Source: a virus (lineage: Duplodnaviria > Heunggongvirae > Uroviricota > Caudoviricetes). Taken from it: a DNA stretch of 38,623 nt. How positions within the stretch are numbered: position 1 is the first letter of the stretch; each line of letters starts with the position of its first letter. This document shows, piece after piece, positions 1 through 38,623 of this stretch. The position numbers were made by a program, and so were the translations under genes. The stretch lies in the IMG/VR virus record IMGVR_UViG_2684622552_000006, one strand, 5' to 3'. Under the pieces are notes generated by a model. That model was given only the letters and a program-made list of their open reading frames with translations. It searched no databases and was not told the DNA's origin.

Positions 1-1686
1 TGCAAGCCTCACAATATAGTTAAATGCGATGTTTTTGACGGTGTTTTCCGCGTTACCAGCAGCGTTAACGGTGATGGTGTGTCCATGTGCACCCAGCGCC
101 ACAGTGTGTGCATGGGCACCAATACCTACGGTGTGGTTATGCTGACCAATATCGACTGTATGGGCGTGTGCTCCGTCAGAGCTTGACACCTGGTTGGTTC
201 CTGACACCTGAACACGTTGTTTACCCCCAATGGAGTCACCACCGTAACGACCACCGACAGTGTGCGTATGCGCTCCTGTATTGTTTGTCGTTTTTGTGCC
301 GTGGTTAAACGTGCTGACTGTTTTTGTCCCGTAATCAAACGAACTGGTTGTTTTCGTACCCAAATCCGTACTGGATGCACTGGCACTGTGGGTATGCGAT
401 TTAATGCCGTCCTGTTCCTGAGACAATACAGCGCGACCACTGGCGGGTTTGCCCTTAATTGTCCAGCCACGCATATCAGGGATCACACCAGATGGGTAAG
501 CTGCTGCAAGCAGGGGATAGGCAGCCTTGTCAAAAGTCTGCCCCTGCATAATCGCATAACCTTCCGGAACTATGTCCGAAGGCCAGGCTATTGGTGCCCC
601 CACAGGAAAAGCATTAACAGGTTCAAATCCCCGTTCAAATCCATACCCATCACGGGATGAGCGGTAATAAAGCCCTCTGTTTTTATAATCCGCACGTAGC
701 TGAAATGACCGGCAACTCCCTACACCACTAAAAAAATGAGCAACGATATATGAAGCGCCGCCGTCCATGACATTGTAAAGACCGCTTTTTGCGTTCCATG
801 GCACCCCACCATCTGAACTCGGATACTGACCTGTACACCCAAGAGAAAAAGCATTTACATCTTCAGGTGATAACTTAATGTCAGATGACAGCGCGTGACC
901 ATTAACCTTACGTCCTGAGGGCACACGCCCGTTTGCATTGTCATTAGCAGCTTTCACTGCTTTCGGAGTCGCGGCAAGCGTTTCAGAGTCACTGTTAGTG
1001 GCGCTGCTTAACTGAACAATCCCTTTTCGTGCCGTGGTGGCGTCCTGTGCAGTGTATTTGCCATCAGCAAGGTCATATGCTGTCTTAACCGCCTTTGATG
1101 TCGCTGCCTGTGTCTCACTGGTGCTGTTCACCGCACTGTTCAGTTGCACCAGACCTTTTTGCTTAGTCGTGGCATCCAGAACACCAAGAGACTCGCGGGA
1201 TTCTTTTTGCGCGCCAGCTCCGCGCGCTTTTATTTCCTTCAGGTTCTGGTCAATGCGCAGAAAAAGTCCGTCTCCCGTTGCCACATTTAACGTGATGTTT
1301 GAGGTGTCAGATACAGCAAGCCGGAACTGCATATTGACACTGACACCGCCAACCGGTTTGTCAATCGCCGGGCAGTTCGCCACGGCATACAATTCCCCTC
1401 CATCAGTCATCAGTCCCACTTCGCGGACTGTAAAACCTCCCGTTCCCGTTGGTAGCACAATTCTGGCCATGAGCTGTGTCGGCTGTTCCGGTGATACCAC
1501 CAGCTCTGCAATATCTCCACGGTAGGTTTCATTAACAAGCTGCGTTTGTGCCGGATCGGGTTTCAGCGGTTTGCCATTACTGTCGCCAACCACAAACTGT
1601 GTCAGAATAATCTGGCTACCACTGGCAAGCGCTTCCGCCTCCAGTTCTTTTCCCCGGTTAGTAATAATTGAATAATATTCAGCCAT
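1..1686 (-). CDS. Tail fibre protein, partial (C-terminus lies beyond window start)
   Basis: Not in the ORF track because no stop falls in the window. I checked every codon of this minus frame from 1686 to 1 and found no stop. ATG at 1686 overlaps the stop of the upstream gpI-like gene. N-terminus [22 protein letters not shown]; internal tandem repeats; window-proximal end has GAHAHTV / GAHGHT His-rich repeats and ends ...[20 protein letters not shown], resembling lambda Stf / T4 gp37-type fibre tips (from memory). Confidence 0.8.
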
Positions 1687-2242
1687 GAGACTCCCCGGCA
1701 AAAATATCCACATCGATATGTGCTGTCGTCGCACCTGAAATATAAAAAGCGCCATCCATCCCGATATTCGCCAGAACATCTATTTTGCTCAGATGACTGC
1801 GCAGGTTTTTAGCCCGGTCAGTAAGCTGACGAATCTGGTGATACAGTGCATCGCTGACGCCCTGACTGCTGTGAACTTCAATCCGGAATGTGTAGGGTGC
1901 AGCCTGCGGTGAATCCTGCCACCACTCCACGACAGTGGTCGGCAGGTTTACCGCCCCCAGAGAACGCCTGACCGCACCCGCCGTTCCCCGGTGCTGGTGC
2001 ACGTAAGCGGCGTCCTTAATCACCTGGCGCTTTTGTGTCTCTGTCCAGCTGTCATCCCAAAAATCGACGGCATGTTCCCACGCAAGCCACGGTAAAAGAT
2101 GTGCCGGGCAGCTGGCCGCATCTTTCACCTTACGCACCATGTTGGTATCCAGTGCGATGATGTGTTCTGTCGTCGCCTGCTCCTGCGCCCGTTCTTCATG
2201 AAATGCGCCCGGCGGCAGCAGGGAGCGAAATTTATCCGTCAT
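1679..2242 (-). CDS. Tail protein I (P2 gpI-like baseplate protein)
   Basis: 187-aa ORF, ATG at 2242, overlaps J stop; sits in the J-I-fibre order typical of P2/Mu baseplate modules. Confidence 0.65.
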
Positions 2243-3152
2243 GGCTGCTTACCTCCCTGCGGGTGACGTTGATGGCAGTACACCACGGTGCTTTTCCGGC
2301 TTCGGCTTCCAGATCAGCCACGGGAGAGATCAGTCTGACGCGAACCACACCGGATTGCTGTAAAGCGGCATAGATGGCAGATAACGGCACCACGGTGTTA
2401 ATCCGGTGAGACAGCATGGTGTAGGACTGCAAGGCTTCAATGGCATTGTTCAGAACTGTCGTGGCGTCCGGGCCGTCCGGGATCTCCAGTTCAGCCGTGA
2501 TGGCATAATTTGTGATGGTGGCGCTCTTCACCGTCACGTAGTCTGTCAATGGACGGATTTCATCGGCATTCAGTGTGCTGTTAACTTTATCCAGCAGTGG
2601 TGCAGCTGCTGTTCCGTCTCCCGTACGGGAAAGCACATACACATCAACACACCCCGGGCGGCTGTGTGTTTCGGGGCCATAAGCTTCAGCATCCAGCACA
2701 TCGGTATCCGCCGATTTCGCATGGAAGCGGTAAGCGTTGCGGGCACCCGCCGTATTTAGCTGTGCCCAGGACAACTGAATACGTTCACGAAATGCGCCGT
2801 CATCTTCCAGTTCCACTTCGACGGGGGGAACGGCATCCGGATCACCCGGTCTGATAACCTGGCGTTTAACATTGAAGGCAGCGCCAATATGATCAAGGTC
2901 TGCGCCTCTGGCGCTGGCAAGAAATACTGCCCGCACTGCATCATTGACACGCTGAAAGGCCAGCGTCAGCTGATATGCATTCACCTCTCCCTGTTTAAAC
3001 GCCGGATCGGACTCTACCAGCGCATCAAACTGCGGATCCAGCTCCTGCAGACGTGCCAGCCATCGGGAGAAAATCTCTGCGGCATCCGGCACTACAAGCG
3101 CATCAGGAACAGCGAGTTCAGACAGATTGATCACATCATAACTGTTGGGCAT
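2232..3152 (-). CDS. Baseplate J-like protein
   Basis: 306-aa ORF following the gpW-like gene; size and position match P2 gpJ / Mu gp47 baseplate wedge proteins. Confidence 0.75.
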   Translation of the reverse strand: MPNSYDVINLSELAVPDALVVPDAAEIFSRWLARLQELDPQFDALVESDPAFKQGEVNAYQLTLAFQRVNDAVRAVFLASARGADLDHIGAAFNVKRQVIRPGDPDAVPPVEVELEDDGAFRERIQLSWAQLNTAGARNAYRFHAKSADTDVLDAEAYGPETHSRPGCVDVYVLSRTGDGTAAAPLLDKVNSTLNADEIRPLTDYVTVKSATITNYAITAELEIPDGPDATTVLNNAIEALQSYTMLSHRINTVVPLSAIYAALQQSGVVRVRLISPVADLEAEAGKAPWCTAINVTRREVSSHDG

Positions 3153-3489
3153 TTAGCGTTATTTCTCCTGTTCTGACGGGTAAGCCGTCTTCTTTTTTGA
3201 TCCCTTCGATATCCAGAACACAGCCGGATTCGCCCGCCGGGAAGGTGACCATCACCCGCGTCACCTTTAAACGCGGCTCCCAGCGAGCCAGTGCAGTCGC
3301 TGAAGCGGCGATTATCCGCAGACGCGTCAGGTCATCCCGTGGGTTATCCAGCAACGAAAACAGTTCACTGCCATAGTCACGGATCAGCACACGACTCCCG
3401 ACGGGCGTGGTCAGAATGTCCCGGACAGACTGGCGCAAATGCGCCACGCCAGACAGACGTTTGCCTGTCCGGCTGTTTACACCGTTCAT
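3136..3489 (-). CDS. Baseplate assembly protein W (GPW/gp25 family)
   Basis: 117-aa ORF; size, position upstream of J and sequence style match gp25/GPW-like baseplate proteins. Confidence 0.75.
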   Translation of the reverse strand: MNGVNSRTGKRLSGVAHLRQSVRDILTTPVGSRVLIRDYGSELFSLLDNPRDDLTRLRIIAASATALARWEPRLKVTRVMVTFPAGESGCVLDIEGIKKEDGLPVRTGEITLNAQQL

Positions 3490-3529
3490 GATGATTTTCC
3501 GTTACAAAAGCGCCGGATGGCGCGATGGA

Positions 3530-4650
3530 TTAACCGAAGTAAGCCGGACCAGTTTTATCCTGTTGCTTCGATTTTTTTGCTGATTTTTGTGGTTTGTGAA
3601 TATCCACCACCAGATTGCAGGTATAACTGAATCCGGCAGCGGTCAGTGAAAAGACCAGCGACTCAACCACCCAGGCTCTGTCTTCCCGGGTACCAAATCC
3701 TGAGGTTGCCACCCCTGCTTCTGCCGTCAGGGGAATATGCTGTGGTCGGCAGGGGCCGGTGAGCGTCATTTTCTGCTCATTCCGTCTTGCCTGTGTTTTT
3801 CGTGCTTTCGCCTGCTTCTCTGCCGTATCCTTTTCTGACTGGGTATACGGGTTGGTCATTGCCGGTCCGTCATGTTCGACCGCTGCGGTTTTTGTCCTGC
3901 CATCCACTTCATCGTAATAGCGAACCCCGATTTTCTCTTTTGCTTTACCCCCCCGCTTTCCGTGACTTTACCCGTGGAACTCCCCCGCTCACCTTCACTG
4001 TATGACCACGTTGTCACGTCTGCAGGCGTAATGGTGATACTGTCAATCTGTTTACCGGAAACTGTCGCTGTCGCCCCCTGCGGCAGAAAAAGCCAGTAAC
4101 CACCGGAAGGTTTACTCACCGCGTTGTAGATGCGGGCAAGCCGGGACAGCAGGTTAGCATCAGATTCAGCCACCTGGTCGATGTGGTTAATGTGAATATC
4201 TTTCAGCGCGGCAGCGACTCTGGGGATCAGGCCATTATCGGTGGCCACGGTTTTCACCACATCCTCCAGACGAATGTTATCCCAGCTTCGTGTTTTCTGA
4301 CTGGTGACGTCACCGGGTTGCTTCCGGGCATTCATGGGCGCTGCGGTGGCATAAATTTCAATGCGCCTCGGTGGCCCACTGCTGGCAACTCCGCTGACAA
4401 CAAACCAGCCTTTATCGACAAGCTGCTCATTAAATCCCAGCGCAACCTGTAGTCGCGCCCCTCTGGGCGGAAGTGTCAGCGTTTCAGAAAGCAGGGTAAT
4501 CTTCAGTTCATCGGCTCTGGCGGTCGCGCCACCGTAATCTGTCAGCGTCAGTTCAGAAAGGCATTGCTCAATTATGCGGGTAATATCTTTCCCTTCTGCC
4601 TTTATGCGGAATGCTGGCGCATATTCAGGAGTCATCGTCTGAGAAACCAT
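3530..4650 (-). pseudogene. Tail protein D (P2 gpD-like), apparently frameshifted
   Basis: Two overlapping minus-strand ORF fragments (3856..4683, 275 aa; 3530..3907, 125 aa) in different frames overlap by 52 nt and together total about 385 aa, the size I recall for gpD. The frame change coincides with a 5-nt homopolymer at 3889..3893. Likely start is ATG 4650, coupled to the gpX stop. Confidence 0.55.
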
Positions 4651-4651
4651 A

Positions 4652-4867
4652 TTAATCCCATAAGCTGAATGCAGACTCCACAACCGGGATCACCCGTTCC
4701 GGCAGAATAACAGACTGACCGGAGGGATATACCGCGCCACGATCAGCCAGCCCGGGATTTGCCTCCAGAACCTGGATTATCGTGTCAGCGAGATTTTCGC
4801 TGCCATAGTGCGCGGCGCAAATCGCATCCAGCACATCACCGTCACGGGTTTGATATATCGTCGGCAT
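4652..4867 (-). CDS. Tail protein X (P2 gpX-like)
   Basis: 71-aa ORF between U-like and D-like genes, matching P2 order T-U-X-D. Confidence 0.6.
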   Translation of the reverse strand: MPTIYQTRDGDVLDAICAAHYGSENLADTIIQVLEANPGLADRGAVYPSGQSVILPERVIPVVESAFSLWD

Positions 4868-5300
4868 AGTGTTTCAGTGTCATTGTCCAGTTTTTATTAC
4901 GGTGACCACCTCCCGGCAGGAACCGGTTAGTGGTGTCAGTAAAGTCAGTTACCACCCACCATCCCAGAACATCCCCTTCTCCACTGACCAGCTGCAGTGG
5001 CTTCGCCTGGTCGGCAAGAGCAAACAGGTCATTGACGGGGCCAACACCTTTTCGAAAAAAGGCATGGGATTCGCCTTCAAGTCTGACGGTACGCCCCGGC
5101 TTTCCGGTGTACTGGAGAAGATCCTGCTTACCAATGCGCTCCTGTTCGCTCCAGCGCCAGGTTGCTTCGCGGGTCAGCTGGTTATAGGCTGTCGTATCAA
5201 TCGAAAAAGCAAAATCTCCCAGCATCATCATCACGCGGGCGGTTCCTGCCGAACGCAGGTTTTCAGCCTGTTGCTGACCAAATTCATCAATAAAAGACAT
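4842..5300 (-). CDS. Tail protein U (P2 gpU-like)
   Basis: ORF immediately after the tape measure gene; ATG at 5300 preceded by GGTGAG; the track start at 5312 is GTG. Confidence 0.6.
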   Translation of the reverse strand: MSFIDEFGQQQAENLRSAGTARVMMMLGDFAFSIDTTAYNQLTREATWRWSEQERIGKQDLLQYTGKPGRTVRLEGESHAFFRKGVGPVNDLFALADQAKPLQLVSGEGDVLGWWVVTDFTDTTNRFLPGGGHRNKNWTMTLKHYADDISNP

Positions 5301-5308
5301 GAAATTAC

Positions 5309-7219
5309 TCACCAGACCAGTCCTCCATCCGTCAGACGGTTGTCCCCGTTAAAAGCCGGATTATTTCGGGTGACCGTGGTCAGTTCATCGGCAATGGCTT
5401 TTTCATCCTGCCCGGGAGCTGCATTAATTTCGAAGTGATAATCAAACTTCCGGTTATCGATAACCTGCCTGGACGGCGGCTGTTTATCCAGTGCGTCCAT
5501 TTTCTGCAGCAGGTTTTCCCAGTAGCCCCCTGTTTTGTCCTCCTGCTCTCTGGCAGAACGCGGATCCGGGGCTTGTTGTTGTCGTGAAGAAAATGTGATT
5601 TCCGGTAGAACAGCAGGAAAGACGGGAGGTAACACATCTTTATTCCAGGCTTCGGTATTGTTCTCCGTCATTGCCGGAACGTAATGCATAAATGTGTTGT
5701 TTTCTGTCGTCGTCGGAGCGGTATGAATAACTGTGTTATTTTCCGTTGTTACCGGGGGCAACGATGCAGACTCCCGCTGGTTACGCTGTAAAGCGGTATT
5801 CCAGTTTAATAAGGATTCGTGGCTTTCCGGGGTCAGATAGTGATCAACAGACTGGTTAAATGCCTCATCATCCGAATCAAAACCCAAATAACCACGTGTC
5901 GATGCCCAGGACTGTTTCACCTTTTCCGGTAAGTCCGGATGCGCTGTTAACTGCTGTTCAAACCATTCCCCCTGTCCACTTCGCTGCGCGGTCAGTCTGG
6001 CAAAGTCAACGGAACCTCTTCTGGCGAGCGCTTTCAGCACATCACGCTGATCTTCACGCTCATCCGGTAACAGCCAGGCCAGTTTTTTAGCCAGCGCATA
6101 GACAATTTTGCCAACAAAAACCACGCCCTGACCAAAGGTCAACACCCCGGGATAAAGATCGTTACGCAGGAAAGTGACAATACGCCTGACGCCGCCCCCT
6201 TTAAACCAGTCTGCCAGATCGTCCGTTAATCGCCGGATATCAGGTGCCAGCTCGTTACCCAGTTGCCCGGAAATCTCCGCCACCGCCGAAGAGAACACCG
6301 TGCGCAGATTACTGATAGCCTGATTACCGGCAATCGCACCTTCTGCCCCCTCCCGGGTCACCAGGTTATAACGACGCTGCTCGTCCATCAGCTCCCGGTA
6401 GCTTCTGCCCGACTGTTTGATCAGCATCAGCAGCTTACTGGCCTCCCCGCCAAAAAGAGAGTCCAGCGCAAAAGATGCTTTTGCCTCATCCTGGAGACTG
6501 AGCGCCCGCTCAACAATTTTATCGAACTGCGCCATATCACTGAGCCCGGCAAAATCGCCCTCTTTAAATCCCAGCGTTTCAAAGGCATCCTGCAGAGAGC
6601 CCTGTTTCCCGTTTTGCTTATACTCACCCGCTTTGTGCAGATACTCCTCAAAAAGGTCACCAATATTTTCGGCATTCATATCGTACTGCCGGGCCAGGGA
6701 GTCCCACGCACTGAAGGTGGCGACATCCACACCGTAGCTTTTCGCCACACTGGCGCGGGTGGCAGTTTCAGCATTCGTTGCTGCCGGGGCGATAAGCGTG
6801 CCGAGCGCTGAGGCCACCACACCACCGCCACCAAATGCCAGTCCGGTACCGAACATACCTCCGACCTGACCGGCAATCCCCAGACCACGCCGGAACAATC
6901 CCTTCCCGGCACCTTTGAATGCCTCAATCCGCTGTGCTTTTTGCATCTGGACATTCAGTTTCTGCTGCTCTGCCTCTGCCTTGCGGATCTCTCTGGAAAC
7001 TTCGCTATAACGGCGTTTCAAGTTTCCCAGACTTTCACCTGCCAGTTTCGCGCGTTTAATTTCAGCAGCCAGTTTTGTCTGCTCCTTTGTCAGACGTTCT
7101 GAACGTTTCCCGACATCATTCAGGCTCTTTTGTAAACCGTCAGCCGATCGCTTCCATGAACTGTCCAGGTTACCGCCAAACGTGATAACGGCTTTAAGAT
7201 TCTGGCTTATTCCGCCCAC
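5309..7219 (-). CDS. Tail tape measure protein
   Basis: 636-aa ORF with coiled-coil-like charged N-terminal half and Gly-rich segments; located after the tail chaperone gene. Starts at GTG 7219 with GGAG upstream. Confidence 0.8.
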   Translation of the reverse strand: MGGISQNLKAVITFGGNLDSSWKRSADGLQKSLNDVGKRSERLTKEQTKLAAEIKRAKLAGESLGNLKRRYSEVSREIRKAEAEQQKLNVQMQKAQRIEAFKGAGKGLFRRGLGIAGQVGGMFGTGLAFGGGGVVASALGTLIAPAATNAETATRASVAKSYGVDVATFSAWDSLARQYDMNAENIGDLFEEYLHKAGEYKQNGKQGSLQDAFETLGFKEGDFAGLSDMAQFDKIVERALSLQDEAKASFALDSLFGGEASKLLMLIKQSGRSYRELMDEQRRYNLVTREGAEGAIAGNQAISNLRTVFSSAVAEISGQLGNELAPDIRRLTDDLADWFKGGGVRRIVTFLRNDLYPGVLTFGQGVVFVGKIVYALAKKLAWLLPDEREDQRDVLKALARRGSVDFARLTAQRSGQGEWFEQQLTAHPDLPEKVKQSWASTRGYLGFDSDDEAFNQSVDHYLTPESHESLLNWNTALQRNQRESASLPPVTTENNTVIHTAPTTTENNTFMHYVPAMTENNTEAWNKDVLPPVFPAVLPEITFSSRQQQAPDPRSAREQEDKTGGYWENLLQKMDALDKQPPSRQVIDNRKFDYHFEINAAPGQDEKAIADELTTVTRNNPAFNGDNRLTDGGLVW

Positions 7220-7321
7220 AGTTCATCGTCTCCAGTTCATCAGTAAGAAAATCAGAGAAAGTGCTGAACGGCATATCCAGATAGTCCGACATCGGAAAAT
7301 GCAGTCGCCGTCCAAGGAGTT

Positions 7322-7621
7322 TTATCGCCCGGAGGAGGTGTCTTTCGGACGCTTCGCGGGCGGTAGCATAAAAACATTGAAGGCATCCAGCAGTTGCGCA
7401 TAGTCTGCAGCCGTCAGTTGCCAGATGTCCTTTTCACTGAGGTTGCACAACAGCGCAATCATCCGGGCTTCTTTTTCTTCTTCATTACCGCGATCTTTGG
7501 CATGAGCAATACGATCGCGCACCAGCGGTTCACGCATCGTCACTTCCTCAAGGATCACGCCACCCTCCAGAATGACAGGGGAAAACAATCGGATAACGCG
7601 GGTTTCACCGGGAAAAGGCAT
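7322..7621 (-). CDS. Tail assembly chaperone (P2 gpE-like)
   Basis: Small acidic ORF between tube and tape measure genes; ATG 7621 preceded by GGAGGTGA. Position typical for the E/E' chaperone pair. Confidence 0.55.
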   Translation of the reverse strand: MPFPGETRVIRLFSPVILEGGVILEEVTMREPLVRDRIAHAKDRGNEEEKEARMIALLCNLSEKDIWQLTAADYAQLLDAFNVFMLPPAKRPKDTSSGR

Positions 7622-7679
7622 AATCACCTCCATTAAAAAACGGCCCGCAGGCCGTCAGGTAGTTAAAGAACGGGAATAA

Positions 7680-8186
7680 TCAGAGACGAACTTTTGCCGC
7701 CAGACCCGACAACATATCGACACCATTTACCCGACGGGAAAAGCGCTCGGTATCAATGGCAAACAGTTCACGACCATCCAGCGTCTGTCGGTAATAACTG
7801 ACCGCAATATCGACCGTGATAGCATTTTCAGAAAGATTATCCTTACCCCGCGCATCCGGCGTGACAGCCTGAATAAACCCTTCAATTTCCTCAACAGTAC
7901 CGCGAGCAGTACCGTTGCCGAGATACCCCTGGTAGGCCGTAAAGCGGGAACGACTGCCACTGACAAATCCAAAGCTGGCCAGCATATCCGTGTCCAGACC
8001 GTAAAATTTCACCTGACAGGTCAGTGCTTCCATCCCGTCATCCACGGGCGTGGGCGCATCCTGGGCACCAGTTCGCAGGTCAGTTTTCACGATTGTCAGC
8101 GATGGTGGCGTAAACTCATGCGCCCCCTGAATACGGATCCCCTGCCGGAAGAAAGTCCAGGCACGTAGTGTATTTTTATCGCTCAT
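7680..8186 (-). CDS. Tail tube protein (FII-like)
   Basis: 168-aa ORF immediately downstream of the sheath gene with a 4-nt overlap; size typical of myovirus tube proteins. Confidence 0.75.
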   Translation of the reverse strand: MSDKNTLRAWTFFRQGIRIQGAHEFTPPSLTIVKTDLRTGAQDAPTPVDDGMEALTCQVKFYGLDTDMLASFGFVSGSRSRFTAYQGYLGNGTARGTVEEIEGFIQAVTPDARGKDNLSENAITVDIAVSYYRQTLDGRELFAIDTERFSRRVNGVDMLSGLAAKVRL

Positions 8187-9652
8187 GCTGCCAGCATCTC
8201 CTCAAGCGCATAGTTATTATTCACCCGGACGCGCAAACTGATAAGTTCAGTCGGCGATTTCGGTCCAAAGTCATAGTTGATATACAGGACACCTGCCGCC
8301 ATGCTCTCTGCGGTATTAAGTTCTTCATCCAGCCAGGCCCGACCGCCGAAGATGGCGCCCAGTCCGACCAGTTGTCGCATATAGGCATTAATGGTGCCGA
8401 TAATGTCATCGGCATTTTCGCGATCCAGCGGACGGTCAACATACTCCAGCATGGTTTCCTGAATGCTGTCCTCGATAACATCTGCTGTACGTCGTACGGA
8501 TTCAAAACGCCACTGCGGATCGGTTGCGCACAGACGGTTTCCCCAGTGTTTAAAGCCCGCACGACGGATAATGGTGGATACGTTCTGCATGTTGAGCAGG
8601 TTCGCATCGCAGTTTTCATCCCCGAGAATAAATTCGTCGATCTGCTCCACCCCGAGGATATTGTTGATGTCCTGGTTCGATTTGCTCCACCACCAGCCCT
8701 TTTCGTAGTCGATACGGGCACGTAATCCGGCGGCAAAAGCAGAGTAAGGGCGATACACTAACTGGCCATCCGCATCGGCAGCCTGAACACGCGGTCGCAA
8801 CAGTTCAGTACGGGCACCATAGGACTGACGGCGCTGTACCACCTCCTGCAACGTTGCACCGGAAGCACAGTCAACATAAGCCACCGCGCGTAATTTCCCG
8901 GCCACCGTTTCCAGGGCTTTCCCGACCGCATCGTCCTCACTAAATCCCGGCGCAATCACAATACGTGGCTGATACGTGGTAATGGATTTTGCTGATGACA
9001 GAAGCCCAATCCCTTTCAGTATGGCTGCCCGTTTTTTTGCCCCGTCAGTTTCATCAGCCACCCGCACCACCACTGTCAGCGCATTACGCTGATCATTAAT
9101 CTCTGTCAGCGCCTGTTTGAGAGTCCCCTTGTCTCCCAGACGATTAATGAGCGCGGTGCCCGCCACAGCCACAGGCGTATTTAACGGAAAAGGCTCATCT
9201 TCGCCCCCTTCCAGCTTTACACTGAACGTTGCCAACAGCCCCTCGCCACTGCCTTCGGCCTGAACTTTGACGCCATCCAGCGCATTGACCACACTGACCA
9301 CATCAGCAGGTCGCGCCGTGATCACCCCCTGCTCATCACAGCCCAGTGTCACCGTCAGTTTGTGCGTAACGTCATCCCAGGATGCCGATGTGTTAACAGC
9401 CTGCGGGCTTTCCGTATCTGGTACCGCCGCCACCGCGTCCACCTGGATAACATTGCCAGCCCGGCCCCTCTCCTTTGCTGTGAAGTTCAGAACGTTATCC
9501 AGAATCGGCGTCCCGGTGGTGACCGCTGCCGCACTCCCGGCAGACGACTCCGGTGCCGTGCCCACCAGACCGATAATAGCCGTCTGGATAGTGGTCACCG
9601 CCACAGTTCCCGAGGTCAGTTCAATTGTTTCAACACCATGTAACTGAGACAT
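8183..9652 (-). CDS. Tail sheath protein (FI-like)
   Basis: About 490-aa ORF; ATG 9652 preceded by GGAGAAAG; followed by the tube gene in canonical sheath-tube order. Confidence 0.8.
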   Translation of the reverse strand: MSQLHGVETIELTSGTVAVTTIQTAIIGLVGTAPESSAGSAAAVTTGTPILDNVLNFTAKERGRAGNVIQVDAVAAVPDTESPQAVNTSASWDDVTHKLTVTLGCDEQGVITARPADVVSVVNALDGVKVQAEGSGEGLLATFSVKLEGGEDEPFPLNTPVAVAGTALINRLGDKGTLKQALTEINDQRNALTVVVRVADETDGAKKRAAILKGIGLLSSAKSITTYQPRIVIAPGFSEDDAVGKALETVAGKLRAVAYVDCASGATLQEVVQRRQSYGARTELLRPRVQAADADGQLVYRPYSAFAAGLRARIDYEKGWWWSKSNQDINNILGVEQIDEFILGDENCDANLLNMQNVSTIIRRAGFKHWGNRLCATDPQWRFESVRRTADVIEDSIQETMLEYVDRPLDRENADDIIGTINAYMRQLVGLGAIFGGRAWLDEELNTAESMAAGVLYINYDFGPKSPTELISLRVRVNNNYALEEMLAA

Positions 9653-9689
9653 GTCTTTCTCCAGCCATAAAAAAACCTGCCGCAGCAGG

Positions 9690-10307
9690 TCACATTTTCT
9701 GATTAGGTTTATCCGTACTCCCGCCACTGTCGCCGGGGTGGTTGTGCTCGTTAAAGATGTTGCGGATCCCGCTCATACTGCCGGTTTTGTCGGTAATTTC
9801 TGCAGAGGCACCAATATTACCCTTCACCGTCGTATCGGCGTTAATCTGCGTTTTCCCCTGTACAGTCAGGGTATCGGTGATTTCAACCGGACCATCAAGC
9901 GTACCCTTACCGGTGATTTTGTAAGTGCCTCCTTCGGTCAGGGTGATCGTCAGGGCATGAGCTGCCCGGTCATACCGGATCTCTGTGCCGTCGCTGTAAC
10001 GGGTAATATGTTCGCTGTCGCTGCCCTCCGGCACGGGTAATTTCCCGGTGTTCCAGCCAGGAAACACCCGCCCGTTGTTTAACTCTCCGGCCTCCGACAA
10101 CACTGTCACCGCATCACCGACGGCATAAGGATTCGAATCAGCCCGGTTTGCGCCAGAAAAACCCTGACACAGCGGCAGCCAGGTCGTGATGATATCGCCC
10201 AGATCAACCCGGCATTTGGGGATACCATCATGCCGGACAGAATGAATCACACCGCGTCGTACCAGATTTGCCAGTCTGCGTTGCAAATCCCCTGTAATGT
10301 CACTCAT
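9690..10307 (-). CDS. Baseplate spike / assembly protein V (gpV-like)
   Basis: N-terminal region (RRGVIHSV...KCRVDLGD...TTWLP) and C-terminal EHNHPGDSGGSTDKP match the gpV pattern I recall (OB-fold N-term, C-terminal HxH...PGDSGG). ATG at 10307. Confidence 0.7.
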   Translation of the reverse strand: MSDITGDLQRRLANLVRRGVIHSVRHDGIPKCRVDLGDIITTWLPLCQGFSGANRADSNPYAVGDAVTVLSEAGELNNGRVFPGWNTGKLPVPEGSDSEHITRYSDGTEIRYDRAAHALTITLTEGGTYKITGKGTLDGPVEITDTLTVQGKTQINADTTVKGNIGASAEITDKTGSMSGIRNIFNEHNHPGDSGGSTDKPNQKM

Positions 10308-10851
10308 CAGCTCCTGCCTCCAGGATAAGGTAATAGTCGTCCACATGCTGCCGCCCCGTATCCGGTGCTACTCCCAGCCAGACCTGACTCAGTGGCATAG
10401 CGGTGCGGGCGAACGGATCCACGCCAAAAGCTGCCTCCTGGGTAAACGACACCCGCCACACCAGGTAGTCATCCATGCGAGGATCAAATTCGTCACGCTC
10501 TGCAGCAGTGAATACGGCGGGTGAAATGTGAGTCAGACCAAACTGTTGCCCGTCAATCCACTGCGTAATATCTGCTGCCGCTGTTCGCAGGAAGATTTCC
10601 GGACAACTGAGACCAGACGCGGCATCAACCACCACATAAAGATCGCACGAGAGTTCAACATTGAGTTGCCCCTCATTGCCGCCGTTCTGCTCCCAGCTGT
10701 TAATGGTGAAATACACGGCAGGCGTCACCAGCCCGGTGAAACGGGGAATATTTTTTTCAGGATAAGCTCCGGCATCACTTACCCACGTTATCTGCTTCAG
10801 CGCACTGATAACCGCATCGTGGTATCGGGCCAGAGATAAAGGTTCAGCCAT
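10300..10851 (-). CDS. Hypothetical virion morphogenesis / tail completion protein
   Basis: 183-aa ORF in the head-tail junction block; no family recognised by eye. Confidence 0.45.
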   Translation of the reverse strand: MAEPLSLARYHDAVISALKQITWVSDAGAYPEKNIPRFTGLVTPAVYFTINSWEQNGGNEGQLNVELSCDLYVVVDAASGLSCPEIFLRTAAADITQWIDGQQFGLTHISPAVFTAAERDEFDPRMDDYLVWRVSFTQEAAFGVDPFARTAMPLSQVWLGVAPDTGRQHVDDYYLILEAGADE

Positions 10852-10861
10852 TGTGATGACC

Positions 10862-11518
10862 TCATACCGATATCCTGGCTTTCACCCGCCCACGGATATC
10901 TGTTTCAAAATGGTGCATGAAAATGTCCATTGCTTCGGCAAAGGCGTTATCTTCAATGTAATTGAGCATCGGTTCATAAATATCCACCTCAGCTTCCCGG
11001 GTACGCCGGGTTTGCGGATCACGAATAACCACCGTTCGCCGGTTCTCTCGTTTTGAGCGGGCGACTTCGCCATTTTCGAAGGTCAGTGTCGAAAGCAGAC
11101 TGCCTTTAGGCGTAAACCCGGCATTTTTTACCTGTCGACGAGCTTTGATAAAACGCCCCGTGGATTTATCCCGCAGGGTATGGCGCGGGCGTAGCCGCCC
11201 GTTAATTCGCCCTTTCAGGTCTTTAACCTTAATGGCGTTGAGACCAAACCAGATCCTGAAATTATCCAGCCGGGAGCCTCTGTCGAGGCGAAAAGAGAGC
11301 AGACGGCGGCGTACCAGCCCGATACTGCGCGGCGCCAGCCCGTCTTTCAGATCAGCCAGCGCTTTTTTGCGCAGGGTGGCAGCAGTTCGTCTGAGCGCCC
11401 GGGAGTAGGCTGCCCGAAACTGTTTTTGTGTGGCACCGATACTGTCCGCAATCTGCCAGATAGCATCCACATCAATATCGATCGGTAAATCCCGTCGCAG
11501 TCTGAATCCTCGCGCCAT
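10862..11518 (-). CDS. Hypothetical Arg-rich virion morphogenesis protein
   Basis: ATG at 11518 (MARGFRLRRD...) lies 2 nt after the stop of the upstream gene; the longer track ORF overlaps that gene by 92 nt and is probably an over-extension. Confidence 0.4.
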   Translation of the reverse strand: MARGFRLRRDLPIDIDVDAIWQIADSIGATQKQFRAAYSRALRRTAATLRKKALADLKDGLAPRSIGLVRRRLLSFRLDRGSRLDNFRIWFGLNAIKVKDLKGRINGRLRPRHTLRDKSTGRFIKARRQVKNAGFTPKGSLLSTLTFENGEVARSKRENRRTVVIRDPQTRRTREAEVDIYEPMLNYIEDNAFAEAMDIFMHHFETDIRGRVKARISV

Positions 11519-11519
11519 A

Positions 11520-11876
11520 TCAGCTCCATTGTTCAATCGGTGGCTGAACGTTTCCCGGTGCGCCATACGCCAGCGTGACACGGGTGCGCCCGGCTTCGTT
11601 CGCACCGACATGCGTTACCCGGTAGCGAATATTGTTCACCACCACCTCATCATGCCTGGACAGTCCGACAATATCCGTCGTCATCGCACTGAATGCCGGG
11701 GCGTGATTGCTGATTTCTCCGCCACCCGGAACACTGACCGGAGCATCCGGCGTTTCAAAAATCACATTCACCTGACGACATTCATTACCGATGTACAACA
11801 CTGCGGGGTATGGCTGCGCAAAAAGTCGCGTTATGCGGGCCTCTGCCCGCATCAGCCGTTCATGGAAATTGCCCAT
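11520..11876 (-). CDS. Hypothetical head-tail joining protein
   Basis: ATG 11876 overlaps the upstream stop (ATGA coupling); position between head and tail modules. Confidence 0.4.
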   Translation of the reverse strand: MGNFHERLMRAEARITRLFAQPYPAVLYIGNECRQVNVIFETPDAPVSVPGGGEISNHAPAFSAMTTDIVGLSRHDEVVVNNIRYRVTHVGANEAGRTRVTLAYGAPGNVQPPIEQWS

Positions 11877-12205
11877 CAGTAACCGAGACGCACACACACG
11901 GTAGCATCGCTGGTTTCTGCCGCTGCCCATACGGTTCCCACCAGCGCATTGCCCGATTCTGTTGCTGTCAGCGTGGCAGTATCAGACCTGAGATATACCC
12001 GTTTTCCCTGTGTCAGTTCTTCAGCTTCTTTGGGTAATGCAAAAATCCCCGTGGTATGCAAAACACCTGAGCCATCCTGCAGAATATCCGCATGCGCCAC
12101 CCCGATCAGATTGTCTTTAACGACCAGTTCCCCGGATAAGACTGTTTTACCGCTATCGTTCACCCATTCAACGGTCGTACCGTCCTGAACATAATTTTTT
12201 GACAT
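11876..12205 (-). CDS. Small head-associated protein (DUF2190-like)
   Basis: 109-aa ORF directly after the capsid gene terminator; ATG 12205 preceded by GGAGGT. Family assignment from memory only. Confidence 0.45.
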   Translation of the reverse strand: MSKNYVQDGTTVEWVNDSGKTVLSGELVVKDNLIGVAHADILQDGSGVLHTTGIFALPKEAEELTQGKRVYLRSDTATLTATESGNALVGTVWAAAETSDATVCVRLGY

Positions 12206-12247
12206 TTTTACCTCCGGTATAAGCGGCTCCCGACGGTGCCGCCTGAG

Positions 12248-12273
12248 TAAAAAAAACCGCCTGACGCGGCGGT
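12248..12273 (-). terminator. Hairpin and T-run immediately after the protease-capsid gene
   Basis: Stem ACCGCC/GGCGGT with 6-nt loop, followed on the minus strand by eight or more T residues; sits between the capsid stop (12277) and the next start (12205). Confidence 0.6.
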
Positions 12274-12276
12274 GAA

Positions 12277-14355
12277 TTACTGTTTTTTGACTTTAACCAT
12301 GCCACGCCAGTCAAGCGGTGCGACCCCGGCATCAATGCGCACTTTGAATGCGGCCCCGTCAACGGTAAAGCCCTGCTGCTGTTCCAGATACGGAGTATCG
12401 ATACCGTCAAGATAAGCCACTTCAATCGTGTCACGCCCCTGTGCCGCCACCAGGTAATAATCGGTCGGGCTGCTGTCATCCAGACGGGCTTCTGACAGAA
12501 CGGTGGCAAAGTTCTGGATCGGGTTAACAATGCCGCTGTTGGCATCTGCCCCCGGTACACTGGAAGATTTAATTAACTGACTTGCCCGGGATTCAATGGC
12601 AACAGGTGTCAGCATAAAGGCCGGACGAATATTCAGGCGGCGGCTACCGGACTTTTGCAGCAACATGGCTTTACGCCCTGCATCCAGTCCTTCAATGGAC
12701 AGATCCGCAGTCACCAGGTTGCCGTGATCGGCATGGAACAACGGTTTACCATCAGACATTTTCGGGTTGCTGGTCAGTACGGCCCAGACAAGATCGCCCA
12801 CTGTGGTACGCGCTGCTGCTCCCATTGCCATCGGAATACGGGTCAGCATATCCAGGTCATCGTTAATGATGGTCTGGCGATCAATGCTGAAGAGTTCGCC
12901 ATACGTAGCCAGCGCAATGGGCTCACCGCGATCTTTAAGGGTTACATACTTATATTCAGCGCCCGGCTGAACCTGTCGCAGGGTCGGGAAAGCCTCCAGC
13001 CCCACACGGTGGGCAGTTTTAAAATCTGACAGCGTGCCCTTGCGGGTCCACTGGTCAAACGTTTCACTGGCGCTGCCCCAGCCCTGCAGTGCCGCTTTGT
13101 GAGCAACATCCATCAGGATATTGCCAAAGTCACTGCCACTGTGGGTGAATGCCAGCCCCACCATTGCCATCGGTGCGGCATGTCCGGAAATTCCGATGCC
13201 GCGATCCACCAGTGAGGCACGCGCCAGTTCGCGTAGCGTAAAGCCGTTATAGGCATTGTCTTTTTCGGCTTCGCTGTACCCTGCGCGAGCCATCACTGCT
13301 GCACGGATGGAATCACCCACCAGATTGCCGTTTCCTGCGTAAATGTGTGCTGCTCCCGGCCCGGCACAGGGCGTGGTACCCGCCGCCAGCGCCTGCAGCA
13401 GTCGTTCACGGGCTTTTTCAGCCGAGCAGGTGAAATCGCTCAGGCATTCCGCTTTCAGCGAGGCGAATGCCGGAAATGCGTCGAACACGGCAGAGACGGC
13501 GTTCACGCGTTCCGCATTGGCAGCCTGCATCTGCTGCTGTAGCTGAGTGGCCAGCGCGGCAATATCTACGGCGCCTGGCTGCGGTGTGTCCTGAGATACC
13601 TGTGGTGCCGGAGGCTGGCTGGCCTGCAGTGGGGTAACCTGAGTTTCTGCACGCGGAGCAAAAAGAGCATTAACCTGTTCTGGCATATTCTGATAATCCT
13701 TCAGTTTATTTTGGTTCACACAGGCCGCAGCCTGTAATTCGGGTTCGAGGGAGTCTGCAAAGCCCTTTTCCACAGCTTCAGCGCCGCTGAGCCAGGTTTC
13801 CGATTTCAGCATGGCCTCCAGCTCCTCCTGCCCCAGTCCGGTTTTATTCATGTAGGCAGACAGCATCAGCGCCTCGTTGCGATCCAGCCAGTCGGCATAA
13901 TCACGCATATCATCGGAATCACCGGCGATCCCGCCCCAGGGCTTATGCACCATAATCCAGGCGTTTTCAGGCATATGTACTGTGGCTCCGGGAAGGCAGA
14001 CGATCATCGATGCCATACTGGCAGCGACACCATCCACCCAGATATCCACCTTCGCTTTCAGGCGTGACAGCGTGTTAAAGATGGCAAAGCCCTGCATCAC
14101 ATCACCGCCCGGGCTGTGGATATGCAGATCAATGGCGCTGGCCTCAAACACCCCCGCATCTTTACAGTCAGTGATAAACTGCTGCGCGGTGATGCCCCAT
14201 CCACCAATCACGTCATAGAGGAAAATTTCCACCCGTCCGGTTGCCTGTGCACGGATTTCGTACCAGCACTGACCGTTTGCGGCATCGACACCCGCAAGGC
14301 TGGCGCGGGGATTAATCGTCATCCCGCGACAGGGCGGGCTTATCATTTGCTGCAT
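12277..14355 (-). CDS. Prohead protease (ClpP/S14-like) fused to major capsid protein
   Basis: N-terminal part carries ClpP-like prohead protease motifs (HIHSPGGDV...GVAASMAS...MVHKPWGG); the C-terminal roughly 400 aa is capsid-like. Start chosen at ATG 14355 with AAAGGAG 9 nt upstream; ATG 14322 is an alternative. Domain split judged by eye. Confidence 0.75.
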   Translation of the reverse strand: MQQMISPPCRGMTINPRASLAGVDAANGQCWYEIRAQATGRVEIFLYDVIGGWGITAQQFITDCKDAGVFEASAIDLHIHSPGGDVMQGFAIFNTLSRLKAKVDIWVDGVAASMASMIVCLPGATVHMPENAWIMVHKPWGGIAGDSDDMRDYADWLDRNEALMLSAYMNKTGLGQEELEAMLKSETWLSGAEAVEKGFADSLEPELQAAACVNQNKLKDYQNMPEQVNALFAPRAETQVTPLQASQPPAPQVSQDTPQPGAVDIAALATQLQQQMQAANAERVNAVSAVFDAFPAFASLKAECLSDFTCSAEKARERLLQALAAGTTPCAGPGAAHIYAGNGNLVGDSIRAAVMARAGYSEAEKDNAYNGFTLRELARASLVDRGIGISGHAAPMAMVGLAFTHSGSDFGNILMDVAHKAALQGWGSASETFDQWTRKGTLSDFKTAHRVGLEAFPTLRQVQPGAEYKYVTLKDRGEPIALATYGELFSIDRQTIINDDLDMLTRIPMAMGAAARTTVGDLVWAVLTSNPKMSDGKPLFHADHGNLVTADLSIEGLDAGRKAMLLQKSGSRRLNIRPAFMLTPVAIESRASQLIKSSSVPGADANSGIVNPIQNFATVLSEARLDDSSPTDYYLVAAQGRDTIEVAYLDGIDTPYLEQQQGFTVDGAAFKVRIDAGVAPLDWRGMVKVKKQ

Positions 14356-15823
14356 CAGGGAGCACTCCTTTATCGTTGGCGGCGTCAGAATCGAACACCA
14401 GCCCGTTTTGTCGGTTAAATTCGGTTTCACGCATTCGCTGGCGTTTGACCTCCTGCGGTGACTGCCCTCTGGCACGGATCCACTCGGCTTCCGTTCCTGC
14501 ACCACCACGAAGAATGGCCCGCCATGCTGCAGCCTCTTTGACGGGGTCAATCCACGGCATCACCGGACCAAGATAGGTCGCGTTAAAAAGCGTGGTTTTG
14601 TCGATATCAGGCGGGATATCCATGTCAAGCAACGCCATTGCCAGCCAGGCGCGGTACACCGGACGGCTGAACTGCCCCACAAACCATTGCTGCAGGACGT
14701 TATAACCTTCGTAACTTTCCACCAGTTCCTGACGTTGTGCGCTGTAGGTGCCGTTATAGTCACGGGCAATACTGGAATAGCTGCCGCGACTCCCGGCGGC
14801 AACCGCCCGCAGTTGCCCGTTACGAAACTCATGGAGGTGGACGTTCGGACGGTTTGACTCAACCATGCCCAGATCTTCCCCCGGCGCCAGGTCGTCGAAA
14901 ATCATGCCTGGCGCAATATCAAAGTGGCGGTACTTTTGTCCTGAGGGTTTCCAGTCTTCATCCGCCGGAAAGCTGGCGGCATCACCACGCTTGATGTAGA
15001 AGCCCAGCGCGGCAGCAATGCGGGCAGCCACACGTTCGCTCTCTTCGTAGTCCTTAATGTCACCCAGACGGCGGATCACCCCATGAAGCAGACTTATGCC
15101 ACGTAACTGGTGAAGGCGTTTACGCTGGGCAAGGTGCAGCATGTTCTCTGCCGCAATGGTTTTCAGTTCAGCGCTGAAGCGCGTCATACTGGCCGGGTGA
15201 TATTTGTAAACCCGGTAACCAACAGGACGCCCCCAGTCGTTAACGATAATGCCCTGGCGGATCTGCTGCCCCGATGTGCTGTTAAGACTGAACGGGACAA
15301 AATCAGCTTCCAGCAGTTCCAGTGAAAACGGCACTCGGGTTGCGTGCGTCAGTCCGGCAACCGGGCCCCGCACCAGCTGCGTGAACATCTCACCATCACG
15401 CAGTGCTGAACGCAGCGCCAGTCGCTCGGCTTCCGGACGGGTAAACACCCCCGTCACCTCCGGACGCACCGACCATTCCGACCAGAGTGCAGATATCTGT
15501 GCTGCAAATTCTTCATGCAGCTTACCGTCCAGACTGAGCGGTTGCGGCTCCACCTGGATCCCCTGCGCACCAATAACACGTTCTTCCAGCTTATCCAGCA
15601 GACCAATCACTATGTCATGGTCTTCATCCAGTGCCCGTGCCTGCTCACGCAGAGATACGCCAGCCACACCCACCGCAGTATCTGCCGCCCGACTCTCACG
15701 TTTTGTTTTGTTCACTCTGGAGGGGTGCGCCGCCTCGTAGGCGCGAAGAAGCATTCTGTTTCTGGCGCGCGAAACAGCCCACCCTGGCGCAATCGCGCCA
15801 AGTGCCCTGTCAAAAATGCCCAT
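14312..15823 (-). CDS. Portal protein (lambda gpB-like)
   Basis: 503-aa ORF after terminase large subunit and the gpW-like gene, matching lambda order A-W-B. Confidence 0.8.
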   Translation of the reverse strand: MGIFDRALGAIAPGWAVSRARNRMLLRAYEAAHPSRVNKTKRESRAADTAVGVAGVSLREQARALDEDHDIVIGLLDKLEERVIGAQGIQVEPQPLSLDGKLHEEFAAQISALWSEWSVRPEVTGVFTRPEAERLALRSALRDGEMFTQLVRGPVAGLTHATRVPFSLELLEADFVPFSLNSTSGQQIRQGIIVNDWGRPVGYRVYKYHPASMTRFSAELKTIAAENMLHLAQRKRLHQLRGISLLHGVIRRLGDIKDYEESERVAARIAAALGFYIKRGDAASFPADEDWKPSGQKYRHFDIAPGMIFDDLAPGEDLGMVESNRPNVHLHEFRNGQLRAVAAGSRGSYSSIARDYNGTYSAQRQELVESYEGYNVLQQWFVGQFSRPVYRAWLAMALLDMDIPPDIDKTTLFNATYLGPVMPWIDPVKEAAAWRAILRGGAGTEAEWIRARGQSPQEVKRQRMRETEFNRQNGLVFDSDAANDKGVLPDAANDKPALSRDDD

Positions 15824-15831
15824 GAATGACC

Positions 15832-16047
15832 TTACAGAAAGTTAGCGAGTTTGAAGTTGGTGCCGCGACCGTTGACGGCCTGCCAGCGTTTTTCCCAGTA
15901 TTCAAGCTCTTTACGAAGTGCGACGGGATCATGGTTGGTAATGGCGCGCCCATTCACGCCAGTAAAAGACACGCTTTTCCCGTCCAGAGAATCACGATAC
16001 GCCTGGCGTACCGTGACCAGCATCTGCTGGATTTCAGATTTCGTCAT
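15832..16047 (-). CDS. Head-tail joining protein (lambda gpW-like)
   Basis: 71-aa ORF between terminase large subunit and portal, the conserved gpW slot. Confidence 0.6.
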   Translation of the reverse strand: MTKSEIQQMLVTVRQAYRDSLDGKSVSFTGVNGRAITNHDPVALRKELEYWEKRWQAVNGRGTNFKLANFL

Positions 16048-18161
16048 AGCCAGCCTCCGTTACCACTGACCCCCAGCCAGCCGCCAGACAGTGGGCTGGC
16101 CTGTTCGGTGACGGCAACCGGAGATGAACGAGCGGATATCGCTTTTTTCACTCCCCTCTCCCCGGGGCGTTCCCCGTCAATAATGTCCGGATTTGTGTCC
16201 TGAGATGCCGCCCAGGCAGGCGGCTGCTCCCAGTCTCGGATTTTTTCGTAACCACGCAGAATAGCGACGGCATGGGCATAGCAGAACAGGTCGAATGCTT
16301 CGTTGTTCCCTTTACCTGGCTTGCGCCATTTTCCGTCGCTGCCCCGCTCCTCATAAGTCAGCTCCTCGTAAAACCACTCACCGAGCCAGTCGGGAAAATG
16401 GATATACCCGGCCCCCGGGGTTTCACGCTCCAGATTATTGCTGAGTTGATCTTTGAGCAGATCGGTCTGCAGCAGATATACCGGTACTTCGCCGCGGGCA
16501 TCAGCCCGGCGATCGCTTCGTCCGGTATTATCAGGGTGTGTTCGGGTGATCACTTTCTGGCGACGGGTACTGTCACCTTTTATCAGGTATACCCGTTTTC
16601 CCAGACCATCACGGCGGCATGTGCGCCAGAACTTATACGCATTATCCGTCACACCATCCTCACCCCCACTGTCCACAGCCATAGCCAGCACGGGCATACG
16701 GCGGGAAGGATTTGACTGGAGAGGGTATGTTTTCTCCAGCACATCCGTGATCAGCAACTGCCAGTCCTCAGGGTAAGAGCCCGGATGAATCGTCAGTGCC
16801 TCGCCGTTTTCATCACAGCGCAGGGACTGACGAATGTTATAGCGATCCACCAGCCAGCGTTCGCCGTTCTCACCGTAACCGATAATCTGCACCACAAAAC
16901 GACGTTTCTTCCCGCCCTGTACATCCACCGATGCCAGCAGAAAACGCACCTTCGGTGGTACCAGACGTTTACCGTAGTCCTCCGCCCGCTGCATCAGTAC
17001 ATCAGCCCTGCGCTGTTCGGTCGCCGCGCGTGGCAGATAAGGTAAGCCCCAGTCAGTGTTGATCACCGTTTTCAGTGTTTCTTCACTGCCTGTGGTTTCA
17101 TAGTCCTGCTCTGCCGTCAGTAATTTGTAAACCAGCTGTGCCCAGGTCTGGTAAGCCGCGGCGGGACCTTCCATCCAGAAGGACGCGATGCGGGAACGAC
17201 GGGCATCACCCGATATATTCCCGGCTTTATCAATGCTCTGACCTTCCCTGAGCCAGACGCCACGTCCGTTAAGCTCCCGCTTTTTACCAGCTGTGATCAC
17301 CCCGTTACAGTGCGGGCAGACGATATGTGCCGCTTCACTGGCTTTTACTGGATCGGCAATATCGCGGTAACCGGTCATCGCCTCCATAGCAGGCTGAAAG
17401 TACCCACCACAGTGCGGACAGGGCCAGTACCAGCGACGGCGATCACCGCGATTATATAAAGCCAGAATACCGGTAGTGGGTGGCGCTTCATGGGGTGATT
17501 TTCGTCGCCATTTGGTATTGGTGATTTCCCGCCCTGGCGAGCTCTCCACCAGGGTCATGCCCGCCGACATAAATGTGGTGGTTCGTTTTGAGGCCAGCGA
17601 AAAACCATCGCCTTCCCCGTCGATATCCTCCGGAAAACGGTCGTAATCCGTCAGTGCAACGCATTTAAAATCCGAGGATGACATGATGTTGACGGAGGGC
17701 CAGCCAATCTTGAGGTAGTTTCCGGCAAGAAACGTGCGGTCATGAACGTTGTTATCGTTACGCGACGGACTCAGCCTGCATGCCACTTCCGGGCTGACGC
17801 GAAATGTTCTGGCCAGACGTTTTTTGGAGTGTTCACGCGCTTTTTCTTCCGTCATCTGGACGATAAGCATATCCGACGGGTCACACACCACGTTGTACAC
17901 CACCCAGCCGTCAATCAGCCCAATTGTTTTACCTGTTCGGGCCGGACCAACAAAAATAACAGCATCATACTCACGTGATGCCAGGCAGTTCATCGGCTCC
18001 ACGACATAGGGGGCGAGTTGCGGATCCCATTCGACGGAGTTTCCGACGCCCACGGGAACCCGCATGTACTTATGAACGGCCTCGGCAACAGGCATCCGAC
18101 GCGGTGCCTTTATGATCCCGGCGGTATTCTTTCTGACTTCCGCCGCCGTGGCCTGTCGCAT
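16044..18161 (-). CDS. Terminase large subunit (lambda gpA-like)
   Basis: 705-aa ORF with Walker-A-like GPARTGKT and a CPHCGG zinc motif; ATG at 18161. Confidence 0.85.
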   Translation of the reverse strand: MRQATAAEVRKNTAGIIKAPRRMPVAEAVHKYMRVPVGVGNSVEWDPQLAPYVVEPMNCLASREYDAVIFVGPARTGKTIGLIDGWVVYNVVCDPSDMLIVQMTEEKAREHSKKRLARTFRVSPEVACRLSPSRNDNNVHDRTFLAGNYLKIGWPSVNIMSSSDFKCVALTDYDRFPEDIDGEGDGFSLASKRTTTFMSAGMTLVESSPGREITNTKWRRKSPHEAPPTTGILALYNRGDRRRWYWPCPHCGGYFQPAMEAMTGYRDIADPVKASEAAHIVCPHCNGVITAGKKRELNGRGVWLREGQSIDKAGNISGDARRSRIASFWMEGPAAAYQTWAQLVYKLLTAEQDYETTGSEETLKTVINTDWGLPYLPRAATEQRRADVLMQRAEDYGKRLVPPKVRFLLASVDVQGGKKRRFVVQIIGYGENGERWLVDRYNIRQSLRCDENGEALTIHPGSYPEDWQLLITDVLEKTYPLQSNPSRRMPVLAMAVDSGGEDGVTDNAYKFWRTCRRDGLGKRVYLIKGDSTRRQKVITRTHPDNTGRSDRRADARGEVPVYLLQTDLLKDQLSNNLERETPGAGYIHFPDWLGEWFYEELTYEERGSDGKWRKPGKGNNEAFDLFCYAHAVAILRGYEKIRDWEQPPAWAASQDTNPDIIDGERPGERGVKKAISARSSPVAVTEQASPLSGGWLGVSGNGGWL

Positions 18162-18164
18162 GGC

Positions 18165-18671
18165 TTACTCCTCTTGTGACAAACTGTCCTCCTGTTCTGG
18201 CGACTCTGCCAGCTCAACCTTCATGGCAATCTGATCCCGCAGGTCATCTATGACTTTTTGCACCCTGACGACGGCTGACGGTGTCATTGCACAGTCACGC
18301 TCGAGAATATCCGGTAGCGTTTCCAGTACCTGAACGACAGCTTTTGCCATTGAGGCAAACTCCCGGCTGACTTCTGAGGCCGGGATAAGCTCTCCGGTCT
18401 CCTGCTGAAACTTGAGGCGCTCCCGCTCAGACTGAAACCACGCCTTTCGATCCGGCGGTGTCATTTTGTCAACAGCAACCAGCTCCGGCGTCGTAGTCCT
18501 GCCCAGTAATTCCCTGAGAATATCCAGAACCGAATACAGCTTGAGGCGGGAGTTACTTCCGGGGGCAGGCTCAACATTGCTCAGTCTACTTGCGACGGTC
18601 TGACGATGCAGATTAGTCAGCGCCGCCAGCTGGTTAATATTGAGGCGAAGATTTTTCAGTTCGTTATCCAT
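18165..18671 (-). CDS. Terminase small subunit (Nu1-like)
   Basis: HTH-like N-terminus (LNINQLAALTNLHRQTVASRL) directly upstream of the large subunit. The track start at 18683 is TTG; first ATG is 18671. Confidence 0.75.
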   Translation of the reverse strand: MDNELKNLRLNINQLAALTNLHRQTVASRLSNVEPAPGSNSRLKLYSVLDILRELLGRTTTPELVAVDKMTPPDRKAWFQSERERLKFQQETGELIPASEVSREFASMAKAVVQVLETLPDILERDCAMTPSAVVRVQKVIDDLRDQIAMKVELAESPEQEDSLSQEE

Positions 18672-19263
18672 GATGGTGAACAATATTTAAGCGAATCGAC
18701 ATCATGAATAATTTCACAACTGAAATATCAACAGGTTAGATAAAAGATGATGATGCCGATAAAATGCAAAAAACCAGCCGTTTTCCGCGTGTCCGCAGCC
18801 CCCCGGTGTTTCAAATCGCCAGGAGGACCCGCCAACCGCTCTGGTTTACTCCGCAAAACGAATGAAAATCTGAACGACCACGGTCGCACAGACTAGAATA
18901 CATGTCCTGTTTCTTCCCCCCCACACAGAACTTGCGAGCATGAGGGACAAACCCGCGAATAATTAGCGCGGTAAAAACCCGGTGTGCATCGTTTTTGATT
19001 ATTTCCGCACACTCGCGCAGAGGAGTTCCCCGTCGGGCTACGGTCATTGTTAATGCGGGAATACGGCGACGATACAGCGCAGCTAAAAGGGTAAAGGACA
19101 GATAGAGCGGTTTATTTCATTCCACAGGATTCTGAATGTCCCCAACTCCCTCCAATAGTCTGAGCGTCCACCTGTGTAGTTTTAATTTTCATCAATTCAT
19201 TTAACTATCGTTTAATTGTTGTCACATAGGATTCTGCCGTTTTTAACAATGCAGGATAATAAG

Positions 19264-19557
19264 ATGAAAAAAATGTTGTTTTCTGCCGCTCTGGCAATGC
19301 TTATTACAGGATGTGCTCAACAGACGTTTACTGTTGGAAACAAACCGACAGCAGTAACACCAAAGGAAACCATCACCCATCACTTCTTCGTTTCGGGAAT
19401 TGGACAGGAGAAAACTGTTGATGCAGCCAAAATTTGTGGCGGCGCAGAAAATGTTGTTAAAACAGAAACCCAGCAAACATTCGTAAATGGATTGCTCGGT
19501 TTCATCACTTTTGGCATTTATACTCCGCTGGAAGCACGGGTATATTGCTCACAATAA
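19264..19557 (+). CDS. bor: Bor-family outer-membrane lipoprotein
   Basis: MKKMLFSAALAMLITGCAQQ... has a lipobox (LITGC) and closely matches lambda Bor as I recall it; opposite strand to the lysis genes as in lambda. ATG 19264 preceded by AGGA. Confidence 0.85.
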   Translation: MKKMLFSAALAMLITGCAQQTFTVGNKPTAVTPKETITHHFFVSGIGQEKTVDAAKICGGAENVVKTETQQTFVNGLLGFITFGIYTPLEARVYCSQ

Positions 19558-19565
19558 TTGCATGA

Positions 19566-19593
19566 GTTGCCCATCAATATGGGCAACTTTATC
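19566..19593 (+). terminator. Rho-independent terminator after bor
   Basis: 9-bp stem GTTGCCCAT/ATGGGCAAC with 4-nt loop, followed by TTTATCT. Confidence 0.55.
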
Positions 19594-20050
19594 TGCACTG
19601 TTCCTTAATATACTGCTGAGTCCCTTCCAGTTGTTTCTGCATTATTATCAGTCTATCTCTGAGGGTGAAATAATTCCGTTCAGCGGTGTCTGCCAGTCGG
19701 GGGGAGGCTGCATTATCCACGCCGGAGGCGGTGGTGGATTCACGCACGGACGGACAGACTGCTTTGATGCGCAACCGACGACGACCAGCGGCAACATCAT
19801 CACGCAGAGCATCATTTTCAGATTTCGCATCATCTAACTCCTTCGTGTATTTTGCATCGAGCGCAGCAACATCACGCTGGCGAAGCTGCATATCAGTAAT
19901 TGTCGAGTTCGCCAGCTTCAGTTCTCTGGCATTTTTGTCGCGCTGCTCTTTGTAGGCGATTGCGTTATCACGGTAATGATTAACAGCCCATGACAGGCAG
20001 ACGATGATGCAGATAACCAGAGCGGAGATAACCGCGGTTACTCTGTTCAT
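19589..20050 (-). CDS. Rz: Rz i-spanin
   Basis: Near-identical to lambda Rz as recalled ([30 protein letters not shown]...). ATG 20050 overlaps the R stop. Confidence 0.9.
19648..19833 (-). CDS. Rz1: Rz1 o-spanin lipoprotein (embedded in Rz, +1 frame)
   Basis: 61-aa ORF wholly inside Rz; lipobox VVGCAS and proline-rich [27 protein letters not shown], as in lambda Rz1. Confidence 0.85.
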
Positions 20051-20544
20051 TGCTGACCCCACAAACAGATTTCACGCTCAATCTCACGACGAGTCATGAG
20101 ACCTTTCCATTGCTTACCGCCAGCGTATGTCCAGCGCCGTAGCTGATCACATGCGCCTTTGATATCACTCTGGTTTATTTTGCGAAGAAGCGTCGATGTT
20201 CTGAAATTGCCAGCACCCACGTTGTAGACGAACGAGTAAAGAGCGCCGCGCGTTGTTTCCGGTATATCGACTTTGATGTACGGGTTAATTTGTCTGGCGA
20301 CAGTGGCAAGGTCTTTATTCAGGAGGGCTTTGCATTCTGCTTCGGTATACGTTTTACCGAGCATAATGTCTTTTCCGGTGTGTCCGTAACATACAGTCCA
20401 TACACCAACTATGTCTTTGTAAGGATTATGTCTCACACCTTCCAGACCATCGTTACCACTTGGGCCAGTGATTAACACAGATGCTATAGCAATAGCCCCG
20501 CCACCAATAGCAGCAGCAACAGCTTTTCGTAATGATGGAGGCAT
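20047..20544 (-). CDS. R: SAR endolysin (T4-lysozyme fold, P21 R-like)
   Basis: N-terminal Gly/Ala-rich weakly hydrophobic segment ([20 protein letters not shown]) followed by a lysozyme domain; close to P21 R / DLP12 RrrD as recalled. Confidence 0.9.
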
Positions 20545-20759
20545 TATTCACCTCTCGCAGCCTTGCGCTTATCTTCTTTAATCTTGAAATAAAGGTTTGT
20601 CAGGTACGTCAGCAGGCCAAATACCAAGCTACCCAGCACACCTATTGCTGCCCACTGTGAGGGCGTGACTTTATCGAGCAGCTGTAAAAACCAGTAGCCA
20701 GCACTGCCTGCGGAGGTGCCGTAGGCAATGCCCGTTGTTAACTTATCCATGGATTTCAT
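20544..20759 (-). CDS. S: Pinholin (S21-like) with dual start
   Basis: 71 aa with two TM segments; MKSMDK gives Met1 and Met4 dual starts as in P21 S21; GGAGGTGAGG upstream. Confidence 0.85.
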
Positions 20760-20854
20760 AGCCTCACCTCCGCAAATAACGGATGGTGTACACGGTTCGG
20801 AACGAAGAGGAAAGGTATAGAAGTTACATTAGCGTAAGGCTTGAACATCTATTC

Positions 20855-20886
20855 AAAAAGAAAAACGCCAGCGATTATTCTGGCGT
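20855..20886 (-). terminator. Rho-independent terminator downstream of the AraC-family gene
   Basis: 7-bp stem ACGCCAG/CTGGCGT with 8-nt loop, followed on the minus strand by TTTTTCTTTTT. Confidence 0.6.
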
Positions 20887-20947
20887 AGCTGAAAGCATCA
20901 TACAATTATCAAATACGAAAATTACAAAATCATTAAAACGCATCACA

Positions 20948-21679
20948 TTACATCATGTCTTTTTCTAAAAAAAATCTTGATGAATATTGATGGGGAGGAA
21001 CACCAAAATATCTTCTGAAAACACTTACAAAATATGACGTATTTTTATAACCGCATATCTCAGCAACTTTTCCAACAGAATATAAATTGTAGCTTAATAA
21101 CCTTTCCGCCATCACCATTCGCTCTTCAAGAATTAACTTACTAAATGATAAGCCTTCGTGCTTTAATTTTCTTTTTAACAGACTTTCACTCAGATACAGT
21201 CTTGAAGATATATCACAAAGTCTCCATGCTGCAGATATATCCGTGTGAATAATAGCCTTAACTTTACTTCCTAAACTATTAAGACATCCAAATAAAAAAC
21301 TTTGCACTATTTTCTCTGAAGATAAGATAGCAAGACATGCAAGTGATATTTGATTTCTAACAAAATCCACAGTTCTGCCATCACAATTCAAGCATGCAAT
21401 CAAGTTCTTTAACAATGAAAAATCTTCACATTCCACCATCAAGTATGCCGGATAAAACCTTCTTACAGAAAAAGGTGAGAGTGTGTTGCTTTTAAAGAAA
21501 TCATTAACTGTTTTCTCTTCAACATCTACGATCATTACATGATCTATATTTGATGAAAAAAAATCTTTTAAATTGTAATCAATGAGAACAGCACTTCCTT
21601 TTTTAAACAAAATATCTTCTTTACCAATTCGGGCATCAAACGAATTCAACACCAAAATGATAGAACATATGTATGGCAT
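20948..21679 (-). CDS. AraC-family transcriptional regulator (AppY/PatE-like cargo)
   Basis: C-terminal AraC-type HTH (YSVGKVAEICGYKNTSYFVSVFRRYFGVPPHQY); visibly AT-rich; sits between Q and holin. ATG 21679 preceded by AGGTGG; the track start at 21688 is GTG. Confidence 0.8.
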   Translation of the reverse strand: MPYICSIILVLNSFDARIGKEDILFKKGSAVLIDYNLKDFFSSNIDHVMIVDVEEKTVNDFFKSNTLSPFSVRRFYPAYLMVECEDFSLLKNLIACLNCDGRTVDFVRNQISLACLAILSSEKIVQSFLFGCLNSLGSKVKAIIHTDISAAWRLCDISSRLYLSESLLKRKLKHEGLSFSKLILEERMVMAERLLSYNLYSVGKVAEICGYKNTSYFVSVFRRYFGVPPHQYSSRFFLEKDMM

Positions 21680-22028
21680 ATTATCCACCTGATATCATTG
21701 AGGTTACACCAGGTAAGTATAGGTGGAAAATCAATATTCGCCAGTTCAACAATAAGGAAAATCTCATTGCATCACAAGTATAAAATTATGTATTTAACTC
21801 ACAAAGACAAATTATTAAACCAATCTGTTATATTATATATAGCTGCGTGGAATCATAATATTATATTTTGACTGGCATGTTTACCAACTTTAAGTTGCAT
21901 CTCAATGGTTTCTTCAGCGTAAACAGAGTTTTTATACAAACTGACACTCTGGGTATCATAGTGTAGTTTTTACGATTGTAAATATCCTGCATGCAGGAAC
22001 TCATCCTTTTGGATGATATCGCATACAA

Positions 22029-22988
22029 TTAATTTACCATCAGTCTTAGAGCCAGTTCGTCCGGATAGGGATCGAAGTAATTCTGTGTAAGCAAGTAATC
22101 ATTAGGATACTCACCCAGATAATGCTTCAGCAGAGTCAACGGCGCAAGAAGAGGTAATGTGCCAGAACGATAGTTAAGTATAACCTCGCTCAACTCTTTA
22201 CGCTGGCGTGTACTTAAGTAGTTACTAAAATACCCCTGTATATGCATCAGCACATTCGTGTGATTTTTACGTGATGCAGGTTTTCTGAGAATCGCCATCA
22301 GCTTATCACGATACACCTCAAAGTATGATTCAAGGTCCGCCCACTCGTGTATTGCAGCCACAAATGGTCCCATATCTTTATAGCCTGCCTGACTATGCGC
22401 CAATAACTGAAGCTTATAACGACTATGAAAAGCTAATAACTCTCTTCTTGATAATTTCTCCTTGTAAAGATGATTGAGCTCATGCAAAGCAAAAACTCTT
22501 TCAACAAAATTCTCACGAAGCACTGGATCATGTAATCGCCCATCCTCTTCAACCGGTAGCCAGGAAAACTTTTCCATCAAAGTGCTCGTAAATAGTCCCA
22601 CTCCATCTTTACGACCTTGATTACCATTTTCATCATAGACACGCACGCGCTCCATGCCACAGCTGGGAGATTTAGCACAAACCACAAATCCCGATACATC
22701 CTTTAATTTGTCCATATAAGAACGACTAAACTCTGTCATTCTCTCTGTCACATCCTCATTCTGGTCGTGGCTGAAACACATCCGTATATTTCCTTGCGTC
22801 GAGCGCACAAGACGTAGAGCAGGACGCGGAACTGGCAGCCCTATAGCCATTTCTGGACATACTGGTCTGAATGTTACCCATTCCACTAATTTGTCCATTA
22901 AAAAGTCAGCTCTTTTGTGACCACCATCAAAACGAACAGCAGAACCGGTCAAACAACCGCTGATTCCAATCACAGGTTTTTTTATCAT
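22029..22988 (-). CDS. DUF523/DUF1722 fusion protein (YbgA/TudS-like)
   Basis: N-terminal Cys-containing ISGCLTG...VRFDGGHKR resembles DUF523; C-terminal half resembles DUF1722. From memory only. ATG 22988 with GGGGGAG upstream. Confidence 0.5.
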   Translation of the reverse strand: MIKKPVIGISGCLTGSAVRFDGGHKRADFLMDKLVEWVTFRPVCPEMAIGLPVPRPALRLVRSTQGNIRMCFSHDQNEDVTERMTEFSRSYMDKLKDVSGFVVCAKSPSCGMERVRVYDENGNQGRKDGVGLFTSTLMEKFSWLPVEEDGRLHDPVLRENFVERVFALHELNHLYKEKLSRRELLAFHSRYKLQLLAHSQAGYKDMGPFVAAIHEWADLESYFEVYRDKLMAILRKPASRKNHTNVLMHIQGYFSNYLSTRQRKELSEVILNYRSGTLPLLAPLTLLKHYLGEYPNDYLLTQNYFDPYPDELALRLMVN

Positions 22989-23180
22989 ATTCTCCCCCTT
23001 GACTAATTCATTAACACATAAACTGTGTAGTGCACGGAATAAATTGCCTTTCTGGCGTCATCACTGACAATTTTTCTGTTATGGACTATTCCTAATATAG
23101 TATGAAAGTTCTTTAAGTGATCGGTCGTAATCATCTATCTTTCATACTTACTCTCAACTATCAAAAGTACAGGATTTATT

Positions 23181-23705
23181 ATGAAGTTATGGCCTGTGTT
23201 GACTGGCATTGCACTCTCTTTCACTCTTATAGCATGTAAGGCCCCGACACCACCTAAAGGTGTGCAGCCGATTACAAATTTTGACGCCAACCGCTACCTC
23301 GGAAAATGGTATGAAATAGCTCGCCTCGAGAACCGGTTCGAACGTGGTCTGGAACAGGTCAGCGCTACTTATGGAAAACGGAACGACGGAGGGATTCGTG
23401 TACTTAACCGTGGATACGATCCAACGAAAAATAAATGGAGCGAGAGCGAAGGTAAAGCATACTTTACTGGAGATACTAAAACTGCAGCGTTGAAGGTTTC
23501 GTTTTTTGGCCCCTTCTATGGTGGCTATAATGTAATCAAACTGGATGATGAGTATAAGTATGCTCTTGTCAGTGGTCCGAACAGAGAATACCTATGGATT
23601 CTGGCAAGGACCCCAACTATTCCAGATAAAGTAAAAGCAGACTATGTGCGAACCGCTCAAAAGTTGGGATTCAATGTCAATGAATTATTATGGGTTAAAC
23701 AATAA
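23181..23705 (+). CDS. Bacterial lipocalin (Blc-like outer-membrane lipoprotein)
   Basis: Signal peptide with lipobox (FTLIAC); NFDANRYLGKWYEIARLENRFERGLEQV and SFFGPFYGGYNVI match the E. coli Blc pattern as recalled. Opposite strand to the late operon. Confidence 0.8.
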   Translation: MKLWPVLTGIALSFTLIACKAPTPPKGVQPITNFDANRYLGKWYEIARLENRFERGLEQVSATYGKRNDGGIRVLNRGYDPTKNKWSESEGKAYFTGDTKTAALKVSFFGPFYGGYNVIKLDDEYKYALVSGPNREYLWILARTPTIPDKVKADYVRTAQKLGFNVNELLWVKQ

Positions 23706-23730
23706 AATCCCTACTCGAAATAATACTTAT

Positions 23731-23758
23731 TAGAAAAAACCAGCCTTTGGAGAGGCTG
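23731..23758 (-). terminator. Rho-independent terminator downstream of Q (tR'-like)
   Basis: Stem CCAGCC/GGCTGG with 8-nt loop, followed on the minus strand by TTTTTT; about 100 nt downstream of the Q stop. Confidence 0.55.
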
Positions 23759-23859
23759 GCTAAATCAGGAAACAAGCTGTTATATGATAATAACTACGTT
23801 GCGATTCCAACATTTAAAATGTTAGACTAATGACAATCAGACAGCAACTTTTCCTTTAA

Positions 23860-24237
23860 TTATTTCGAACAATCAGCATCCATCTCCAATCGGAGATCCA
23901 ACACCATCAGCATACCCTCCACTACGCCCTCAGCTTTCTGGAGCATCCTGCCAACCCAACAATCAGATCGCCCATGCTTACGTGCAAGCGCCATAAAAGT
24001 CATGCCGCCGACATAATAGTCCACCAATAAATCATGCAAATCGCTGTTGTTCTTTTTCAGACGGGCCATGCACCCGCAAATGATCATCGCGTCATCGTCA
24101 CAACATTGTGGGCGAGATTTTACTTTTGAAGGAATTAATCCCTTAAAACCGGCGGCAATGGACGACCAGGTCACATCTTCATGATTATTAGCCGCCCACG
24201 CTCCCCAACGCTCAAGAACCATCTGAATATCACGCAT
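23860..24237 (-). CDS. Q: Late-gene antiterminator Q (P21/DLP12 QuuD type)
   Basis: About 125 aa with a Cys-rich segment ([18 protein letters not shown]); immediately downstream of rusA/ylcG as in DLP12. ATG 24237 with GGAG 9 nt upstream. Confidence 0.8.
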
Positions 24238-24322
24238 CAACTTACTCCACAAAAATCAGACCAGAACGCCAATTACAAGCAAAAATCAACAAAACAGTAT
24301 TAGTTGATTGTTATCTCTGACT

Positions 24323-24460
24323 TCATACTCCTGCTCCTGTCAGGGTTTTGGCGTAATTCTTCAGTATCCGGTAATCGGTCAAAACAGAACCGGGGAAACG
24401 ATATAAGCGCAGGCGCATCCAGCGGTGGCGAAGACGTTCTGCCACATAAAACTCAAACAT
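24323..24460 (-). CDS. ylcG: YlcG-like small protein
   Basis: 45-aa ORF I translated by hand ([45 protein letters not shown]); its ATG overlaps the rusA stop; too short for the ORF track. Confidence 0.5.
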   Translation of the reverse strand: MFEFYVAERLRHRWMRLRLYRFPGSVLTDYRILKNYAKTLTGAGV

Positions 24461-24822
24461 CATTCATTCCCCATTTCGGTGATGGTCAGTTCCAGCCTCC
24501 CACCTTTGGTAACTGGCATCTTCACAACGCGGTAATCAACGACCTGAGCATCATCCAGCCAGAAACCTGCTTTGGTGAGTGCGTCAAAAGCGGCTTTTTG
24601 TAGATTATCCAGGTCACGGCGACGGCGATCCGGCATGTGGCACTCAATGCGGATTTTCACAGGCATAGCCAGGCCGATATCCAGCATTGCGTTTTTAATG
24701 ATTCGGGCGACGTTATCGCGGTATGCCTGCCCCTCTGCGCTGACGTGCGTGCGCCCGCGATTATGGCGGTAATAGCGATTATTGCTCGGAGGCCAGGGTA
24801 ATGTGATGCTGTAGGTATTCAC
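24460..24822 (-). CDS. rusA: Holliday junction resolvase RusA
   Basis: 120 aa, matches E. coli RusA as recalled ([25 protein letters not shown]...); GTG start. Confidence 0.9.
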
Positions 24823-25109
24823 GCCTTAATAACCCCCTCTTTCAGCCAGATAACCTGTGTTCTCGCCATACCTTCCAGCGCGCATTCTTTTGCATATCCA
24901 GCGTCAACAAAATGCGTGCGACGGTCGATCTCATCGTGACAGGCAGAACATGCAATGGTGGCGATCAGGTCTGGCGGTTTGGTACCGGTGCCACACAATC
25001 CAGCCAGCCGGATATGTGCCAGTACAGACGTTTCAGGGTTGCCATTACATATGCCAGGGATTCTTACCTGGCATTCCCGACCACGCGCTGCTTTTCTCAA
25101 ATCAGCCAT
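24819..25109 (-). CDS. ybcO: YbcO-like nuclease (DUF1364)
   Basis: Cys-rich small protein ([11 protein letters not shown]...CSACHDEID); ATG 25109 preceded by AGGAGG; canonical position between ninE and rusA. Confidence 0.7.
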
Positions 25110-25272
25110 GATTCCTCCTTGCTGCCAGTCGCAACCATTTTTTATCAACCAGGCTGGCGGTATACCCTAGCAGTGTTGGTATTTCGGATGGCTTCAGCTC
25201 AGGCTTACGCTTACGACGATTTGGTACTCTGTAGATGTGTCCGTTCATGACCCGAATAAGCGGTGTAGCCAT
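25102..25272 (-). CDS. ninE: NinE-like protein
   Basis: 56-aa ORF I translated by hand ([56 protein letters not shown]); start overlaps the ybcN stop and stop overlaps the ybcO start. Confidence 0.55.
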   Translation of the reverse strand: MATPLIRVMNGHIYRVPNRRKRKPELKPSEIPTLLGYTASLVDKKWLRLAARRNHG

Positions 25273-25727
25273 TACGCCTCCTGCTTGTCGCGCAGCAGCT
25301 GGAACTCGCAGCTCTGCGGAATAGTCAGGTGGCAGCCAATATTCATCGCCCAGGCTTCAACCTTACACAGGAAGACATACATCTCTCCGGTATCAAGATC
25401 GGAGGTATGGCGTAACGACTGGATAGTGGTGATATCACCGGTTACGACATCAACCAGGTCTTTGGTTTCATAACCGAGATATGTGTGTTTGAGAGCATCT
25501 TTTACCCAAGCTGGAGTGGCGAACGTTTTACCCCTGCTGATGAGGTATTCACTGATTTCGCTGTACCACATGTGGCTGAGTGCATTCTGGGAAAGACTGC
25601 GTTTCTCACGCCACGGTTTAAGCACCATGCGAAAGCATTTGCCTTCCTCCAGATAAGGCTGGATCTGCTGACCGATAGCGGTGAAGTTACCGCGATGTAA
25701 TTTGATGCCGTCTTGTGGGAGGTTCAC
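25272..25727 (-). CDS. ninB: NinB-family recombination protein (YbcN-like)
   Basis: 151 aa; [17 protein letters not shown] matches the NinB-family motif as recalled; GTG start with GGAGGTGA upstream. Confidence 0.75.
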
Positions 25728-25914
25728 GCTTCACCTCCGCAGAGGTCAAACGCTAGATGCAAAGAATTGCAGGTGCATTTCTGCATCTGTGAAGGGAGAA
25801 GATAGTTTGGATTGTATGTGCGCATAAACGTCCCCGTTTAGCGCAGAAGTCACCGGAGTTGTTCAGGCTCCGGTGACATGATTATGGCGAGTTGATTATC
25901 GCAAATCAAAGGTT

Positions 25915-26271
25915 TTAATTGTGCTTTATTCCTTCAAGCGTTGCCTTCATACCAACCAAAGAAATGTTTAGCTCTCCAACTTTCTCAGGGCTATATAATT
26001 CAGAATGAAGCCAATATTCTGATTTATCTAAACATCTTTTAGCCAGCTCTCGATCAAAGTCTACGACTTGGGAAGACGCTTCATACCAAAGCCTATAAAG
26101 TTTTTCTTCTTCGTTTGGGTTATTAGGCTCACCACGTTTTAATTTTTCAGTATATAAAATTGTTGAACAAATCGCAGGAGTTAATCCAGTGATTGCCCTC
26201 TGCCGCAGATCGGATTTGTTTGTTATCCACCCCAACAGACGATCTCCCATCCATGTAATAATTGTATCCAT
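25915..26271 (-). CDS. Hypothetical protein (AT-rich orphan)
   Basis: 118-aa ORF with ATG 26271 preceded by AAGAAGG; no family recognised. Confidence 0.45.
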   Translation of the reverse strand: MDTIITWMGDRLLGWITNKSDLRQRAITGLTPAICSTILYTEKLKRGEPNNPNEEEKLYRLWYEASSQVVDFDRELAKRCLDKSEYWLHSELYSPEKVGELNISLVGMKATLEGIKHN

Positions 26272-26732
26272 GCTTCAGCCCTTCTTAGTAAATAGTGTGT
26301 AGGGCGACTGAAGGACCGAGTTTATGCTTTTTCGCATTGCTTTCAGTTAGTACACCGGTATCGCACCGGAAACAATCCTACGGCAAATTGGTTGTCTGAC
26401 CTCTCGGTTTTTCGTGCATTAACCGATACCCACTACAGTCTCGGCGAAAGCTGCACACCCCCAGGGTGTACTGGTAGCACTCGGCACAGCCTAGCACGCC
26501 ACTTTCTTCTCACTATCCAGTCTAATTTTATCCCCTAGTCAGACACTCAGATGTAGTGCTCCGCAGCGGCATGCGGGGGAATACAAAAACTCGGACAAAA
26601 TTGGGCCCTCCTTTTTGAATCACTCGCGGGGATGTAGTTATTAATACATGGAAAAAGATCTGTTTTCAAATCCAACATTATATGGTTTCAATACCACGGG
26701 GTGGCTATGTGTTTCTCATTGTTAATTGGAAT

Positions 26733-27341
26733 CTACTGTAATCGTTCCGAACGTAAATGCGGCAATACCCTGCTCCACTTATTATCCTGCCAAGGCTGGA
26801 ATTTTACATGTGCCGTTTCTCTGGCAAGGATTTCGCGCGCCTTATGTAGTATCTGGGGATATTCTTGCTCGATAGAAGTAAAGCGCCCGGCCTCACGATG
26901 CTCTGCTACCTGAAGAAGTGGAGTAACATTCTGGCAGGCGGTTAACATCACATCACTTGCTCGCCATAACCAAGCAAGTGTGCAAAGTTCGTTATCAGTG
27001 AATTGTTTTGTGATTGGGGATTGTTGAATTTCTCGATCGAGAATATCCAGCACCCAGCGGCGGAATTCTTTGGCCACAGGAGTACGAGCAAACATGGCGA
27101 TCAAATGGGCTCCGCGAAGGCTAAATACTCGAGACTCCTGCATTCCACGAGGGGTGGTCACTTTGACCCCCCTTGTCATCATATCTGTAAATTCATCTGA
27201 GTGACGAGAGTAAATGCGCTGAACTGCTTTATCGTCCGCATATTCCAGAGCTAAACCAACTTCAGTGGCAGTAAGCCAAATTCTGTTATTGTGGCAAATT
27301 GGGGCAAACGTCGTTTTGTGGAATGCTAATTGAGTAGTCAT
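26733..27341 (-). CDS. Bro-N domain protein (antirepressor-like)
   Basis: N-terminal AFHKTTFAPICHNNRIWLTATEVGLALEY resembles Bro-N / KilA-N type domains (from memory); ATG 27341 preceded by GAGGTGAT. Confidence 0.55.
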   Translation of the reverse strand: MTTQLAFHKTTFAPICHNNRIWLTATEVGLALEYADDKAVQRIYSRHSDEFTDMMTRGVKVTTPRGMQESRVFSLRGAHLIAMFARTPVAKEFRRWVLDILDREIQQSPITKQFTDNELCTLAWLWRASDVMLTACQNVTPLLQVAEHREAGRFTSIEQEYPQILHKAREILARETAHVKFQPWQDNKWSRVLPHLRSERLQ

Positions 27342-27497
27342 AGTATCACCTCATCAGGTTAACCATCACCACCAACGACGCCAATCGACTGGTGGTGAAC
27401 TGTGCAAGGTTGGCGTAACCGGCTACTCAAACCCGGCGCTTCCGAAGAAGCCCTCACACAGCCCACCATAATTTGGGCATAGCCGTGCTTAGCGCAC

Positions 27498-27578
27498 AAA
27501 AAAACCGCTTAACGCGGTATGCGTTGAGTAGTATCCCGGGACGCCAATCCCGTGTGCCGATTTTGCGGCAACGCACAG
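27498..27578 (-). ncRNA. Candidate small RNA (promoter to terminator unit, about 75 nt)
   Basis: Minus-strand sigma70-like promoter (TTGACG, 18-nt spacer, TATATT; plus coordinates 27603..27608 and 27579..27584). Predicted transcript folds by eye into a closing stem GCGUUG/CAACGC around two hairpins, then a short GC stem plus T-run terminator (27498..27518). No ORF of 60 aa or more. Confidence 0.3.
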
Positions 27579-27835
27579 AATATAGCGCCGGATAAATCTT
27601 GTCGTCAACCTATAAAATGGCGTCTGCGAACGGCTCCATAACACGATACTGCATGAGCTTTATAAGGTTATGTTCCGTAAAAGTTGTATGTAGATCTCGG
27701 TACATTACAATTGAATCTTAATGAGTGGCAGACGCACTATAATAATGAAATAACGCATCATGGAAAAATGTTTAGCAGATTAACGCAAATGGGCACGTTA
27801 CTTGATGGAAAGTGCATTTGAGCCGAGAGAAACTT

Positions 27836-27888
27836 AAAAAAAATGTAATCTGACAGGTATCGACATAAATAATCGCTCACTGTCAGAT
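27836..27888 (-). terminator. Hairpin and T8 run downstream of the two-gene AT-rich operon
   Basis: 9-bp inverted repeat ATCTGACAG/CTGTCAGAT (27848..27856 and 27880..27888) with 23-nt loop, followed on the minus strand by eight T residues. Confidence 0.4.
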
Positions 27889-27920
27889 CTCAACTAATAT
27901 ATATTACATAGCCAAACTCA

Positions 27921-28256
27921 TTATGCCTTGCCAACATCCTCTCGCTTACCAAACATATATCCTAAAGAAAGGGTTAACAAAGGTGAAAATGTAGACCAAG
28001 TTTCTTTAATAATATCAACACAACCTTGACCATTATTATTCCACAAATCATACACACATAATATAAAAATTATGGCGCTATACATATAAAGTGTGTAGGT
28101 TATTATTTTCCAGACAATACTATTTTTAGCATTTTCACCTTCACCAATCGTCTTAGCTATTTCTCCAGAGGACGCCAGACCTTTAGCGGTATTGCTAAAT
28201 TGCCCTGAGGGGGAAGCAACGTAAGTATTTTCATGTTGATCATTAAATGATGACAT
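27921..28256 (-). CDS. Hypothetical membrane protein (one predicted TM helix)
   Basis: 111 aa; hydrophobic stretch IVWKIITYTLYMYSAIIFILCVYDLW; ATG is 1 nt after the upstream stop (TAA-C-ATG); visibly AT-rich. Confidence 0.5.
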   Translation of the reverse strand: MSSFNDQHENTYVASPSGQFSNTAKGLASSGEIAKTIGEGENAKNSIVWKIITYTLYMYSAIIFILCVYDLWNNNGQGCVDIIKETWSTFSPLLTLSLGYMFGKREDVGKA

Positions 28257-28257
28257 G

Positions 28258-28614
28258 TTAATCCTTTATGATGTTAATAATTACGACCCTGCTGGTTTTA
28301 TTTACTGTCTGTATCCATACTGTTAGATAGTGCTGTACATTATCCACAATATAGAAAGGAAATGGTTCTAAAATACCTTCACCCAAACCATTCTTGAAAT
28401 TAATGAATGATACAGTATAAGACTGCCCGCCATCGCTTGGACCAGCTTCATATCGAGAAGATTTATCATCATCATCATATCTAAATGTCATATGAAATTT
28501 TTTATCATCGAACATTTTCAATGTTATACGATCATCATTATTATGAATGAGCAATGTCTTCGAATAAACAACAACACGATTACTAATTAATGTTTCTTTG
28601 ACTATATCATTCAT
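28258..28614 (-). CDS. Hypothetical small protein, first gene of the AT-rich two-gene operon
   Basis: ATG 28614 with AGGTGG 5 nt upstream (the track start at 28623 is GTG); Asp/Lys-rich; visibly AT-rich. Confidence 0.5.
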   Translation of the reverse strand: MNDIVKETLISNRVVVYSKTLLIHNNDDRITLKMFDDKKFHMTFRYDDDDKSSRYEAGPSDGGQSYTVSFINFKNGLGEGILEPFPFYIVDNVQHYLTVWIQTVNKTSRVVIINIIKD

Positions 28615-28643
28615 TTTAGCCACCTATAAAAAATAATCCTATC

Positions 28644-28672
28644 ATTATAAAACCCATCGTTTATCAATACAA
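28644..28672 (-). promoter_or_regulatory. Putative sigma70 promoter of the AT-rich two-gene operon
   Basis: On the minus strand: TTGTAT, 17-nt spacer, TATAAT, ending about 30 nt upstream of ATG 28614. Confidence 0.35.
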
Positions 28673-28753
28673 CTTGTTTCAAGTATTCAATTAGTTCCCC
28701 CCTTTAATCAAAGTCATATCTGATATGAATTTCAAAAATTGCTACCTTACCCA

Positions 28754-29455
28754 TTATGATCTACCTCCTTTCAGTCCGAACTTAGCTTTGATTTCTGCGA
28801 TCTTCGCCAGAGCCTGTGCACGATTTAGAGGTCTACCCCCCATGACAGGAAGTTGTTTCACTGGTTCAGGGATTGCCTCACCACGGTTAATTCTCGCAGT
28901 CATATGGACAAGCTCATCTGCGGCCTTGCGCCGTAATTCCGCGTCAGTCAACGCATTGGCCCGCATGTTCTGGTACAGATTGGTAACCAGCCAGTAGTGC
29001 GCGTTTGATTTCCACGGATAAGACTCTGCATCTGGATACAGTCCACGCTTCCGGCAATACTCGTAAACCATATCAACCAGCTCGCTGGCGTTTGGCAGTC
29101 CGGCAATAACAGATGCTTCTTCACGACACCAGGCAACAAACTGCCCGGGTGATGGCAGGAATGGTCGATTCTGCCGACGGGCTACGCGCATTCCTGCGTT
29201 AACCTGTTCCATTGTGGTGATCCCGTTTTCCCGGAAAGCCAGAACCCACTGGCGGCGGATTTCGTTCAGTTCGTTCTGGTCACGATTAGCCAGGCTCGCC
29301 GGGAAAGTTGCCAGTAACTGGCTGAACACACCGTTGATGATCTGCGCTACCTGCTGTACCTGCGGCTTTTCGTCGTACTGTTCCGGCATGTTGTTGGCGA
29401 TCCGGCGCATCTGCTCACGGTCAAAGTTAACCATCTGTGCGGCGATGTTTTTCAT
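28754..29455 (-). CDS. P: Replication protein P (lambda P-like helicase loader)
   Basis: 233 aa, essentially the lambda P sequence as recalled (MKNIAAQMVNFDREQMRRIANNMPEQYDEKPQVQQVAQIINGVFSQLLATFPAS...). Confidence 0.9.
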   Translation of the reverse strand: MKNIAAQMVNFDREQMRRIANNMPEQYDEKPQVQQVAQIINGVFSQLLATFPASLANRDQNELNEIRRQWVLAFRENGITTMEQVNAGMRVARRQNRPFLPSPGQFVAWCREEASVIAGLPNASELVDMVYEYCRKRGLYPDAESYPWKSNAHYWLVTNLYQNMRANALTDAELRRKAADELVHMTARINRGEAIPEPVKQLPVMGGRPLNRAQALAKIAEIKAKFGLKGGRS

Positions 29456-30381
29456 AGCTCCACCCCGTAGATCCAGTCAGTGTTCGTCAGGTCGAGTTTT
29501 GGTTTGCCGGCTGTCACGCCAGCCTGTTGCTTGTTTCGGTTGATTTCGAGCTGGGTCCACTTGTCGCGGAGTTTGGCCGGACTCAGCACGTTACCGGACC
29601 AGAAGTTGTCCTGGCATGCCCAGCGGAACAGTACACACATGTCGCGGTGGTTACGTCCGTCACGTTCACGCATCAGGCGGATATCGTTAGCCCACCCTGC
29701 AAAATTCGGTTTTCTGGCTGATGGCGCGATGGTCTTCACCATGTCAAACATCCACTCTGCGGCGGTCAGGTCTTCTGCTGTCCCCCACTTGCTGCCGCTC
29801 TGAATTGCAGCATCCGGTTTCACCACAGAAAGATCGTTTTCTGGCTGGTCAGAGGATTCGCCAGAATTCTCGGACGAAAAAGGTTTTATATTGTCTTTTG
29901 TTAGTTTGTCTTTTGTGTTTACCTGATTCGGGTAAACGTCTTTACCTGATTTGGGTAAACTTTTCTTACCTGATTCAGGTAAATTTACCTCTTTCAGGTA
30001 AACTTTATTTTTCTTACCTGATTCGGGTAATGTTGACCATTCACTGACCACATTATTAATGCCGATATTCCGCCCGCTCTGAATAAGAATCCCACGCTTT
30101 ACCAGAACGCTTTTTGCAGCAGAACACTTGTGCGGCAATATCCCGGTCAATTCGGAAAGTTGCTCGTTGCTCACCCAATCCAGTTTTTTATTAAAGCCAT
30201 ATGTTTTGCGCATGACAGCCAGGAAGACCAGAAGCTGGTGCTGTGTTAATCCGGCCAGCATCACAGCTTCCAGCAACTCATTTGCAATGCGCGTATAACC
30301 ATCATCGAGATCTGCCACGCGCGGCTCCTTTTGTGCCACATCCGGCACTGGAAAATTGAATATCTCAGCAGTGTTTGCCAT
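29452..30381 (-). CDS. O: Replication initiator O (lambda O-like)
   Basis: N-terminal VADLDDGYTRIANELLEA...LAVMRKTYGFNKKLDWVSNEQLSELTGILPHKC resembles lambda O; iterons lie inside the gene; ATG 30381 with GGGAGG upstream (the track ORF is extended to 30471). Confidence 0.85.
   Translation of the reverse strand: MANTAEIFNFPVPDVAQKEPRVADLDDGYTRIANELLEAVMLAGLTQHQLLVFLAVMRKTYGFNKKLDWVSNEQLSELTGILPHKCSAAKSVLVKRGILIQSGRNIGINNVVSEWSTLPESGKKNKVYLKEVNLPESGKKSLPKSGKDVYPNQVNTKDKLTKDNIKPFSSENSGESSDQPENDLSVVKPDAAIQSGSKWGTAEDLTAAEWMFDMVKTIAPSARKPNFAGWANDIRLMRERDGRNHRDMCVLFRWACQDNFWSGNVLSPAKLRDKWTQLEINRNKQQAGVTAGKPKLDLTNTDWIYGVEL
29918..30030. repeat. Origin of replication: 4-5 iterons inside O, flanked by an AT-rich tract
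   Basis: Direct repeats of the approximately 18-bp palindromic unit TTACCTGATTCGGGTAAA at about 29918, 29941, 29966 and 30013, with a degenerate copy at about 29984; T-rich stretch at 29881..29917. Confidence 0.8.
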
Positions 30382-30467
30382 AATTCCTCCCGCAATGAGT
30401 GCGTTACGATTTGCACCTGAAAGTCGGTTCTGTTCCAGCAGACCGGCTTTCGCCATTTCTGAACCTG

Positions 30468-31013
30468 TCATATCGCCCCCAGCATGGTGGTGACCATCGC
30501 CATCAATGGACCAGCCAGATCCGGGTCCACACGAAACATCGACACAATGCCTTCACTCATCTCCTTCAGTTTCTGGTGGCGTGGCGCGTTGAGAATGACA
30601 GCCTGTTTTGCTTCACTGAGTTCCTTTTCCATTTCAGCCAGCCGAGCCATGAAGCTATCCTGCTCAACCAGGTAACCGCGATATTCCAGCGGTAGTACCG
30701 CCAGAATTGCCGGGGTCAGTTCACGCACGTTATTTCGGTATTTTTCAGAATCGAATTTGTTATCGAGGAAGCGGAACAGCTTCTGGCGTGCACGGCTGAC
30801 ATCATCAGGGAAATCGATGGTGCCGCCGCCCTGCTCCCGATACTCATTCACAATGAGTGCGGCAACAACATCCTGATTATCTGCAGCCGACCAGGCGCGA
30901 ACGGCATCACGGATTTTTTCGTGGCCTGGCACCTGTTTTGTTTGAGAACGATTTATCACCGCAGTCGGGCTAAATCCGCTAGTCTGTTGGTATGTAAGTG
31001 GTTGCATAGTCAT
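30468..31013 (-). CDS. Regulatory protein in the cII position (YdaT-like?)
   Basis: 181-aa ORF between cro-like gene and O; weak remembered resemblance to YdaT-family proteins (EYREQGGG segment). Assignment uncertain. Confidence 0.4.
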   Translation of the reverse strand: MTMQPLTYQQTSGFSPTAVINRSQTKQVPGHEKIRDAVRAWSAADNQDVVAALIVNEYREQGGGTIDFPDDVSRARQKLFRFLDNKFDSEKYRNNVRELTPAILAVLPLEYRGYLVEQDSFMARLAEMEKELSEAKQAVILNAPRHQKLKEMSEGIVSMFRVDPDLAGPLMAMVTTMLGAI

Positions 31014-31037
31014 TGCCTTATCAGTTAACGCCGCAGT

Positions 31038-31265
31038 TTAGGCGGCAGAATTACTCGCGTTAAACAATGGTGCGAGGTCGGGACGAATATCTGCTGGTTT
31101 AATCTTTCCACCAGTGGCTGAGACAATTTTCATTACATAGCGGGCATCAATTCCGCCACCGTGTAGCCAACGCCAAACAGTGGGTTGGGCTACACCGCAT
31201 AGATCTGCCAGTCGTTTTTGACTACCTGTAATACTGATTGCGAGTTGAATGGTTTGATTTGTCAT
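31038..31265 (-). CDS. cro: Cro-like HTH repressor (YdaS/Cro type)
   Basis: 75 aa with HTH (SQKRLADLCGVAQPTVWRWL); divergent from cI across an operator-rich intergenic region. ATG 31265 with AGGA upstream; the track start at 31271 is TTG. Confidence 0.7.
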   Translation of the reverse strand: MTNQTIQLAISITGSQKRLADLCGVAQPTVWRWLHGGGIDARYVMKIVSATGGKIKPADIRPDLAPLFNASNSAA

Positions 31266-31375
31266 TATCAATTCCTATTGGTATTGCAATGAATGGATAA
31301 TAGCAATGCGTATTAATCCAAGCAATAGCAAAACGTGTTTTGACCATCAATACGCAAGCGTATAAATTAAAACTT
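31266..31375. promoter_or_regulatory. cro-cI divergent promoter/operator region
   Basis: Contains several copies of an ATAGCAAT-like motif. Minus-strand promoter for cro: TTGCTT, 17-nt spacer, TATTAT. Plus-strand promoter for cI: TTGACC (31340..31345), 15-nt spacer, TATAAA (31361..31366), placing the start at or just before the cI ATG (leaderless-like). Confidence 0.6.
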
Positions 31376-32068
31376 ATGAAAAAAGAAACTCTTGCTGATC
31401 GCTTAAACCTAGCGATGGAACAATCTGGAATGTCTCAAGGCGCTCTTGCAAAGGCGTCTGGCGTAGCTCAACCCACAATCTGGAGACTGACAAGCGGCAA
31501 CGCGCGCGGCTCAACAAAAATTGTTGAAATAGCTAATGCATTGGGTGTTCGAACAGAGTGGCTCTCATCAGGCATAGGCCCGATGAGAAATGACGGTCAA
31601 CAATCAGGGAAGCCTGCTGTCAACCATTCCAAATACTTCAAGATTGACGTTCTTGATATAGAAGTCAGTGCCGGGCCGGGAGTCATCAACCGTGAGTTTG
31701 TAGAAGTTCTACGCTCGGTTGAGTACTCGTTTGACGATGCTCGTCACATGTTCGATGGTAGGAAGGCAGAAAATATCCGCATCATTAACGTACGCGGTGA
31801 CAGCATGTCAGGAACGATCGAACCAGGTGATCTTCTGTTCGTTGATATCACGGTTAAATCTTTCGACGGTGATGGCATCTATGCGTTTCTGTACGACGAC
31901 ACCGCCCATGTAAAGCGCCTGCAAATGATGAAGGATAAGCTGCTGGTTATCTCTGATAACAAGAGCTACTCACCGTGGGACCCGATCGAGAAAGACGAGA
32001 TGAACCGGGTGTTCATCTTCGGTAAGGTTATTGGGAGCATGCCCCAGACGTACAGGAAACATGGATAA
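31376..32068 (+). CDS. cI: CI-type prophage repressor (HTH plus S24 LexA-like peptidase)
   Basis: N-terminal HTH (MSQGALAKASGVAQPTIWRL) and C-terminal S24 autopeptidase features (VRGDSMSGTIEPGDLLFVD ... KRL); ATG 31376 has no Shine-Dalgarno sequence. Confidence 0.85.
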   Translation: MKKETLADRLNLAMEQSGMSQGALAKASGVAQPTIWRLTSGNARGSTKIVEIANALGVRTEWLSSGIGPMRNDGQQSGKPAVNHSKYFKIDVLDIEVSAGPGVINREFVEVLRSVEYSFDDARHMFDGRKAENIRIINVRGDSMSGTIEPGDLLFVDITVKSFDGDGIYAFLYDDTAHVKRLQMMKDKLLVISDNKSYSPWDPIEKDEMNRVFIFGKVIGSMPQTYRKHG

Positions 32069-32134
32069 TCAGTACTGTGCTGATGAGTCGTTTAGGGGAT
32101 AGTAAATTTAATTAGAATTAGACGAGAGCGATTT

Positions 32135-32998
32135 ATGGATTGTGACGCTTTACAGGATATAAAAATCTCTCTTAGGTATGACGGAAAAGATGCTTTAAAT
32201 CATGAAATAGATTTGAACTGCCTAGGAGAATCCCTAAAGGGTTTTTCTAAAGTTCTCTCAACAGCAGCTTCTTTCTCTGTTACACAAAAATATAGTAAAT
32301 ACATTAATTATCAGGAAGTTAAGGTTTACGCACGCGAAGCAAAAGCTAACTGCTTTACTCTTGAAGCAGTTCTTAACTTCGCCACTCAGAACCAGTTGTT
32401 CTCGGGGATCGCCGCAACTATACTTGGCGCAATACTACAATATATTTTTGCGAGAAATTCTAACAAGAAAGATGAAATGAAAGCTTTGCAGCAGTCACTT
32501 GAAAAGGCCATAGAGGCACTAGGAAACAAGGATGCTGGAACCATTGATAAGTTGATCTCTTTGATTGACCGAATGGCTGTAGAGCTTCGCCCCTCTGTAA
32601 GGCAGGCAGTATCACCTATTGGTAATACTTGCGATCAGATAAGTGTTGCAACAAATGTTGACGGCTGCCTTCTAAAAGTTAACGAGAGAGATAAAGCTGA
32701 AATTGATAGGCTTGATGATGATGAAGTTCTCGGTCTTCGTGAGTATCGTGCTTTTCTTACAGAATTTGATGCACAAAATATGACAGCTAAAATAATTTTA
32801 GATGGTGATGACTCAAAAAAGAGAATCACTGCTGAAATTAGCGATCCAGCTGCAGGAAAGAAGAATAACCCGTATATTAGAGCTCTTAGTGCATATATAT
32901 CAACCAAAGGTGATCCATCTGCAGTATTCACTATAACCGCAAAGGCTACTGTTAAAAAAGGCCAGATAAACAGGTTATTTATTGTAGATGCGAAATGA
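32135..32998 (+). CDS. Hypothetical protein in the rexA-equivalent slot, co-directional with cI
   Basis: 287-aa ORF starting 67 nt after the cI stop, visibly AT-rich, followed by a strong terminator; one central hydrophobic segment ([18 protein letters not shown]); no family recognised. Confidence 0.6.
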
Positions 32999-33002
32999 TT
33001 TC

Positions 33003-33029
33003 CCCGGCCGTCGTGCCGGGTTTTCTTTT
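33003..33029 (+). terminator. Rho-independent terminator after the cI-linked gene
   Basis: Stem CCCGGC/GCCGGG with 6-nt loop followed by TTTTCTTTT. Confidence 0.7.
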
Positions 33030-33149
33030 GCCTCCCCTCATCACACAAACCGTTCAAAAAACCACCACGACCTCGCTTCAGTTATCGCTATGCGATGCAA
33101 GTCACAAAATTAATTCTTTTTGCTATCAAACATTTAATATCAAAACACA

Positions 33150-33198
33150 CCAACCAATAGCAATAAGTATTGATATAACCAATAGCAATAGCTATTAT
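33150..33198 (+). promoter_or_regulatory. pL-like promoter with operator repeats
   Basis: TTGATA (33170..33175), 17-nt spacer, TATTAT (33193..33198); two copies of CCAATAGCAATA overlap it, the same motif family as in the cro-cI region. Confidence 0.6.
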
Positions 33199-33396
33199 CA
33201 CCATATCGCAACAACACAACGATACGGCAACCACCTGATTCACCGTTGCGATGACCGCTTAGATCCGCAGCTTGAATTTCAGCAGGCTCCGGGGAGTGCG
33301 AGGGGTGAAGCGGACGCGTGAACGTCGGTGTGACCAGCTGAAATCAACTCAACTCAACACTTCATACCTCAGTCGCTTCAACGAGGCGGCTTAGTT

Positions 33397-33687
33397 ATGA
33401 CAACCGGCGGCCATCCACCGCCTGAATACGCGCAGAAGTCTCTATATGTTCAGCAGCCCAGCTTACGGGCAGGAGTTTTTATGGTTCATCAACATTACGG
33501 AACGCAGACCGTTAATCGCGGTGCGGTCATGCCAGGAATGCTGGTCAAACACAAAGATGGTACCTGGACTGCATCAGCTAATTTACGCGGACGGCTTTAT
33601 CTGCATCGCGGCATCGAGCGCACTTATACCCGTGATTTGCTCGTGGAAGTTTTTCTCGACGGACGCGGTAACGGCCTGAATCACTAA
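33397..33687 (+). CDS. Hypothetical protein, first gene of the leftward early operon
   Basis: 96-aa ORF with GAGG upstream; occupies the position where lambda has N but is not Arg-rich or N-like. Confidence 0.35.
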   Translation: MTTGGHPPPEYAQKSLYVQQPSLRAGVFMVHQHYGTQTVNRGAVMPGMLVKHKDGTWTASANLRGRLYLHRGIERTYTRDLLVEVFLDGRGNGLNH

Positions 33688-33762
33688 TCCCCTTTCCTGT
33701 TTTCCTAATCAGCCTGGCATTTCGCGGGCGATATTTTCACGGCCATTTTCAGGAGTTCAGCC

Positions 33763-34059
33763 ATGAACGCTTATTACATTCAGGATCGTCTTGAGGCTCA
33801 GAGCTGGGCGCGTCACTACCAGCAGATCGCCCATGAAGAGAAAGAGGCAGAACTGGCAGACGACATGGAAAAAGGCCTGCCCCAGCACCTGTTTGAATCA
33901 CTCTGTATCGATCATTTGCAACGCTGCGGGGCCAGCAAAAAAGCCATTACCCGTGCGTTTGATGACGATGTTGAGTTTCAGGAGCGCATGGCAGAACACA
34001 TCCGGTACATGGTTGAAACCATTGCTCACCACCAGGTTGATATTGATTCAGAGGTATAA
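33763..34059 (+). CDS. gam: Gam (RecBCD inhibitor, short form)
   Basis: [21 protein letters not shown]... is essentially lambda Gam as recalled; AGGAG upstream; the upstream in-frame region has no start codon before a stop. Confidence 0.9.
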
Positions 34060-34064
34060 AACGG

Positions 34065-34850
34065 ATGAGTACAGCACTCGCAACGCTGGCAGGGAAGCTG
34101 GCTGAACGTGTCGGCATGGATTCTGTCGACCCACAGGAACTGATCACCACTCTTCGCCAGACGGCATTTAAAGGTGATGCCAGCGATGCGCAGTTCATCG
34201 CATTACTGATCGTTGCCAACCAGTACGGCCTTAATCCATGGACGAAAGAAATTTACGCCTTTCCTGATAAGCAGAATGGCATCGTTCCGGTGGTGGGCGT
34301 TGATGGCTGGTCCCGCATCATCAATGAAAACCAGCAGTTTGATGGCATGGACTTTGAGCAGGACAATGAATCCTGTACATGCCGGATTTACCGCAAGGAC
34401 CGTAATCATCCGATCTGCGTTACCGAATGGATGGATGAATGCCGCCGCGAACCATTCAAAACCCGCGAAGGCAGAGAAATCACGGGGCCGTGGCAGTCGC
34501 ATCCCAAACGGATGTTACGGCATAAAGCCATGATTCAGTGTGCCCGTCTGGCCTTCGGATTTGCTGGTATCTATGACAAGGATGAAGCCGAGCGCATTGT
34601 CGAAAATACTGCATACACTGCAGAACGTCAGCCAGAACGCGACATCACTCCGGTTAACGATGAAACCATGCAGGAGATTAACACTCTGCTGATCGCCCTG
34701 GATAAAACATGGGATGACGACTTATTGCCGCTCTGTTCCCAGATATTTCGCCGCGACATTCGCGCATCGTCAGAACTGACACAGGCCGAAGCAGTGAAAG
34801 CTCTTGGATTCCTGAAACAGAAAGCCACTGAGCAGAAGGTGGCATCATGA
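34065..34850 (+). CDS. bet: Red-beta single-strand annealing protein
   Basis: 261 aa, essentially identical to lambda Bet as recalled ([66 protein letters not shown]...). Confidence 0.95.
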
Positions 34851-35527
34851 CACCGGACATTATCCTGCAGCGTACCGGGATCGACGTGAGAGCTGTCGAA
34901 CAGGGGGATGATGCATGGCACAAATTACGGCTCGGCGTCATCACCGCTTCAGAAGTTCACAACGTGATAGCTAAGCCCCGCTCAGGAAAGAAGTGGCCTG
35001 ACATGAAAATCTCCTACTTCCACACCCTGCTGGCTGAGGTTTGCACCGGTGTGGCTCCGGAAGTTAATGCTAAGGCGCTGGCCTGGGGAAAACAGTACGA
35101 GAACGACGCCAGAACCCTGTTTGAGTTCACTTCCGGCGTAAATGTTATTGAATCCCCGATCATCTATCGCGACGAAAGTATGCGCACCGCCTGCTCTCCC
35201 GATGGTTTATGCAGTGACGGCAATGGCCTTGAGCTGAAATGCCCGTTTACCTCCCGGGATTTCATGAAGTTCCGGCTCGGTGGTTTCGAGGCCATAAAGT
35301 CGGCTTACATGGCCCAGGTGCAGTACAGCATGTGGGTGACGCGAAAAGATGCCTGGTACTTTGCCAACTATGACCCGCGTATGAAGCGTGAAGGCCTGCA
35401 TTATGTCGTGGTTGAGCGGGATGAAAAGTACATGGCGAGTTTTGACGAGATGGTGCCGGAGTTCATCGAAAAAATGGACGAGGCACTGGCTGAAATTGGT
35501 TTTGTATTTGGGGAGCAATGGCGATGA
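34847..35527 (+). CDS. exo: Lambda exonuclease (Red-alpha)
   Basis: 226 aa, essentially identical to lambda Exo as recalled ([65 protein letters not shown]...). Confidence 0.95.
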
Positions 35528-35685
35528 AGCATACTCACGATAATATCCGGGTAGGCACGATCACTTTCGTCTACTCCGTTACAAAGCGAGGCTGGGTATT
35601 TCCCGGCCTTTCTGTTATCCGAAATCCCCTGAAAGCACAGCGGCTGGCTGAGAAGATAAATAATAAACGGGGGCTGTATGACTGA
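35524..35685 (+). CDS. Small hypothetical protein, translationally coupled
   Basis: 53-aa ORF translated by hand ([24 protein letters not shown]...); ATG overlaps the exo stop and its stop overlaps the methyltransferase start. Confidence 0.3.
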
Positions 35686-36235
35686 TTTCACCGGAAGCAA
35701 TACTCCTGCCGAACATCGCGACAGCTGGCGCACACCACCAGAGATTTTTGCTGCGCTTAATGCAGAGTTCGTTTTTCAACTTGATGCTGCCGCCAGCGAA
35801 AAAAACCGACTATGTCGGCTTTTTATCTCACAGGAGCAGAACACATTAACCACTTCATGGCCTGAAGCAATGGGATATGCCTCTGGTTATGTCTGGTTGA
35901 ATCCACCATACAGCAATATTTCCCCTTTTGTGAAAAAGGCAGCCACTGAAAACAAATTCAGTAGTGTGGGATGTGTAATGTTATTGCCTGCTGACACATC
36001 TGTCGGATGGTTTCATGAAGCGATACAAACCGCCAGTGAGGTCAGATTCATCACGGCAGGACGACTGGCATTTATTAACCCACTCACCGAGAAACCCGTC
36101 AGTGGAAATAATAAAGGCTCGATGCTCATTATCTGGCACCCATACCCCCGTACACACTGCCACTTTACGACCGTTGATCGTGGAGAGTTGATGGCGTTCG
36201 GCTCAAGGATTCTTGCCCGTCGGGAGGCTGCATGA
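35678..36235 (+). CDS. Phage N6-adenine DNA methyltransferase (Dam-type)
   Basis: 185 aa with the NPPY catalytic motif (VWLNPPYSNI) and overall resemblance to small phage-encoded N6A methylases. Confidence 0.8.
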   Translation: MTDFTGSNTPAEHRDSWRTPPEIFAALNAEFVFQLDAAASEKNRLCRLFISQEQNTLTTSWPEAMGYASGYVWLNPPYSNISPFVKKAATENKFSSVGCVMLLPADTSVGWFHEAIQTASEVRFITAGRLAFINPLTEKPVSGNNKGSMLIIWHPYPRTHCHFTTVDRGELMAFGSRILARREAA

Positions 36236-36311
36236 CAACCACAGAATGCATTTTTCTGGCAGCGGGCTTCATATTCTGTGTGCTTATGCTTGCCGACATG
36301 GGACTTGTTCA

Positions 36312-36527
36312 ATGACACCTCAGCAAGAAAACGCCCTTCGCAGTATTGCCCGTCAGGCTAATTCTGAAATCAAAAAAGCCAGACAGCAGTTTCCGGATAA
36401 AAACGTCGATGACATTTGCCGTAGCGTACTGAAGAAGCACCGCGAAACGGTAACGCTGATGGGATTCACACCGACTCACTTAAGTCTGGCAATCGGTATG
36501 TTAAACGGCGTCTTTAAGGAACGGTGA
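36312..36527 (+). CDS. Hypothetical protein
   Basis: 72-aa ORF (MTPQQENALRSIARQ...) whose ATG overlaps the stop of a 27-codon hydrophobic mini-ORF (36232..36315); the track ORF from 36213 looks like an over-extension. Confidence 0.35.
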   Translation: MTPQQENALRSIARQANSEIKKARQQFPDKNVDDICRSVLKKHRETVTLMGFTPTHLSLAIGMLNGVFKER

Positions 36528-36625
36528 ACATGAAAAGCAAAATCATCAGGGAGCTACAGGCTCCTTTTTTATTATTCGCATTCACCCTCAAGCGTATTAA
36601 CCAACAATTCAGGGATTAATGAAAG

Positions 36626-36844
36626 ATGGCGGACATCATTGATTCAGCATCAGAAATTGAAGAATTACAGCGCAACACAGCAATAAAAATGCGCCGCCTG
36701 AACCACCAGGCTATATCTGCCACTCATTGTTGTGAGTGTGGCGATCCGATAGATGAACGAAGACGCCTGGCCGTTCAGGGTTGTCGGACTTGTGCAAGTT
36801 GCCAGGAGGAGATCGAACTTAAGAACAAACAATGGGGACTGTGA
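36626..36844 (+). CDS. TraR/DksA-family C4 zinc-finger protein
   Basis: 72 aa with CCECGDPIDERRRLAVQGCRTCASCQ (Cys-x2-Cys ... Cys-x2-Cys). Confidence 0.7.
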   Translation: MADIIDSASEIEELQRNTAIKMRRLNHQAISATHCCECGDPIDERRRLAVQGCRTCASCQEEIELKNKQWGL

Positions 36845-36891
36845 TGGCCTCAAAGCAGCAAATTTCAACATCGTCCAATTGAGGTGTAAAA

Positions 36892-37170
36892 ATGTTCAGA
36901 ATCATTTTTCCTAACACCTGGTACGTCGATCACCACGGCACTCCCTGCAAAATCCTGCGTTCTACCCACAACAAAGTTCACTACATCCGAAAAGGCAGAA
37001 CATGTATCGCCAGCATGTTCCGATTTAATCATGACTTTGAACCTGTGAATAAAGCTGATGCAGATAGGATAGCAGAAGAGATCGAAACGGCAGAACACAT
37101 TAAGAAGTTACGTGACATGCGTTCAAAAAGCAGAGGTAACCATGGAATCATACAGCCTCACACTCGATGA
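36892..37170 (+). CDS. Hypothetical protein
   Basis: 92-aa ORF with GAGGTG upstream; no family recognised. Confidence 0.4.
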   Translation: MFRIIFPNTWYVDHHGTPCKILRSTHNKVHYIRKGRTCIASMFRFNHDFEPVNKADADRIAEEIETAEHIKKLRDMRSKSRGNHGIIQPHTR

Positions 37171-37238
37171 GGCCTGCCAGCTTCTCAAGATATCCAGACC
37201 TACAGCAATCATGTCAATCCAATAAATGGAGACTCCAA

Positions 37239-37586
37239 GTGGAAGAAGAAATCTTCACTCGTGAAGAGGCTGCGTCGTATCTGAAGGTAGACAAAGGCAC
37301 TATCACGCAGTGGATACGAAGTGGACGACTTCAAGCCGCAAAGATAAATCCAGATAAACCTAAAAGCCCATATCGCATTTGCAAGTCAGACTGCATTGCG
37401 GCGCTTAAGTCTGTGAGACACAATGGCGCGGTGAATGCGGTTGATGTGCAGGAGGTTAAAGCATGTCAATCAAACTGCGCGGTGGCACATGGCACTGCGA
37501 TTTCGTCGCGCCAGATGGATCAAGAGTTAGACGCTCTCTTGAAACATCGGACAAGAGGCAAGCGCAAGAACTTCACGATCGTCTGA
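37239..37586 (+). CDS. xis: Excisionase / AlpA-like HTH protein
   Basis: HTH-like FTREEAASYLKVDKGTITQWIRSGRL immediately upstream of int. Start uncertain: GTG 37239 with GGAG upstream, or the track ATG 37167. Overlaps the int 5' end. Confidence 0.5.
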   Translation: MEEEIFTREEAASYLKVDKGTITQWIRSGRLQAAKINPDKPKSPYRICKSDCIAALKSVRHNGAVNAVDVQEVKACQSNCAVAHGTAISSRQMDQELDALLKHRTRGKRKNFTIV

Positions 37587-38623
37587 AAGCAGAAGCGTGG
37601 AGAGTAAAAAATCTCGGGGAATCACCGAAAAAGCTATTCAAGGAAGCCTGCATACGGTGGCTGCGTGAGAAATCGGATAAGAAGTCCATTGATGATGACA
37701 AGAGCATTATATCGTTCTGGATGTTGCACTTCAGAGAAACCATTCTCTCTGACATAACAACAGAAAAAATAATGGAGGCGGTAGACGGGATGGAAAACCG
37801 CCGCCATCGCCTGAACTGGGAGATGAGCCGGGATAGGTGTTTGCGGCTTGGCAAGCCAGTGCCGGAGTATAAACCAAAGCTGGCAAGCAAAGGAACGAAG
37901 ACGCGGCATCTGGCAATACTTCGCGCTATTCTCAATATGGCTGTTGAATGGGGATGGCTTGACAGGGCGCCCAAAATATCAACACCACGCGTTAAGAATG
38001 GACGAATCAGATGGCTTACAGAGGAGGAATCGAAGCGCCTGTTTGCAGAAATTGCTCCTCATTTCTTCCCTGTGGTCATGTTTGCAATCACGACAGGCCT
38101 TCGTCGTTCCAACGTTACAGACCTTGAGTGGTCACAGGTCGATCTGGATAAGAAAATGGCATGGATGCACCCTGATGAAACAAAAGCTGGCAATGCGATC
38201 GGAGTTCCTCTTAACGAAACCGCATGCCAGATATTAAGAAAACAGCAGGGGCTCCATAAGAGATGGGTATTTGTCCACACCAAACCTGCCTACCGAAGCG
38301 ACGGAACAAAAACAGCAGCGGTAAGGAAGATGAGAACCGACAGCAACAAGGCATGGAAGGGAGCGTTAAAGCGGGCAGGCATTAGCAACTTCCGCTTCCA
38401 TGACCTGAGGCATACCTGGGCAAGCTGGCTGGTTCAGTCCGGTGTCTCTCTTCTTGCACTTAAAGAGATGGGAGGATGGGAAACTCTCGAAATGGTTCAA
38501 AGATACGCCCACCTTTCAGCTGGGCATCTCACCGAGCACGCGAGCAAAATCGATGCGATTATAAGTCGCAATGGCACAAATACGGCACAAGAGGAGAACG
38601 TAGTTTACTTAAATGCGAGGTAA
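37463..38623 (+). CDS. int: Tyrosine-type site-specific integrase
   Basis: 386 aa with catalytic-domain motifs (TGLRRSN..., HDLRHTWAS, ...LEMVQRYAHL); AGGAGG upstream; stop codon is the last 3 nt of the window. Confidence 0.9.
   Translation: MSIKLRGGTWHCDFVAPDGSRVRRSLETSDKRQAQELHDRLKAEAWRVKNLGESPKKLFKEACIRWLREKSDKKSIDDDKSIISFWMLHFRETILSDITTEKIMEAVDGMENRRHRLNWEMSRDRCLRLGKPVPEYKPKLASKGTKTRHLAILRAILNMAVEWGWLDRAPKISTPRVKNGRIRWLTEEESKRLFAEIAPHFFPVVMFAITTGLRRSNVTDLEWSQVDLDKKMAWMHPDETKAGNAIGVPLNETACQILRKQQGLHKRWVFVHTKPAYRSDGTKTAAVRKMRTDSNKAWKGALKRAGISNFRFHDLRHTWASWLVQSGVSLLALKEMGGWETLEMVQRYAHLSAGHLTEHASKIDAIISRNGTNTAQEENVVYLNAR

Follow-up and report, generated by a model that had tools for sequence, protein, structure and literature searches.

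The gpD-like tail gene of the prophage studied here is spread over two reading frames, which raises the questions of where the gene was broken, whether the break is real, and what it would mean for the phage. The window (the whole stretch of DNA that was analysed, 38,623 nucleotides [nt]) is, in reverse complement, the opening 38.6 kb of contig JZWN02000026.1 from a ground beef isolate, Escherichia fergusonii GTA-EF03. The element it carries is a lambdoid prophage whose contractile tail is of the P2/Mu type. The gpD-like gene (3530..4650, minus strand) lies between two intact genes on the same strand, that of tail protein X upstream (gpX, LysM-like, PF05489; 4652..4867) and that of the gpW/gp25 baseplate wedge protein downstream (PF04965; 3136..3489); an intact gene for a gpU-like tail protein (4842..5312, minus strand) lies next to gpX. 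An initial annotation, made from the letters of the sequence, described one gene, broken at a homopolymer, with all other structural genes of the prophage looking intact, and this description was borne out.

Reading of the open reading frames (ORFs) showed that frame A begins at an ATG at 4650 or a TTG at 4683 and ends with a TGA at 3856..3858 (264 or 275 amino acids [aa], respectively), and that frame B ends with a TAA at 3530..3532 and is open upstream to 3967, with the nearest upstream stop at 3968..3970. Both frames are open across 3856..3967. This span contains a G7 run (3948..3954, minus strand; C7 on the plus strand) and an A5 run (3889..3893, minus strand; T5 on the plus strand), and any +1 insertion within it would formally join the two ORFs. 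The initial annotation had correctly seen the split between two frames and the A5 run within their overlap; it had taken the first GTG as the start of frame B, however, and so gave the overlap as 3856..3907. In the databases, the two pieces stand as separate entries, each called “hypothetical protein.” The N-terminal fragment (WP_236713848.1, 264 aa; 3856..4650, minus strand) consists of 234 authentic gpD residues (1 to 234) followed by out-of-frame residues 235 to 264, and the second entry (WP_046080616.1; 3530..3859, minus strand) is an ORF of 109 aa whose ATG overlaps the TGA of the N-terminal fragment (ATGA, 3856..3859). The authentic C-terminal coding part in the other frame is longer, extending over 3530..3946 (minus strand) and encoding residues 235 to 372 of the intact protein plus the stop codon.

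Comparison with homologues showed that the gene is naturally a single one. Among 5.8 billion proteins searched, 161 homologues were found at an E value of ≤1e-10; the full-length ones, whose identity ranges down to 50%, each consist of one protein of about 355 to 400 aa. The initial annotation had considered that intact homologues might naturally be only about 275 aa long and be followed by an independent gene; this is not the case, as the intact homologues have about 372 aa. In the alignment, the N-terminal fragment tracks the homologues up to GKVTESGG and then diverges into a tail that fits none of them, while frame B carries on with KAKEKIGVRYYDEVDG, matching every homologue. Coverage of the PHROG 52 profile agrees with this picture: the intact protein covers profile positions 185 to 531, the N-terminal fragment (residues 3 to 232) positions 185 to 405, and the 109-aa C-terminal fragment positions 433 to 531.

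The site of the lesion was located by alignment to intact alleles. A copy with 99.4% identity is present in three complete E. coli genomes, where it encodes one protein of 372 aa, annotated as “contractile injection system protein, VgrG/Pvc8 family,” and a base-by-base alignment over 1,401 nt with such a copy contained six substitutions and a single indel, namely, G7 in the window and G5 in the intact copy. The same indel was seen against E. fergusonii copies, the loci in CP057565.1, CP057344.1, and AHHN01000020.1 (L005, L006, and L008), from which window positions 1..14650 differ by one mismatch and the 2-nt G insertion. That mismatch, the only one in the 14.65 kb of structural genes, is at 4682 and is synonymous for valine in gpX (GTT versus GTA). 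The same single-nucleotide polymorphism (SNP) also creates the TTG that the ORF finder took as the upstream start of the gpD fragment. Deletion of two G's from the window sequence gives a protein identical to P0124, which is on record in 74 contigs of E. fergusonii and other Escherichia. The ten P0124-encoding loci that were read all have G5, which holds by construction, as these loci were picked through the intact protein. A DNA pattern with a variable gap over the G-run, which requires exact flanks and so covers very close relatives only, likewise found only G5, in two IMG/VR viral contigs and one JGI/ENA metagenome contig. Its single match in the genome_contigs collection, CACGGAAAGC-GTGTTGA-TAAAGCAAAAGAG, was rejected as a chance match to an unrelated ORF in a delta-proteobacterial metagenome-assembled genome. 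We conclude that the sequence places the lesion at the G7 run at 3948..3954, with two G's more than the G5 of every intact copy read.

The A5 run is therefore not the lesion. The initial annotation had proposed that an A is missing at 3889..3893, and this run does lie in the region where both frames are open, so that +1 there would fuse the ORFs. However, the A5 run and its flanking bases are identical in all intact copies, in which the only indel is in the G-run 55 to 65 nt upstream. Moreover, between the G-run and the A5 run, the conserved KAKEKIGVRYYDEVDGRTK is read from frame B and aligns with all homologues, which the translation of frame A does not. We regard a missing A as almost certainly wrong. 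The proposed repair by one extra A, to a single ORF of about 385 aa, holds in the formal sense that the two ORFs would be fused, but about 20 residues would be out of frame (VKQKRKSGFAITMKWMAGQK replacing KAKEKIGVRYYDEVDGRTK), which would destroy a conserved beta-strand. Judged from the sequence, an added A would thus not give the real protein; the intact allele is shorter by two G's, and a gain of one G would likewise bring back the frame. The computed products are 372 aa for G5 (the intact allele, 1,119 nt) and 373 aa for G8, with an immediate TAA for G6 and G9. These lengths are counted from the ATG, the RefSeq choice of start, and the proposed length is approached only from the upstream TTG (about 383 and 384 aa, respectively). 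A homopolymer within the overlap of two ORFs need not be where the indel occurred, which only an alignment with an intact allele can locate.

Sequence profiles, the predicted fold, and the gene neighborhood together identify the intact protein, on modelled evidence, as a baseplate hub of the gp27/Mu gp44/pyocin R2 type, homologous to P2 gpD. The repaired (intact) protein matched PHROG 52 over residues 3 to 366 (E = 4.7e-97), and the family profile matched the pyocin R2 hub in the Protein Data Bank (6u5h_C) over residues 11 to 342 (E = 1.3e-30). PF05954 is precomputed on all close homologues; in a local Pfam scan, the intact protein scored 28.1 bits, just below the cutoff of 30.1 (E = 1.4e-6, residues 119 to 335). 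An AlphaFold2 model of the intact allele, built from a 65-sequence alignment (mean pLDDT of 81.7, pTM of 0.76), was matched by Foldseek with a probability of 1.0 to 6u5h_A, 3cdd, 1wru, 9ki1_G, 1k28_D, and the gp27-like part of VgrG and extracellular contractile injection system (eCIS) spikes. Target-normalized TM scores were 0.64 to 0.73 against hubs of the same size, at 13 to 23% sequence identity. The hubs that share the predicted fold are those of pyocin R2 (6U5H), Mu (gp44; 1WRU, 9KI1), MuSo2 (43-kDa protein, 3CDD), and T4 (gp27, 1K28) and the N-terminal part of VgrG. The genes adjoining the window copy (gpU, gpX, gpW, and gpJ) fit the comparison with these solved hubs, and the full order gpU, gpX, D, gpW/gp25, gpJ, gpI is the position expected in a contractile-tail module; the window copy differs in being truncated after about 63% of the fold. 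From the established structures of the pyocin R2, Mu, and T4 hubs, we take the gpD-like protein to be the trimeric central hub on which the baseplate is assembled.

In the model, the G-run encodes the last two glycines of a low-confidence loop (residues 222 to 234, RGSSTGKVTESGG) that is predicted to be disordered, and loop length at this site differs among homologues. Translation of the window allele departs from the true frame after Gly234 and stops 30 missense codons later, so that the conserved C-terminal 138 residues are severed from the N-terminal part. Seven predicted strands or helices follow the site (residues 238 to 246, 251 to 259, 273 to 289, 292 to 299, 312 to 315, 325 to 336, and 339 to 348), as do the invariant residues G250, A276, M294, E310, T315, F318, G319, E322, D323, W326, E329, G339, and L346. 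Since a conserved and structured third of the predicted fold is removed, the hub function would be lost. Members of the hub family have an uninterrupted ORF of about 330 to 400 aa, and the window copy is split at G7 into ORFs of 264 and 109 or 125 aa; because its ORF is broken, it is a pseudogene of this family and not a working member.

Whether G7 is a mutation or an error depends on how the sequence was obtained. The genome of GTA-EF03 was sequenced on an Illumina MiSeq instrument at 132× coverage, and the reads were corrected with Quake and assembled with SPAdes (PMC4832150). The Logan assembly of SRR1916749 likewise has G7 and matches the NCBI assembly at 100% identity across 23 kb, strain-specific early genes included; the two evidently derive from the same isolate's reads and are not independent biological replicates, and the agreement of a second assembler working from raw reads argues against an assembler artefact. 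A consensus error of +2 in a run of 5 to 7 nt is very unlikely for MiSeq data at 132×, which favors a genuine mutation, and we consider G7 most likely to be one. The alternative, that the strain truly has G5 (or G8) and an intact gene and that sequencing or assembly introduced the difference, is unlikely but deserves some weight, given that the lesion falls in a homopolymer, where indel errors classically occur, that the G7 allele was found in one isolate only, and that the reads were k-mer error corrected prior to assembly. In addition, the other frameshifted members of the same 90% cluster come from Logan assemblies, and one of them has several shifts, as is typical of noisy reads. These members (P0121 and P0123, both 263 aa, and P0122, 375 aa) had been tried as evidence of a mutational hotspot and were rejected: their shifts are elsewhere, at an upstream G5 (3982..3986) or at several places, and stem from short Logan contigs, and they are probably read noise.

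Two further readings would leave the sequence as it is and rescue the function in another way. The G-run might be a recoding site, with programmed or leaky −1 ribosomal frameshifting on C GGG GGG G, or a phase-variable switch for tails, such that slippage from G7 to G8 or low-level −1 slippage of the ribosome supplies the hub. A tRNA-Gly on the second GGG could indeed re-pair perfectly one base back, which would give the product of the G8 allele; by analogy with the solved hub trimers, three hub copies per tail might be enough; and G-runs of 7 or more are mutable. Were this so, lysogens would keep a mostly silent but resuscitable prophage, a form of bet-hedging on phage release. Nevertheless, we hold this to be very improbable. 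None of the about 160 homologues, all of them single ORFs, needs a frameshift, and conservation of a −1 site among them was thus not seen; phage Chris1 reads AGC GGA GGA at the site, with no run. Close strains show no ON/OFF variation in tract length, with G5 in every other copy read, ten of those loci having been selected via the intact protein, and an exact look-up on this protein background, a weak search that needs the exact sequence, found none of the hypothetical G6, G8, and G9 products. Nor is the zero-frame C GGG GGG of the canonical X XXY YYZ form, and the RNA downstream of the G-run, inspected for a stimulator of −1 frameshifting, has no structure above shuffled controls (z = −0.6).

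Slightly less probable still is a hub made of two polypeptides, the 264-aa N-terminal fragment and the 109-aa C-terminal fragment, the latter reinitiated at the ATGA at 3856..3859. The stop of the N-terminal fragment does overlap an in-frame ATG of the C-terminal frame, and both pieces are annotated as proteins, but residues 235 to 263 would be in neither piece. Two predicted beta-strands (238 to 246 and 251 to 259) lie there, together with G250, which is invariant, and Y244, T252, H259, and G261, which are nearly so. The N-terminal fragment would further carry 30 missense residues, the ATG is preceded by no clear Shine-Dalgarno sequence, and no homologue is naturally divided in this way.

The reading that we prefer, with a probability of roughly 0.78, is a recent slippage from G5 to G7 that produced a null allele of the element's only hub gene, so that induction would lead to lysis and to filled heads without tails. 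Two G's would have been gained in the G5 run, most likely by replication slippage, a change that is a rarer outcome than +1 or −1 and to that extent counts against this reading, as does the failure of the exact look-up on this protein background to find a G6 or G8 intermediate. The sequence comparison suggests that the lesion is very recent, since the rest of the 14.65 kb is identical to functional-looking copies bar one synonymous SNP. The truncated protein would be unable to form the trimeric hub that nucleates the baseplate, and the induced prophage would lyse its host and package DNA but release tail-less, noninfectious particles. Low-level −1 slippage of the ribosome, or another hub gene at a different place in the genome, could supply some hub protein, of which three copies per tail may suffice if the solved hub trimers are a guide. 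Among the options named in the initial annotation, an inactivating mutation is thus the best supported and a sequencing error is less likely, given Illumina data at 132× and two assemblies with G7; a slippage-prone tract applies only trivially, G-runs being mutable, with no sign of a programmed or phase-variable site.

The defect should be reversible. A gain of one G (G8) or a loss of two would restore the protein, and rare infectious revertants would therefore be expected, comparable to those of the Salmonella prophage ST64B. G8 would add only one glycine at the end of the predicted disordered, length-variable loop, and such revertants should for this reason be viable. A tail-gene frameshift (sb21/sb22) is reported to make that prophage defective (PMC5322425, PMC7067206). 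The likeness, drawn from these descriptions, is that one frameshift in an essential tail gene yields two annotated ORFs in a prophage that is otherwise complete (PMC5322425, PMC7067206); in the window, too, the lambdoid gene set is complete and one essential tail gene is frameshifted, with the fibre-assembly end beyond the contig. The two cases differ in that the ST64B lesion is reported to be conserved in many strains and its defect and reversion to have been shown experimentally, whereas the window lesion was seen in the sequence of one isolate.

Among known elements, the closest is the cluster of WP_046076955.1/P0124 (“VgrG/Pvc8 family” or “late control protein D”) in prophages of E. fergusonii, E. 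coli, and E. albertii. Its protein is identical to that of the window minus two G's, and its structural module differs by 1 SNP in 14.65 kb; the cluster has G5 and a single 372-aa ORF, whereas the window has G7 and two fragments. A megablast search of the gene against the phage collection gave no matches, and a search in protein mode found Citrobacter phage Chris1 and Hafnia phage yong2. Chris1 (ON041214.1) is the nearest isolated phage; its “tail formation protein D” is 82% identical in amino acid sequence over the full length, and its ClpP-capsid fusion, sheath, tube, chaperone, tape measure, U, X, D, W, J, I, and fibre genes are syntenic. It differs in having an intact gene of 372 aa that lacks a G-run at the site (AGCGGAGGA), another host, and other early genes. 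The window thus holds an ordinary, strain-specific homopolymer frameshift in a well-known tail gene of a known prophage lineage, which has little significance beyond annotation. For annotation, WP_236713848.1 and WP_046080616.1 belong together as the halves of a single gpD pseudogene, and, judged from its sequence, the GTA-EF03 prophage should be scored as probably tail defective. For work on prophage induction or host range with this food isolate, it matters that infectious revertants are plausible on induction, since the lesion would be one revertible slippage event and the prophage is pristine in other respects.

The gene content of the element was read along the window. The early region comprises an integrase gene beside proBA and genes for xis, exo (YqaJ), RecT, gam, kil, a cI-type repressor, O, P, nin functions, and RusA, and the late part runs from Q through three cargo genes to those for holin, lysozyme, Rz, Bor, terminase, portal, the ClpP-capsid fusion, and the contractile tail. 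The early half was judged by its complete-looking gene set only, intact reference copies having been found only for the structural half; in a look-up, the replication protein O was found only in GTA-EF03 and on two short contigs from metagenomes. The three cargo genes, which do not look like phage genes, lie between the Q antiterminator gene and the lysis cassette (20948..23705) and encode an AraC-family regulator (20948..21688, minus strand), a DUF1722/2-thiouracil-desulfurase-like protein (22029..22988, minus strand), and a lipocalin (23181..23705, plus strand). The contig, and with it the window, starts 3 nt before the end of a 562-aa tail-fibre gene (window 1..3), so that the tail-fibre assembly gene (14651..15235 of L005 in the intact copies) and the far prophage end fall outside the window; the assembly probably broke off here because the sequence recurs in other prophages.

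Several related records have broken tail modules of their own. The gpD gene is intact in each of three further loci, in which the tape measure gene is split by a change from G5 to G4 (L007 8452, GCA_020034715.1), the tail-fibre gene is split by a change from T7 to T6 (L011 13913, UGFW01000002.1), or the tail-fibre gene is frameshifted by loss of one A from an AA dinucleotide (L009 13162, DAJIYU010000004.1). These are either independent decay of the tail module or homopolymer sequencing errors. E. coli SW071611 (NZ_CM129855.1, L001 2139..3121) has a remnant with an IS1 element at the 5′ end of the tail-tube gene, beside a truncated GABA permease gene; in remnants of this type, everything upstream of the tube gene is gone and the gpD, baseplate, and fibre genes are intact ORFs. 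Among complete E. coli genomes, those that have the tail module at >99% identity all hold a remnant. A distant gpD homologue (41% identity) in Escherichia phage vB_EcoM-705R4 (ON470624.1, L021 1468..2512) was matched in two pieces, as were those of ON470627.1 and ON470596.1. The pieces are annotated as “tail formation protein D” (257 aa) and “hypothetical protein, Gene D protein” (54 aa), and the gpD of the sister record vB_EcoM-720R5 was matched in one piece; records of the vB_EcoM-705R4 type may represent another split gpD. In the window itself, at 7220..7633, a tail assembly chaperone gene (99 aa, PF10109) is separated from the tape measure gene by about 100 nt in which no gene was called, and the gap between these two genes is the usual place of the gpE/E′ programmed −1 frameshift in P2-type tails.

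Follow-up and report, generated by a model that had tools for sequence, protein, structure and literature searches.

What are the three genes that lie between the antiterminator gene Q and the holin gene S of this E. coli prophage, where did they come from, and what might they do for a phage or its host? We analyzed a stretch of 38,623 nucleotides (IMG/VR record IMGVR_UViG_2684622552_000006), the whole of which is called the window here. The Q-S slot of this prophage holds a 3.1-kb passenger block that encodes a lipocalin, a predicted tRNA 4-thiouridine-removing enzyme and a regulator of the acid-resistance type. Along the minus strand of the phage, the order is Q, the lipocalin gene blc (on the opposite strand), rudS, the AraC-type regulator gene, a terminator and the gene of an S21-type holin. 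An earlier sequence-only reading of this DNA had placed three genes between Q and the holin, and open reading frames and domain matches revealed all of them at the positions given. The explanation that we favor, and regard as probable, is that the block is exchangeable cargo of the Q-S slot composed of two independently acquired modules, a blc-rudS pair and a PatE-like AraC moron, with the functions proposed below. The term moron, or lysogenic-conversion cargo, is used in the sense of Hendrix and Juhala.

The slot is bordered upstream by an antiterminator gene of the Q21/QuuD type (23860..24237, minus strand; PF06530 at 2.5e-51), whose product is a distant relative of the Q21 protein in PDB 6P18 (E 1.9e-8), and downstream by the gene of an EssD-like holin of the S21 type (20544..20759, minus strand; PF04971 at 2.2e-35). 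Homology to the DLP12 prophage of K-12 ended at 23878, 18 nt ahead of the Q stop codon, the point at which similarity to K-12 quuD and to other phages' Q genes was also lost, and it picked up again at 20770, 11 nt ahead of the holin ATG, where homology to K-12 essD restarted. The variable block defined by this comparison is 20771-23877, nearly equal to the limits of 20760-23859 drawn in the sequence-only reading. The GC content of the whole island is 37.9%, compared with 49-50% for the flanks and the window; by gene, it is 31% for the AraC gene, 43% for rudS and 44% for blc. A base composition unlike that of the neighbouring phage genes is one mark of a moron, and it was found here. Two stretches that had been described as AT-rich and non-coding, at about 21680..22028 and 22989..23180, have GC contents of 32.4% and 33.9%, respectively. 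The former is the spacer upstream of the AraC gene (minus strand), and the latter, of 192 bp, is the divergent intergenic region between blc and rudS, which presumably contains their promoters. No conserved open reading frame was found in either spacer; in other alleles, stops or indels disrupted the small frames present, among them a frame of 43 codons in 22989-23180 that was interrupted by stops.

Another mark of a moron is its presence in some phages and its replacement in others with the same flanks. K-12 DLP12 and phages ev017 and ev243 have the RusA-YlcG-Q and S-R-Rz-Bor backbone in common with this prophage, and each carries in the same slot a porin gene of the NmpC/OmpC type on the opposite strand, whereas phage 1H12, which belongs to the genus of ev017, has the three-gene island. 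This comparison bears out the cargo status that had been suggested for the Q-holin interval: in the lambdoid late operon, the Q-S slot holds exchangeable cargo from 20771 to 23877. The nmpC porin moron of DLP12, ev017 and ev243 fills the identical slot, its breakpoints likewise falling at the 3' end of Q and immediately ahead of S, and like blc it encodes an outer-membrane protein against the direction of late transcription. However, it consists of one gene, without a regulator or an enzyme, and its sequence is unrelated to the island. In Stx phages, too, cargo lies downstream of Q/PR' and ahead of the lysis cassette, where late read-through would cross it as it would here; the island differs in that it contains neither a toxin nor tRNA genes and in that one of its genes is antisense to the late operon. 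The hypothesis that the three genes are core genes of this phage lineage was rejected as extremely improbable, because the slot holds a porin gene in phages and prophages that share the backbone and because the composition of the island is foreign to its flanks. The island is ordinary phage cargo of a kind that has largely been described already; it belongs to a known class and reveals no new kind of system.

The lipocalin gene (23181..23705, plus strand) encodes a Blc-type outer-membrane lipoprotein of 174 aa (Lipocalin_2, PF08212, at 7e-44). The protein scored 316 bits against the NCBIfam Blc subfamily NF007786, above the cutoff of 267 bits, and possesses a LIAC lipobox with Cys19; fold, lipobox cysteine and family score thus upheld the assignment of a Blc-like lipoprotein on the opposite strand. 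The blc gene has already been named among the morons that lambda phages of the gut carry (Mathieu 2020; PMC6969025). Because its gene runs against late transcription, Blc would be an envelope protein expressed in the lysogen, comparable to the NmpC porin and Bor.

Its divergent neighbour (22029..22988, minus strand) encodes a protein of 319 aa in which a TudS (DUF523) [4Fe-4S] desulfidase domain (PF04463 at 2.8e-40, residues 7-149) is fused to DUF1722 (PF08349 at 1.9e-40, residues 192-309), which is the architecture of RudS. The three cysteines of the [4Fe-4S] cluster, Cys12, Cys44 and Cys110, are present at the same positions as in RudS_vir and RudS_ST (PMC11417400). The sequence is 93% identical to that of RudS_vir (gp66, H3V29_gp66) of Escherichia phage 1H12, which has the same architecture, length and cysteines and the same position between blc and the AraC gene in the Q-S slot, and from which it differs as another allele with 7% amino-acid divergence. 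The DUF523/DUF1722-like fusion of the sequence-only reading therefore stands, and a function can now be assigned to it: by its similarity to a tested phage orthologue, the protein is identified as a RudS tRNA 4-thiouridine desulfidase. When overexpressed, RudS_vir reduced the amount of s4U in tRNA (Jamontas et al. 2024, NAR, PMC11417400). Nevertheless, although readily soluble, it desulfidated tRNA more weakly than other RudS enzymes, and it acted to some extent on free 4-thiouracil (PMC11417400), so tRNA may not be the sole or main substrate of the enzyme. In the proposed mechanism, the [4Fe-4S] desulfidase would convert s4U8 in tRNA to U. Since E. coli has been stated to lack RudS (PMC11417400), the prophage would supply an s4U-removing activity. 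The prophage context and prevalence of RudS were not discussed in that paper, and in contrast to its statement on E. coli, 21% of complete genomes of the species carry a prophage copy.

The origin of the blc-rudS pair was revealed by chromosomal homologs. A Blc2-type gene lies divergently upstream in 43 of the 64 chromosomal rudS loci of other Enterobacterales. In Citrobacter sedlakii, the two genes form a direct divergent pair with a gap of 187 bp, matching the geometry in the phage, where the gap is exactly 192 bp in all three alleles (90-96% identity). In Enterobacter, an MlrA-like MerR gene and a transthyretin-like gene lie between blc and rudS, and this MerR gene is missing from the phage copy. 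The phage Blc shares 80% identity with the rudS-linked Blc proteins that Enterobacter and C. sedlakii encode, but only 60% with K-12 Blc, and the phage RudS is 70-77% identical to its chromosomal counterparts in the module found in Enterobacter, Leclercia and C. sedlakii. The chromosomal modules differ in GC3, which is 0.68-0.82 against 0.38-0.41 in the phage copies, and no sequence with an identity between 77% and 93% was found. These findings illustrate that the blc-rudS pair is a chromosomal module of the Enterobacter/Leclercia/C. sedlakii type that was captured intact; in the favored explanation, both genes came together from an enterobacterial chromosome and the MerR-type regulator seen in Enterobacter was left behind. 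Thus, the three-gene island is present as described earlier but does not form a single unit, being made up of this captured pair and a separate AraC moron.

The regulator gene occupies 20948-21688 (minus strand) as a full-length open reading frame and 20948..21679 from the RefSeq ATG start, which yields a protein of 243 aa of the AraC/XylS family (HTH_18 at 1.9e-14, HTH_AraC at 2.3e-11). A C-terminal AraC double helix-turn-helix and full-length relatedness place it in the PatE/PsrA/YdeO/GadW/AppY clade. Over about 235 residues in each case, it is 53% identical to ECs_0287 of Sakai, 39% to PsrA, 34% to GadW and 32% to AppY and YdeO. ECs_0287 (247 aa, prophage Sp1) was taken as PatE (z0321) on the basis of its position in Sp1 and its length, so this identity is presumed. 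Relative to this presumed PatE, the DNA-binding domain is 70% identical, recognition helix 1 is 94% identical and the N-terminal domain is 37% identical. The YdeO profile of NCBIfam was the best match along the full length (1.6e-37), but its score of 129 bits against an equivalog cutoff of 348 ruled out a YdeO orthologue. In the AlphaFold2 model (pLDDT 77), the nearest structures were Rns, CsvR, ToxT and GadX, and the modelled DNA-binding domain superposed on that of GadX with an rmsd of 1.1 A at 40% identity. The likeness to PatE and AppY drawn in the sequence-only reading was therefore apt, at least as judged by sequence.

PatE (z0321), PsrA (z1789) and PsrB (z2104) are prophage activators of GAD/hde genes in EHEC O157:H7, and PatE and PsrB activate gadE and hdeA (PMC10877973). 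The regulator resembles these proteins in being prophage-borne, in its length (about 240-247 aa), in its two-domain layout and in an N-terminal M..CSVI motif; in Sakai Sp4, moreover, PsrA is likewise situated between Q and the lysis genes. In contrast, the N-terminal domain is only 25-37% identical to theirs, the regulator is found in commensal and ExPEC-type genomes and is not tied to T3SS effector loci, and the presumed PatE gene of Sakai has another location, in prophage Sp1 near pinE. Because of the 53% identity to the presumed PatE, our best guess is that the protein may activate acid-resistance genes of the gadE/hdeA type. In this scenario, it would bind AT-rich, H-NS-silenced promoters of the GAD/hde genes (gadE, hdeA), which are its most likely targets, and activate them as PatE and PsrB do. 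The divergent N-terminal domain suggests that the signal, and possibly the regulon, may differ.

The regulator gene appears to carry its own signals. A predicted sigma-70-like promoter (TTTACA-16-TATGAT; 21982..21955, minus strand) scores 10 of 12 and lies within a block kept in all three alleles, and the gene is followed by an intrinsic terminator (20865..20886, minus strand), a hairpin with a T-run that is invariant in the three diverged alleles; an AraC-family regulator with its own terminator had been described and was recovered. For blc and rudS, only the conserved divergent intergenic region was observed. Because its GC content is 31% against 43-44% for the pair, and because it has its own predicted promoter and terminator, the composition and signals of the AraC gene mark it as a separate promoter-gene-terminator moron that was apparently acquired independently of blc-rudS.

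We also searched the slot for signals of late transcription. The 9-mer ATATAACAG is the sole sequence downstream of Q that is common to K-12 DLP12, ev243 and ev017, the DNA downstream of Q being otherwise unrelated. It identifies a PR'-like motif, TATCATATAACAGCTTGTTT, at 23770..23789 (minus strand) as the candidate core of a late promoter or Q-loading region; this short motif suggests the position of PR'. Directly downstream lies a candidate tR' (23738..23761, minus strand), a terminator-like hairpin with a 9-bp stem containing 5 G-C pairs followed by TTTTTCT, which is 99-122 nt past the Q stop codon, in agreement with the described Q/PR'/terminator cassette (bioRxiv 10.1101/651190). A second copy of the PR'-like motif, at 21837..21818 in the spacer upstream of the AraC gene, was present in 69 of 80 IMG/VR loci and missing from the 1H12 allele; two of the three alleles have the duplicate. 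In a generic promoter scan, sites were no more frequent than chance would predict (13 found, 11.3 expected). From the anatomy of the interval, we infer Q-dependent transcription across it: RNA polymerase modified by Q would initiate a short distance past the Q gene and read through the island and both terminators into the lysis and structural genes. Given that rudS points in the same direction as the late operon, lysogens should express it from its own promoter, and its expression should be strong after induction, when it would lessen UVA-induced s4U-C13 cross-linking, the defect in tRNA charging and the growth delay.

A more far-reaching and rather unlikely proposal is that RudS acts as a tRNA-modification eraser which has been placed in a Q-dependent late operon without its light-sensing MerR regulator and is fired on UV induction, giving the lysogen UVA tolerance, while the PatE-like regulator couples this to acid-resistance reprogramming. 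If this were true, erasure of s4U8 would prevent UVA cross-linking, the build-up of uncharged tRNA and the stringent response, phage late proteins would still be made in irradiated cells, and lysogenic E. coli, which has no chromosomal RudS, would gain a UVA-tolerance trait. More generally, very common prophages bring a predicted s4U-erasing enzyme to about a fifth of sequenced E. coli, a species otherwise said to lack this activity, together with an uncharacterised paralogue of the acid-resistance and virulence regulators PatE, PsrA and PsrB. If the genes are expressed, strains might differ in their tolerance of near-UV light, the dynamics of the stringent response, acid survival and passage through the gut, and these differences might be traceable to a 3-kb prophage cassette. 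The locus is also a clean example of a phage that captured a chromosomal gene pair whole and swapped its regulator.

These considerations bear on two other readings of the island. RudS, and perhaps the regulator, might mainly be lytic-cycle auxiliaries: PR'/Q transcription following UV/SOS induction would strip s4U from tRNA, keep translation going, suppress the stringent response and raise the burst size. The co-orientation of rudS and the AraC gene with the late operon, between the PR'-like motif and S, agrees with such a role, as does the loss from the phage copy of the MerR regulator adjacent to chromosomal rudS. In addition, overexpression of RudS_KT reduced the UVA growth delay, and chromosomal rudS genes are located in light- and UV-responsive operons (PMC11417400). 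However, the conserved 192-bp divergent region upstream of rudS suggests a promoter of its own, and the sister phages ev017 and ev243 manage without rudS. Moreover, many carriers are defective DLP12-like and Qin-like prophages that are no longer able to lyse, yet their island genes are intact and under purifying selection. We therefore consider a mainly lytic role unlikely, although credible. The AraC-type protein could instead act on the adjacent blc-rudS promoters. As a local regulator, it would replace the lost MerR/LitR-type regulator of the chromosomal blc-rudS modules and control these promoters or its own gene rather than the host acid-resistance regulon. This would fit with the constant company and order of the three genes and with the AraC segment, which at the DNA level was not seen outside the island except for weak matches to the PatE coding region. 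Against it stand the separate acquisition of the AraC gene, the close match of its DNA-binding domain to the PatE-like protein, the targets of PatE being the host gad/hde genes, and a variant in which the AraC gene has been lost to IS1 while blc and rudS are intact. A local role is thus plausible but doubtful, and we retain the reading of two independent modules, with host acid-resistance promoters as the likely targets of the second.

It might also be argued that the island is neutral, H-NS-silenced passenger DNA that is decaying while it hitch-hikes with the Q-S region. Its AT richness (31-38% GC) is compatible with silencing, insertions of IS1, IS2, IS3, IS911 and IS200/605 interrupt it in many genomes, and all that is left of it in E. 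coli B is a stump, blc with 49 codons of rudS. Along with the IS1-derived loss of the AraC gene, these cases point to decay; frequent interruption and the E. coli B stump indicate that loss of the island is tolerated. Nevertheless, all three genes are under purifying selection, with dN/dS values of 0.07-0.26 across alleles whose dS reached 0.58. Conservation extends to the promoter block and the terminator, functional temperate phages among infant-gut isolates bear the island, and all three genes were annotated in the RefSeq records examined. The island was found in 1152 of 5426 complete E. coli genomes, with at least 80% of its length present in about 1000; when the Q and S flanks were added to the query, 4523 genomes matched. 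A neutral, decaying passenger is therefore quite improbable. At least three alleles exist (about 99%, 94.7% and 89.8% identity), borne by DLP12-like, Qin-like and Jouyvirus backbones in addition to the contractile-tailed prophage of the window itself. Among the IMG/VR loci, 68 of 80 displayed the order Q+ Blc- RudS+ AraC+ S+ R+, and the other 12 contained subsets of the same order, mostly in loci cut at a contig end. Wherever the island was found, its order and content were constant, an observation that had been counted for the core-gene reading.

A blastn comparison of the window with the K-12 prophage DLP12 delimited the three-gene island between the antiterminator gene Q and the holin gene S. 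Homology at 94.6% continued until position 23878, which lies within Q, 18 nt before its 3' end, and returned at 91.6% from 20770, 11 nt before the start codon of S; nothing between 23878 and 20770 matched DLP12, in which the Q-S slot is filled by nmpC on the strand opposite to Q. Phages ev243 and ev017 share the RusA-YlcG-Q and holin-RrrD-Rz-Bor backbone, and their slot is occupied by a porin gene of the OmpC/NmpC type; in phage 1H12 the three-gene island sits at this position. Because 1H12 and ev017 both belong to the genus Jouyvirus, the possibility that the three genes are core genes of this phage lineage was ruled out. The sequence-only reading had taken the genes for cargo, and this comparison of the Q-S interval across related prophages upheld it: the observation was real and its interpretation largely right. 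Cargo in the Q-S slot is a well-known kind of feature, and both blc as a moron and the biochemical testing of a RudS orthologue have already been described. The new elements are the proposed composite origin, the exact breakpoints, a prevalence of about 21%, the evidence of selection, and an uncharacterised member of the PatE/PsrA/PsrB family; the functions discussed for the window's own allele are those that we infer.

ORF listing and Pfam scans placed RusA at 24460-24822, followed in minus-strand order by YlcG and by Q (23860-24237, minus strand, PF06530). The island then consists of a lipocalin gene, blc, on the opposite strand (23181-23705, plus), a DUF523 and DUF1722 fusion gene, rudS (22029-22988, minus), and an AraC-family gene (20948-21679, minus, starting from the ATG used by RefSeq), and it is followed by the S21-type holin gene (20544-20759, minus), an RrrD-type lysozyme gene and Rz/Rz1. 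Two terminator-like hairpins were found on the minus strand, at 23761..23738, 99-122 nt past the Q stop codon, and at 20886..20865, 3' of the AraC gene. The GC content was 37.9% in the island, 31% in the AraC gene and 32-34% in the two spacers, compared with 49-50% in the flanks and the window. The three genes, the terminator of the AraC gene, the strand of the lipocalin gene and the AT-rich spacers had thus been described correctly in every particular from the sequence. Two small spacer ORFs, of 55 aa (21861-22028) and 43 aa (23003-23134), were rejected as genes because stop codons or indels that shift the frame interrupt them in other alleles, and an Rfam scan of 19000-25000 gave only sub-threshold chance matches, the best of which scored 27.5 bits where the gathering score is 50. 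Directly after Rz lies a Bor/Iss-type outer-membrane lipoprotein gene on the opposite strand (19264-19557, plus). It adds another envelope moron antisense to the late operon, in the orientation that blc has here and nmpC has in sister phages.

The window (1-38623) is a complete prophage in which lambdoid regulation and lysis are joined to a contractile-tail virion module. It encodes an integrase (37463-38623), a CI-like repressor (31340-32068), an O-like replication protein (29452-30471), a large terminase (16044-18161), a protease-major capsid fusion (12277-14550), a tail sheath (8183-9727) and, near its left end, baseplate/VgrG-like genes. No complete E. coli genome matched more than 49% of the first 25 kb of the window in one place.

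The interior of the island was found in 1152 of 5426 complete E. coli genomes (about 21%), 1000 of which cover at least 80% of it; when the Q and S flanks were added to the query, 4523 genomes matched. There are at least three alleles: one of about 99% identity in DLP12-like remnants, one of about 94.7% on a Qin-like backbone (ydfU-Q ... essD-ydfR-rrrQ), and one of about 89.8% in 1H12-type phages. Of 80 IMG/VR loci, 68 had the complete arrangement Q+ Blc- RudS+ AraC+ S+ R+, and the other 12 were subsets in the same order; the distance from Q to S was 3.1 kb in 68 of the 72 measurable loci and 4.4-4.5 kb in the other four. Each of the three proteins has a separate PHROG family, all labelled 'unknown function'.

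Homology identifies the middle gene as a probable s4U-acting RudS, the TudS-DUF1722 fusion that removes the 4-thio group of tRNA s4U (Jamontas et al., NAR 2024, PMC11417400). The 'RudS_vir' tested in that study is gp66 of phage 1H12 (PMC11417400), to which the protein of the window is 93% identical across all 319 residues, and the three cluster cysteines are present at positions 12, 44 and 110. Overexpression of each RudS tested lowered tRNA s4U; RudS_vir was weaker on tRNA than other RudS proteins despite good solubility and gave the shortest lag on 4-thiouracil, and overexpression of RudS_KT reduced the UVA-induced growth delay (PMC11417400). E. coli was said there to be without TudS and RudS homologues (PMC11417400); for RudS, this does not hold for the approximately 21% of complete genomes that have a prophage copy. 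One E. coli record contains a 403-aa protein (P0030) with 99% identity to RudS across 92% of the query and an additional match to GGDEF (PF00990); it is probably an artefact of annotation or a fusion produced by rearrangement.

A scan of GTDB species genomes yielded 64 rudS loci, including three exceptions, namely one unclassified MAG and two MAG contigs of Nanosynbacter with the E. coli island. These two short contigs (L058 and L063, 'Candidatus Nanosynbacter', Saccharibacteria) carry Q, Blc, RudS, AraC, S and R at 93-100% protein identity and are almost certainly binning contamination. The remaining loci are chromosomal rudS genes of 66-77% identity from Citrobacter, Enterobacter, Kluyvera, Leclercia, Klebsiella, Pectobacterium and others, and 43 of the 64 loci have a divergent upstream Blc gene whose product is 69-82% identical to the phage Blc. 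By comparison, the phage Blc shows only 60% identity to the ampC-linked Blc of K-12. In Citrobacter sedlakii (locus L012, 4283-5960) blc and rudS are directly divergent with a gap of 187 bp, against 192 bp in the window; in Enterobacter (E. hormaechei, locus L016, 3018-5960) a divergent blc is followed by an MlrA-like MerR regulator gene, a transthyretin/HIUase-like gene and rudS, in agreement with the MerR linkage of rudS noted in the RudS paper (PMC11417400). The chromosomal divergent pairs and the low identity to K-12 Blc argue that the phage pair is a captured chromosomal pair without its regulator, and the island as a whole appears to be a composite of a chromosomal blc-rudS pair, minus the MerR regulator, and a PatE-like moron. 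A direct donation by Enterobacter or Citrobacter would fit less well, as the low GC3 of the phage copies (0.38-0.41, against 0.68-0.82 in the chromosomal homologues) argues against it. Neither the 5.8 billion proteins searched nor the GTDB species genomes yielded a RudS between 93% and 77% identity. A second, rudS-linked Blc paralogue, separate from the ampC-linked blc of E. coli, thus exists in many Enterobacterales. In phages, an earlier study of 19 gut lambda phages had already described blc as a moron, present in over half of them (Mathieu et al. 2020, PMC6969025).

Relatives of the AraC-family regulator are few: a large protein database gave 28 matches, almost all of them in a prophage setting in E. 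coli. It is 53% identical to ECs_0287, a 247-aa protein of the O157:H7 Sakai prophage Sp1 that is presumed from its Sp1 position and length to be PatE (z0321); a literature search by locus tag found no paper tying the two names together. Identity was 39% to PsrA (ECs1087, start extended), 34% to GadW, and 32% to AppY and YdeO, and the GadX match was confined to the DNA-binding domain; the comparison with PatE and AppY drawn from the sequence fits these homologies. YdeO was also the best NCBIfam profile, which matched the whole protein with a score far short of the equivalog cutoff, and an N-terminal motif, M..CSVI, is common to all members of the clade. Relative to the PatE-like protein, identity was 70% in the DNA-binding domain and 94% in the first recognition helix, and only 37% in the N-terminal domain. 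At the DNA level, no AraC segment was found outside the island except for coding-region matches of about 70% to the presumed PatE. In the AlphaFold model (pLDDT 77), the DNA-binding domain superposes on that of GadX with an rmsd of 1.1 A, and the nearest full-length structures are CsvR, Rns and ToxT; these fold neighbours support the assigned class of the regulator. Residues of an Rns- or ToxT-like fatty-acid pocket were not assignable at 17-19% identity.

PatE and PsrB activate gadE and hdeA, and PsrA acts by way of GadE to repress type III secretion (review PMC10877973); in the Sakai prophage Sp4, PsrA likewise lies between Q and the lysis genes. Considering its homology to PatE/PsrB-type activators, the most likely role of the regulator would be that of an activator of AT-rich, H-NS-silenced acid-resistance promoters. 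Overexpression of CIW80_12240 of strain Nissle, described as a 'PatE homologue', increased acid survival (bioRxiv 10.1101/2025.08.01.668021); matching this tag to the regulator through RefSeq tags gave no correspondence, since RS12240 is bcsZ.

The AraC gene appears to have the classical layout of a moron. A sigma-70-like site, TTTACA-16-TATGAT, is predicted at 21982..21955 within the block of the upstream spacer that is best conserved among the three alleles, the downstream terminator is invariant in all three, and the GC content of 31% separates the gene from blc and rudS. A structured 5' UTR or a fold sequestering the ribosome-binding site was rejected, as the stability was not above that of shuffled sequence (z = -0.78). 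In the leader (21690-21735, minus strand), the Shine-Dalgarno AGGTGG has a potential pairing partner, CCACCT, about 36 nt upstream; three alleles keep both elements unchanged while differing elsewhere.

The Q protein of the window belongs to the Q21 family, in whose cassette Q is followed by the late promoter PR', a sigma-dependent pause/QBE (Q binding element) region and a terminator; the text of the Q21 paper does not include the QBE sequence (bioRxiv 10.1101/651190). Between the window and K-12 DLP12, ev017 and ev243, no DNA 3' of Q could be aligned beyond one short motif with the core ATATAACAG (window 23785..23777), just upstream of the 23761..23738 terminator. We take the ATATAACAG motif as a candidate part of the late promoter or Q-loading region; no -35, -10 or QBE was assigned, and a generic consensus promoter scan remained at chance level. 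If this motif marks a late start next to Q, late transcripts reaching S would cross blc antisense and then rudS and the AraC gene in sense, reading through both terminators. K-12 and ev017 have an equivalent late-transcription geometry, with nmpC in the slot. The motif in its 20-nt form, TAT[C/A]ATATAACAG[C/A]TTG[T/G]TT, has two copies on the phage strand, one just after Q (23770-23789, minus) and the other some 140 nt ahead of the AraC start codon (21818-21837, minus), where similarity extends to about 40 nt. Besides the window, the Qin-type allele and 69 of 80 IMG/VR loci have this second copy, which the 1H12 allele has lost by deletion. It may represent a duplicated core of the late promoter or Q-loading region or what is left of one, a relic of an earlier position directly behind Q, or a second Q-responsive start.

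Between alleles, dS reached 0.19-0.58, and dN/dS was low, at 0.22-0.26 for AraC, 0.12-0.20 for RudS and 0.07-0.22 for Blc. These values are comparable to those of Q and S and show that the island genes are maintained. IS elements (IS1, IS2, IS3, IS911 and IS200/605 tnpA) often hit the island in E. coli genomes (e.g. H5, H6, H14-H21, H54, H64 and H78). Strain SRY206 (locus L079) has lost the AraC gene to IS1 and retains blc and rudS intact. In the laboratory E. coli B/BL21 lineage, represented by C43(DE3) (locus L160, 3501-4897), Q and an intact phage-type blc are followed by only the first 49 codons of rudS, cut by IS3; therefore, the lipocalin is present and RudS is absent in this lineage.

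Follow-up and report, generated by a model that had tools for sequence, protein, structure and literature searches.

The closest described relatives of the locus analysed here are the isrK region of Gifsy-1 in Salmonella and the immI region of phage P1. In Gifsy-1, the isrK promoter drives a short terminated RNA as well as a translationally silent read-through mRNA, isrK-orf45-anrP (Hershko-Shalev et al. 2016, PMC4825925), and IsrK supplied in trans raises anrP translation 139-fold (PMC4825925). The helix between IsrK and “orf45”, termed b-I, was proven by the compensatory pairs G28A/C162U and G31A/C159U, and the region downstream of IsrK gives rise to STnc1160, a stable RNA made by processing (PMC4825925). 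The Gifsy-1 authors explain activation by remodelling of the read-through mRNA together with translation of orf45 that is coupled to anrP; constitutive expression of STnc1160/orf45 gave no relief of IsrK toxicity (PMC4825925). Hfq binding and trans-activation of antirepressor translation are known only for Gifsy-1 (PMC4825925). In P1, the C4 RNA represses icd/ant, according to Citron and Schuster (1990) as cited in PMC8198154 and to the annotation of record NC_005856, which lists promoter, a1, b1, c4 (77 nt), a2, b2, icd and ant in that order. Our naming of the pairing sites follows the P1 convention and is taken from this annotated record.

The window, a 38.6-kb stretch of DNA considered at its full length, is an E. 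coli lambdoid prophage that carries a comparable cassette in its nin region; all features described below lie on its minus strand. The covariance-model scan that the first-pass annotation had named as a check was run with Rfam over the whole window, using the curated gathering scores, and returned exactly two matches, both on the minus strand, both full length, and both above threshold. RF01394 (isrK) matches 27570..27498 with 58.7 bits against a gathering score of 50 (E = 3.2e-10, model positions 1-77 of 77), and RF01695 (C4) matches 27473..27388 with 74.5 bits against a gathering score of 45. The resulting order is promoter, IsrK (with a1 and b1), terminator, C4 (with b' and a'), a2 and b2, and the antirepressor gene. 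We consider it very likely that the IsrK-family small RNA is the first unit of a self-contained P1 immI-type cassette, controlling an antirepressor as a decoy of C4. Taken by itself, the transcript is unexceptional within a family that is curated and has been studied by experiment, and is in this sense already known. Switches of this three-part kind, with IsrK as the presumed decoy, a C4-type antisense RNA and an antirepressor gene, serve many temperate phages in the control of prophage induction. What the present analysis establishes for this locus is the family membership of both RNAs, the architecture of the cassette, and the three-way covariation of its pairing sites.

The architecture recurs widely. 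A BLAST search against phage genomes gave 212 records with related sequence, and in all ten phage loci examined (PhiR26_1, VT2-Sakai, phiV10, a Klebsiella phage, YYZ-2008, EC.W1-9, an Stx2c phage, phiv142-3, phi296, and Stx2_KH16-043) Rfam finds isrK and, some 20-25 nt further on, C4. Every one of these loci whose record has annotation also shows a gene of the antirepressor type downstream. A pattern scan of viral contigs added many further loci, bringing the total to 97 distinct modules. Covariation was counted on a MAFFT alignment of 55 diverse representative modules, to which all pairing percentages and counts of changed pairs below refer, with slid registers as the background. For the Rfam-type structure, composed of IsrK hairpins 1 and 2, the terminator and the three C4 helices, 95.3% of cells are paired, compared with 35-48% in the slid registers, and 22 pairs have both sides changed.

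The small RNA itself is about 75 nt long and occupies 27498..27572, as defined by the Rfam match together with an alignment to Gifsy-1 IsrK, from which a start site at G27572 (~27572) is predicted. Its promoter, as found by a promoter scan, comprises a -35 hexamer TTGACG at 27603..27608 and, after an 18-nt spacer, a -10 hexamer TATATT at 27579..27584. This near-consensus promoter, already pointed out from the letters of the sequence, is indeed present: it is a 10/12 match and the top site in a 2-kb scan, and at least 90% of the 55 homologous modules keep the two key bases of the -10 hexamer, its second-position A and sixth-position T (A27 and T31 in the first row of the alignment). The GC-stem/T-run terminator expected about 75 nt further on is found at 27518..27498, where a Rho-independent ACCGC-GUUAA-GCGGU stem-loop runs into a U-run; the U-tract is invariant in the alignment, and the stem is 79% paired with 3 pairs having both sides changed. 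Between promoter and terminator, the two anticipated hairpins appear in the minimum-free-energy fold and are both supported by covariation. Hairpin 1 (UGCCG CAAAAU CGGCA, 27555..27570) is 92.5% paired, with both sides changed in 4/5 pairs, and hairpin 2 (CGGGA UUGGCG UCCCG, 27537..27552), which presents a1, is 91.6% paired, with both sides changed in 3/5.

One element of the first-pass model did not survive the comparison. The helix GCGUUG (27574..27569)/CAACGC (27526..27521), proposed to close the RNA around its two hairpins, is complementary, but its 38.6% pairing in the 55 homologues equals the slid-register background of 34-41%, and we reject it as a feature of the family. It folds only if the RNA starts at 27576, being absent from the minimum-free-energy fold with a start at 27573 or 27572, and part of its 5' arm falls ahead of the start aligned with Gifsy-1. 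A second count against it is that such a helix would cover the b1 site. Thermodynamic folding, likewise named as a check, shows the two hairpins and the terminator; the folding energy is unexceptional, with z = -1.4 to -2.4 (z = -1.4 for the short RNA). The support for IsrK comes from the covariance models and the comparison of homologues, rather than from folding energy.

These modest energies, along with the fact that promoter-like sites are no more frequent than in shuffled sequence (5 found compared with 5.3 expected in the 2-kb scan), are what could be said for a chance co-occurrence of promoter-like and terminator-like sites in a non-coding gap that yields no functional RNA. Against this stand the two covariance-model matches above curated thresholds, the conservation of the -10 bases and the U-tract and the covariation of all stems across 55 modules from many phages, and a cassette boundary which falls at the -35 hexamer (see below). 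We regard the chance explanation as effectively refuted.

The second RNA of the cassette, the C4-family antisense RNA at 27388..27473, was missed in the first-pass annotation, although it is the direct pairing partner of the small RNA. It starts 24 nt downstream of IsrK and sits between the IsrK terminator and the Bro-N/P22AR-C gene. Pairing in its three helices amounts to 98-100%, and many of the pairs have both sides changed. Set in register with the c4 RNA annotated in P1, the mature C4 is predicted to comprise 77 nt, at 27467..27391. In Gifsy-1 its counterpart is STnc1160/“orf45”, as follows from placing the published positions on the covariance-model matches. There, isrK lies at 34316..34240 (overlapped by a match to the c4-a1b1 family) and C4 at 34214..34131, followed by anrP; G28 and G31 fall in a1 (UUG28GCG31U), C159 and C162 in a' (AC159GCC162AA), and the “first AUG” (A107) is the conserved AUG at the 5' end of C4. 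From the positions of the mutants and of this AUG we conclude that “orf45”/STnc1160 is a C4-family RNA, and that helix b-I is the pairing of a1/b1 with a'/b'.

A positional counterpart of orf45 is found in the ORF list of the window, where 36 codons run from the same conserved AUG at the C4 5' end (27359..27469) to a stop UAA at 27361..27359, 17 nt ahead of the antirepressor AUG. As a conserved small protein this ORF was rejected: stops and frames vary freely, the ORF being between 3 and 47 codons long across the 55 modules or continuing into the following gene, and a Pfam search with it gave no match. So variable an ORF at the C4 AUG fits an RNA, not a protein. The same had been noted for Gifsy-1, where the nucleotide sequence of orf45 is conserved and its amino-acid sequence is not (PMC4825925). 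No ORF separates the C4 element from the antirepressor gene in the window.

The relation to P1 is visible in the scores as well. The P1 immI leader reaches 51.0 bits on c4-a1b1 and 35.1 bits on isrK, the latter below threshold, and it has a terminator-like hairpin; together with the order of the sites, these scores identify IsrK as a homologue of the P1 a1-b1 leader. Conversely, RF03163 (c4-a1b1, described as “a1, b1 targets of C4 antisense RNA”) matches the 5' half of the window's IsrK at a relaxed threshold, with 39.6 bits, under its gathering score of 46.7.

The pairing sites explain the repeated motif from which the first-pass annotation had started. An exact search places the 9-mer GATTGGCGT at 27549..27541, in the loop region of IsrK hairpin 2, and at 27386..27378, in the loop of a hairpin in the Bro-N leader, and these are the only two copies in the window (chance expectation 0.42; at least two copies arose in 5/100 shuffles). 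As both copies have the same sense, they cannot pair with one another. From sequence complementarity, both 9-mers are instead predicted target sites of the C4 junction ACGCCAA: the core UUGGCGU of the first, a1 (27541..27547), and that of the second, a2 (27378..27384), are each complementary to a' (27410..27416), the junction that follows C4 hairpin 2, and a' covaries with both. The leader hairpin itself, CACCACC/GGUGGUG at 27367..27397 with a2 in its loop, is 86.4% paired and has 4 pairs with both sides changed. The C4 closing stem uses the 5' arm of this hairpin as its own 3' arm, which makes the two structures mutually exclusive.

A second pair of target sites, overlooked in the first reading, is formed by the motif CUACUCAA. 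One copy, b1, lies in the single-stranded 3' part of IsrK (27524..27531) and is complementary to b', the hairpin-2 loop of C4 (UUGAGUAG, 27423..27430, which reads CTACTCAA on the plus strand at the same coordinates); the other, b2, covers antirepressor codons 2-4 (27330..27337) and matches the same loop. The motif occurs only three times in the window, in the sense orientation at b1 and b2 and as its reverse complement inside C4. Within IsrK, a1 and b1 are 9 nt apart and, with the intervening CCGG, make up a nearly continuous complement of C4 of about 30 nt. The core of the earlier proposal, a small RNA regulating the adjacent Bro-N gene via a shared loop motif, is thus supported, both by the full-length IsrK match above threshold and by the precedent of Gifsy-1, in which IsrK controls antirepressor translation (PMC4825925); it was incomplete in lacking C4 and the second target pair.

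Covariation between the sites is clear for the a set. Pairing is 95.8% in the a1:a' helix and 96.0% in the a':a2 helix, and in each of them 6/7 pairs have both sides changed. Among the 97 distinct modules the junction site takes the form of 19 distinct strings, which shrink to about a dozen true variants when shifts of register and matches apparently due to chance are discounted; roughly half of the modules have the type ACGCCAA/UUGGCGU. The C4 hairpin-2 loop, b', is more diverse, with 36 variants among the 97. For this loop, counting pairs by alignment column against b1 and b2 was dropped, with only 42.8% and 36.8% paired, respectively; loops of 8-15 nt with indels misalign, and for this reason we used an alignment-free test of cognate pairs in place of column counting. 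In this test 59% of modules have a perfect loop match of at least 7 nt to their own b1, compared with 5% for non-cognate combinations, and 87.5% have one to their own b2, compared with 9%.

This pattern bears on the idea that IsrK depends on Hfq and works in trans mainly on mRNAs of the host core genome, without any link to the neighbouring antirepressor gene. In favor of it are the family's “Hfq binding RNA” label in Rfam and the precedent of other prophage small RNAs, such as AgvB and AsxR, which target host RNAs (PMC12197685). However, it is with the neighbouring C4 and leader, and not with any fixed host sequence, that the variable positions of IsrK covary, and 36 variants of the b site sit badly with a conserved host target. 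We consider host mRNAs very improbable as the main targets, and host targeting is in any case compatible with the preferred reading, in which IsrK acts on C4.

Duplex energies are in keeping with a specific contact where the relevant segment is taken by itself: the C4 segment and IsrK form a duplex of -32.6 kcal/mol, as good as which none of 300 shuffles was found. With RNAduplex on whole molecules, the C4:IsrK energy was equalled or beaten by 19/300 shuffles and the C4:leader energy by 11/300, values which are noisy because GC-rich stems pair promiscuously and which, for the leader, come from a program that cannot model the bipartite contact of a2 and b2. Energy matrices of cognate against non-cognate duplexes gave the cognate ones an advantage of just 3-4.7 kcal/mol.

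The final gene of the cassette (26733..27341) encodes a protein of 202 aa with a Bro-N and a P22AR C-terminal domain, recognized by Pfam (PF02498, Bro-N, 4.4e-10; PF10548, P22_AR_C, 4.9e-16) and by PHROG (245, “anti-repressor Ant”, 4.8e-55). On these matches the protein downstream of C4 is predicted to be antirepressor-like. Its ribosome-binding region (27330..27352) consists of the Shine-Dalgarno sequence GAGG at 27352..27349, the AUG at 27341..27339 and, at 27337..27330, b2. The positions of a2 and b2 are such that both sites flank the Shine-Dalgarno sequence and the start codon. In the window b2 follows just after the AUG, and in most homologues it overlaps the Shine-Dalgarno sequence. With b2 off the Shine-Dalgarno sequence, the strength of repression could differ.

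Taken together with the known systems, this arrangement suggests how the cassette may work. The isrK promoter would yield chiefly the terminated RNA of about 75 nt, and a leaky terminator would pass some transcripts into C4 and the antirepressor gene. C4 would probably be excised from the read-through transcript, its 5' end being generated by RNase P as in P1. The a' (ACGCCAA) and b' (UUGAGUAG) sites of C4 would then pair with a2 and b2 of the antirepressor mRNA and, since these flank the Shine-Dalgarno sequence and start codon, we propose that the pairing leaves the mRNA untranslated. Because IsrK holds a1 and b1 in a tight complement of C4, we further propose that it is a target mimic: in cis it would lock the read-through RNA, and in trans, when abundant, it would occupy a' and b' and so free the ribosome-binding site of the antirepressor, which in turn would inactivate the prophage repressor and promote induction. 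For the window, expression, the IsrK start, C4 processing and Hfq binding are inferred, as are the direction in which the effect runs and what the antirepressor targets. The wording “decoy for C4” or “sponge” is our own synthesis of the P1 and Gifsy-1 models and not a published result, since the Gifsy-1 authors invoke coupling between orf45 and anrP and saw no relief by STnc1160.

A rival account would differ on the steps in trans. If the leader were purely a cis-acting element or attenuator, the terminator would do no more than limit read-through into C4 and the antirepressor gene, a1 and b1 would work just within the read-through transcript, and the short RNA would be a by-product devoid of trans activity. 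The P1 record labels a1 and b1 merely as “putative” target sites, cis mutations in Gifsy-1 isrK raise basal anrP translation (PMC4825925), and the terminator, with its 5-bp stem, is modest, all of which would suit such an account. Against it stand the 139-fold rise in anrP translation caused by Gifsy-1 IsrK in trans, the loss of trans activity in the G28A and G31A mutants, and the stability of terminated IsrK as an RNA species in Salmonella (PMC4825925), and the “Hfq binding RNA” label given to the family by Rfam points the same way. We judge a cis-only role improbable, and favor IsrK as a decoy that also acts in trans.

The surroundings of the cassette indicate that it moves as a unit. In the near-identical, annotated ET358 prophage, repressor/cro-like genes, a gene with a YdaT domain, replication genes, a DUF6864 gene and a small ORF are followed by an IS481 remnant, the cassette, ybcN, ninE, rusA and Q; candidates for the repressor in ET358 are helix-turn-helix genes that lie upstream of its replication genes. 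Homology with other cassette-carrying prophages sets in at 27610, 2 nt before the -35 hexamer, and on account of this edge the unit of promoter, IsrK, C4 and antirepressor gene can be said to behave as a mobile mosaic cassette. Among 5426 complete E. coli genomes, 308 match the region, 135 of them over at least 80% of its length. Neither of the two RNAs is listed by PGAP in its annotation of near-identical E. coli prophages, so that such cassettes are easily overlooked, and a literature search found no paper specifically on this E. coli cassette. PADLOC, applied to the two upstream proteins and the downstream 118-aa protein, recognized no known defence family, and inspection of the promoter by eye for a LexA-box-like CTGT-N8-ACAG saw none.

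The 540-bp interval that had appeared “ORF-free” is therefore composed of an IS481 remnant and a pair of curated RNA genes, by which an antirepressor, and with it probably prophage induction, is gated. Its significance lies in the annotation of the locus and not in new biology. Such novelty as is left may reside in a combinatorial specificity code and in possible cross-talk between prophages. One could imagine the a and b sites forming a combinatorial “address code”, in which the IsrK and C4 RNAs of co-resident prophages cross-talk via a shared a site and are insulated by b. We regard this as speculative and rather doubtful; if true, it would mean RNA-level networks of cross-induction or cross-immunity among prophages, would make IsrK a general anti-antisense sponge (a role of which we found no statement in the P1 or Gifsy-1 literature), and would turn the variant in the window, with its b2 in coding sequence, into a differently tuned member.

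The immunity of P4 is named as an analogue in PMC4825925. Its CI RNA (seqA, seqC) is, like C4, a processed leader small RNA that pairs with repeated sites on both sides, but it causes premature transcription termination of replication genes and not a block of antirepressor translation (PMC4825925). The Rfam scan of the window contained no RNA family of the P4 type, and the resemblance is one of logic only.

The immI region of P1 and P7 shares with the window the order of elements and an antirepressor as the final gene, the placement of a' at the junction after C4 hairpin 2 and of b' in the hairpin-2 loop, the position of a2 and b2 on either side of the ribosome-binding site of the first downstream gene, and the length of the mature C4, which is 77 nt in P1 and is predicted to be the same in the window. 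The two differ in that icd, needed for ant expression in P1, intervenes between b2 and ant only there; without icd, b2 in the window comes to lie inside the antirepressor coding sequence. The window promoter, unlike that of P1, has no known C1 operator, and the P1 leader, under the isrK threshold, has not been described as a separate small RNA. P1 is moreover a plasmid prophage, whereas the window is a lambdoid chromosomal one.

Gifsy-1 departs from the window mainly in its specificity and setting. The b specificity is UCACCG in Gifsy-1 and CUACUCAA in the window, and b2 lies on the Shine-Dalgarno sequence in the former and after the AUG in the latter. The stop codon of orf45 overlaps the start codon that follows it (AUGA) in Gifsy-1, whereas the 36-codon counterpart in the window ends 17 nt before the antirepressor AUG. 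The two antirepressors share little similarity (blastp E = 0.006 over about 50 aa). The window has its cassette between P and ninB, Gifsy-1 downstream of Q, and isrJ follows the cassette in Gifsy-1 only, none being detected by Rfam in the window. In its RNA architecture, on the other hand, Gifsy-1 closely resembles the window: the small RNA has its own promoter, two 5' hairpins, a single-stranded 3' segment and a terminator, the a1 loop GAUUGGCGU is identical, IsrK is complementary over about 30 nt to the element downstream, and this element, of the C4 family, begins about 25 nt further on and is followed by an antirepressor gene. IsrK/orf45/STnc1160 of Salmonella, the c4-a1b1 motif of Rfam and immI of P1, which are treated apart in the sources, are thus one homologous module with co-varying specificity sites.

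The two specificity sites of the C4 antisense RNA, judged by their variation across the 97 distinct IsrK-C4 modules compared (alignment A1 and loci L012-L126), evolve at very unequal rates: the junction pair UUGGCGU/ACGCCAA is common to about half of the modules (52/97), whereas the hairpin-2 loop occurs in 36 variants. The closing stem of C4 (window 27367..27473, minus strand) has a 3' arm, CACCACC, with two possible partners, one being the C4 5' arm GGUGGG... and the other a downstream GGUGGUG, with which it would form a hairpin presenting a2, the C4 target in the antirepressor leader. Covariation was found for both pairings, and the read-through RNA is thus likely to contain a structural switch that has been conserved.

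One virus (IMGVR_UViG_2671181028_000005; locus L038, 9289..11266, minus strand) carries three units of about 656 bp in tandem, each composed of an IsrK-like leader, a C4 element and an ORF of about 120 aa. The ORF protein is near-identical across 3/3 units, and the a'/b' specificity pairs differ among them, with three kinds in three units; the whole resembles an array of orthogonal RNA switches that arose by duplication.

Upstream of the isrK promoter, the counterpart of window 27616..27821 in the near-identical prophage of E. coli ET358 is annotated by PGAP as a frameshifted IS481-family transposase fragment on the opposite strand, and most of the window's "ORF-free" interval is therefore, by this correspondence, IS remnant. 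Position 27610 marks the start of homology with other prophages bearing the cassette. A two-gene unit (27921..28623, minus strand) lies in the stretch from replication gene P to the cassette and encodes a DUF6864 protein along with a 111-aa protein that matched no family; PADLOC returned 0 matches for the unit. In the cassette-bearing phage PhiR26_1 the equivalent slot is occupied by PD-lambda-1, and in strain 118UI by a DUF4041 protein; this differing content suggests that the slot is a variable one, for morons or defence genes.

Finally, the phage P1 immI leader, from promoter P1c4 to c4 (L132 12231..12312 = NC_005856 48230..48311), scores 35.1 bits with the isrK model and contains a terminator-like hairpin followed by a U-run. 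The annotation of NC_005856 includes no short IsrK-like RNA; the hairpin, U-run and score together suggest that P1 may also produce one.

Follow-up and report, generated by a model that had tools for sequence, protein, structure and literature searches.

A mobile pair comprising a DUF6864 gene and a gene for a predicted two-helix membrane protein replaces ren in a lambdoid prophage

A mobile accessory module of two genes has taken the place of ren in a cargo hotspot of the lambdoid prophage studied here, a stretch of 38,623 nucleotides that we refer to as the window. The first gene (gene A) encodes a member of the domain family DUF6864, and the second (gene B) encodes a small protein with two predicted transmembrane (TM) helices. 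The two genes are translationally coupled, always occur together, and travel jointly among prophages, small plasmids, and defence islands. We assign a probability of roughly 0.5 to the reading that this mobile module consists of a cytosolic protein A controlling a pore-like membrane protein B, acting in phage exclusion, abortive infection, or addiction. The gene structure, the acquisition, the linkage of A to B, their mobility, the purifying selection, and the contexts are demonstrated here; for the functional reading we infer expression in the lysogen, contact between A and B, toxicity of B, and an anti-phage effect.

Layout of the gene pair in the window

In this lambdoid prophage, the early-right operon lies on the minus strand. 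Following cI (31340 to 32068, plus strand), the order is cro, a YdaT-like gene, O (30471 to 29452, minus strand), P (29455 to 28754, minus strand; PF06992, E 5e-62), and then genes A and B. Gene A occupies 28258 to 28614 on the minus strand and encodes 118 aa, with its ATG at 28614 and its stop codon at 28260 to 28258; gene B occupies 27921 to 28256 on the same strand and encodes 111 aa, with its ATG at 28256 and its stop codon at 27923 to 27921. The junction reads TAA-C-ATG, confirming the 1-nt gap and the tight coupling of the two genes reported in the preliminary description. All features of the cassette were located on the minus strand, at the positions first reported for them or at most 2 nt away. 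The start chosen for gene A is the one used by RefSeq in 99%-identical E. coli copies, and an alternative in-frame start is the GTG at 28623.

The AT-richness that had been remarked upon was also borne out by the base composition. The GC content of the cassette is 0.31 to 0.35 compared with about 0.53 in its flanks; over 27700 to 28750 it falls to 0.27 to 0.37, versus 0.50 to 0.58 in P and O and about 0.47 to 0.54 downstream. This deviation from the surrounding phage genes is one of the properties expected of a moron.

Exchange of cargo between P and the c4-ant unit

The pair had been placed directly after P, in the position of lambda ren, and this placement holds; a remnant of the ren start overlaps the P stop codon (TAATG). 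The remnant (28704 to 28754, minus strand) is a 16-codon mini-ORF, MGKVAIFEIHIRYDFD followed by a stop, and forms the upstream boundary of the cargo slot; the first ~30 nt of ren can still be recognised in it, with MGKVAIF in the window compared with MTGKEAII. Genes A and B were considered as ren homologues and rejected, since they are unrelated to Ren and just these ~30 nt of the ren start remain.

BLAST junctions against four E. coli prophages sharing both flanks delimited a variable cargo segment of about 1.1 kb at 27611 to 28727 (minus strand). Homology to E. coli prophages carrying ren or Vch_cass14 breaks at about 28727 and resumes at 27610. A megablast search with 27200 to 29100 disclosed about 3500 E. 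coli genomes with both flanks. The cassette itself occurs in 4 of 5426 complete E. coli genomes, in the same place and 99% identical. Comparison of the interval downstream of P across related prophages, as outlined in the preliminary description, showed the same flanks (92 to 97% identity) around swapped cargo of similar length: ren with a hypothetical gene, a Vch_cass14-family gene on the opposite strand, other hypothetical genes, or IS1. Between P and ant, lambdoid prophages have a cargo-swapping hotspot in which ren, Vch_cass14, IS elements, and the present cassette alternate.

Convergent with gene B is the C-terminal remnant of an IS481-family transposase (27616 to 27821, plus strand), which is annotated by RefSeq in the 99%-identical E. 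coli loci and gave a weak rve_3 match (E 0.02). It lies within the variable segment and is cut exactly at the downstream junction. The downstream flank opens with a good promoter-like site (TTGACG-18-TATATT), continues with Rfam matches to the c4 a1/b1 targets, isrK, and the C4 antisense RNA, and then reaches a Bro-N/P22AR_C anti-repressor gene; it is a P1 immI-like unit.

A search for direct or att-like repeats flanking the cassette returned none. Rfam gave no match inside the cassette and hence no sign of a type I antitoxin RNA. At the DNA level, the cassette was not found in sequenced phage records, and a tblastn search of phages with gene A gave no match.

The view of the cassette as an acquired one is strongly supported by the flanks that enclose other cargo, by its presence in so few E. 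coli genomes, and by the recurrence of the pair at other sites. The segment from 28727 to 27611 is best explained as a horizontally acquired, moron-type accessory module which replaced ren. Lambdoid morons in the Juhala/Hendrix definition, of which HK97 gp15 is an example, share with the cassette a deviant composition and a variable presence between conserved genes, here P and c4-ant, and their order promoter-gene-terminator has a counterpart in the candidate signals of the cassette. The cassette differs from them in having two genes instead of one and in occupying a slot that is never empty but carries alternative cargo.

Putative transcription and translation signals

Upstream of gene A we read the sigma-70-like promoter candidate given in the preliminary description, at 28644 to 28672 on the minus strand (−35 TTGTAT at 28672 to 28667, a 17-nt spacer, and −10 TATAAT at 28649 to 28644). 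Its −35 hexamer is weak, agreeing with the consensus at three of six bases, which accounts for the absence of this promoter from the list of a consensus scan. Promoter-like matches in the AT-rich stretch occurred at chance level (9 versus 6.4 ± 2.6 in shuffled sequences). The candidate draws support from the Lelliottia cassette, where TTGTAA-17-TATAAT is located at the homologous position and is the top-scoring site. The Shine-Dalgarno sequence AGGTGG (28620 to 28625, minus strand) lies 5 nt before the ATG of gene A, in agreement with the preliminary description.

The hairpin and T8 tract proposed as a terminator (27836 to 27889, minus strand) were recovered by RNA folding, and comprise a hairpin at 27889 to 27847, ACA, and eight T residues at 27843 to 27836. 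The hairpin (inverted repeat I4) is 43 nt long, with an outer stem of 10 bp and an inner stem of 4 bp, and the 96-nt stretch that contains it folds with −20.9 kcal/mol (z −2.3). It is atypical and was missed by the terminator scan because about 23 nt separate the arms of its outer stem, more than the loop limit of the scan. Canonical terminators directly follow gene B in a Klebsiella prophage and in the Acinetobacter phage Ab105-2phi; in the plasmid pVCSW8 the nearest terminator is 90 nt 3′ of gene B and may belong to the ColE1 backbone.

With respect to the moron definition, motifs for a dedicated promoter and terminator are thus present and partly kept in relatives, and neither passes a strict consensus scan. 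They support, without proving, the view that the cassette is self-contained, so that the lysogen would express it separately from the c4-ant unit, and it is from such sequence motifs that we infer autonomous expression. AT-rich foreign DNA is frequently silenced by H-NS, so expression of the cassette in the lysogen is not assured.

Gene A encodes an all-beta DUF6864 protein

The statement that neither protein resembles a known family stood for B and fell for A, which belongs to the uncharacterised family DUF6864 (PF21732; E 8.6e-15, a whole-protein score of 55 bits with a curated gathering threshold of 27, profile positions 5 to 107 of 114). RefSeq gives the E. coli copies of A the name DUF6864, and protein A is identical to E. 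fergusonii WP_046080624.1. Family searches with A returned only DUF6864 and two weak PHROGs to which no function is assigned. The family is small: an exhaustive HMMER search of 1.84 billion proteins yielded 24 DUF6864 representatives at E ≤ 1e-3, while a word-indexed homologue search retrieved only the cluster of A itself and the profile version of that search 13 proteins.

The AlphaFold2 (AF2) model of A is confident and compact and consists of eight beta strands and no helix (pLDDT 94.4), and no match to this fold was found among solved structures in the PDB. Remote-homology search and structure prediction of the single proteins leave A as an all-beta DUF6864 member that has no relative among solved folds, and give B two helices. 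The DUF6864 signature is a loop N-F-x-N-x-L-G-E-G, and residues Phe-44 and Asn-72 are invariant. Reading of the sequence revealed no signal peptide. We propose that A is a cytosolic regulator or sensor partner.

Gene B encodes a putative helical hairpin

Protein B had been described as carrying a single TM helix, a description that we reject. The AF2 model, hydropathy, and family alignments agree on a disordered N-terminal tail (residues 1 to 44) followed by two helices, 47 to 74 and 79 to 109; the hydrophobicity of the second is only moderate in the enterobacterial proteins. Basic residues occur on the N- and C-terminal sides of the helices and the connecting loop is acidic, which makes an N-in/C-in helical hairpin the likely topology. 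Thr, Ser, and Tyr are abundant in both helices, and G99xxxG103 lies in the second.

Two motifs characterise the partners of DUF6864 proteins, G-x-G-(E/D)-(N/D)-A-(K/R)-x-S next to the membrane and P-x-x-T-L-x-L-G-Y-x-F-G at the C-terminus. B has the juxtamembrane motif IGEGENAKNS and the C-terminal motif PLLTLSLGYMFGK, and both agree with the partner definitions (the latter through PLLTLSLGYMFG). Residues Gly-38, Thr-95, Leu-96, Gly-99, Phe-102, and Gly-103 are invariant over ten diverse partners. B is identical to E. fergusonii WP_046080623.1 and has relatives at 49 to 77% identity in Lelliottia, Pantoea, Klebsiella, and Citrobacter, each encoded immediately downstream of a DUF6864 gene. No match was obtained for B in Pfam, PHROG, PADLOC, or NCBIfam, nor for four distant partners in Pfam, and a scan of genome contigs with B gave no relative. 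We propose that B is the membrane effector of the module.

The two genes are an obligate, mobile pair

To count cassettes, we defined the module as a DUF6864 gene followed directly on the same strand by an ORF of 90 to 135 aa with two hydrophobic helices, an arrangement that the pair in the window shows. The cassettes counted were those of E. fergusonii/E. coli, Lelliottia, Klebsiella (two types), Citrobacter, Vibrio, the plasmids pT88c_D and pVCSW8, and phage Ab105-2phi, together with metagenomic or other cassettes (L017, L020/L021, L022, L033, L034, and L036). A DUF6864 gene followed by a small two-TM ORF was present in 16 of 16 distinct cassettes, with the genes 0 to 7 nt apart or overlapping. 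A C-terminal motif of the type TL(A/S)LGYxFG was found in 15 of the 16 partners, the exception being L034, which has neither motif. In local hmmsearch runs, the A proteins scored E 6e-42 to 2e-19 and the B proteins E 3e-50 to 1e-26. Each of the distant DUF6864 genes, from metagenomes, a high-GC prophage in IMG/VR, and Vibrio tasmaniensis, is overlapped or adjoined by an ORF of 91 to 133 aa that shows two distinct hydrophobic peaks.

Purifying selection acts on both genes (dN/dS 0.06 to 0.43, at a dS near saturation; below 0.32 for A where computable). This leaves a negligible chance that the pair is decaying junk, meaning chance or degenerating ORFs without function that were brought along with the IS481 fragment. 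AT-rich DNA does abound in spurious ORFs and promoter-like sites, and the IS remnant adjoins the cassette. Nevertheless, A and B have been conserved in different genera and classes, their dN/dS is well below 1, the predicted fold of A is confident, and all the cassettes counted preserve the order of the genes and their coupling; conservation and dN/dS in practice refute chance ORFs.

The rates of the two proteins differ. Within Enterobacterales, identity is 32 to 57% for A and 49 to 77% for B, and A gathers 1.2 to 2.7 times more non-synonymous change than B. A faster A and a slower B are as expected for a specificity component joined to a conserved effector.

In prophages the pair occupies three different slots: between P and nin (the window and Lelliottia), between int and xis (Klebsiella and Citrobacter), and upstream of the terminase gene (Ab105-2phi). 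In Ab105-2phi, a cultured temperate Acinetobacter phage, the pair corresponds to ORF36/ORF37; this copy and those on the mini-plasmids were located by tblastn. Among the E. coli ColE1-type plasmids that carry it, pVCSW8 (2941 bp) has the pair as its only recognisable cargo besides one 77-aa hypothetical protein, and the Pantoea agglomerans plasmid pT88c_D (2550 bp) carries it with just a VbhA-family antitoxin gene.

This distribution bears on the possibility that the pair serves the phage or plasmid itself, as a ren-like replication accessory, a holin/antiholin regulator, a bacteriocin with immunity or release, or a lysogenic-conversion membrane factor. Such a role could be suggested by the ren position and by the size and two-helix layout of B, which are those of class II holins; bacteriocin operons are common on small ColE1-type plasmids, as is generally known. 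The cassette is, however, missing from nearly all related prophages, which argues that it is dispensable for replication or lysis. It is also distant from the lysis genes, its position differs among phages, neither protein matched a holin, colicin, or microcin family, and A has no secretion signal or leader. We regard a role of this kind as improbable.

Superinfection exclusion that is not abortive, in which B would reside in the inner membrane and block DNA entry or receptor function with A as an accessory, appears unlikely, if a little less so. Proteins such as P22 SieA, HK97 gp15, and T4 Imm act on incoming phages in this way, and a membrane protein that a prophage carries in a moron-like unit, and that is found also at the int-xis position of Klebsiella and Citrobacter prophages, would be in keeping with this. 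Known exclusion proteins nevertheless work alone, without a strictly linked cytosolic partner, and neither the Pfam superinfection-immunity family nor the Sie families were matched. The pair also occurs in distant taxa on tiny plasmids and in defence contexts outside prophages, which agrees better with a host-independent effector than with a block tied to the entry route of one phage.

Neighbourhoods of the defence type

Several copies of the pair stand beside genes of defence type. The L036 pair is flanked by two candidate defence genes of PADLOC, a YhcG/DUF1016 nuclease gene (PDC-S02, E 7e-116) and an AAA ATPase gene (PDC-S06, E 7.5e-81); the L022 pair begins 12 nt 3′ of the gene for a type I restriction-modification (R-M) specificity (S) subunit; and a PIN/RHH pair lies near that of L020. 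These settings resemble defence islands, as individual cases on three short metagenomic contigs rather than a statistical survey. In Lelliottia, an 898-aa dsRBD+HNH protein is encoded in the same P-nin slot as the pair.

The same contexts can be used to weigh a purely selfish addiction toxin-antitoxin (TA) module, with B as the membrane toxin and A as the antitoxin, maintained by post-segregational killing and having no part against phages. In its favour, the pair makes up all the recognisable cargo on a 2.9-kb ColE1-type plasmid and nearly all of the cargo on a 2.5-kb plasmid, its small coupled genes with the soluble one first resemble antitoxin and toxin in their order, and a PIN/RHH pair lies near L020. 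We consider it a minority possibility, given that neither a DNA-binding nor an RNase domain is recognisable in A, that the cassette is placed in prophage cargo hotspots and beside R-M and PDC genes, and that A diverges faster than B, which would suit a sensor of changing phage cues and is unexpected in a simple antitoxin. Defence roles are also known for many TA modules, so the addiction and defence readings overlap.

Comparison with known two-component and membrane systems

The Rex membrane protein depolarises the cell upon superinfection. RexAB resembles the cassette as a two-gene prophage unit of a cytosolic and a small polytopic membrane protein, and offers a functional analogy for the mechanism proposed below. 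RexA is a protein of 279 aa and RexB one of 144 aa with four TM helices, whereas A has 118 aa and B 111 aa with two; Rex adjoins cI, whereas the cassette adjoins P, about 2.7 kb from cI. The cassette consequently presents no four-TM component beside the repressor gene, A differs by its all-beta fold without a solved relative, and homology to RexAB was not detected (no Pfam or PADLOC match for A or B at E ≤ 1). Rex-like two-gene systems, to which the same functional resemblance extends, also occur in actinophages, namely Sbash gp30/31 and CarolAnn gp43/44 (PMC6426606).

The type V TA system GhoS/GhoT shares with the cassette the succession of a small soluble gene and a small two-helix membrane gene, and for type V systems and small membrane toxins the plasmid carriage of the cassette would fit an addiction role. 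GhoS adopts a ferredoxin-like alpha/beta fold. The model of A, in contrast, has no helix; B is twice as long as GhoT and carries a 45-residue tail that would be cytosolic; and neither B nor four distant partners had a Pfam match to GhoT or OrtT, so that the pair does not qualify as a GhoST system. For type II TA, no HTH, RHH, AbrB, or known soluble-toxin match was found in Pfam, and B is a predicted membrane protein.

Class II holins, which have antiholin partners, and the two-TM effectors of abortive-infection systems (CBASS, Pycsar, and retrons) resemble the small N-in/C-in hairpin with polar helix faces predicted for B. By this analogy, a hairpin such as that predicted for B would be expected of a pore-former under the control of a cytosolic partner. 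The cassette differs from these systems in lacking a family match, in its location outside the lysis cassette, and in having no nucleotide-signalling or reverse-transcriptase partner. Profiles of class II holin and T4 Imm families in Pfam and PHROG did not match B, leaving the two-helix topology as the sole common feature, and in PADLOC-DB v2.0.0, including its PDC candidates, zero families matched A or B at E ≤ 1. Taken as a whole, the cassette belongs only to DUF6864; the memberships examined for the systems compared in this section all failed.

Proposed mechanism and relevance

In the proposed mechanism, transcription of the cassette in the lysogen would start at the candidate promoter before gene A and end at the candidate terminator after gene B. 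B, whose helices have many hydroxyl and aromatic residues and include a GxxxG motif in the second, would be the effector; it would enter the inner membrane in the form of an N-in/C-in hairpin and oligomerise into a pore or channel. A would bind the conserved juxtamembrane motif or the disordered cytosolic tail of B and would either keep B inactive or activate it upon a phage cue. Superinfecting phage would thereby be excluded through membrane depolarisation, in an abortive infection, and plasmid-borne copies of the pair could serve in addiction.

The preliminary description had regarded the cassette as compatible with a TA, abortive-infection, or superinfection-exclusion pair. Architecture and contexts fit this proposal, and homology, structural matches, and literature added nothing to it. 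No homology of A or B to validated defence, TA, holin, or exclusion proteins was found. We found no paper on DUF6864, PF21732, or the accessions, no occurrence of the cassette in the supplements of the DefensePredictor and metagenomic defence selection studies, and no mention of the invariable DUF6864/two-TM pairing in any paper retrieved by full-text search.

From what its sequence predicts, the cassette is a credible defence candidate, a prophage-borne module of a soluble partner and a membrane effector built from uncatalogued components. More specifically, DUF6864 and its two-TM partner may be an unrecognised, self-sufficient abortive-infection system with a novel sensor fold and a small pore-forming effector, a proposal that we put forward tentatively, at somewhat less than even odds. 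Were the pair to protect against phages, it would add to the defence repertoire a very small system, of about 230 codons in all, that lends itself to experiment, combining a cytosolic part without a structural relative and a membrane effector without a catalogued family, and DUF6864 would gain a function. As an addiction module only, it would be of modest interest. The presence of the cassette in Klebsiella pneumoniae prophages and in a temperate phage of Acinetobacter baumannii gives it relevance to host range in phage therapy. At about 0.8 kb, such a system would be small enough to make up almost the entire cargo of 2.5- to 2.9-kb plasmids, and it would spread from one prophage hotspot to another in Enterobacterales, Vibrio, Acinetobacter, and bacteria further removed from these.

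Borders of the cargo slot

On the upstream side of the cassette, which comprises the DUF6864 gene (gene A) and the gene for its 2-TM membrane partner (gene B), a 16-codon mini-ORF (window 28704-28754, minus strand) overlaps the stop codon of P (TAATG). Comparison of its product with Ren (MGKVAIF versus MTGKEAII) identified the mini-ORF as the diverged start of ren; therefore, the cassette took the place of ren and was not inserted beside it.

At the downstream junction, an IS481-family transposase has left a remnant of its C-terminal part (27616-27821, plus strand), convergent with gene B. That the remnant is cut off exactly at the point where homology to other prophages resumes suggests either that the cassette came in along with a piece of an IS, or that an IS was truncated by the recombination event behind the junction. 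The cassette is adjoined on this side by a regulatory unit resembling immI of P1 (27388-27610, minus strand). The unit comprises a promoter-like site (TTGACG-18-TATATT, 27608-27579), the c4 a1/b1 targets (27585-27533; 39.6 bits, under the gathering score of 46.7), isrK (27570-27498; 58.7 bits), and the C4 antisense RNA (27473-27388; 74.5 bits), all on the minus strand. It is followed on its 3' side by a Bro-N/P22AR_C anti-repressor gene, ant (27341-26733, minus strand). This conserved immI-like unit borders the cargo slot on its downstream side.

Exchange of cargo in related prophages

In the equivalent P-to-ant slot of two E. coli prophages (L023 and L026, positions 850-1197), a gene of the Vch_cass14 family, which is named from a Vibrio cholerae integron cassette protein, is carried on the opposite strand; thus, the slot swaps cargo of many kinds. 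The P-nin slot of a Lelliottia prophage (L008) encodes an 898-aa protein (2206-4902) just upstream of its own DUF6864 pair. The protein combines a dsRNA-binding motif (E 6e-11) with an HNH nuclease domain at its C terminus (E 2.5e-13), and its gene looks like another of defence type.

The module itself also varies. In Vibrio tasmaniensis (L038, 296-1396), the DUF6864/2-TM pair is preceded by an additional coupled gene, which encodes a 139-aa single-TM protein, and on another contig (L034, 1943-2708) the TLALGYxFG motif of the family is missing from the 133-aa 2-TM partner.

Possible further accessory genes and prophage architecture

Immediately after the cI-like repressor gene, in the position that rexAB has in lambda, is a gene (32135-32998, plus strand) whose 287-aa product contains DUF7946 (E 4e-55) and DUF7947 (E 1e-18). 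The product weakly matches the PADLOC candidate defence model PDC-S42 (E 1.5e-4). The prophage may thus carry here a second gene with an accessory or defence role. Another AT-rich island (GC about 0.37-0.40), between ant and ninB, encodes a 118-aa protein (25915-26271, minus strand) that belongs to phrog_12412 (E 8e-70), a family of unknown function; it may be another moron.

Non-phage-looking cargo also occupies 20948-23705, in the interval from the antiterminator Q (24252-23860) to the lysis region, which in Stx phages is the site of the toxin genes. It encodes a lipocalin (23181-23705, plus strand), a 2-thiouracil desulfurase/DUF1722 protein (22988-22029), and an AraC-type regulator (21688-20948).

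The gene in the cII position (30468-31013, minus strand) has a 181-aa product; where near-identical E. coli prophages encode it, the RefSeq name is "toxin YdaT domain-containing protein" and not a lambda-type CII. Next to the lambdoid early region, the prophage has tail and baseplate genes of the P2/Mu type (Tail_P2_I, E 7e-40; 1679-2242 and neighbouring ORFs), and genes for baseplate V and GP46 are present in RefSeq relatives. This makes the prophage a mosaic whose tail is not lambda-like.

Follow-up and report, generated by a model that had tools for sequence, protein, structure and literature searches.

A DUF7946/DUF7947 gene in an exchangeable cassette behind the cI repressor of a lambdoid phage, a candidate for a lysogen-expressed exclusion function

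Introduction

The slot immediately downstream of the cI repressor gene is the classic home of exclusion genes that are expressed in the lysogen, and lambda rexAB is the type case. In the Caudoviricetes record IMGVR_UViG_2684622552_000006, whose whole stretch of 38,623 nucleotides is called the window in this paper, a single 287-aa ORF occupies this slot. The questions that the locus raises are how the ORF came to be there, what kind of protein it encodes and whether it serves, as the rex genes do, to exclude other phages. A first-pass annotation, made from the sequence alone, had recognised no family for the protein and had proposed it as an exclusion or abortive-infection gene. Here we analyze the gene, its family, its predicted structure and its genomic contexts, and weigh this proposal against other functions.

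Results

The gene and its place in the repressor operon

The features of the window around the ORF are as follows.

31299–31347, no strand assigned: OR-type operator region, a 49-nt repeat in common with OL
31340–31368, + strand: pRM-like promoter (TTGACC, 17-nt spacer, TAAATT), from a consensus scan
31376–32068, + strand: cI-type repressor gene (Pfam Peptidase_S24, 1.5e-18; HTH_3, 1.5e-6)
32135–32998, + strand: 287-aa ORF with ATG start and TGA at 32996–32998, encoding a DUF7946/DUF7947 protein of the phi80 gp40A family (PHROG 5147)
33003–33029, + strand: intrinsic terminator of the repressor operon, with a CCCGGC/GCCGGG stem at 33003–33020 followed by TTTTCTTTT (−12.1 kcal/mol)
33156–33204, + strand: OL-type operators and pL-like promoter (TTGATA at 33170–33175, 17-nt spacer, TATTAT at 33193–33198)

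The ORF is flanked by the cI stop codon and the operon terminator, with OL/pL further downstream, and comparison with the lambda layout agrees with its earlier placement in a slot equivalent to that of rexA/rexB. The upstream gene is annotated as cI in phages that are 96–98% identical; its TTG start at 31340, given by the mechanical listing, was set aside, and the ATG at 31376 is most likely the real start. The pRM-like promoter ends 7 nt before this ATG, so that a leaderless or near-leaderless cI mRNA is implied, and by analogy with lambda PRM we infer that 31340–31368 functions as a promoter of this kind. In lambda, the cI message made from PRM is leaderless.

The first-pass annotation had placed the ORF 67 nt behind cI. 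The order and the strand are as it described, and the spacer itself is 66 nt (32069–32134), 67 being the difference between the coordinates. No promoter-like or terminator-like site was found on the + strand of this spacer, and its RNA structure is not significant (z = −1.0). The strong terminator that had been claimed ahead of the pL-like promoter is present, with a stem of six GC pairs that starts at 33003, 4 nt past the TGA of the ORF. The pL-like promoter (33170–33198) sits within the 49-nt repeat common to the OR region (direct repeat D1, 31299–31347 versus 33156–33204, 76% identity), the OL/pL layout agrees with the annotated OL/pL of phi80, and Gam, Bet and Exo follow downstream of the promoter on the same strand. 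Since the spacer has no signals and the terminator is shared with cI, the ORF is likely transcribed together with cI in the lysogen, from the repressor-maintenance promoter. Its product would be expected in the lysogen because the cassette described below begins behind the cI stop codon and ends ahead of the operon terminator.

The ORF is visibly AT-rich, as had been noted, with a GC content of 38.4% against 49.9% for the whole window; that of cI is 48.2%. Its dN/dS is 0.055 and 0.024 against homologues with 91% and 89% amino acid identity, respectively, and the estimate is restricted to these two pairs, synonymous sites being saturated in the remaining ones. Strong purifying selection acts on the 287-aa ORF, which is a real gene, and we regard its place as a gene inside a cassette of the cI operon as nearly certain. 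An antisense ORF of 140 aa (32635–33057) overlaps this strongly constrained frame, has no independent support and was taken as a shadow ORF.

An exchangeable cassette and the cargo that replaces it

In the phages PhiR30_1 and 4A7, with cI and pL regions 96–98% identical to those of the window, homology is lost at 32067–32069, which is the cI stop codon. In the same two phages and in PhiR47_2 it returns exactly at 33003, where the terminator stem starts. From these two breakpoints the cassette is delimited as follows, and the terminator, which is common to phages with other cassettes, belongs to the backbone.

32070–33002, + strand: cargo cassette of 933 bp (66-nt leader and ORF), bounded by the homology breakpoints

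The horizontal acquisition proposed in the first-pass annotation is thereby borne out, and sequence comparison gives solid grounds for describing 32070–33002 as a cassette that has been exchanged horizontally at the rex-equivalent position.

A survey of the post-cI slot in related phages, a check put forward along with the original proposal, found defence candidates there instead. PhiR30_1 holds a DUF6932 protein and a 310-aa protein, which match PADLOC PDC-M63A and PDC-M63B, and PhiR47_2, 4A7 and relatives hold a 357-aa protein and an ASCH protein, which match PDC-M11A and PDC-M11B. The PDC-M11AB genes are annotated as 'GevT toxin/GevA antitoxin', for which no relevant paper was found in the literature. 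Both pairs fill exactly the same interval, from the cI stop codon to the shared terminator, behind the same or a related cI, but they are two-gene cassettes that are unrelated to the single-ORF cassette. In lambda, rexA-rexB fill the slot. The 'PDC' families of PADLOC are unverified defence candidates, and one test in the native host saw no defence by PDC-M63AB (PMC12409345); we count this against a defence reading of the 287-aa gene. Among 5426 complete E. coli genomes, a query running from cI to pL is partly matched, on the cI and/or the pL side, in 2210, and the cassette itself is found at ≥99% identity in 77 (1.4%), always as one chromosomal copy.

The protein family and its remote sisters

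The earlier statement that the protein belongs to no recognised family has to be withdrawn. In Pfam it matches DUF7946 over aa 11–191 (E 3.8e-55; 187.2 bits against a cut-off of 27) and DUF7947 over aa 201–287 (E 1.4e-18; 67.1 bits against a cut-off of 27), both above the gathering threshold and with the N-to-C order kept. PHROG 5147, whose function label in PHROGs is 'unknown', matches over the full length (E 1.5e-178), and identical copies in RefSeq are named 'DUF7946 domain-containing protein'. The only named relative is gp40A of phage phi80, described below. An exhaustive profile search for the family yielded 499 clusters at 50% identity; among the best 150 of these, 104 of 149 members are 265–320 aa long and the others are mostly shorter and partial. 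When the database search was repeated with the deep alignment, only seven more proteins were gained (P0215–P0221), three of them fragments.

No function is on record for DUF7946, DUF7947, PHROG 5147 or phi80 gp40A, and no paper was found in the open-access literature that names DUF7946, DUF7947, PF25678/9, phrog_5147, PDC-S42 or phi80 40A. The accessible literature holds no family member with a reported exclusion or abortive-infection test, and searches of Pfam, PADLOC, PHROG, NCBIfam and the PDB revealed no domain of an effector type, for example a nuclease, TIR or kinase; both of these results count against a defence reading.

Several families appear to be distantly related. PADLOC PDC-S42, a single-gene defence candidate, aligns at positions 4–113 of its 302-position model with aa 9–127 of the 287-aa protein (E 1.5e-4), which falls short of a full-length match, and it is matched by 37 of 120 family members (best E-value 3e-8). 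From these profile matches PDC-S42 appears to be a remote sister family of DUF7946/DUF7947. NCBIfam LAPAL_fam gives 26.2 bits with the 287-aa protein, over its N-terminal 116 positions only and below the curated cut-off of 60; weak matches to it are seen in 70 of the 120 members (best E-value 1e-10), all of them below this cut-off. PDC-S42, LAPAL_fam, PHROG 3243 and PHROG 13337 resemble the family in length (about 290–300 aa) and show remote homology over the N-terminal 110–190 residues. All these matches are partial and sub-threshold, and none of the four families has an experimentally established function.

Other matches were rejected. Weak matches to holin and formate-dehydrogenase transmembrane segments have E-values above 0.1 and are noise, as is an 'acetate kinase superfamily' note attached to phi80 gp40A, which has no support in Pfam, PADLOC, PHROG or NCBIfam searches. 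Tai (tail assembly interference) is unrelated to the 287-aa gene.

Predicted structure and conserved residues

The AlphaFold2 model made from a 19-sequence alignment was mediocre (pLDDT 76), and a 120-sequence alignment raised the pLDDT to 91.3, with a pTM of 0.74. This second model, which carries out a structure check proposed with the first-pass annotation, predicts two regions, given here with their coordinates in the window and the model elements.

32165–32707, + strand, aa 11–191: DUF7946 region; N-terminal alpha/beta domain, hydrophobic helix, helical segment and beta-hairpin (AlphaFold2)
32735–32995, + strand, aa 201–287: DUF7947; predicted C-terminal OB-fold beta-barrel
Model elements of the N-terminal half: strand 9–16; helix 27–50; hairpin 62–82; hydrophobic helix 87–108
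Model elements of the C-terminal half: helices 112–128, 134–150 and 152–158; hairpin 168–182; helix 184–192; barrel 197–286

The C-terminal barrel is closed and five-stranded, with a helix between strands 3 and 4, and its assignment as an OB fold is a solid prediction of the model. The N-terminal domain carries the motif Y15-x-G17-x-x-A20-x-x-H23...S33-x-x-G36. Residues G17, S33, G36, P161, G163, D237, P238 and Y247 are near-invariant in the family, Y15, A20, H23, N245 and K270 are conserved in 83–88% and C166 in 78%; no catalytic motif was recognised among the conserved residues. Within the OB domain Y247, K270, R230 and K219 are conserved. The net charge of this domain has a family median of −2 and is +4 in the 287-aa protein, and the acidity of the domain in most members speaks against a generic nucleic-acid sensor.

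Comparison with known structures gives few leads. A profile search against PDB sequences returned noise only (best E-value 0.018, prefoldin), and among the viral models of BFVD only three full-length matches were obtained (E 1e-6 to 1e-10), all of them uncharacterised phage proteins. OB-fold proteins such as SilF/CusF, RPA, PriB, SSB, Ten1 and the B subunits of AB5 toxins share 5–15% sequence identity with the barrel. In the 287-aa protein, unlike in these, the OB domain is joined to a region of 190 residues for which no PDB match exists. CusF/SilF differ further in having a signal peptide and His/Met/Met/Trp metal ligands; neither is present in the 287-aa protein, and no conserved Met, His or Trp metal ligands were seen in the OB domain of the family.

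The hydrophobic helix

32396–32452, + strand, aa 88–106: hydrophobic, small-residue-rich helix, a candidate membrane anchor or latent membrane-inserting helix

The single central hydrophobic segment that had been noticed in the sequence is confirmed at aa 88–106, a run of 19 uncharged residues with a 19-residue Kyte-Doolittle mean of 1.85; no other window protein tested scored as high. Most full-length homologues in the sample have their hydrophobic maximum at this position or close to it, and the value is at least 1.6 in 104 of 166. The Kyte-Doolittle threshold was rejected as sole proof of a transmembrane helix, as presumed-soluble ORFs of the window (the O-like replication protein and unannotated ORFs of 636 and 757 aa) reach 1.65–1.70 against this 1.85.

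The charges around the helix are one-sided. In the 15-residue flanks K and R average 3.5 on the C-terminal side and 0.3 on the N-terminal side, and they are more numerous on the C-terminal side in 118 of 120 sequences. This would be a classic positive-inside signature, by which the helical and OB half would be cytoplasmic. One helix face is strongly hydrophobic (positions 88/89, 96/97, 100/101 and 104/105) and the opposite face is a Gly/Ala/Ser stripe (90/91, 93/94, 98/99, 102 and 106), a kind of small-residue stripe that is typical of tight helix–helix packing; some distant members carry charged residues at these 'small' positions. The pTM of 0.74 may reflect a compact fold with the helix packed inside, which counts against membrane insertion. 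Helix 88–106 is therefore described here as a candidate, either for a membrane anchor or for a buried helix that is able to insert on activation.

Linkage to repressors and other genomic contexts

We examined 86 homologue loci from IMG/VR, from GTDB genomes and from phi80. In 67 of them a cI-like repressor ORF of the same strand ends ≤300 nt upstream, in most cases accompanied by a divergent cro-like gene, and in 8 more the repressor lies within 1.5 kb upstream with extra cargo genes between. A repressor is thus found upstream in 75 of the 86 loci; the other 11 have none, and this minority counts against the defence reading. Clustered at 60% identity, the upstream repressors fall into 19 groups, and an S24 domain is present in 25 of the 41 distinct upstream proteins. 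The identical ORF with the identical leader also occurs behind repressors that differ in their N-terminal DNA-binding part. Many lambdoid prophages of Enterobacterales and Neisseriales, heteroimmune to one another, carry the family in their repressor operons, an observation that belongs to the one-chain immunity reading set out in the Discussion.

The remaining contexts are diverse. Linkage to cI is also seen beyond the Enterobacterales: the order in Vitreoscilla is cI, DUF7946 gene and SIR2_2 gene, and a homologue with 36% identity lies downstream of cI and two small genes. Distant homologues that are not part of a prophage immunity region adjoin HigB/HigA, share an island with TIR, PIN, a type I R-M specificity subunit and IS1595, or stand as an orphan beside mraZ. 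The homologue at locus L080 sits in an island of accessory genes within the head-gene module; the products of this island presumably start like KilA-N and HTH proteins, judging by eye from their first residues. In a few cases the homologue is flanked by portal/scaffold-type genes on one side and a putative capsid gene on the other. No conserved partner gene was found across the contexts examined, and therefore the DUF7946/DUF7947 protein appears to act alone, as a single gene.

phi80 gp40A

Protein 40A of phi80 (PHI80_46, AFV29182.1) is 62% identical and colinear over aa 1–285 in tblastn. Its gene lies on the cI strand in the same slot between cI and OL/pL and its product has the same Pfam architecture, but it differs from the 287-aa ORF in having a different repressor upstream and a spacer of 136 nt. 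Lysogens of Lula/phi80 have a phenotype that makes this relative of interest: T4 does not plate on them and the yield of P1 is down 10-fold, unlike in lambda lysogens (PMC2885432). The same source, which did not identify the gene behind the interference with T4 and P1, also reports unusually high spontaneous phage titres for phi80/Lula lysogens (PMC2885432).

Because gp40A is encoded in the repressor operon, it may be considered a candidate for this interference. The cI-40A segment of phi80 is 100% conserved in DH5alpha, DH10B, TOP10, NEB 5-alpha, 10-beta, JM83, XL10-Gold and EPI300. Laboratory phages in common use, T4 derivatives on DH5alpha among them, routinely grow on these strains. Since 40A is intact in permissive strains, gp40A alone is probably not the cause of the T4 block, and any defence range that it has would be narrower, perhaps directed against temperate phages.

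Discussion

In this paper we looked at the single gene that fills the rex-equivalent slot of a lambdoid phage. Its position recalls lambda, where rexAB likewise lies downstream of cI in the maintenance operon, before the terminator and OL/pL; RexA, with 279 aa, is of similar length, and lysogen expression is presumed for both. Rex excludes superinfecting phages with loss of membrane potential. The likeness goes no further in sequence, as comparison of the 120-sequence family profile with RexA and RexB by hhalign gave probabilities of 0.2% and 0.1%, and the design is different: two genes in lambda, for a soluble sensor and a polytopic membrane protein, and here one ORF with one hydrophobic helix. 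Judged from these comparisons, the protein resembles Rex in position and possibly in function, and it is neither a homologue nor a member of that system.

The best reading that we can offer is that the gene encodes a lysogen-expressed single-gene exclusion or abortive-infection protein, a tentative one for which the chance falls somewhat short of even, and for an anti-phage role of the cassette gene in the wider sense the case is nearly evenly balanced. This reading draws on the cassette breakpoints, the low GC content, the signal-free spacer and the linkage to repressors of 19 clusters; on the defence-type cargo that the slot holds elsewhere (rexAB, PDC-M63AB and PDC-M11AB, and SIR2_2 in Vitreoscilla); on the distant homologues that adjoin HigB/HigA or lie in the TIR/PIN/R-M island and on PDC-S42 as a remote sister; and on purifying selection, the conserved and flanked helix, the OB fold, the lack of a partner gene and the lysogen phenotype of the phi80 type.

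How such a protein would work is a matter of speculation. One possible option is that the cytoplasmic OB-fold half would recognise a product of the incoming phage, after which the hydrophobic helix would self-associate in, or insert into, the inner membrane, and infection would be halted either because the membrane loses its integrity or because a block is set up there. The protein would then be a functional, non-homologous analogue of RexA and RexB within one polypeptide. We consider a membrane-acting effector under the control of the OB half unlikely on present evidence, and the same holds for the broader idea that DUF7946/DUF7947 is a new kind of single-polypeptide prophage immunity, a one-chain RexA/RexB with an OB-fold sensor and a latent membrane-active helix.

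Other functions have to be weighed against this reading. The gene could be lysogenic-conversion or selfish cargo with no bearing on phages, such as a factor for envelope- or stress-related fitness. This is rather unlikely: the OB domain has none of the conserved Met, His or Trp ligands of a metal-binding protein, a signal peptide is lacking and the positive flank would keep the domain in the cytoplasm, and the neighbourhood of the family is rich in defence and toxin-antitoxin genes, with a PADLOC defence candidate as sister family. A quite unlikely alternative is superinfection exclusion at entry by a single-pass inner-membrane protein with its N-terminal domain outside and its helical and OB half inside, which would block or intercept genome injection without killing the cell. 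The positive-inside flanks of 118 of the 120 sequences, the net acidic N-terminal domain, the conserved position of the helix and the location in the lysogen operon are consistent with it. Yet an N-tail of 87 residues would need to cross the membrane without a signal peptide, none of the matching PHROGs is annotated in this way, and the compact AlphaFold2 model (pTM 0.74) fits poorly with domains on opposite sides of a membrane.

The tight linkage to repressor genes could instead mean that the protein is a regulator of the prophage's own lysis–lysogeny switch or induction and has no part in defence. RexA has been proposed to act on the CI/Cro switch. The high spontaneous titres of phi80/Lula lysogens (PMC2885432) would fit such a role as well, but we think it improbable, as the 100%-identical cassette lies behind repressors with different DNA-binding domains and the family behind 19 repressor types, phages with the same cI and no such cassette hold unrelated cargo, some homologues are in non-prophage islands, and no DNA-binding domain was detected besides the mostly acidic OB fold. 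Finally, the name of LAPAL_fam, 'putative phage structural protein', could be taken to suggest a structural or assembly protein, and the weak matches of 70 of the 120 members (best E-value 1e-10) and the few homologues between portal/scaffold-type and putative capsid genes agree with the name. All of these matches are under the curated cut-off, with 26 bits against 60 for the window protein; the lambdoid gene sits in the repressor operon, which is on when structural genes are off; the L080 copy lies in an accessory-gene island and not in a conserved structural position; and near-identical phages do without the gene. A structural role is thus very improbable.

The exclusion or abortive-infection reading leaves the gene as a good and cheap-to-test defence candidate. 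It is not a discovery in itself, because databases already list the family and cargo genes expressed in the lysogen behind cI are a well-known kind of element. Testing would be simple, as the commonest cloning strains carry in their phi80 remnant a homologue of 62% identity together with its own cI. The cassette would add to the post-cI repertoire a family that has no characterised member and a fold that is mostly absent from the PDB, and this family is both compact (one gene, about 290 aa) and widespread, with 499 clusters and with this allele in 1.4% of complete E. coli genomes. If the defence reading is false, the case would caution against assuming an immunity function for each cargo gene found behind cI. 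If it is true, the cassette would represent a new single-gene system, which might help to explain the phage interference of phi80 lysogens.

Immunity region and early operon

The cI gene of this prophage most likely starts at ATG 31376, rather than at the TTG 31340 of the ORF list (window 31340-31378). A promoter-like sequence, TTGACC-17-TAAATT, ends 7 nt 5' of this ATG in the window sequence, and a site placed so close to the start codon suggests that the cI mRNA could be leaderless, by analogy with lambda PRM. The immunity module is Rac-like and not lambda-like: where lambda has cro and cII, the window encodes YdaS-type and YdaT-type proteins. The genes of this region and of the pL operon considered here are:

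Features of the immunity region and pL operon
within 30468-31271, minus strand: YdaS-type protein (77 aa) and YdaT-type protein (181 aa), in the cro and cII positions
33397-33687, plus strand: 96-aa ORF, first after pL, in the position of N
35678-36235, plus strand: phage Dam-type N6-adenine methyltransferase gene, after exo in the pL operon

The 96-aa ORF in the N position has no match in Pfam, and in related phages a Kil gene is annotated around this area.

Other cargo and a probable cargo cassette in the window

A second strongly AT-rich stretch (27921-28750, minus strand; GC 27-38%) lies just 3' of the P-like replication gene and looks like another cargo cassette. Separately, the prophage contains YbgA-like and lipocalin genes, a type of cargo that is unusual in lambdoid phages.

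Genes in these stretches
within 27921-28750, minus strand: small ORF of 111 aa, without family
within 27921-28750, minus strand: small ORF of 121 aa, DUF6864
within 22029-23705, minus strand: YbgA-like gene, 319 aa (2-thiouracil desulfurase domain and DUF1722)
within 22029-23705, plus strand: lipocalin gene, 174 aa

Homologous loci and integrity of the cassette

Homologues of the 287-aa gene that follows cI are found with other neighbors elsewhere. In Vitreoscilla sp. C1 (locus L091, 5251-9274) a cI-like S24 repressor is followed on the same strand by a DUF7946/7947 gene and then by a SIR2_2 protein (537 aa), an arrangement that may represent a stacked defence locus within a repressor operon. 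In one distant subfamily (L097/L098, 5373-6852) the start of the DUF7946 gene shares 53 nt with a 226-aa ORF upstream of it. This upstream ORF is conserved but has no family, and it may be a partner gene specific to that subfamily.

Not all copies are intact. IS1 elements break the cassette region in at least four of the 77 cassette-bearing E. coli genomes (L103, H41, H56, and H69). Interruption of the ORF itself was examined for L103 (E. coli VG1046-3E9, 1566-3206), where it is indeed interrupted and a 173-aa C-terminal remnant is left. Three IMG/VR copies (L040, L041, and L047) also appear frameshifted or truncated. These insertions and damaged copies may reflect a cost of carrying the gene, or only a bias of IS1 towards AT-rich target sites. 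An antisense reading frame also overlaps the terminator and the last third of the 287-aa gene; it is most likely a shadow ORF, and nothing independent supports it:

32635-33057, minus strand: 140-aa antisense ORF

The phi80 copy in cloning strains

In E. coli DH5alpha, DH10B, TOP10, JM83, XL10-Gold, and EPI300, the phi80dlacZdeltaM15 remnant still contains the phi80 operon of cI and 40A, a homologue of the 287-aa gene (L001, 3154-5000), with 100% identity. These common cloning strains therefore have a homologue of the 287-aa gene together with its repressor.
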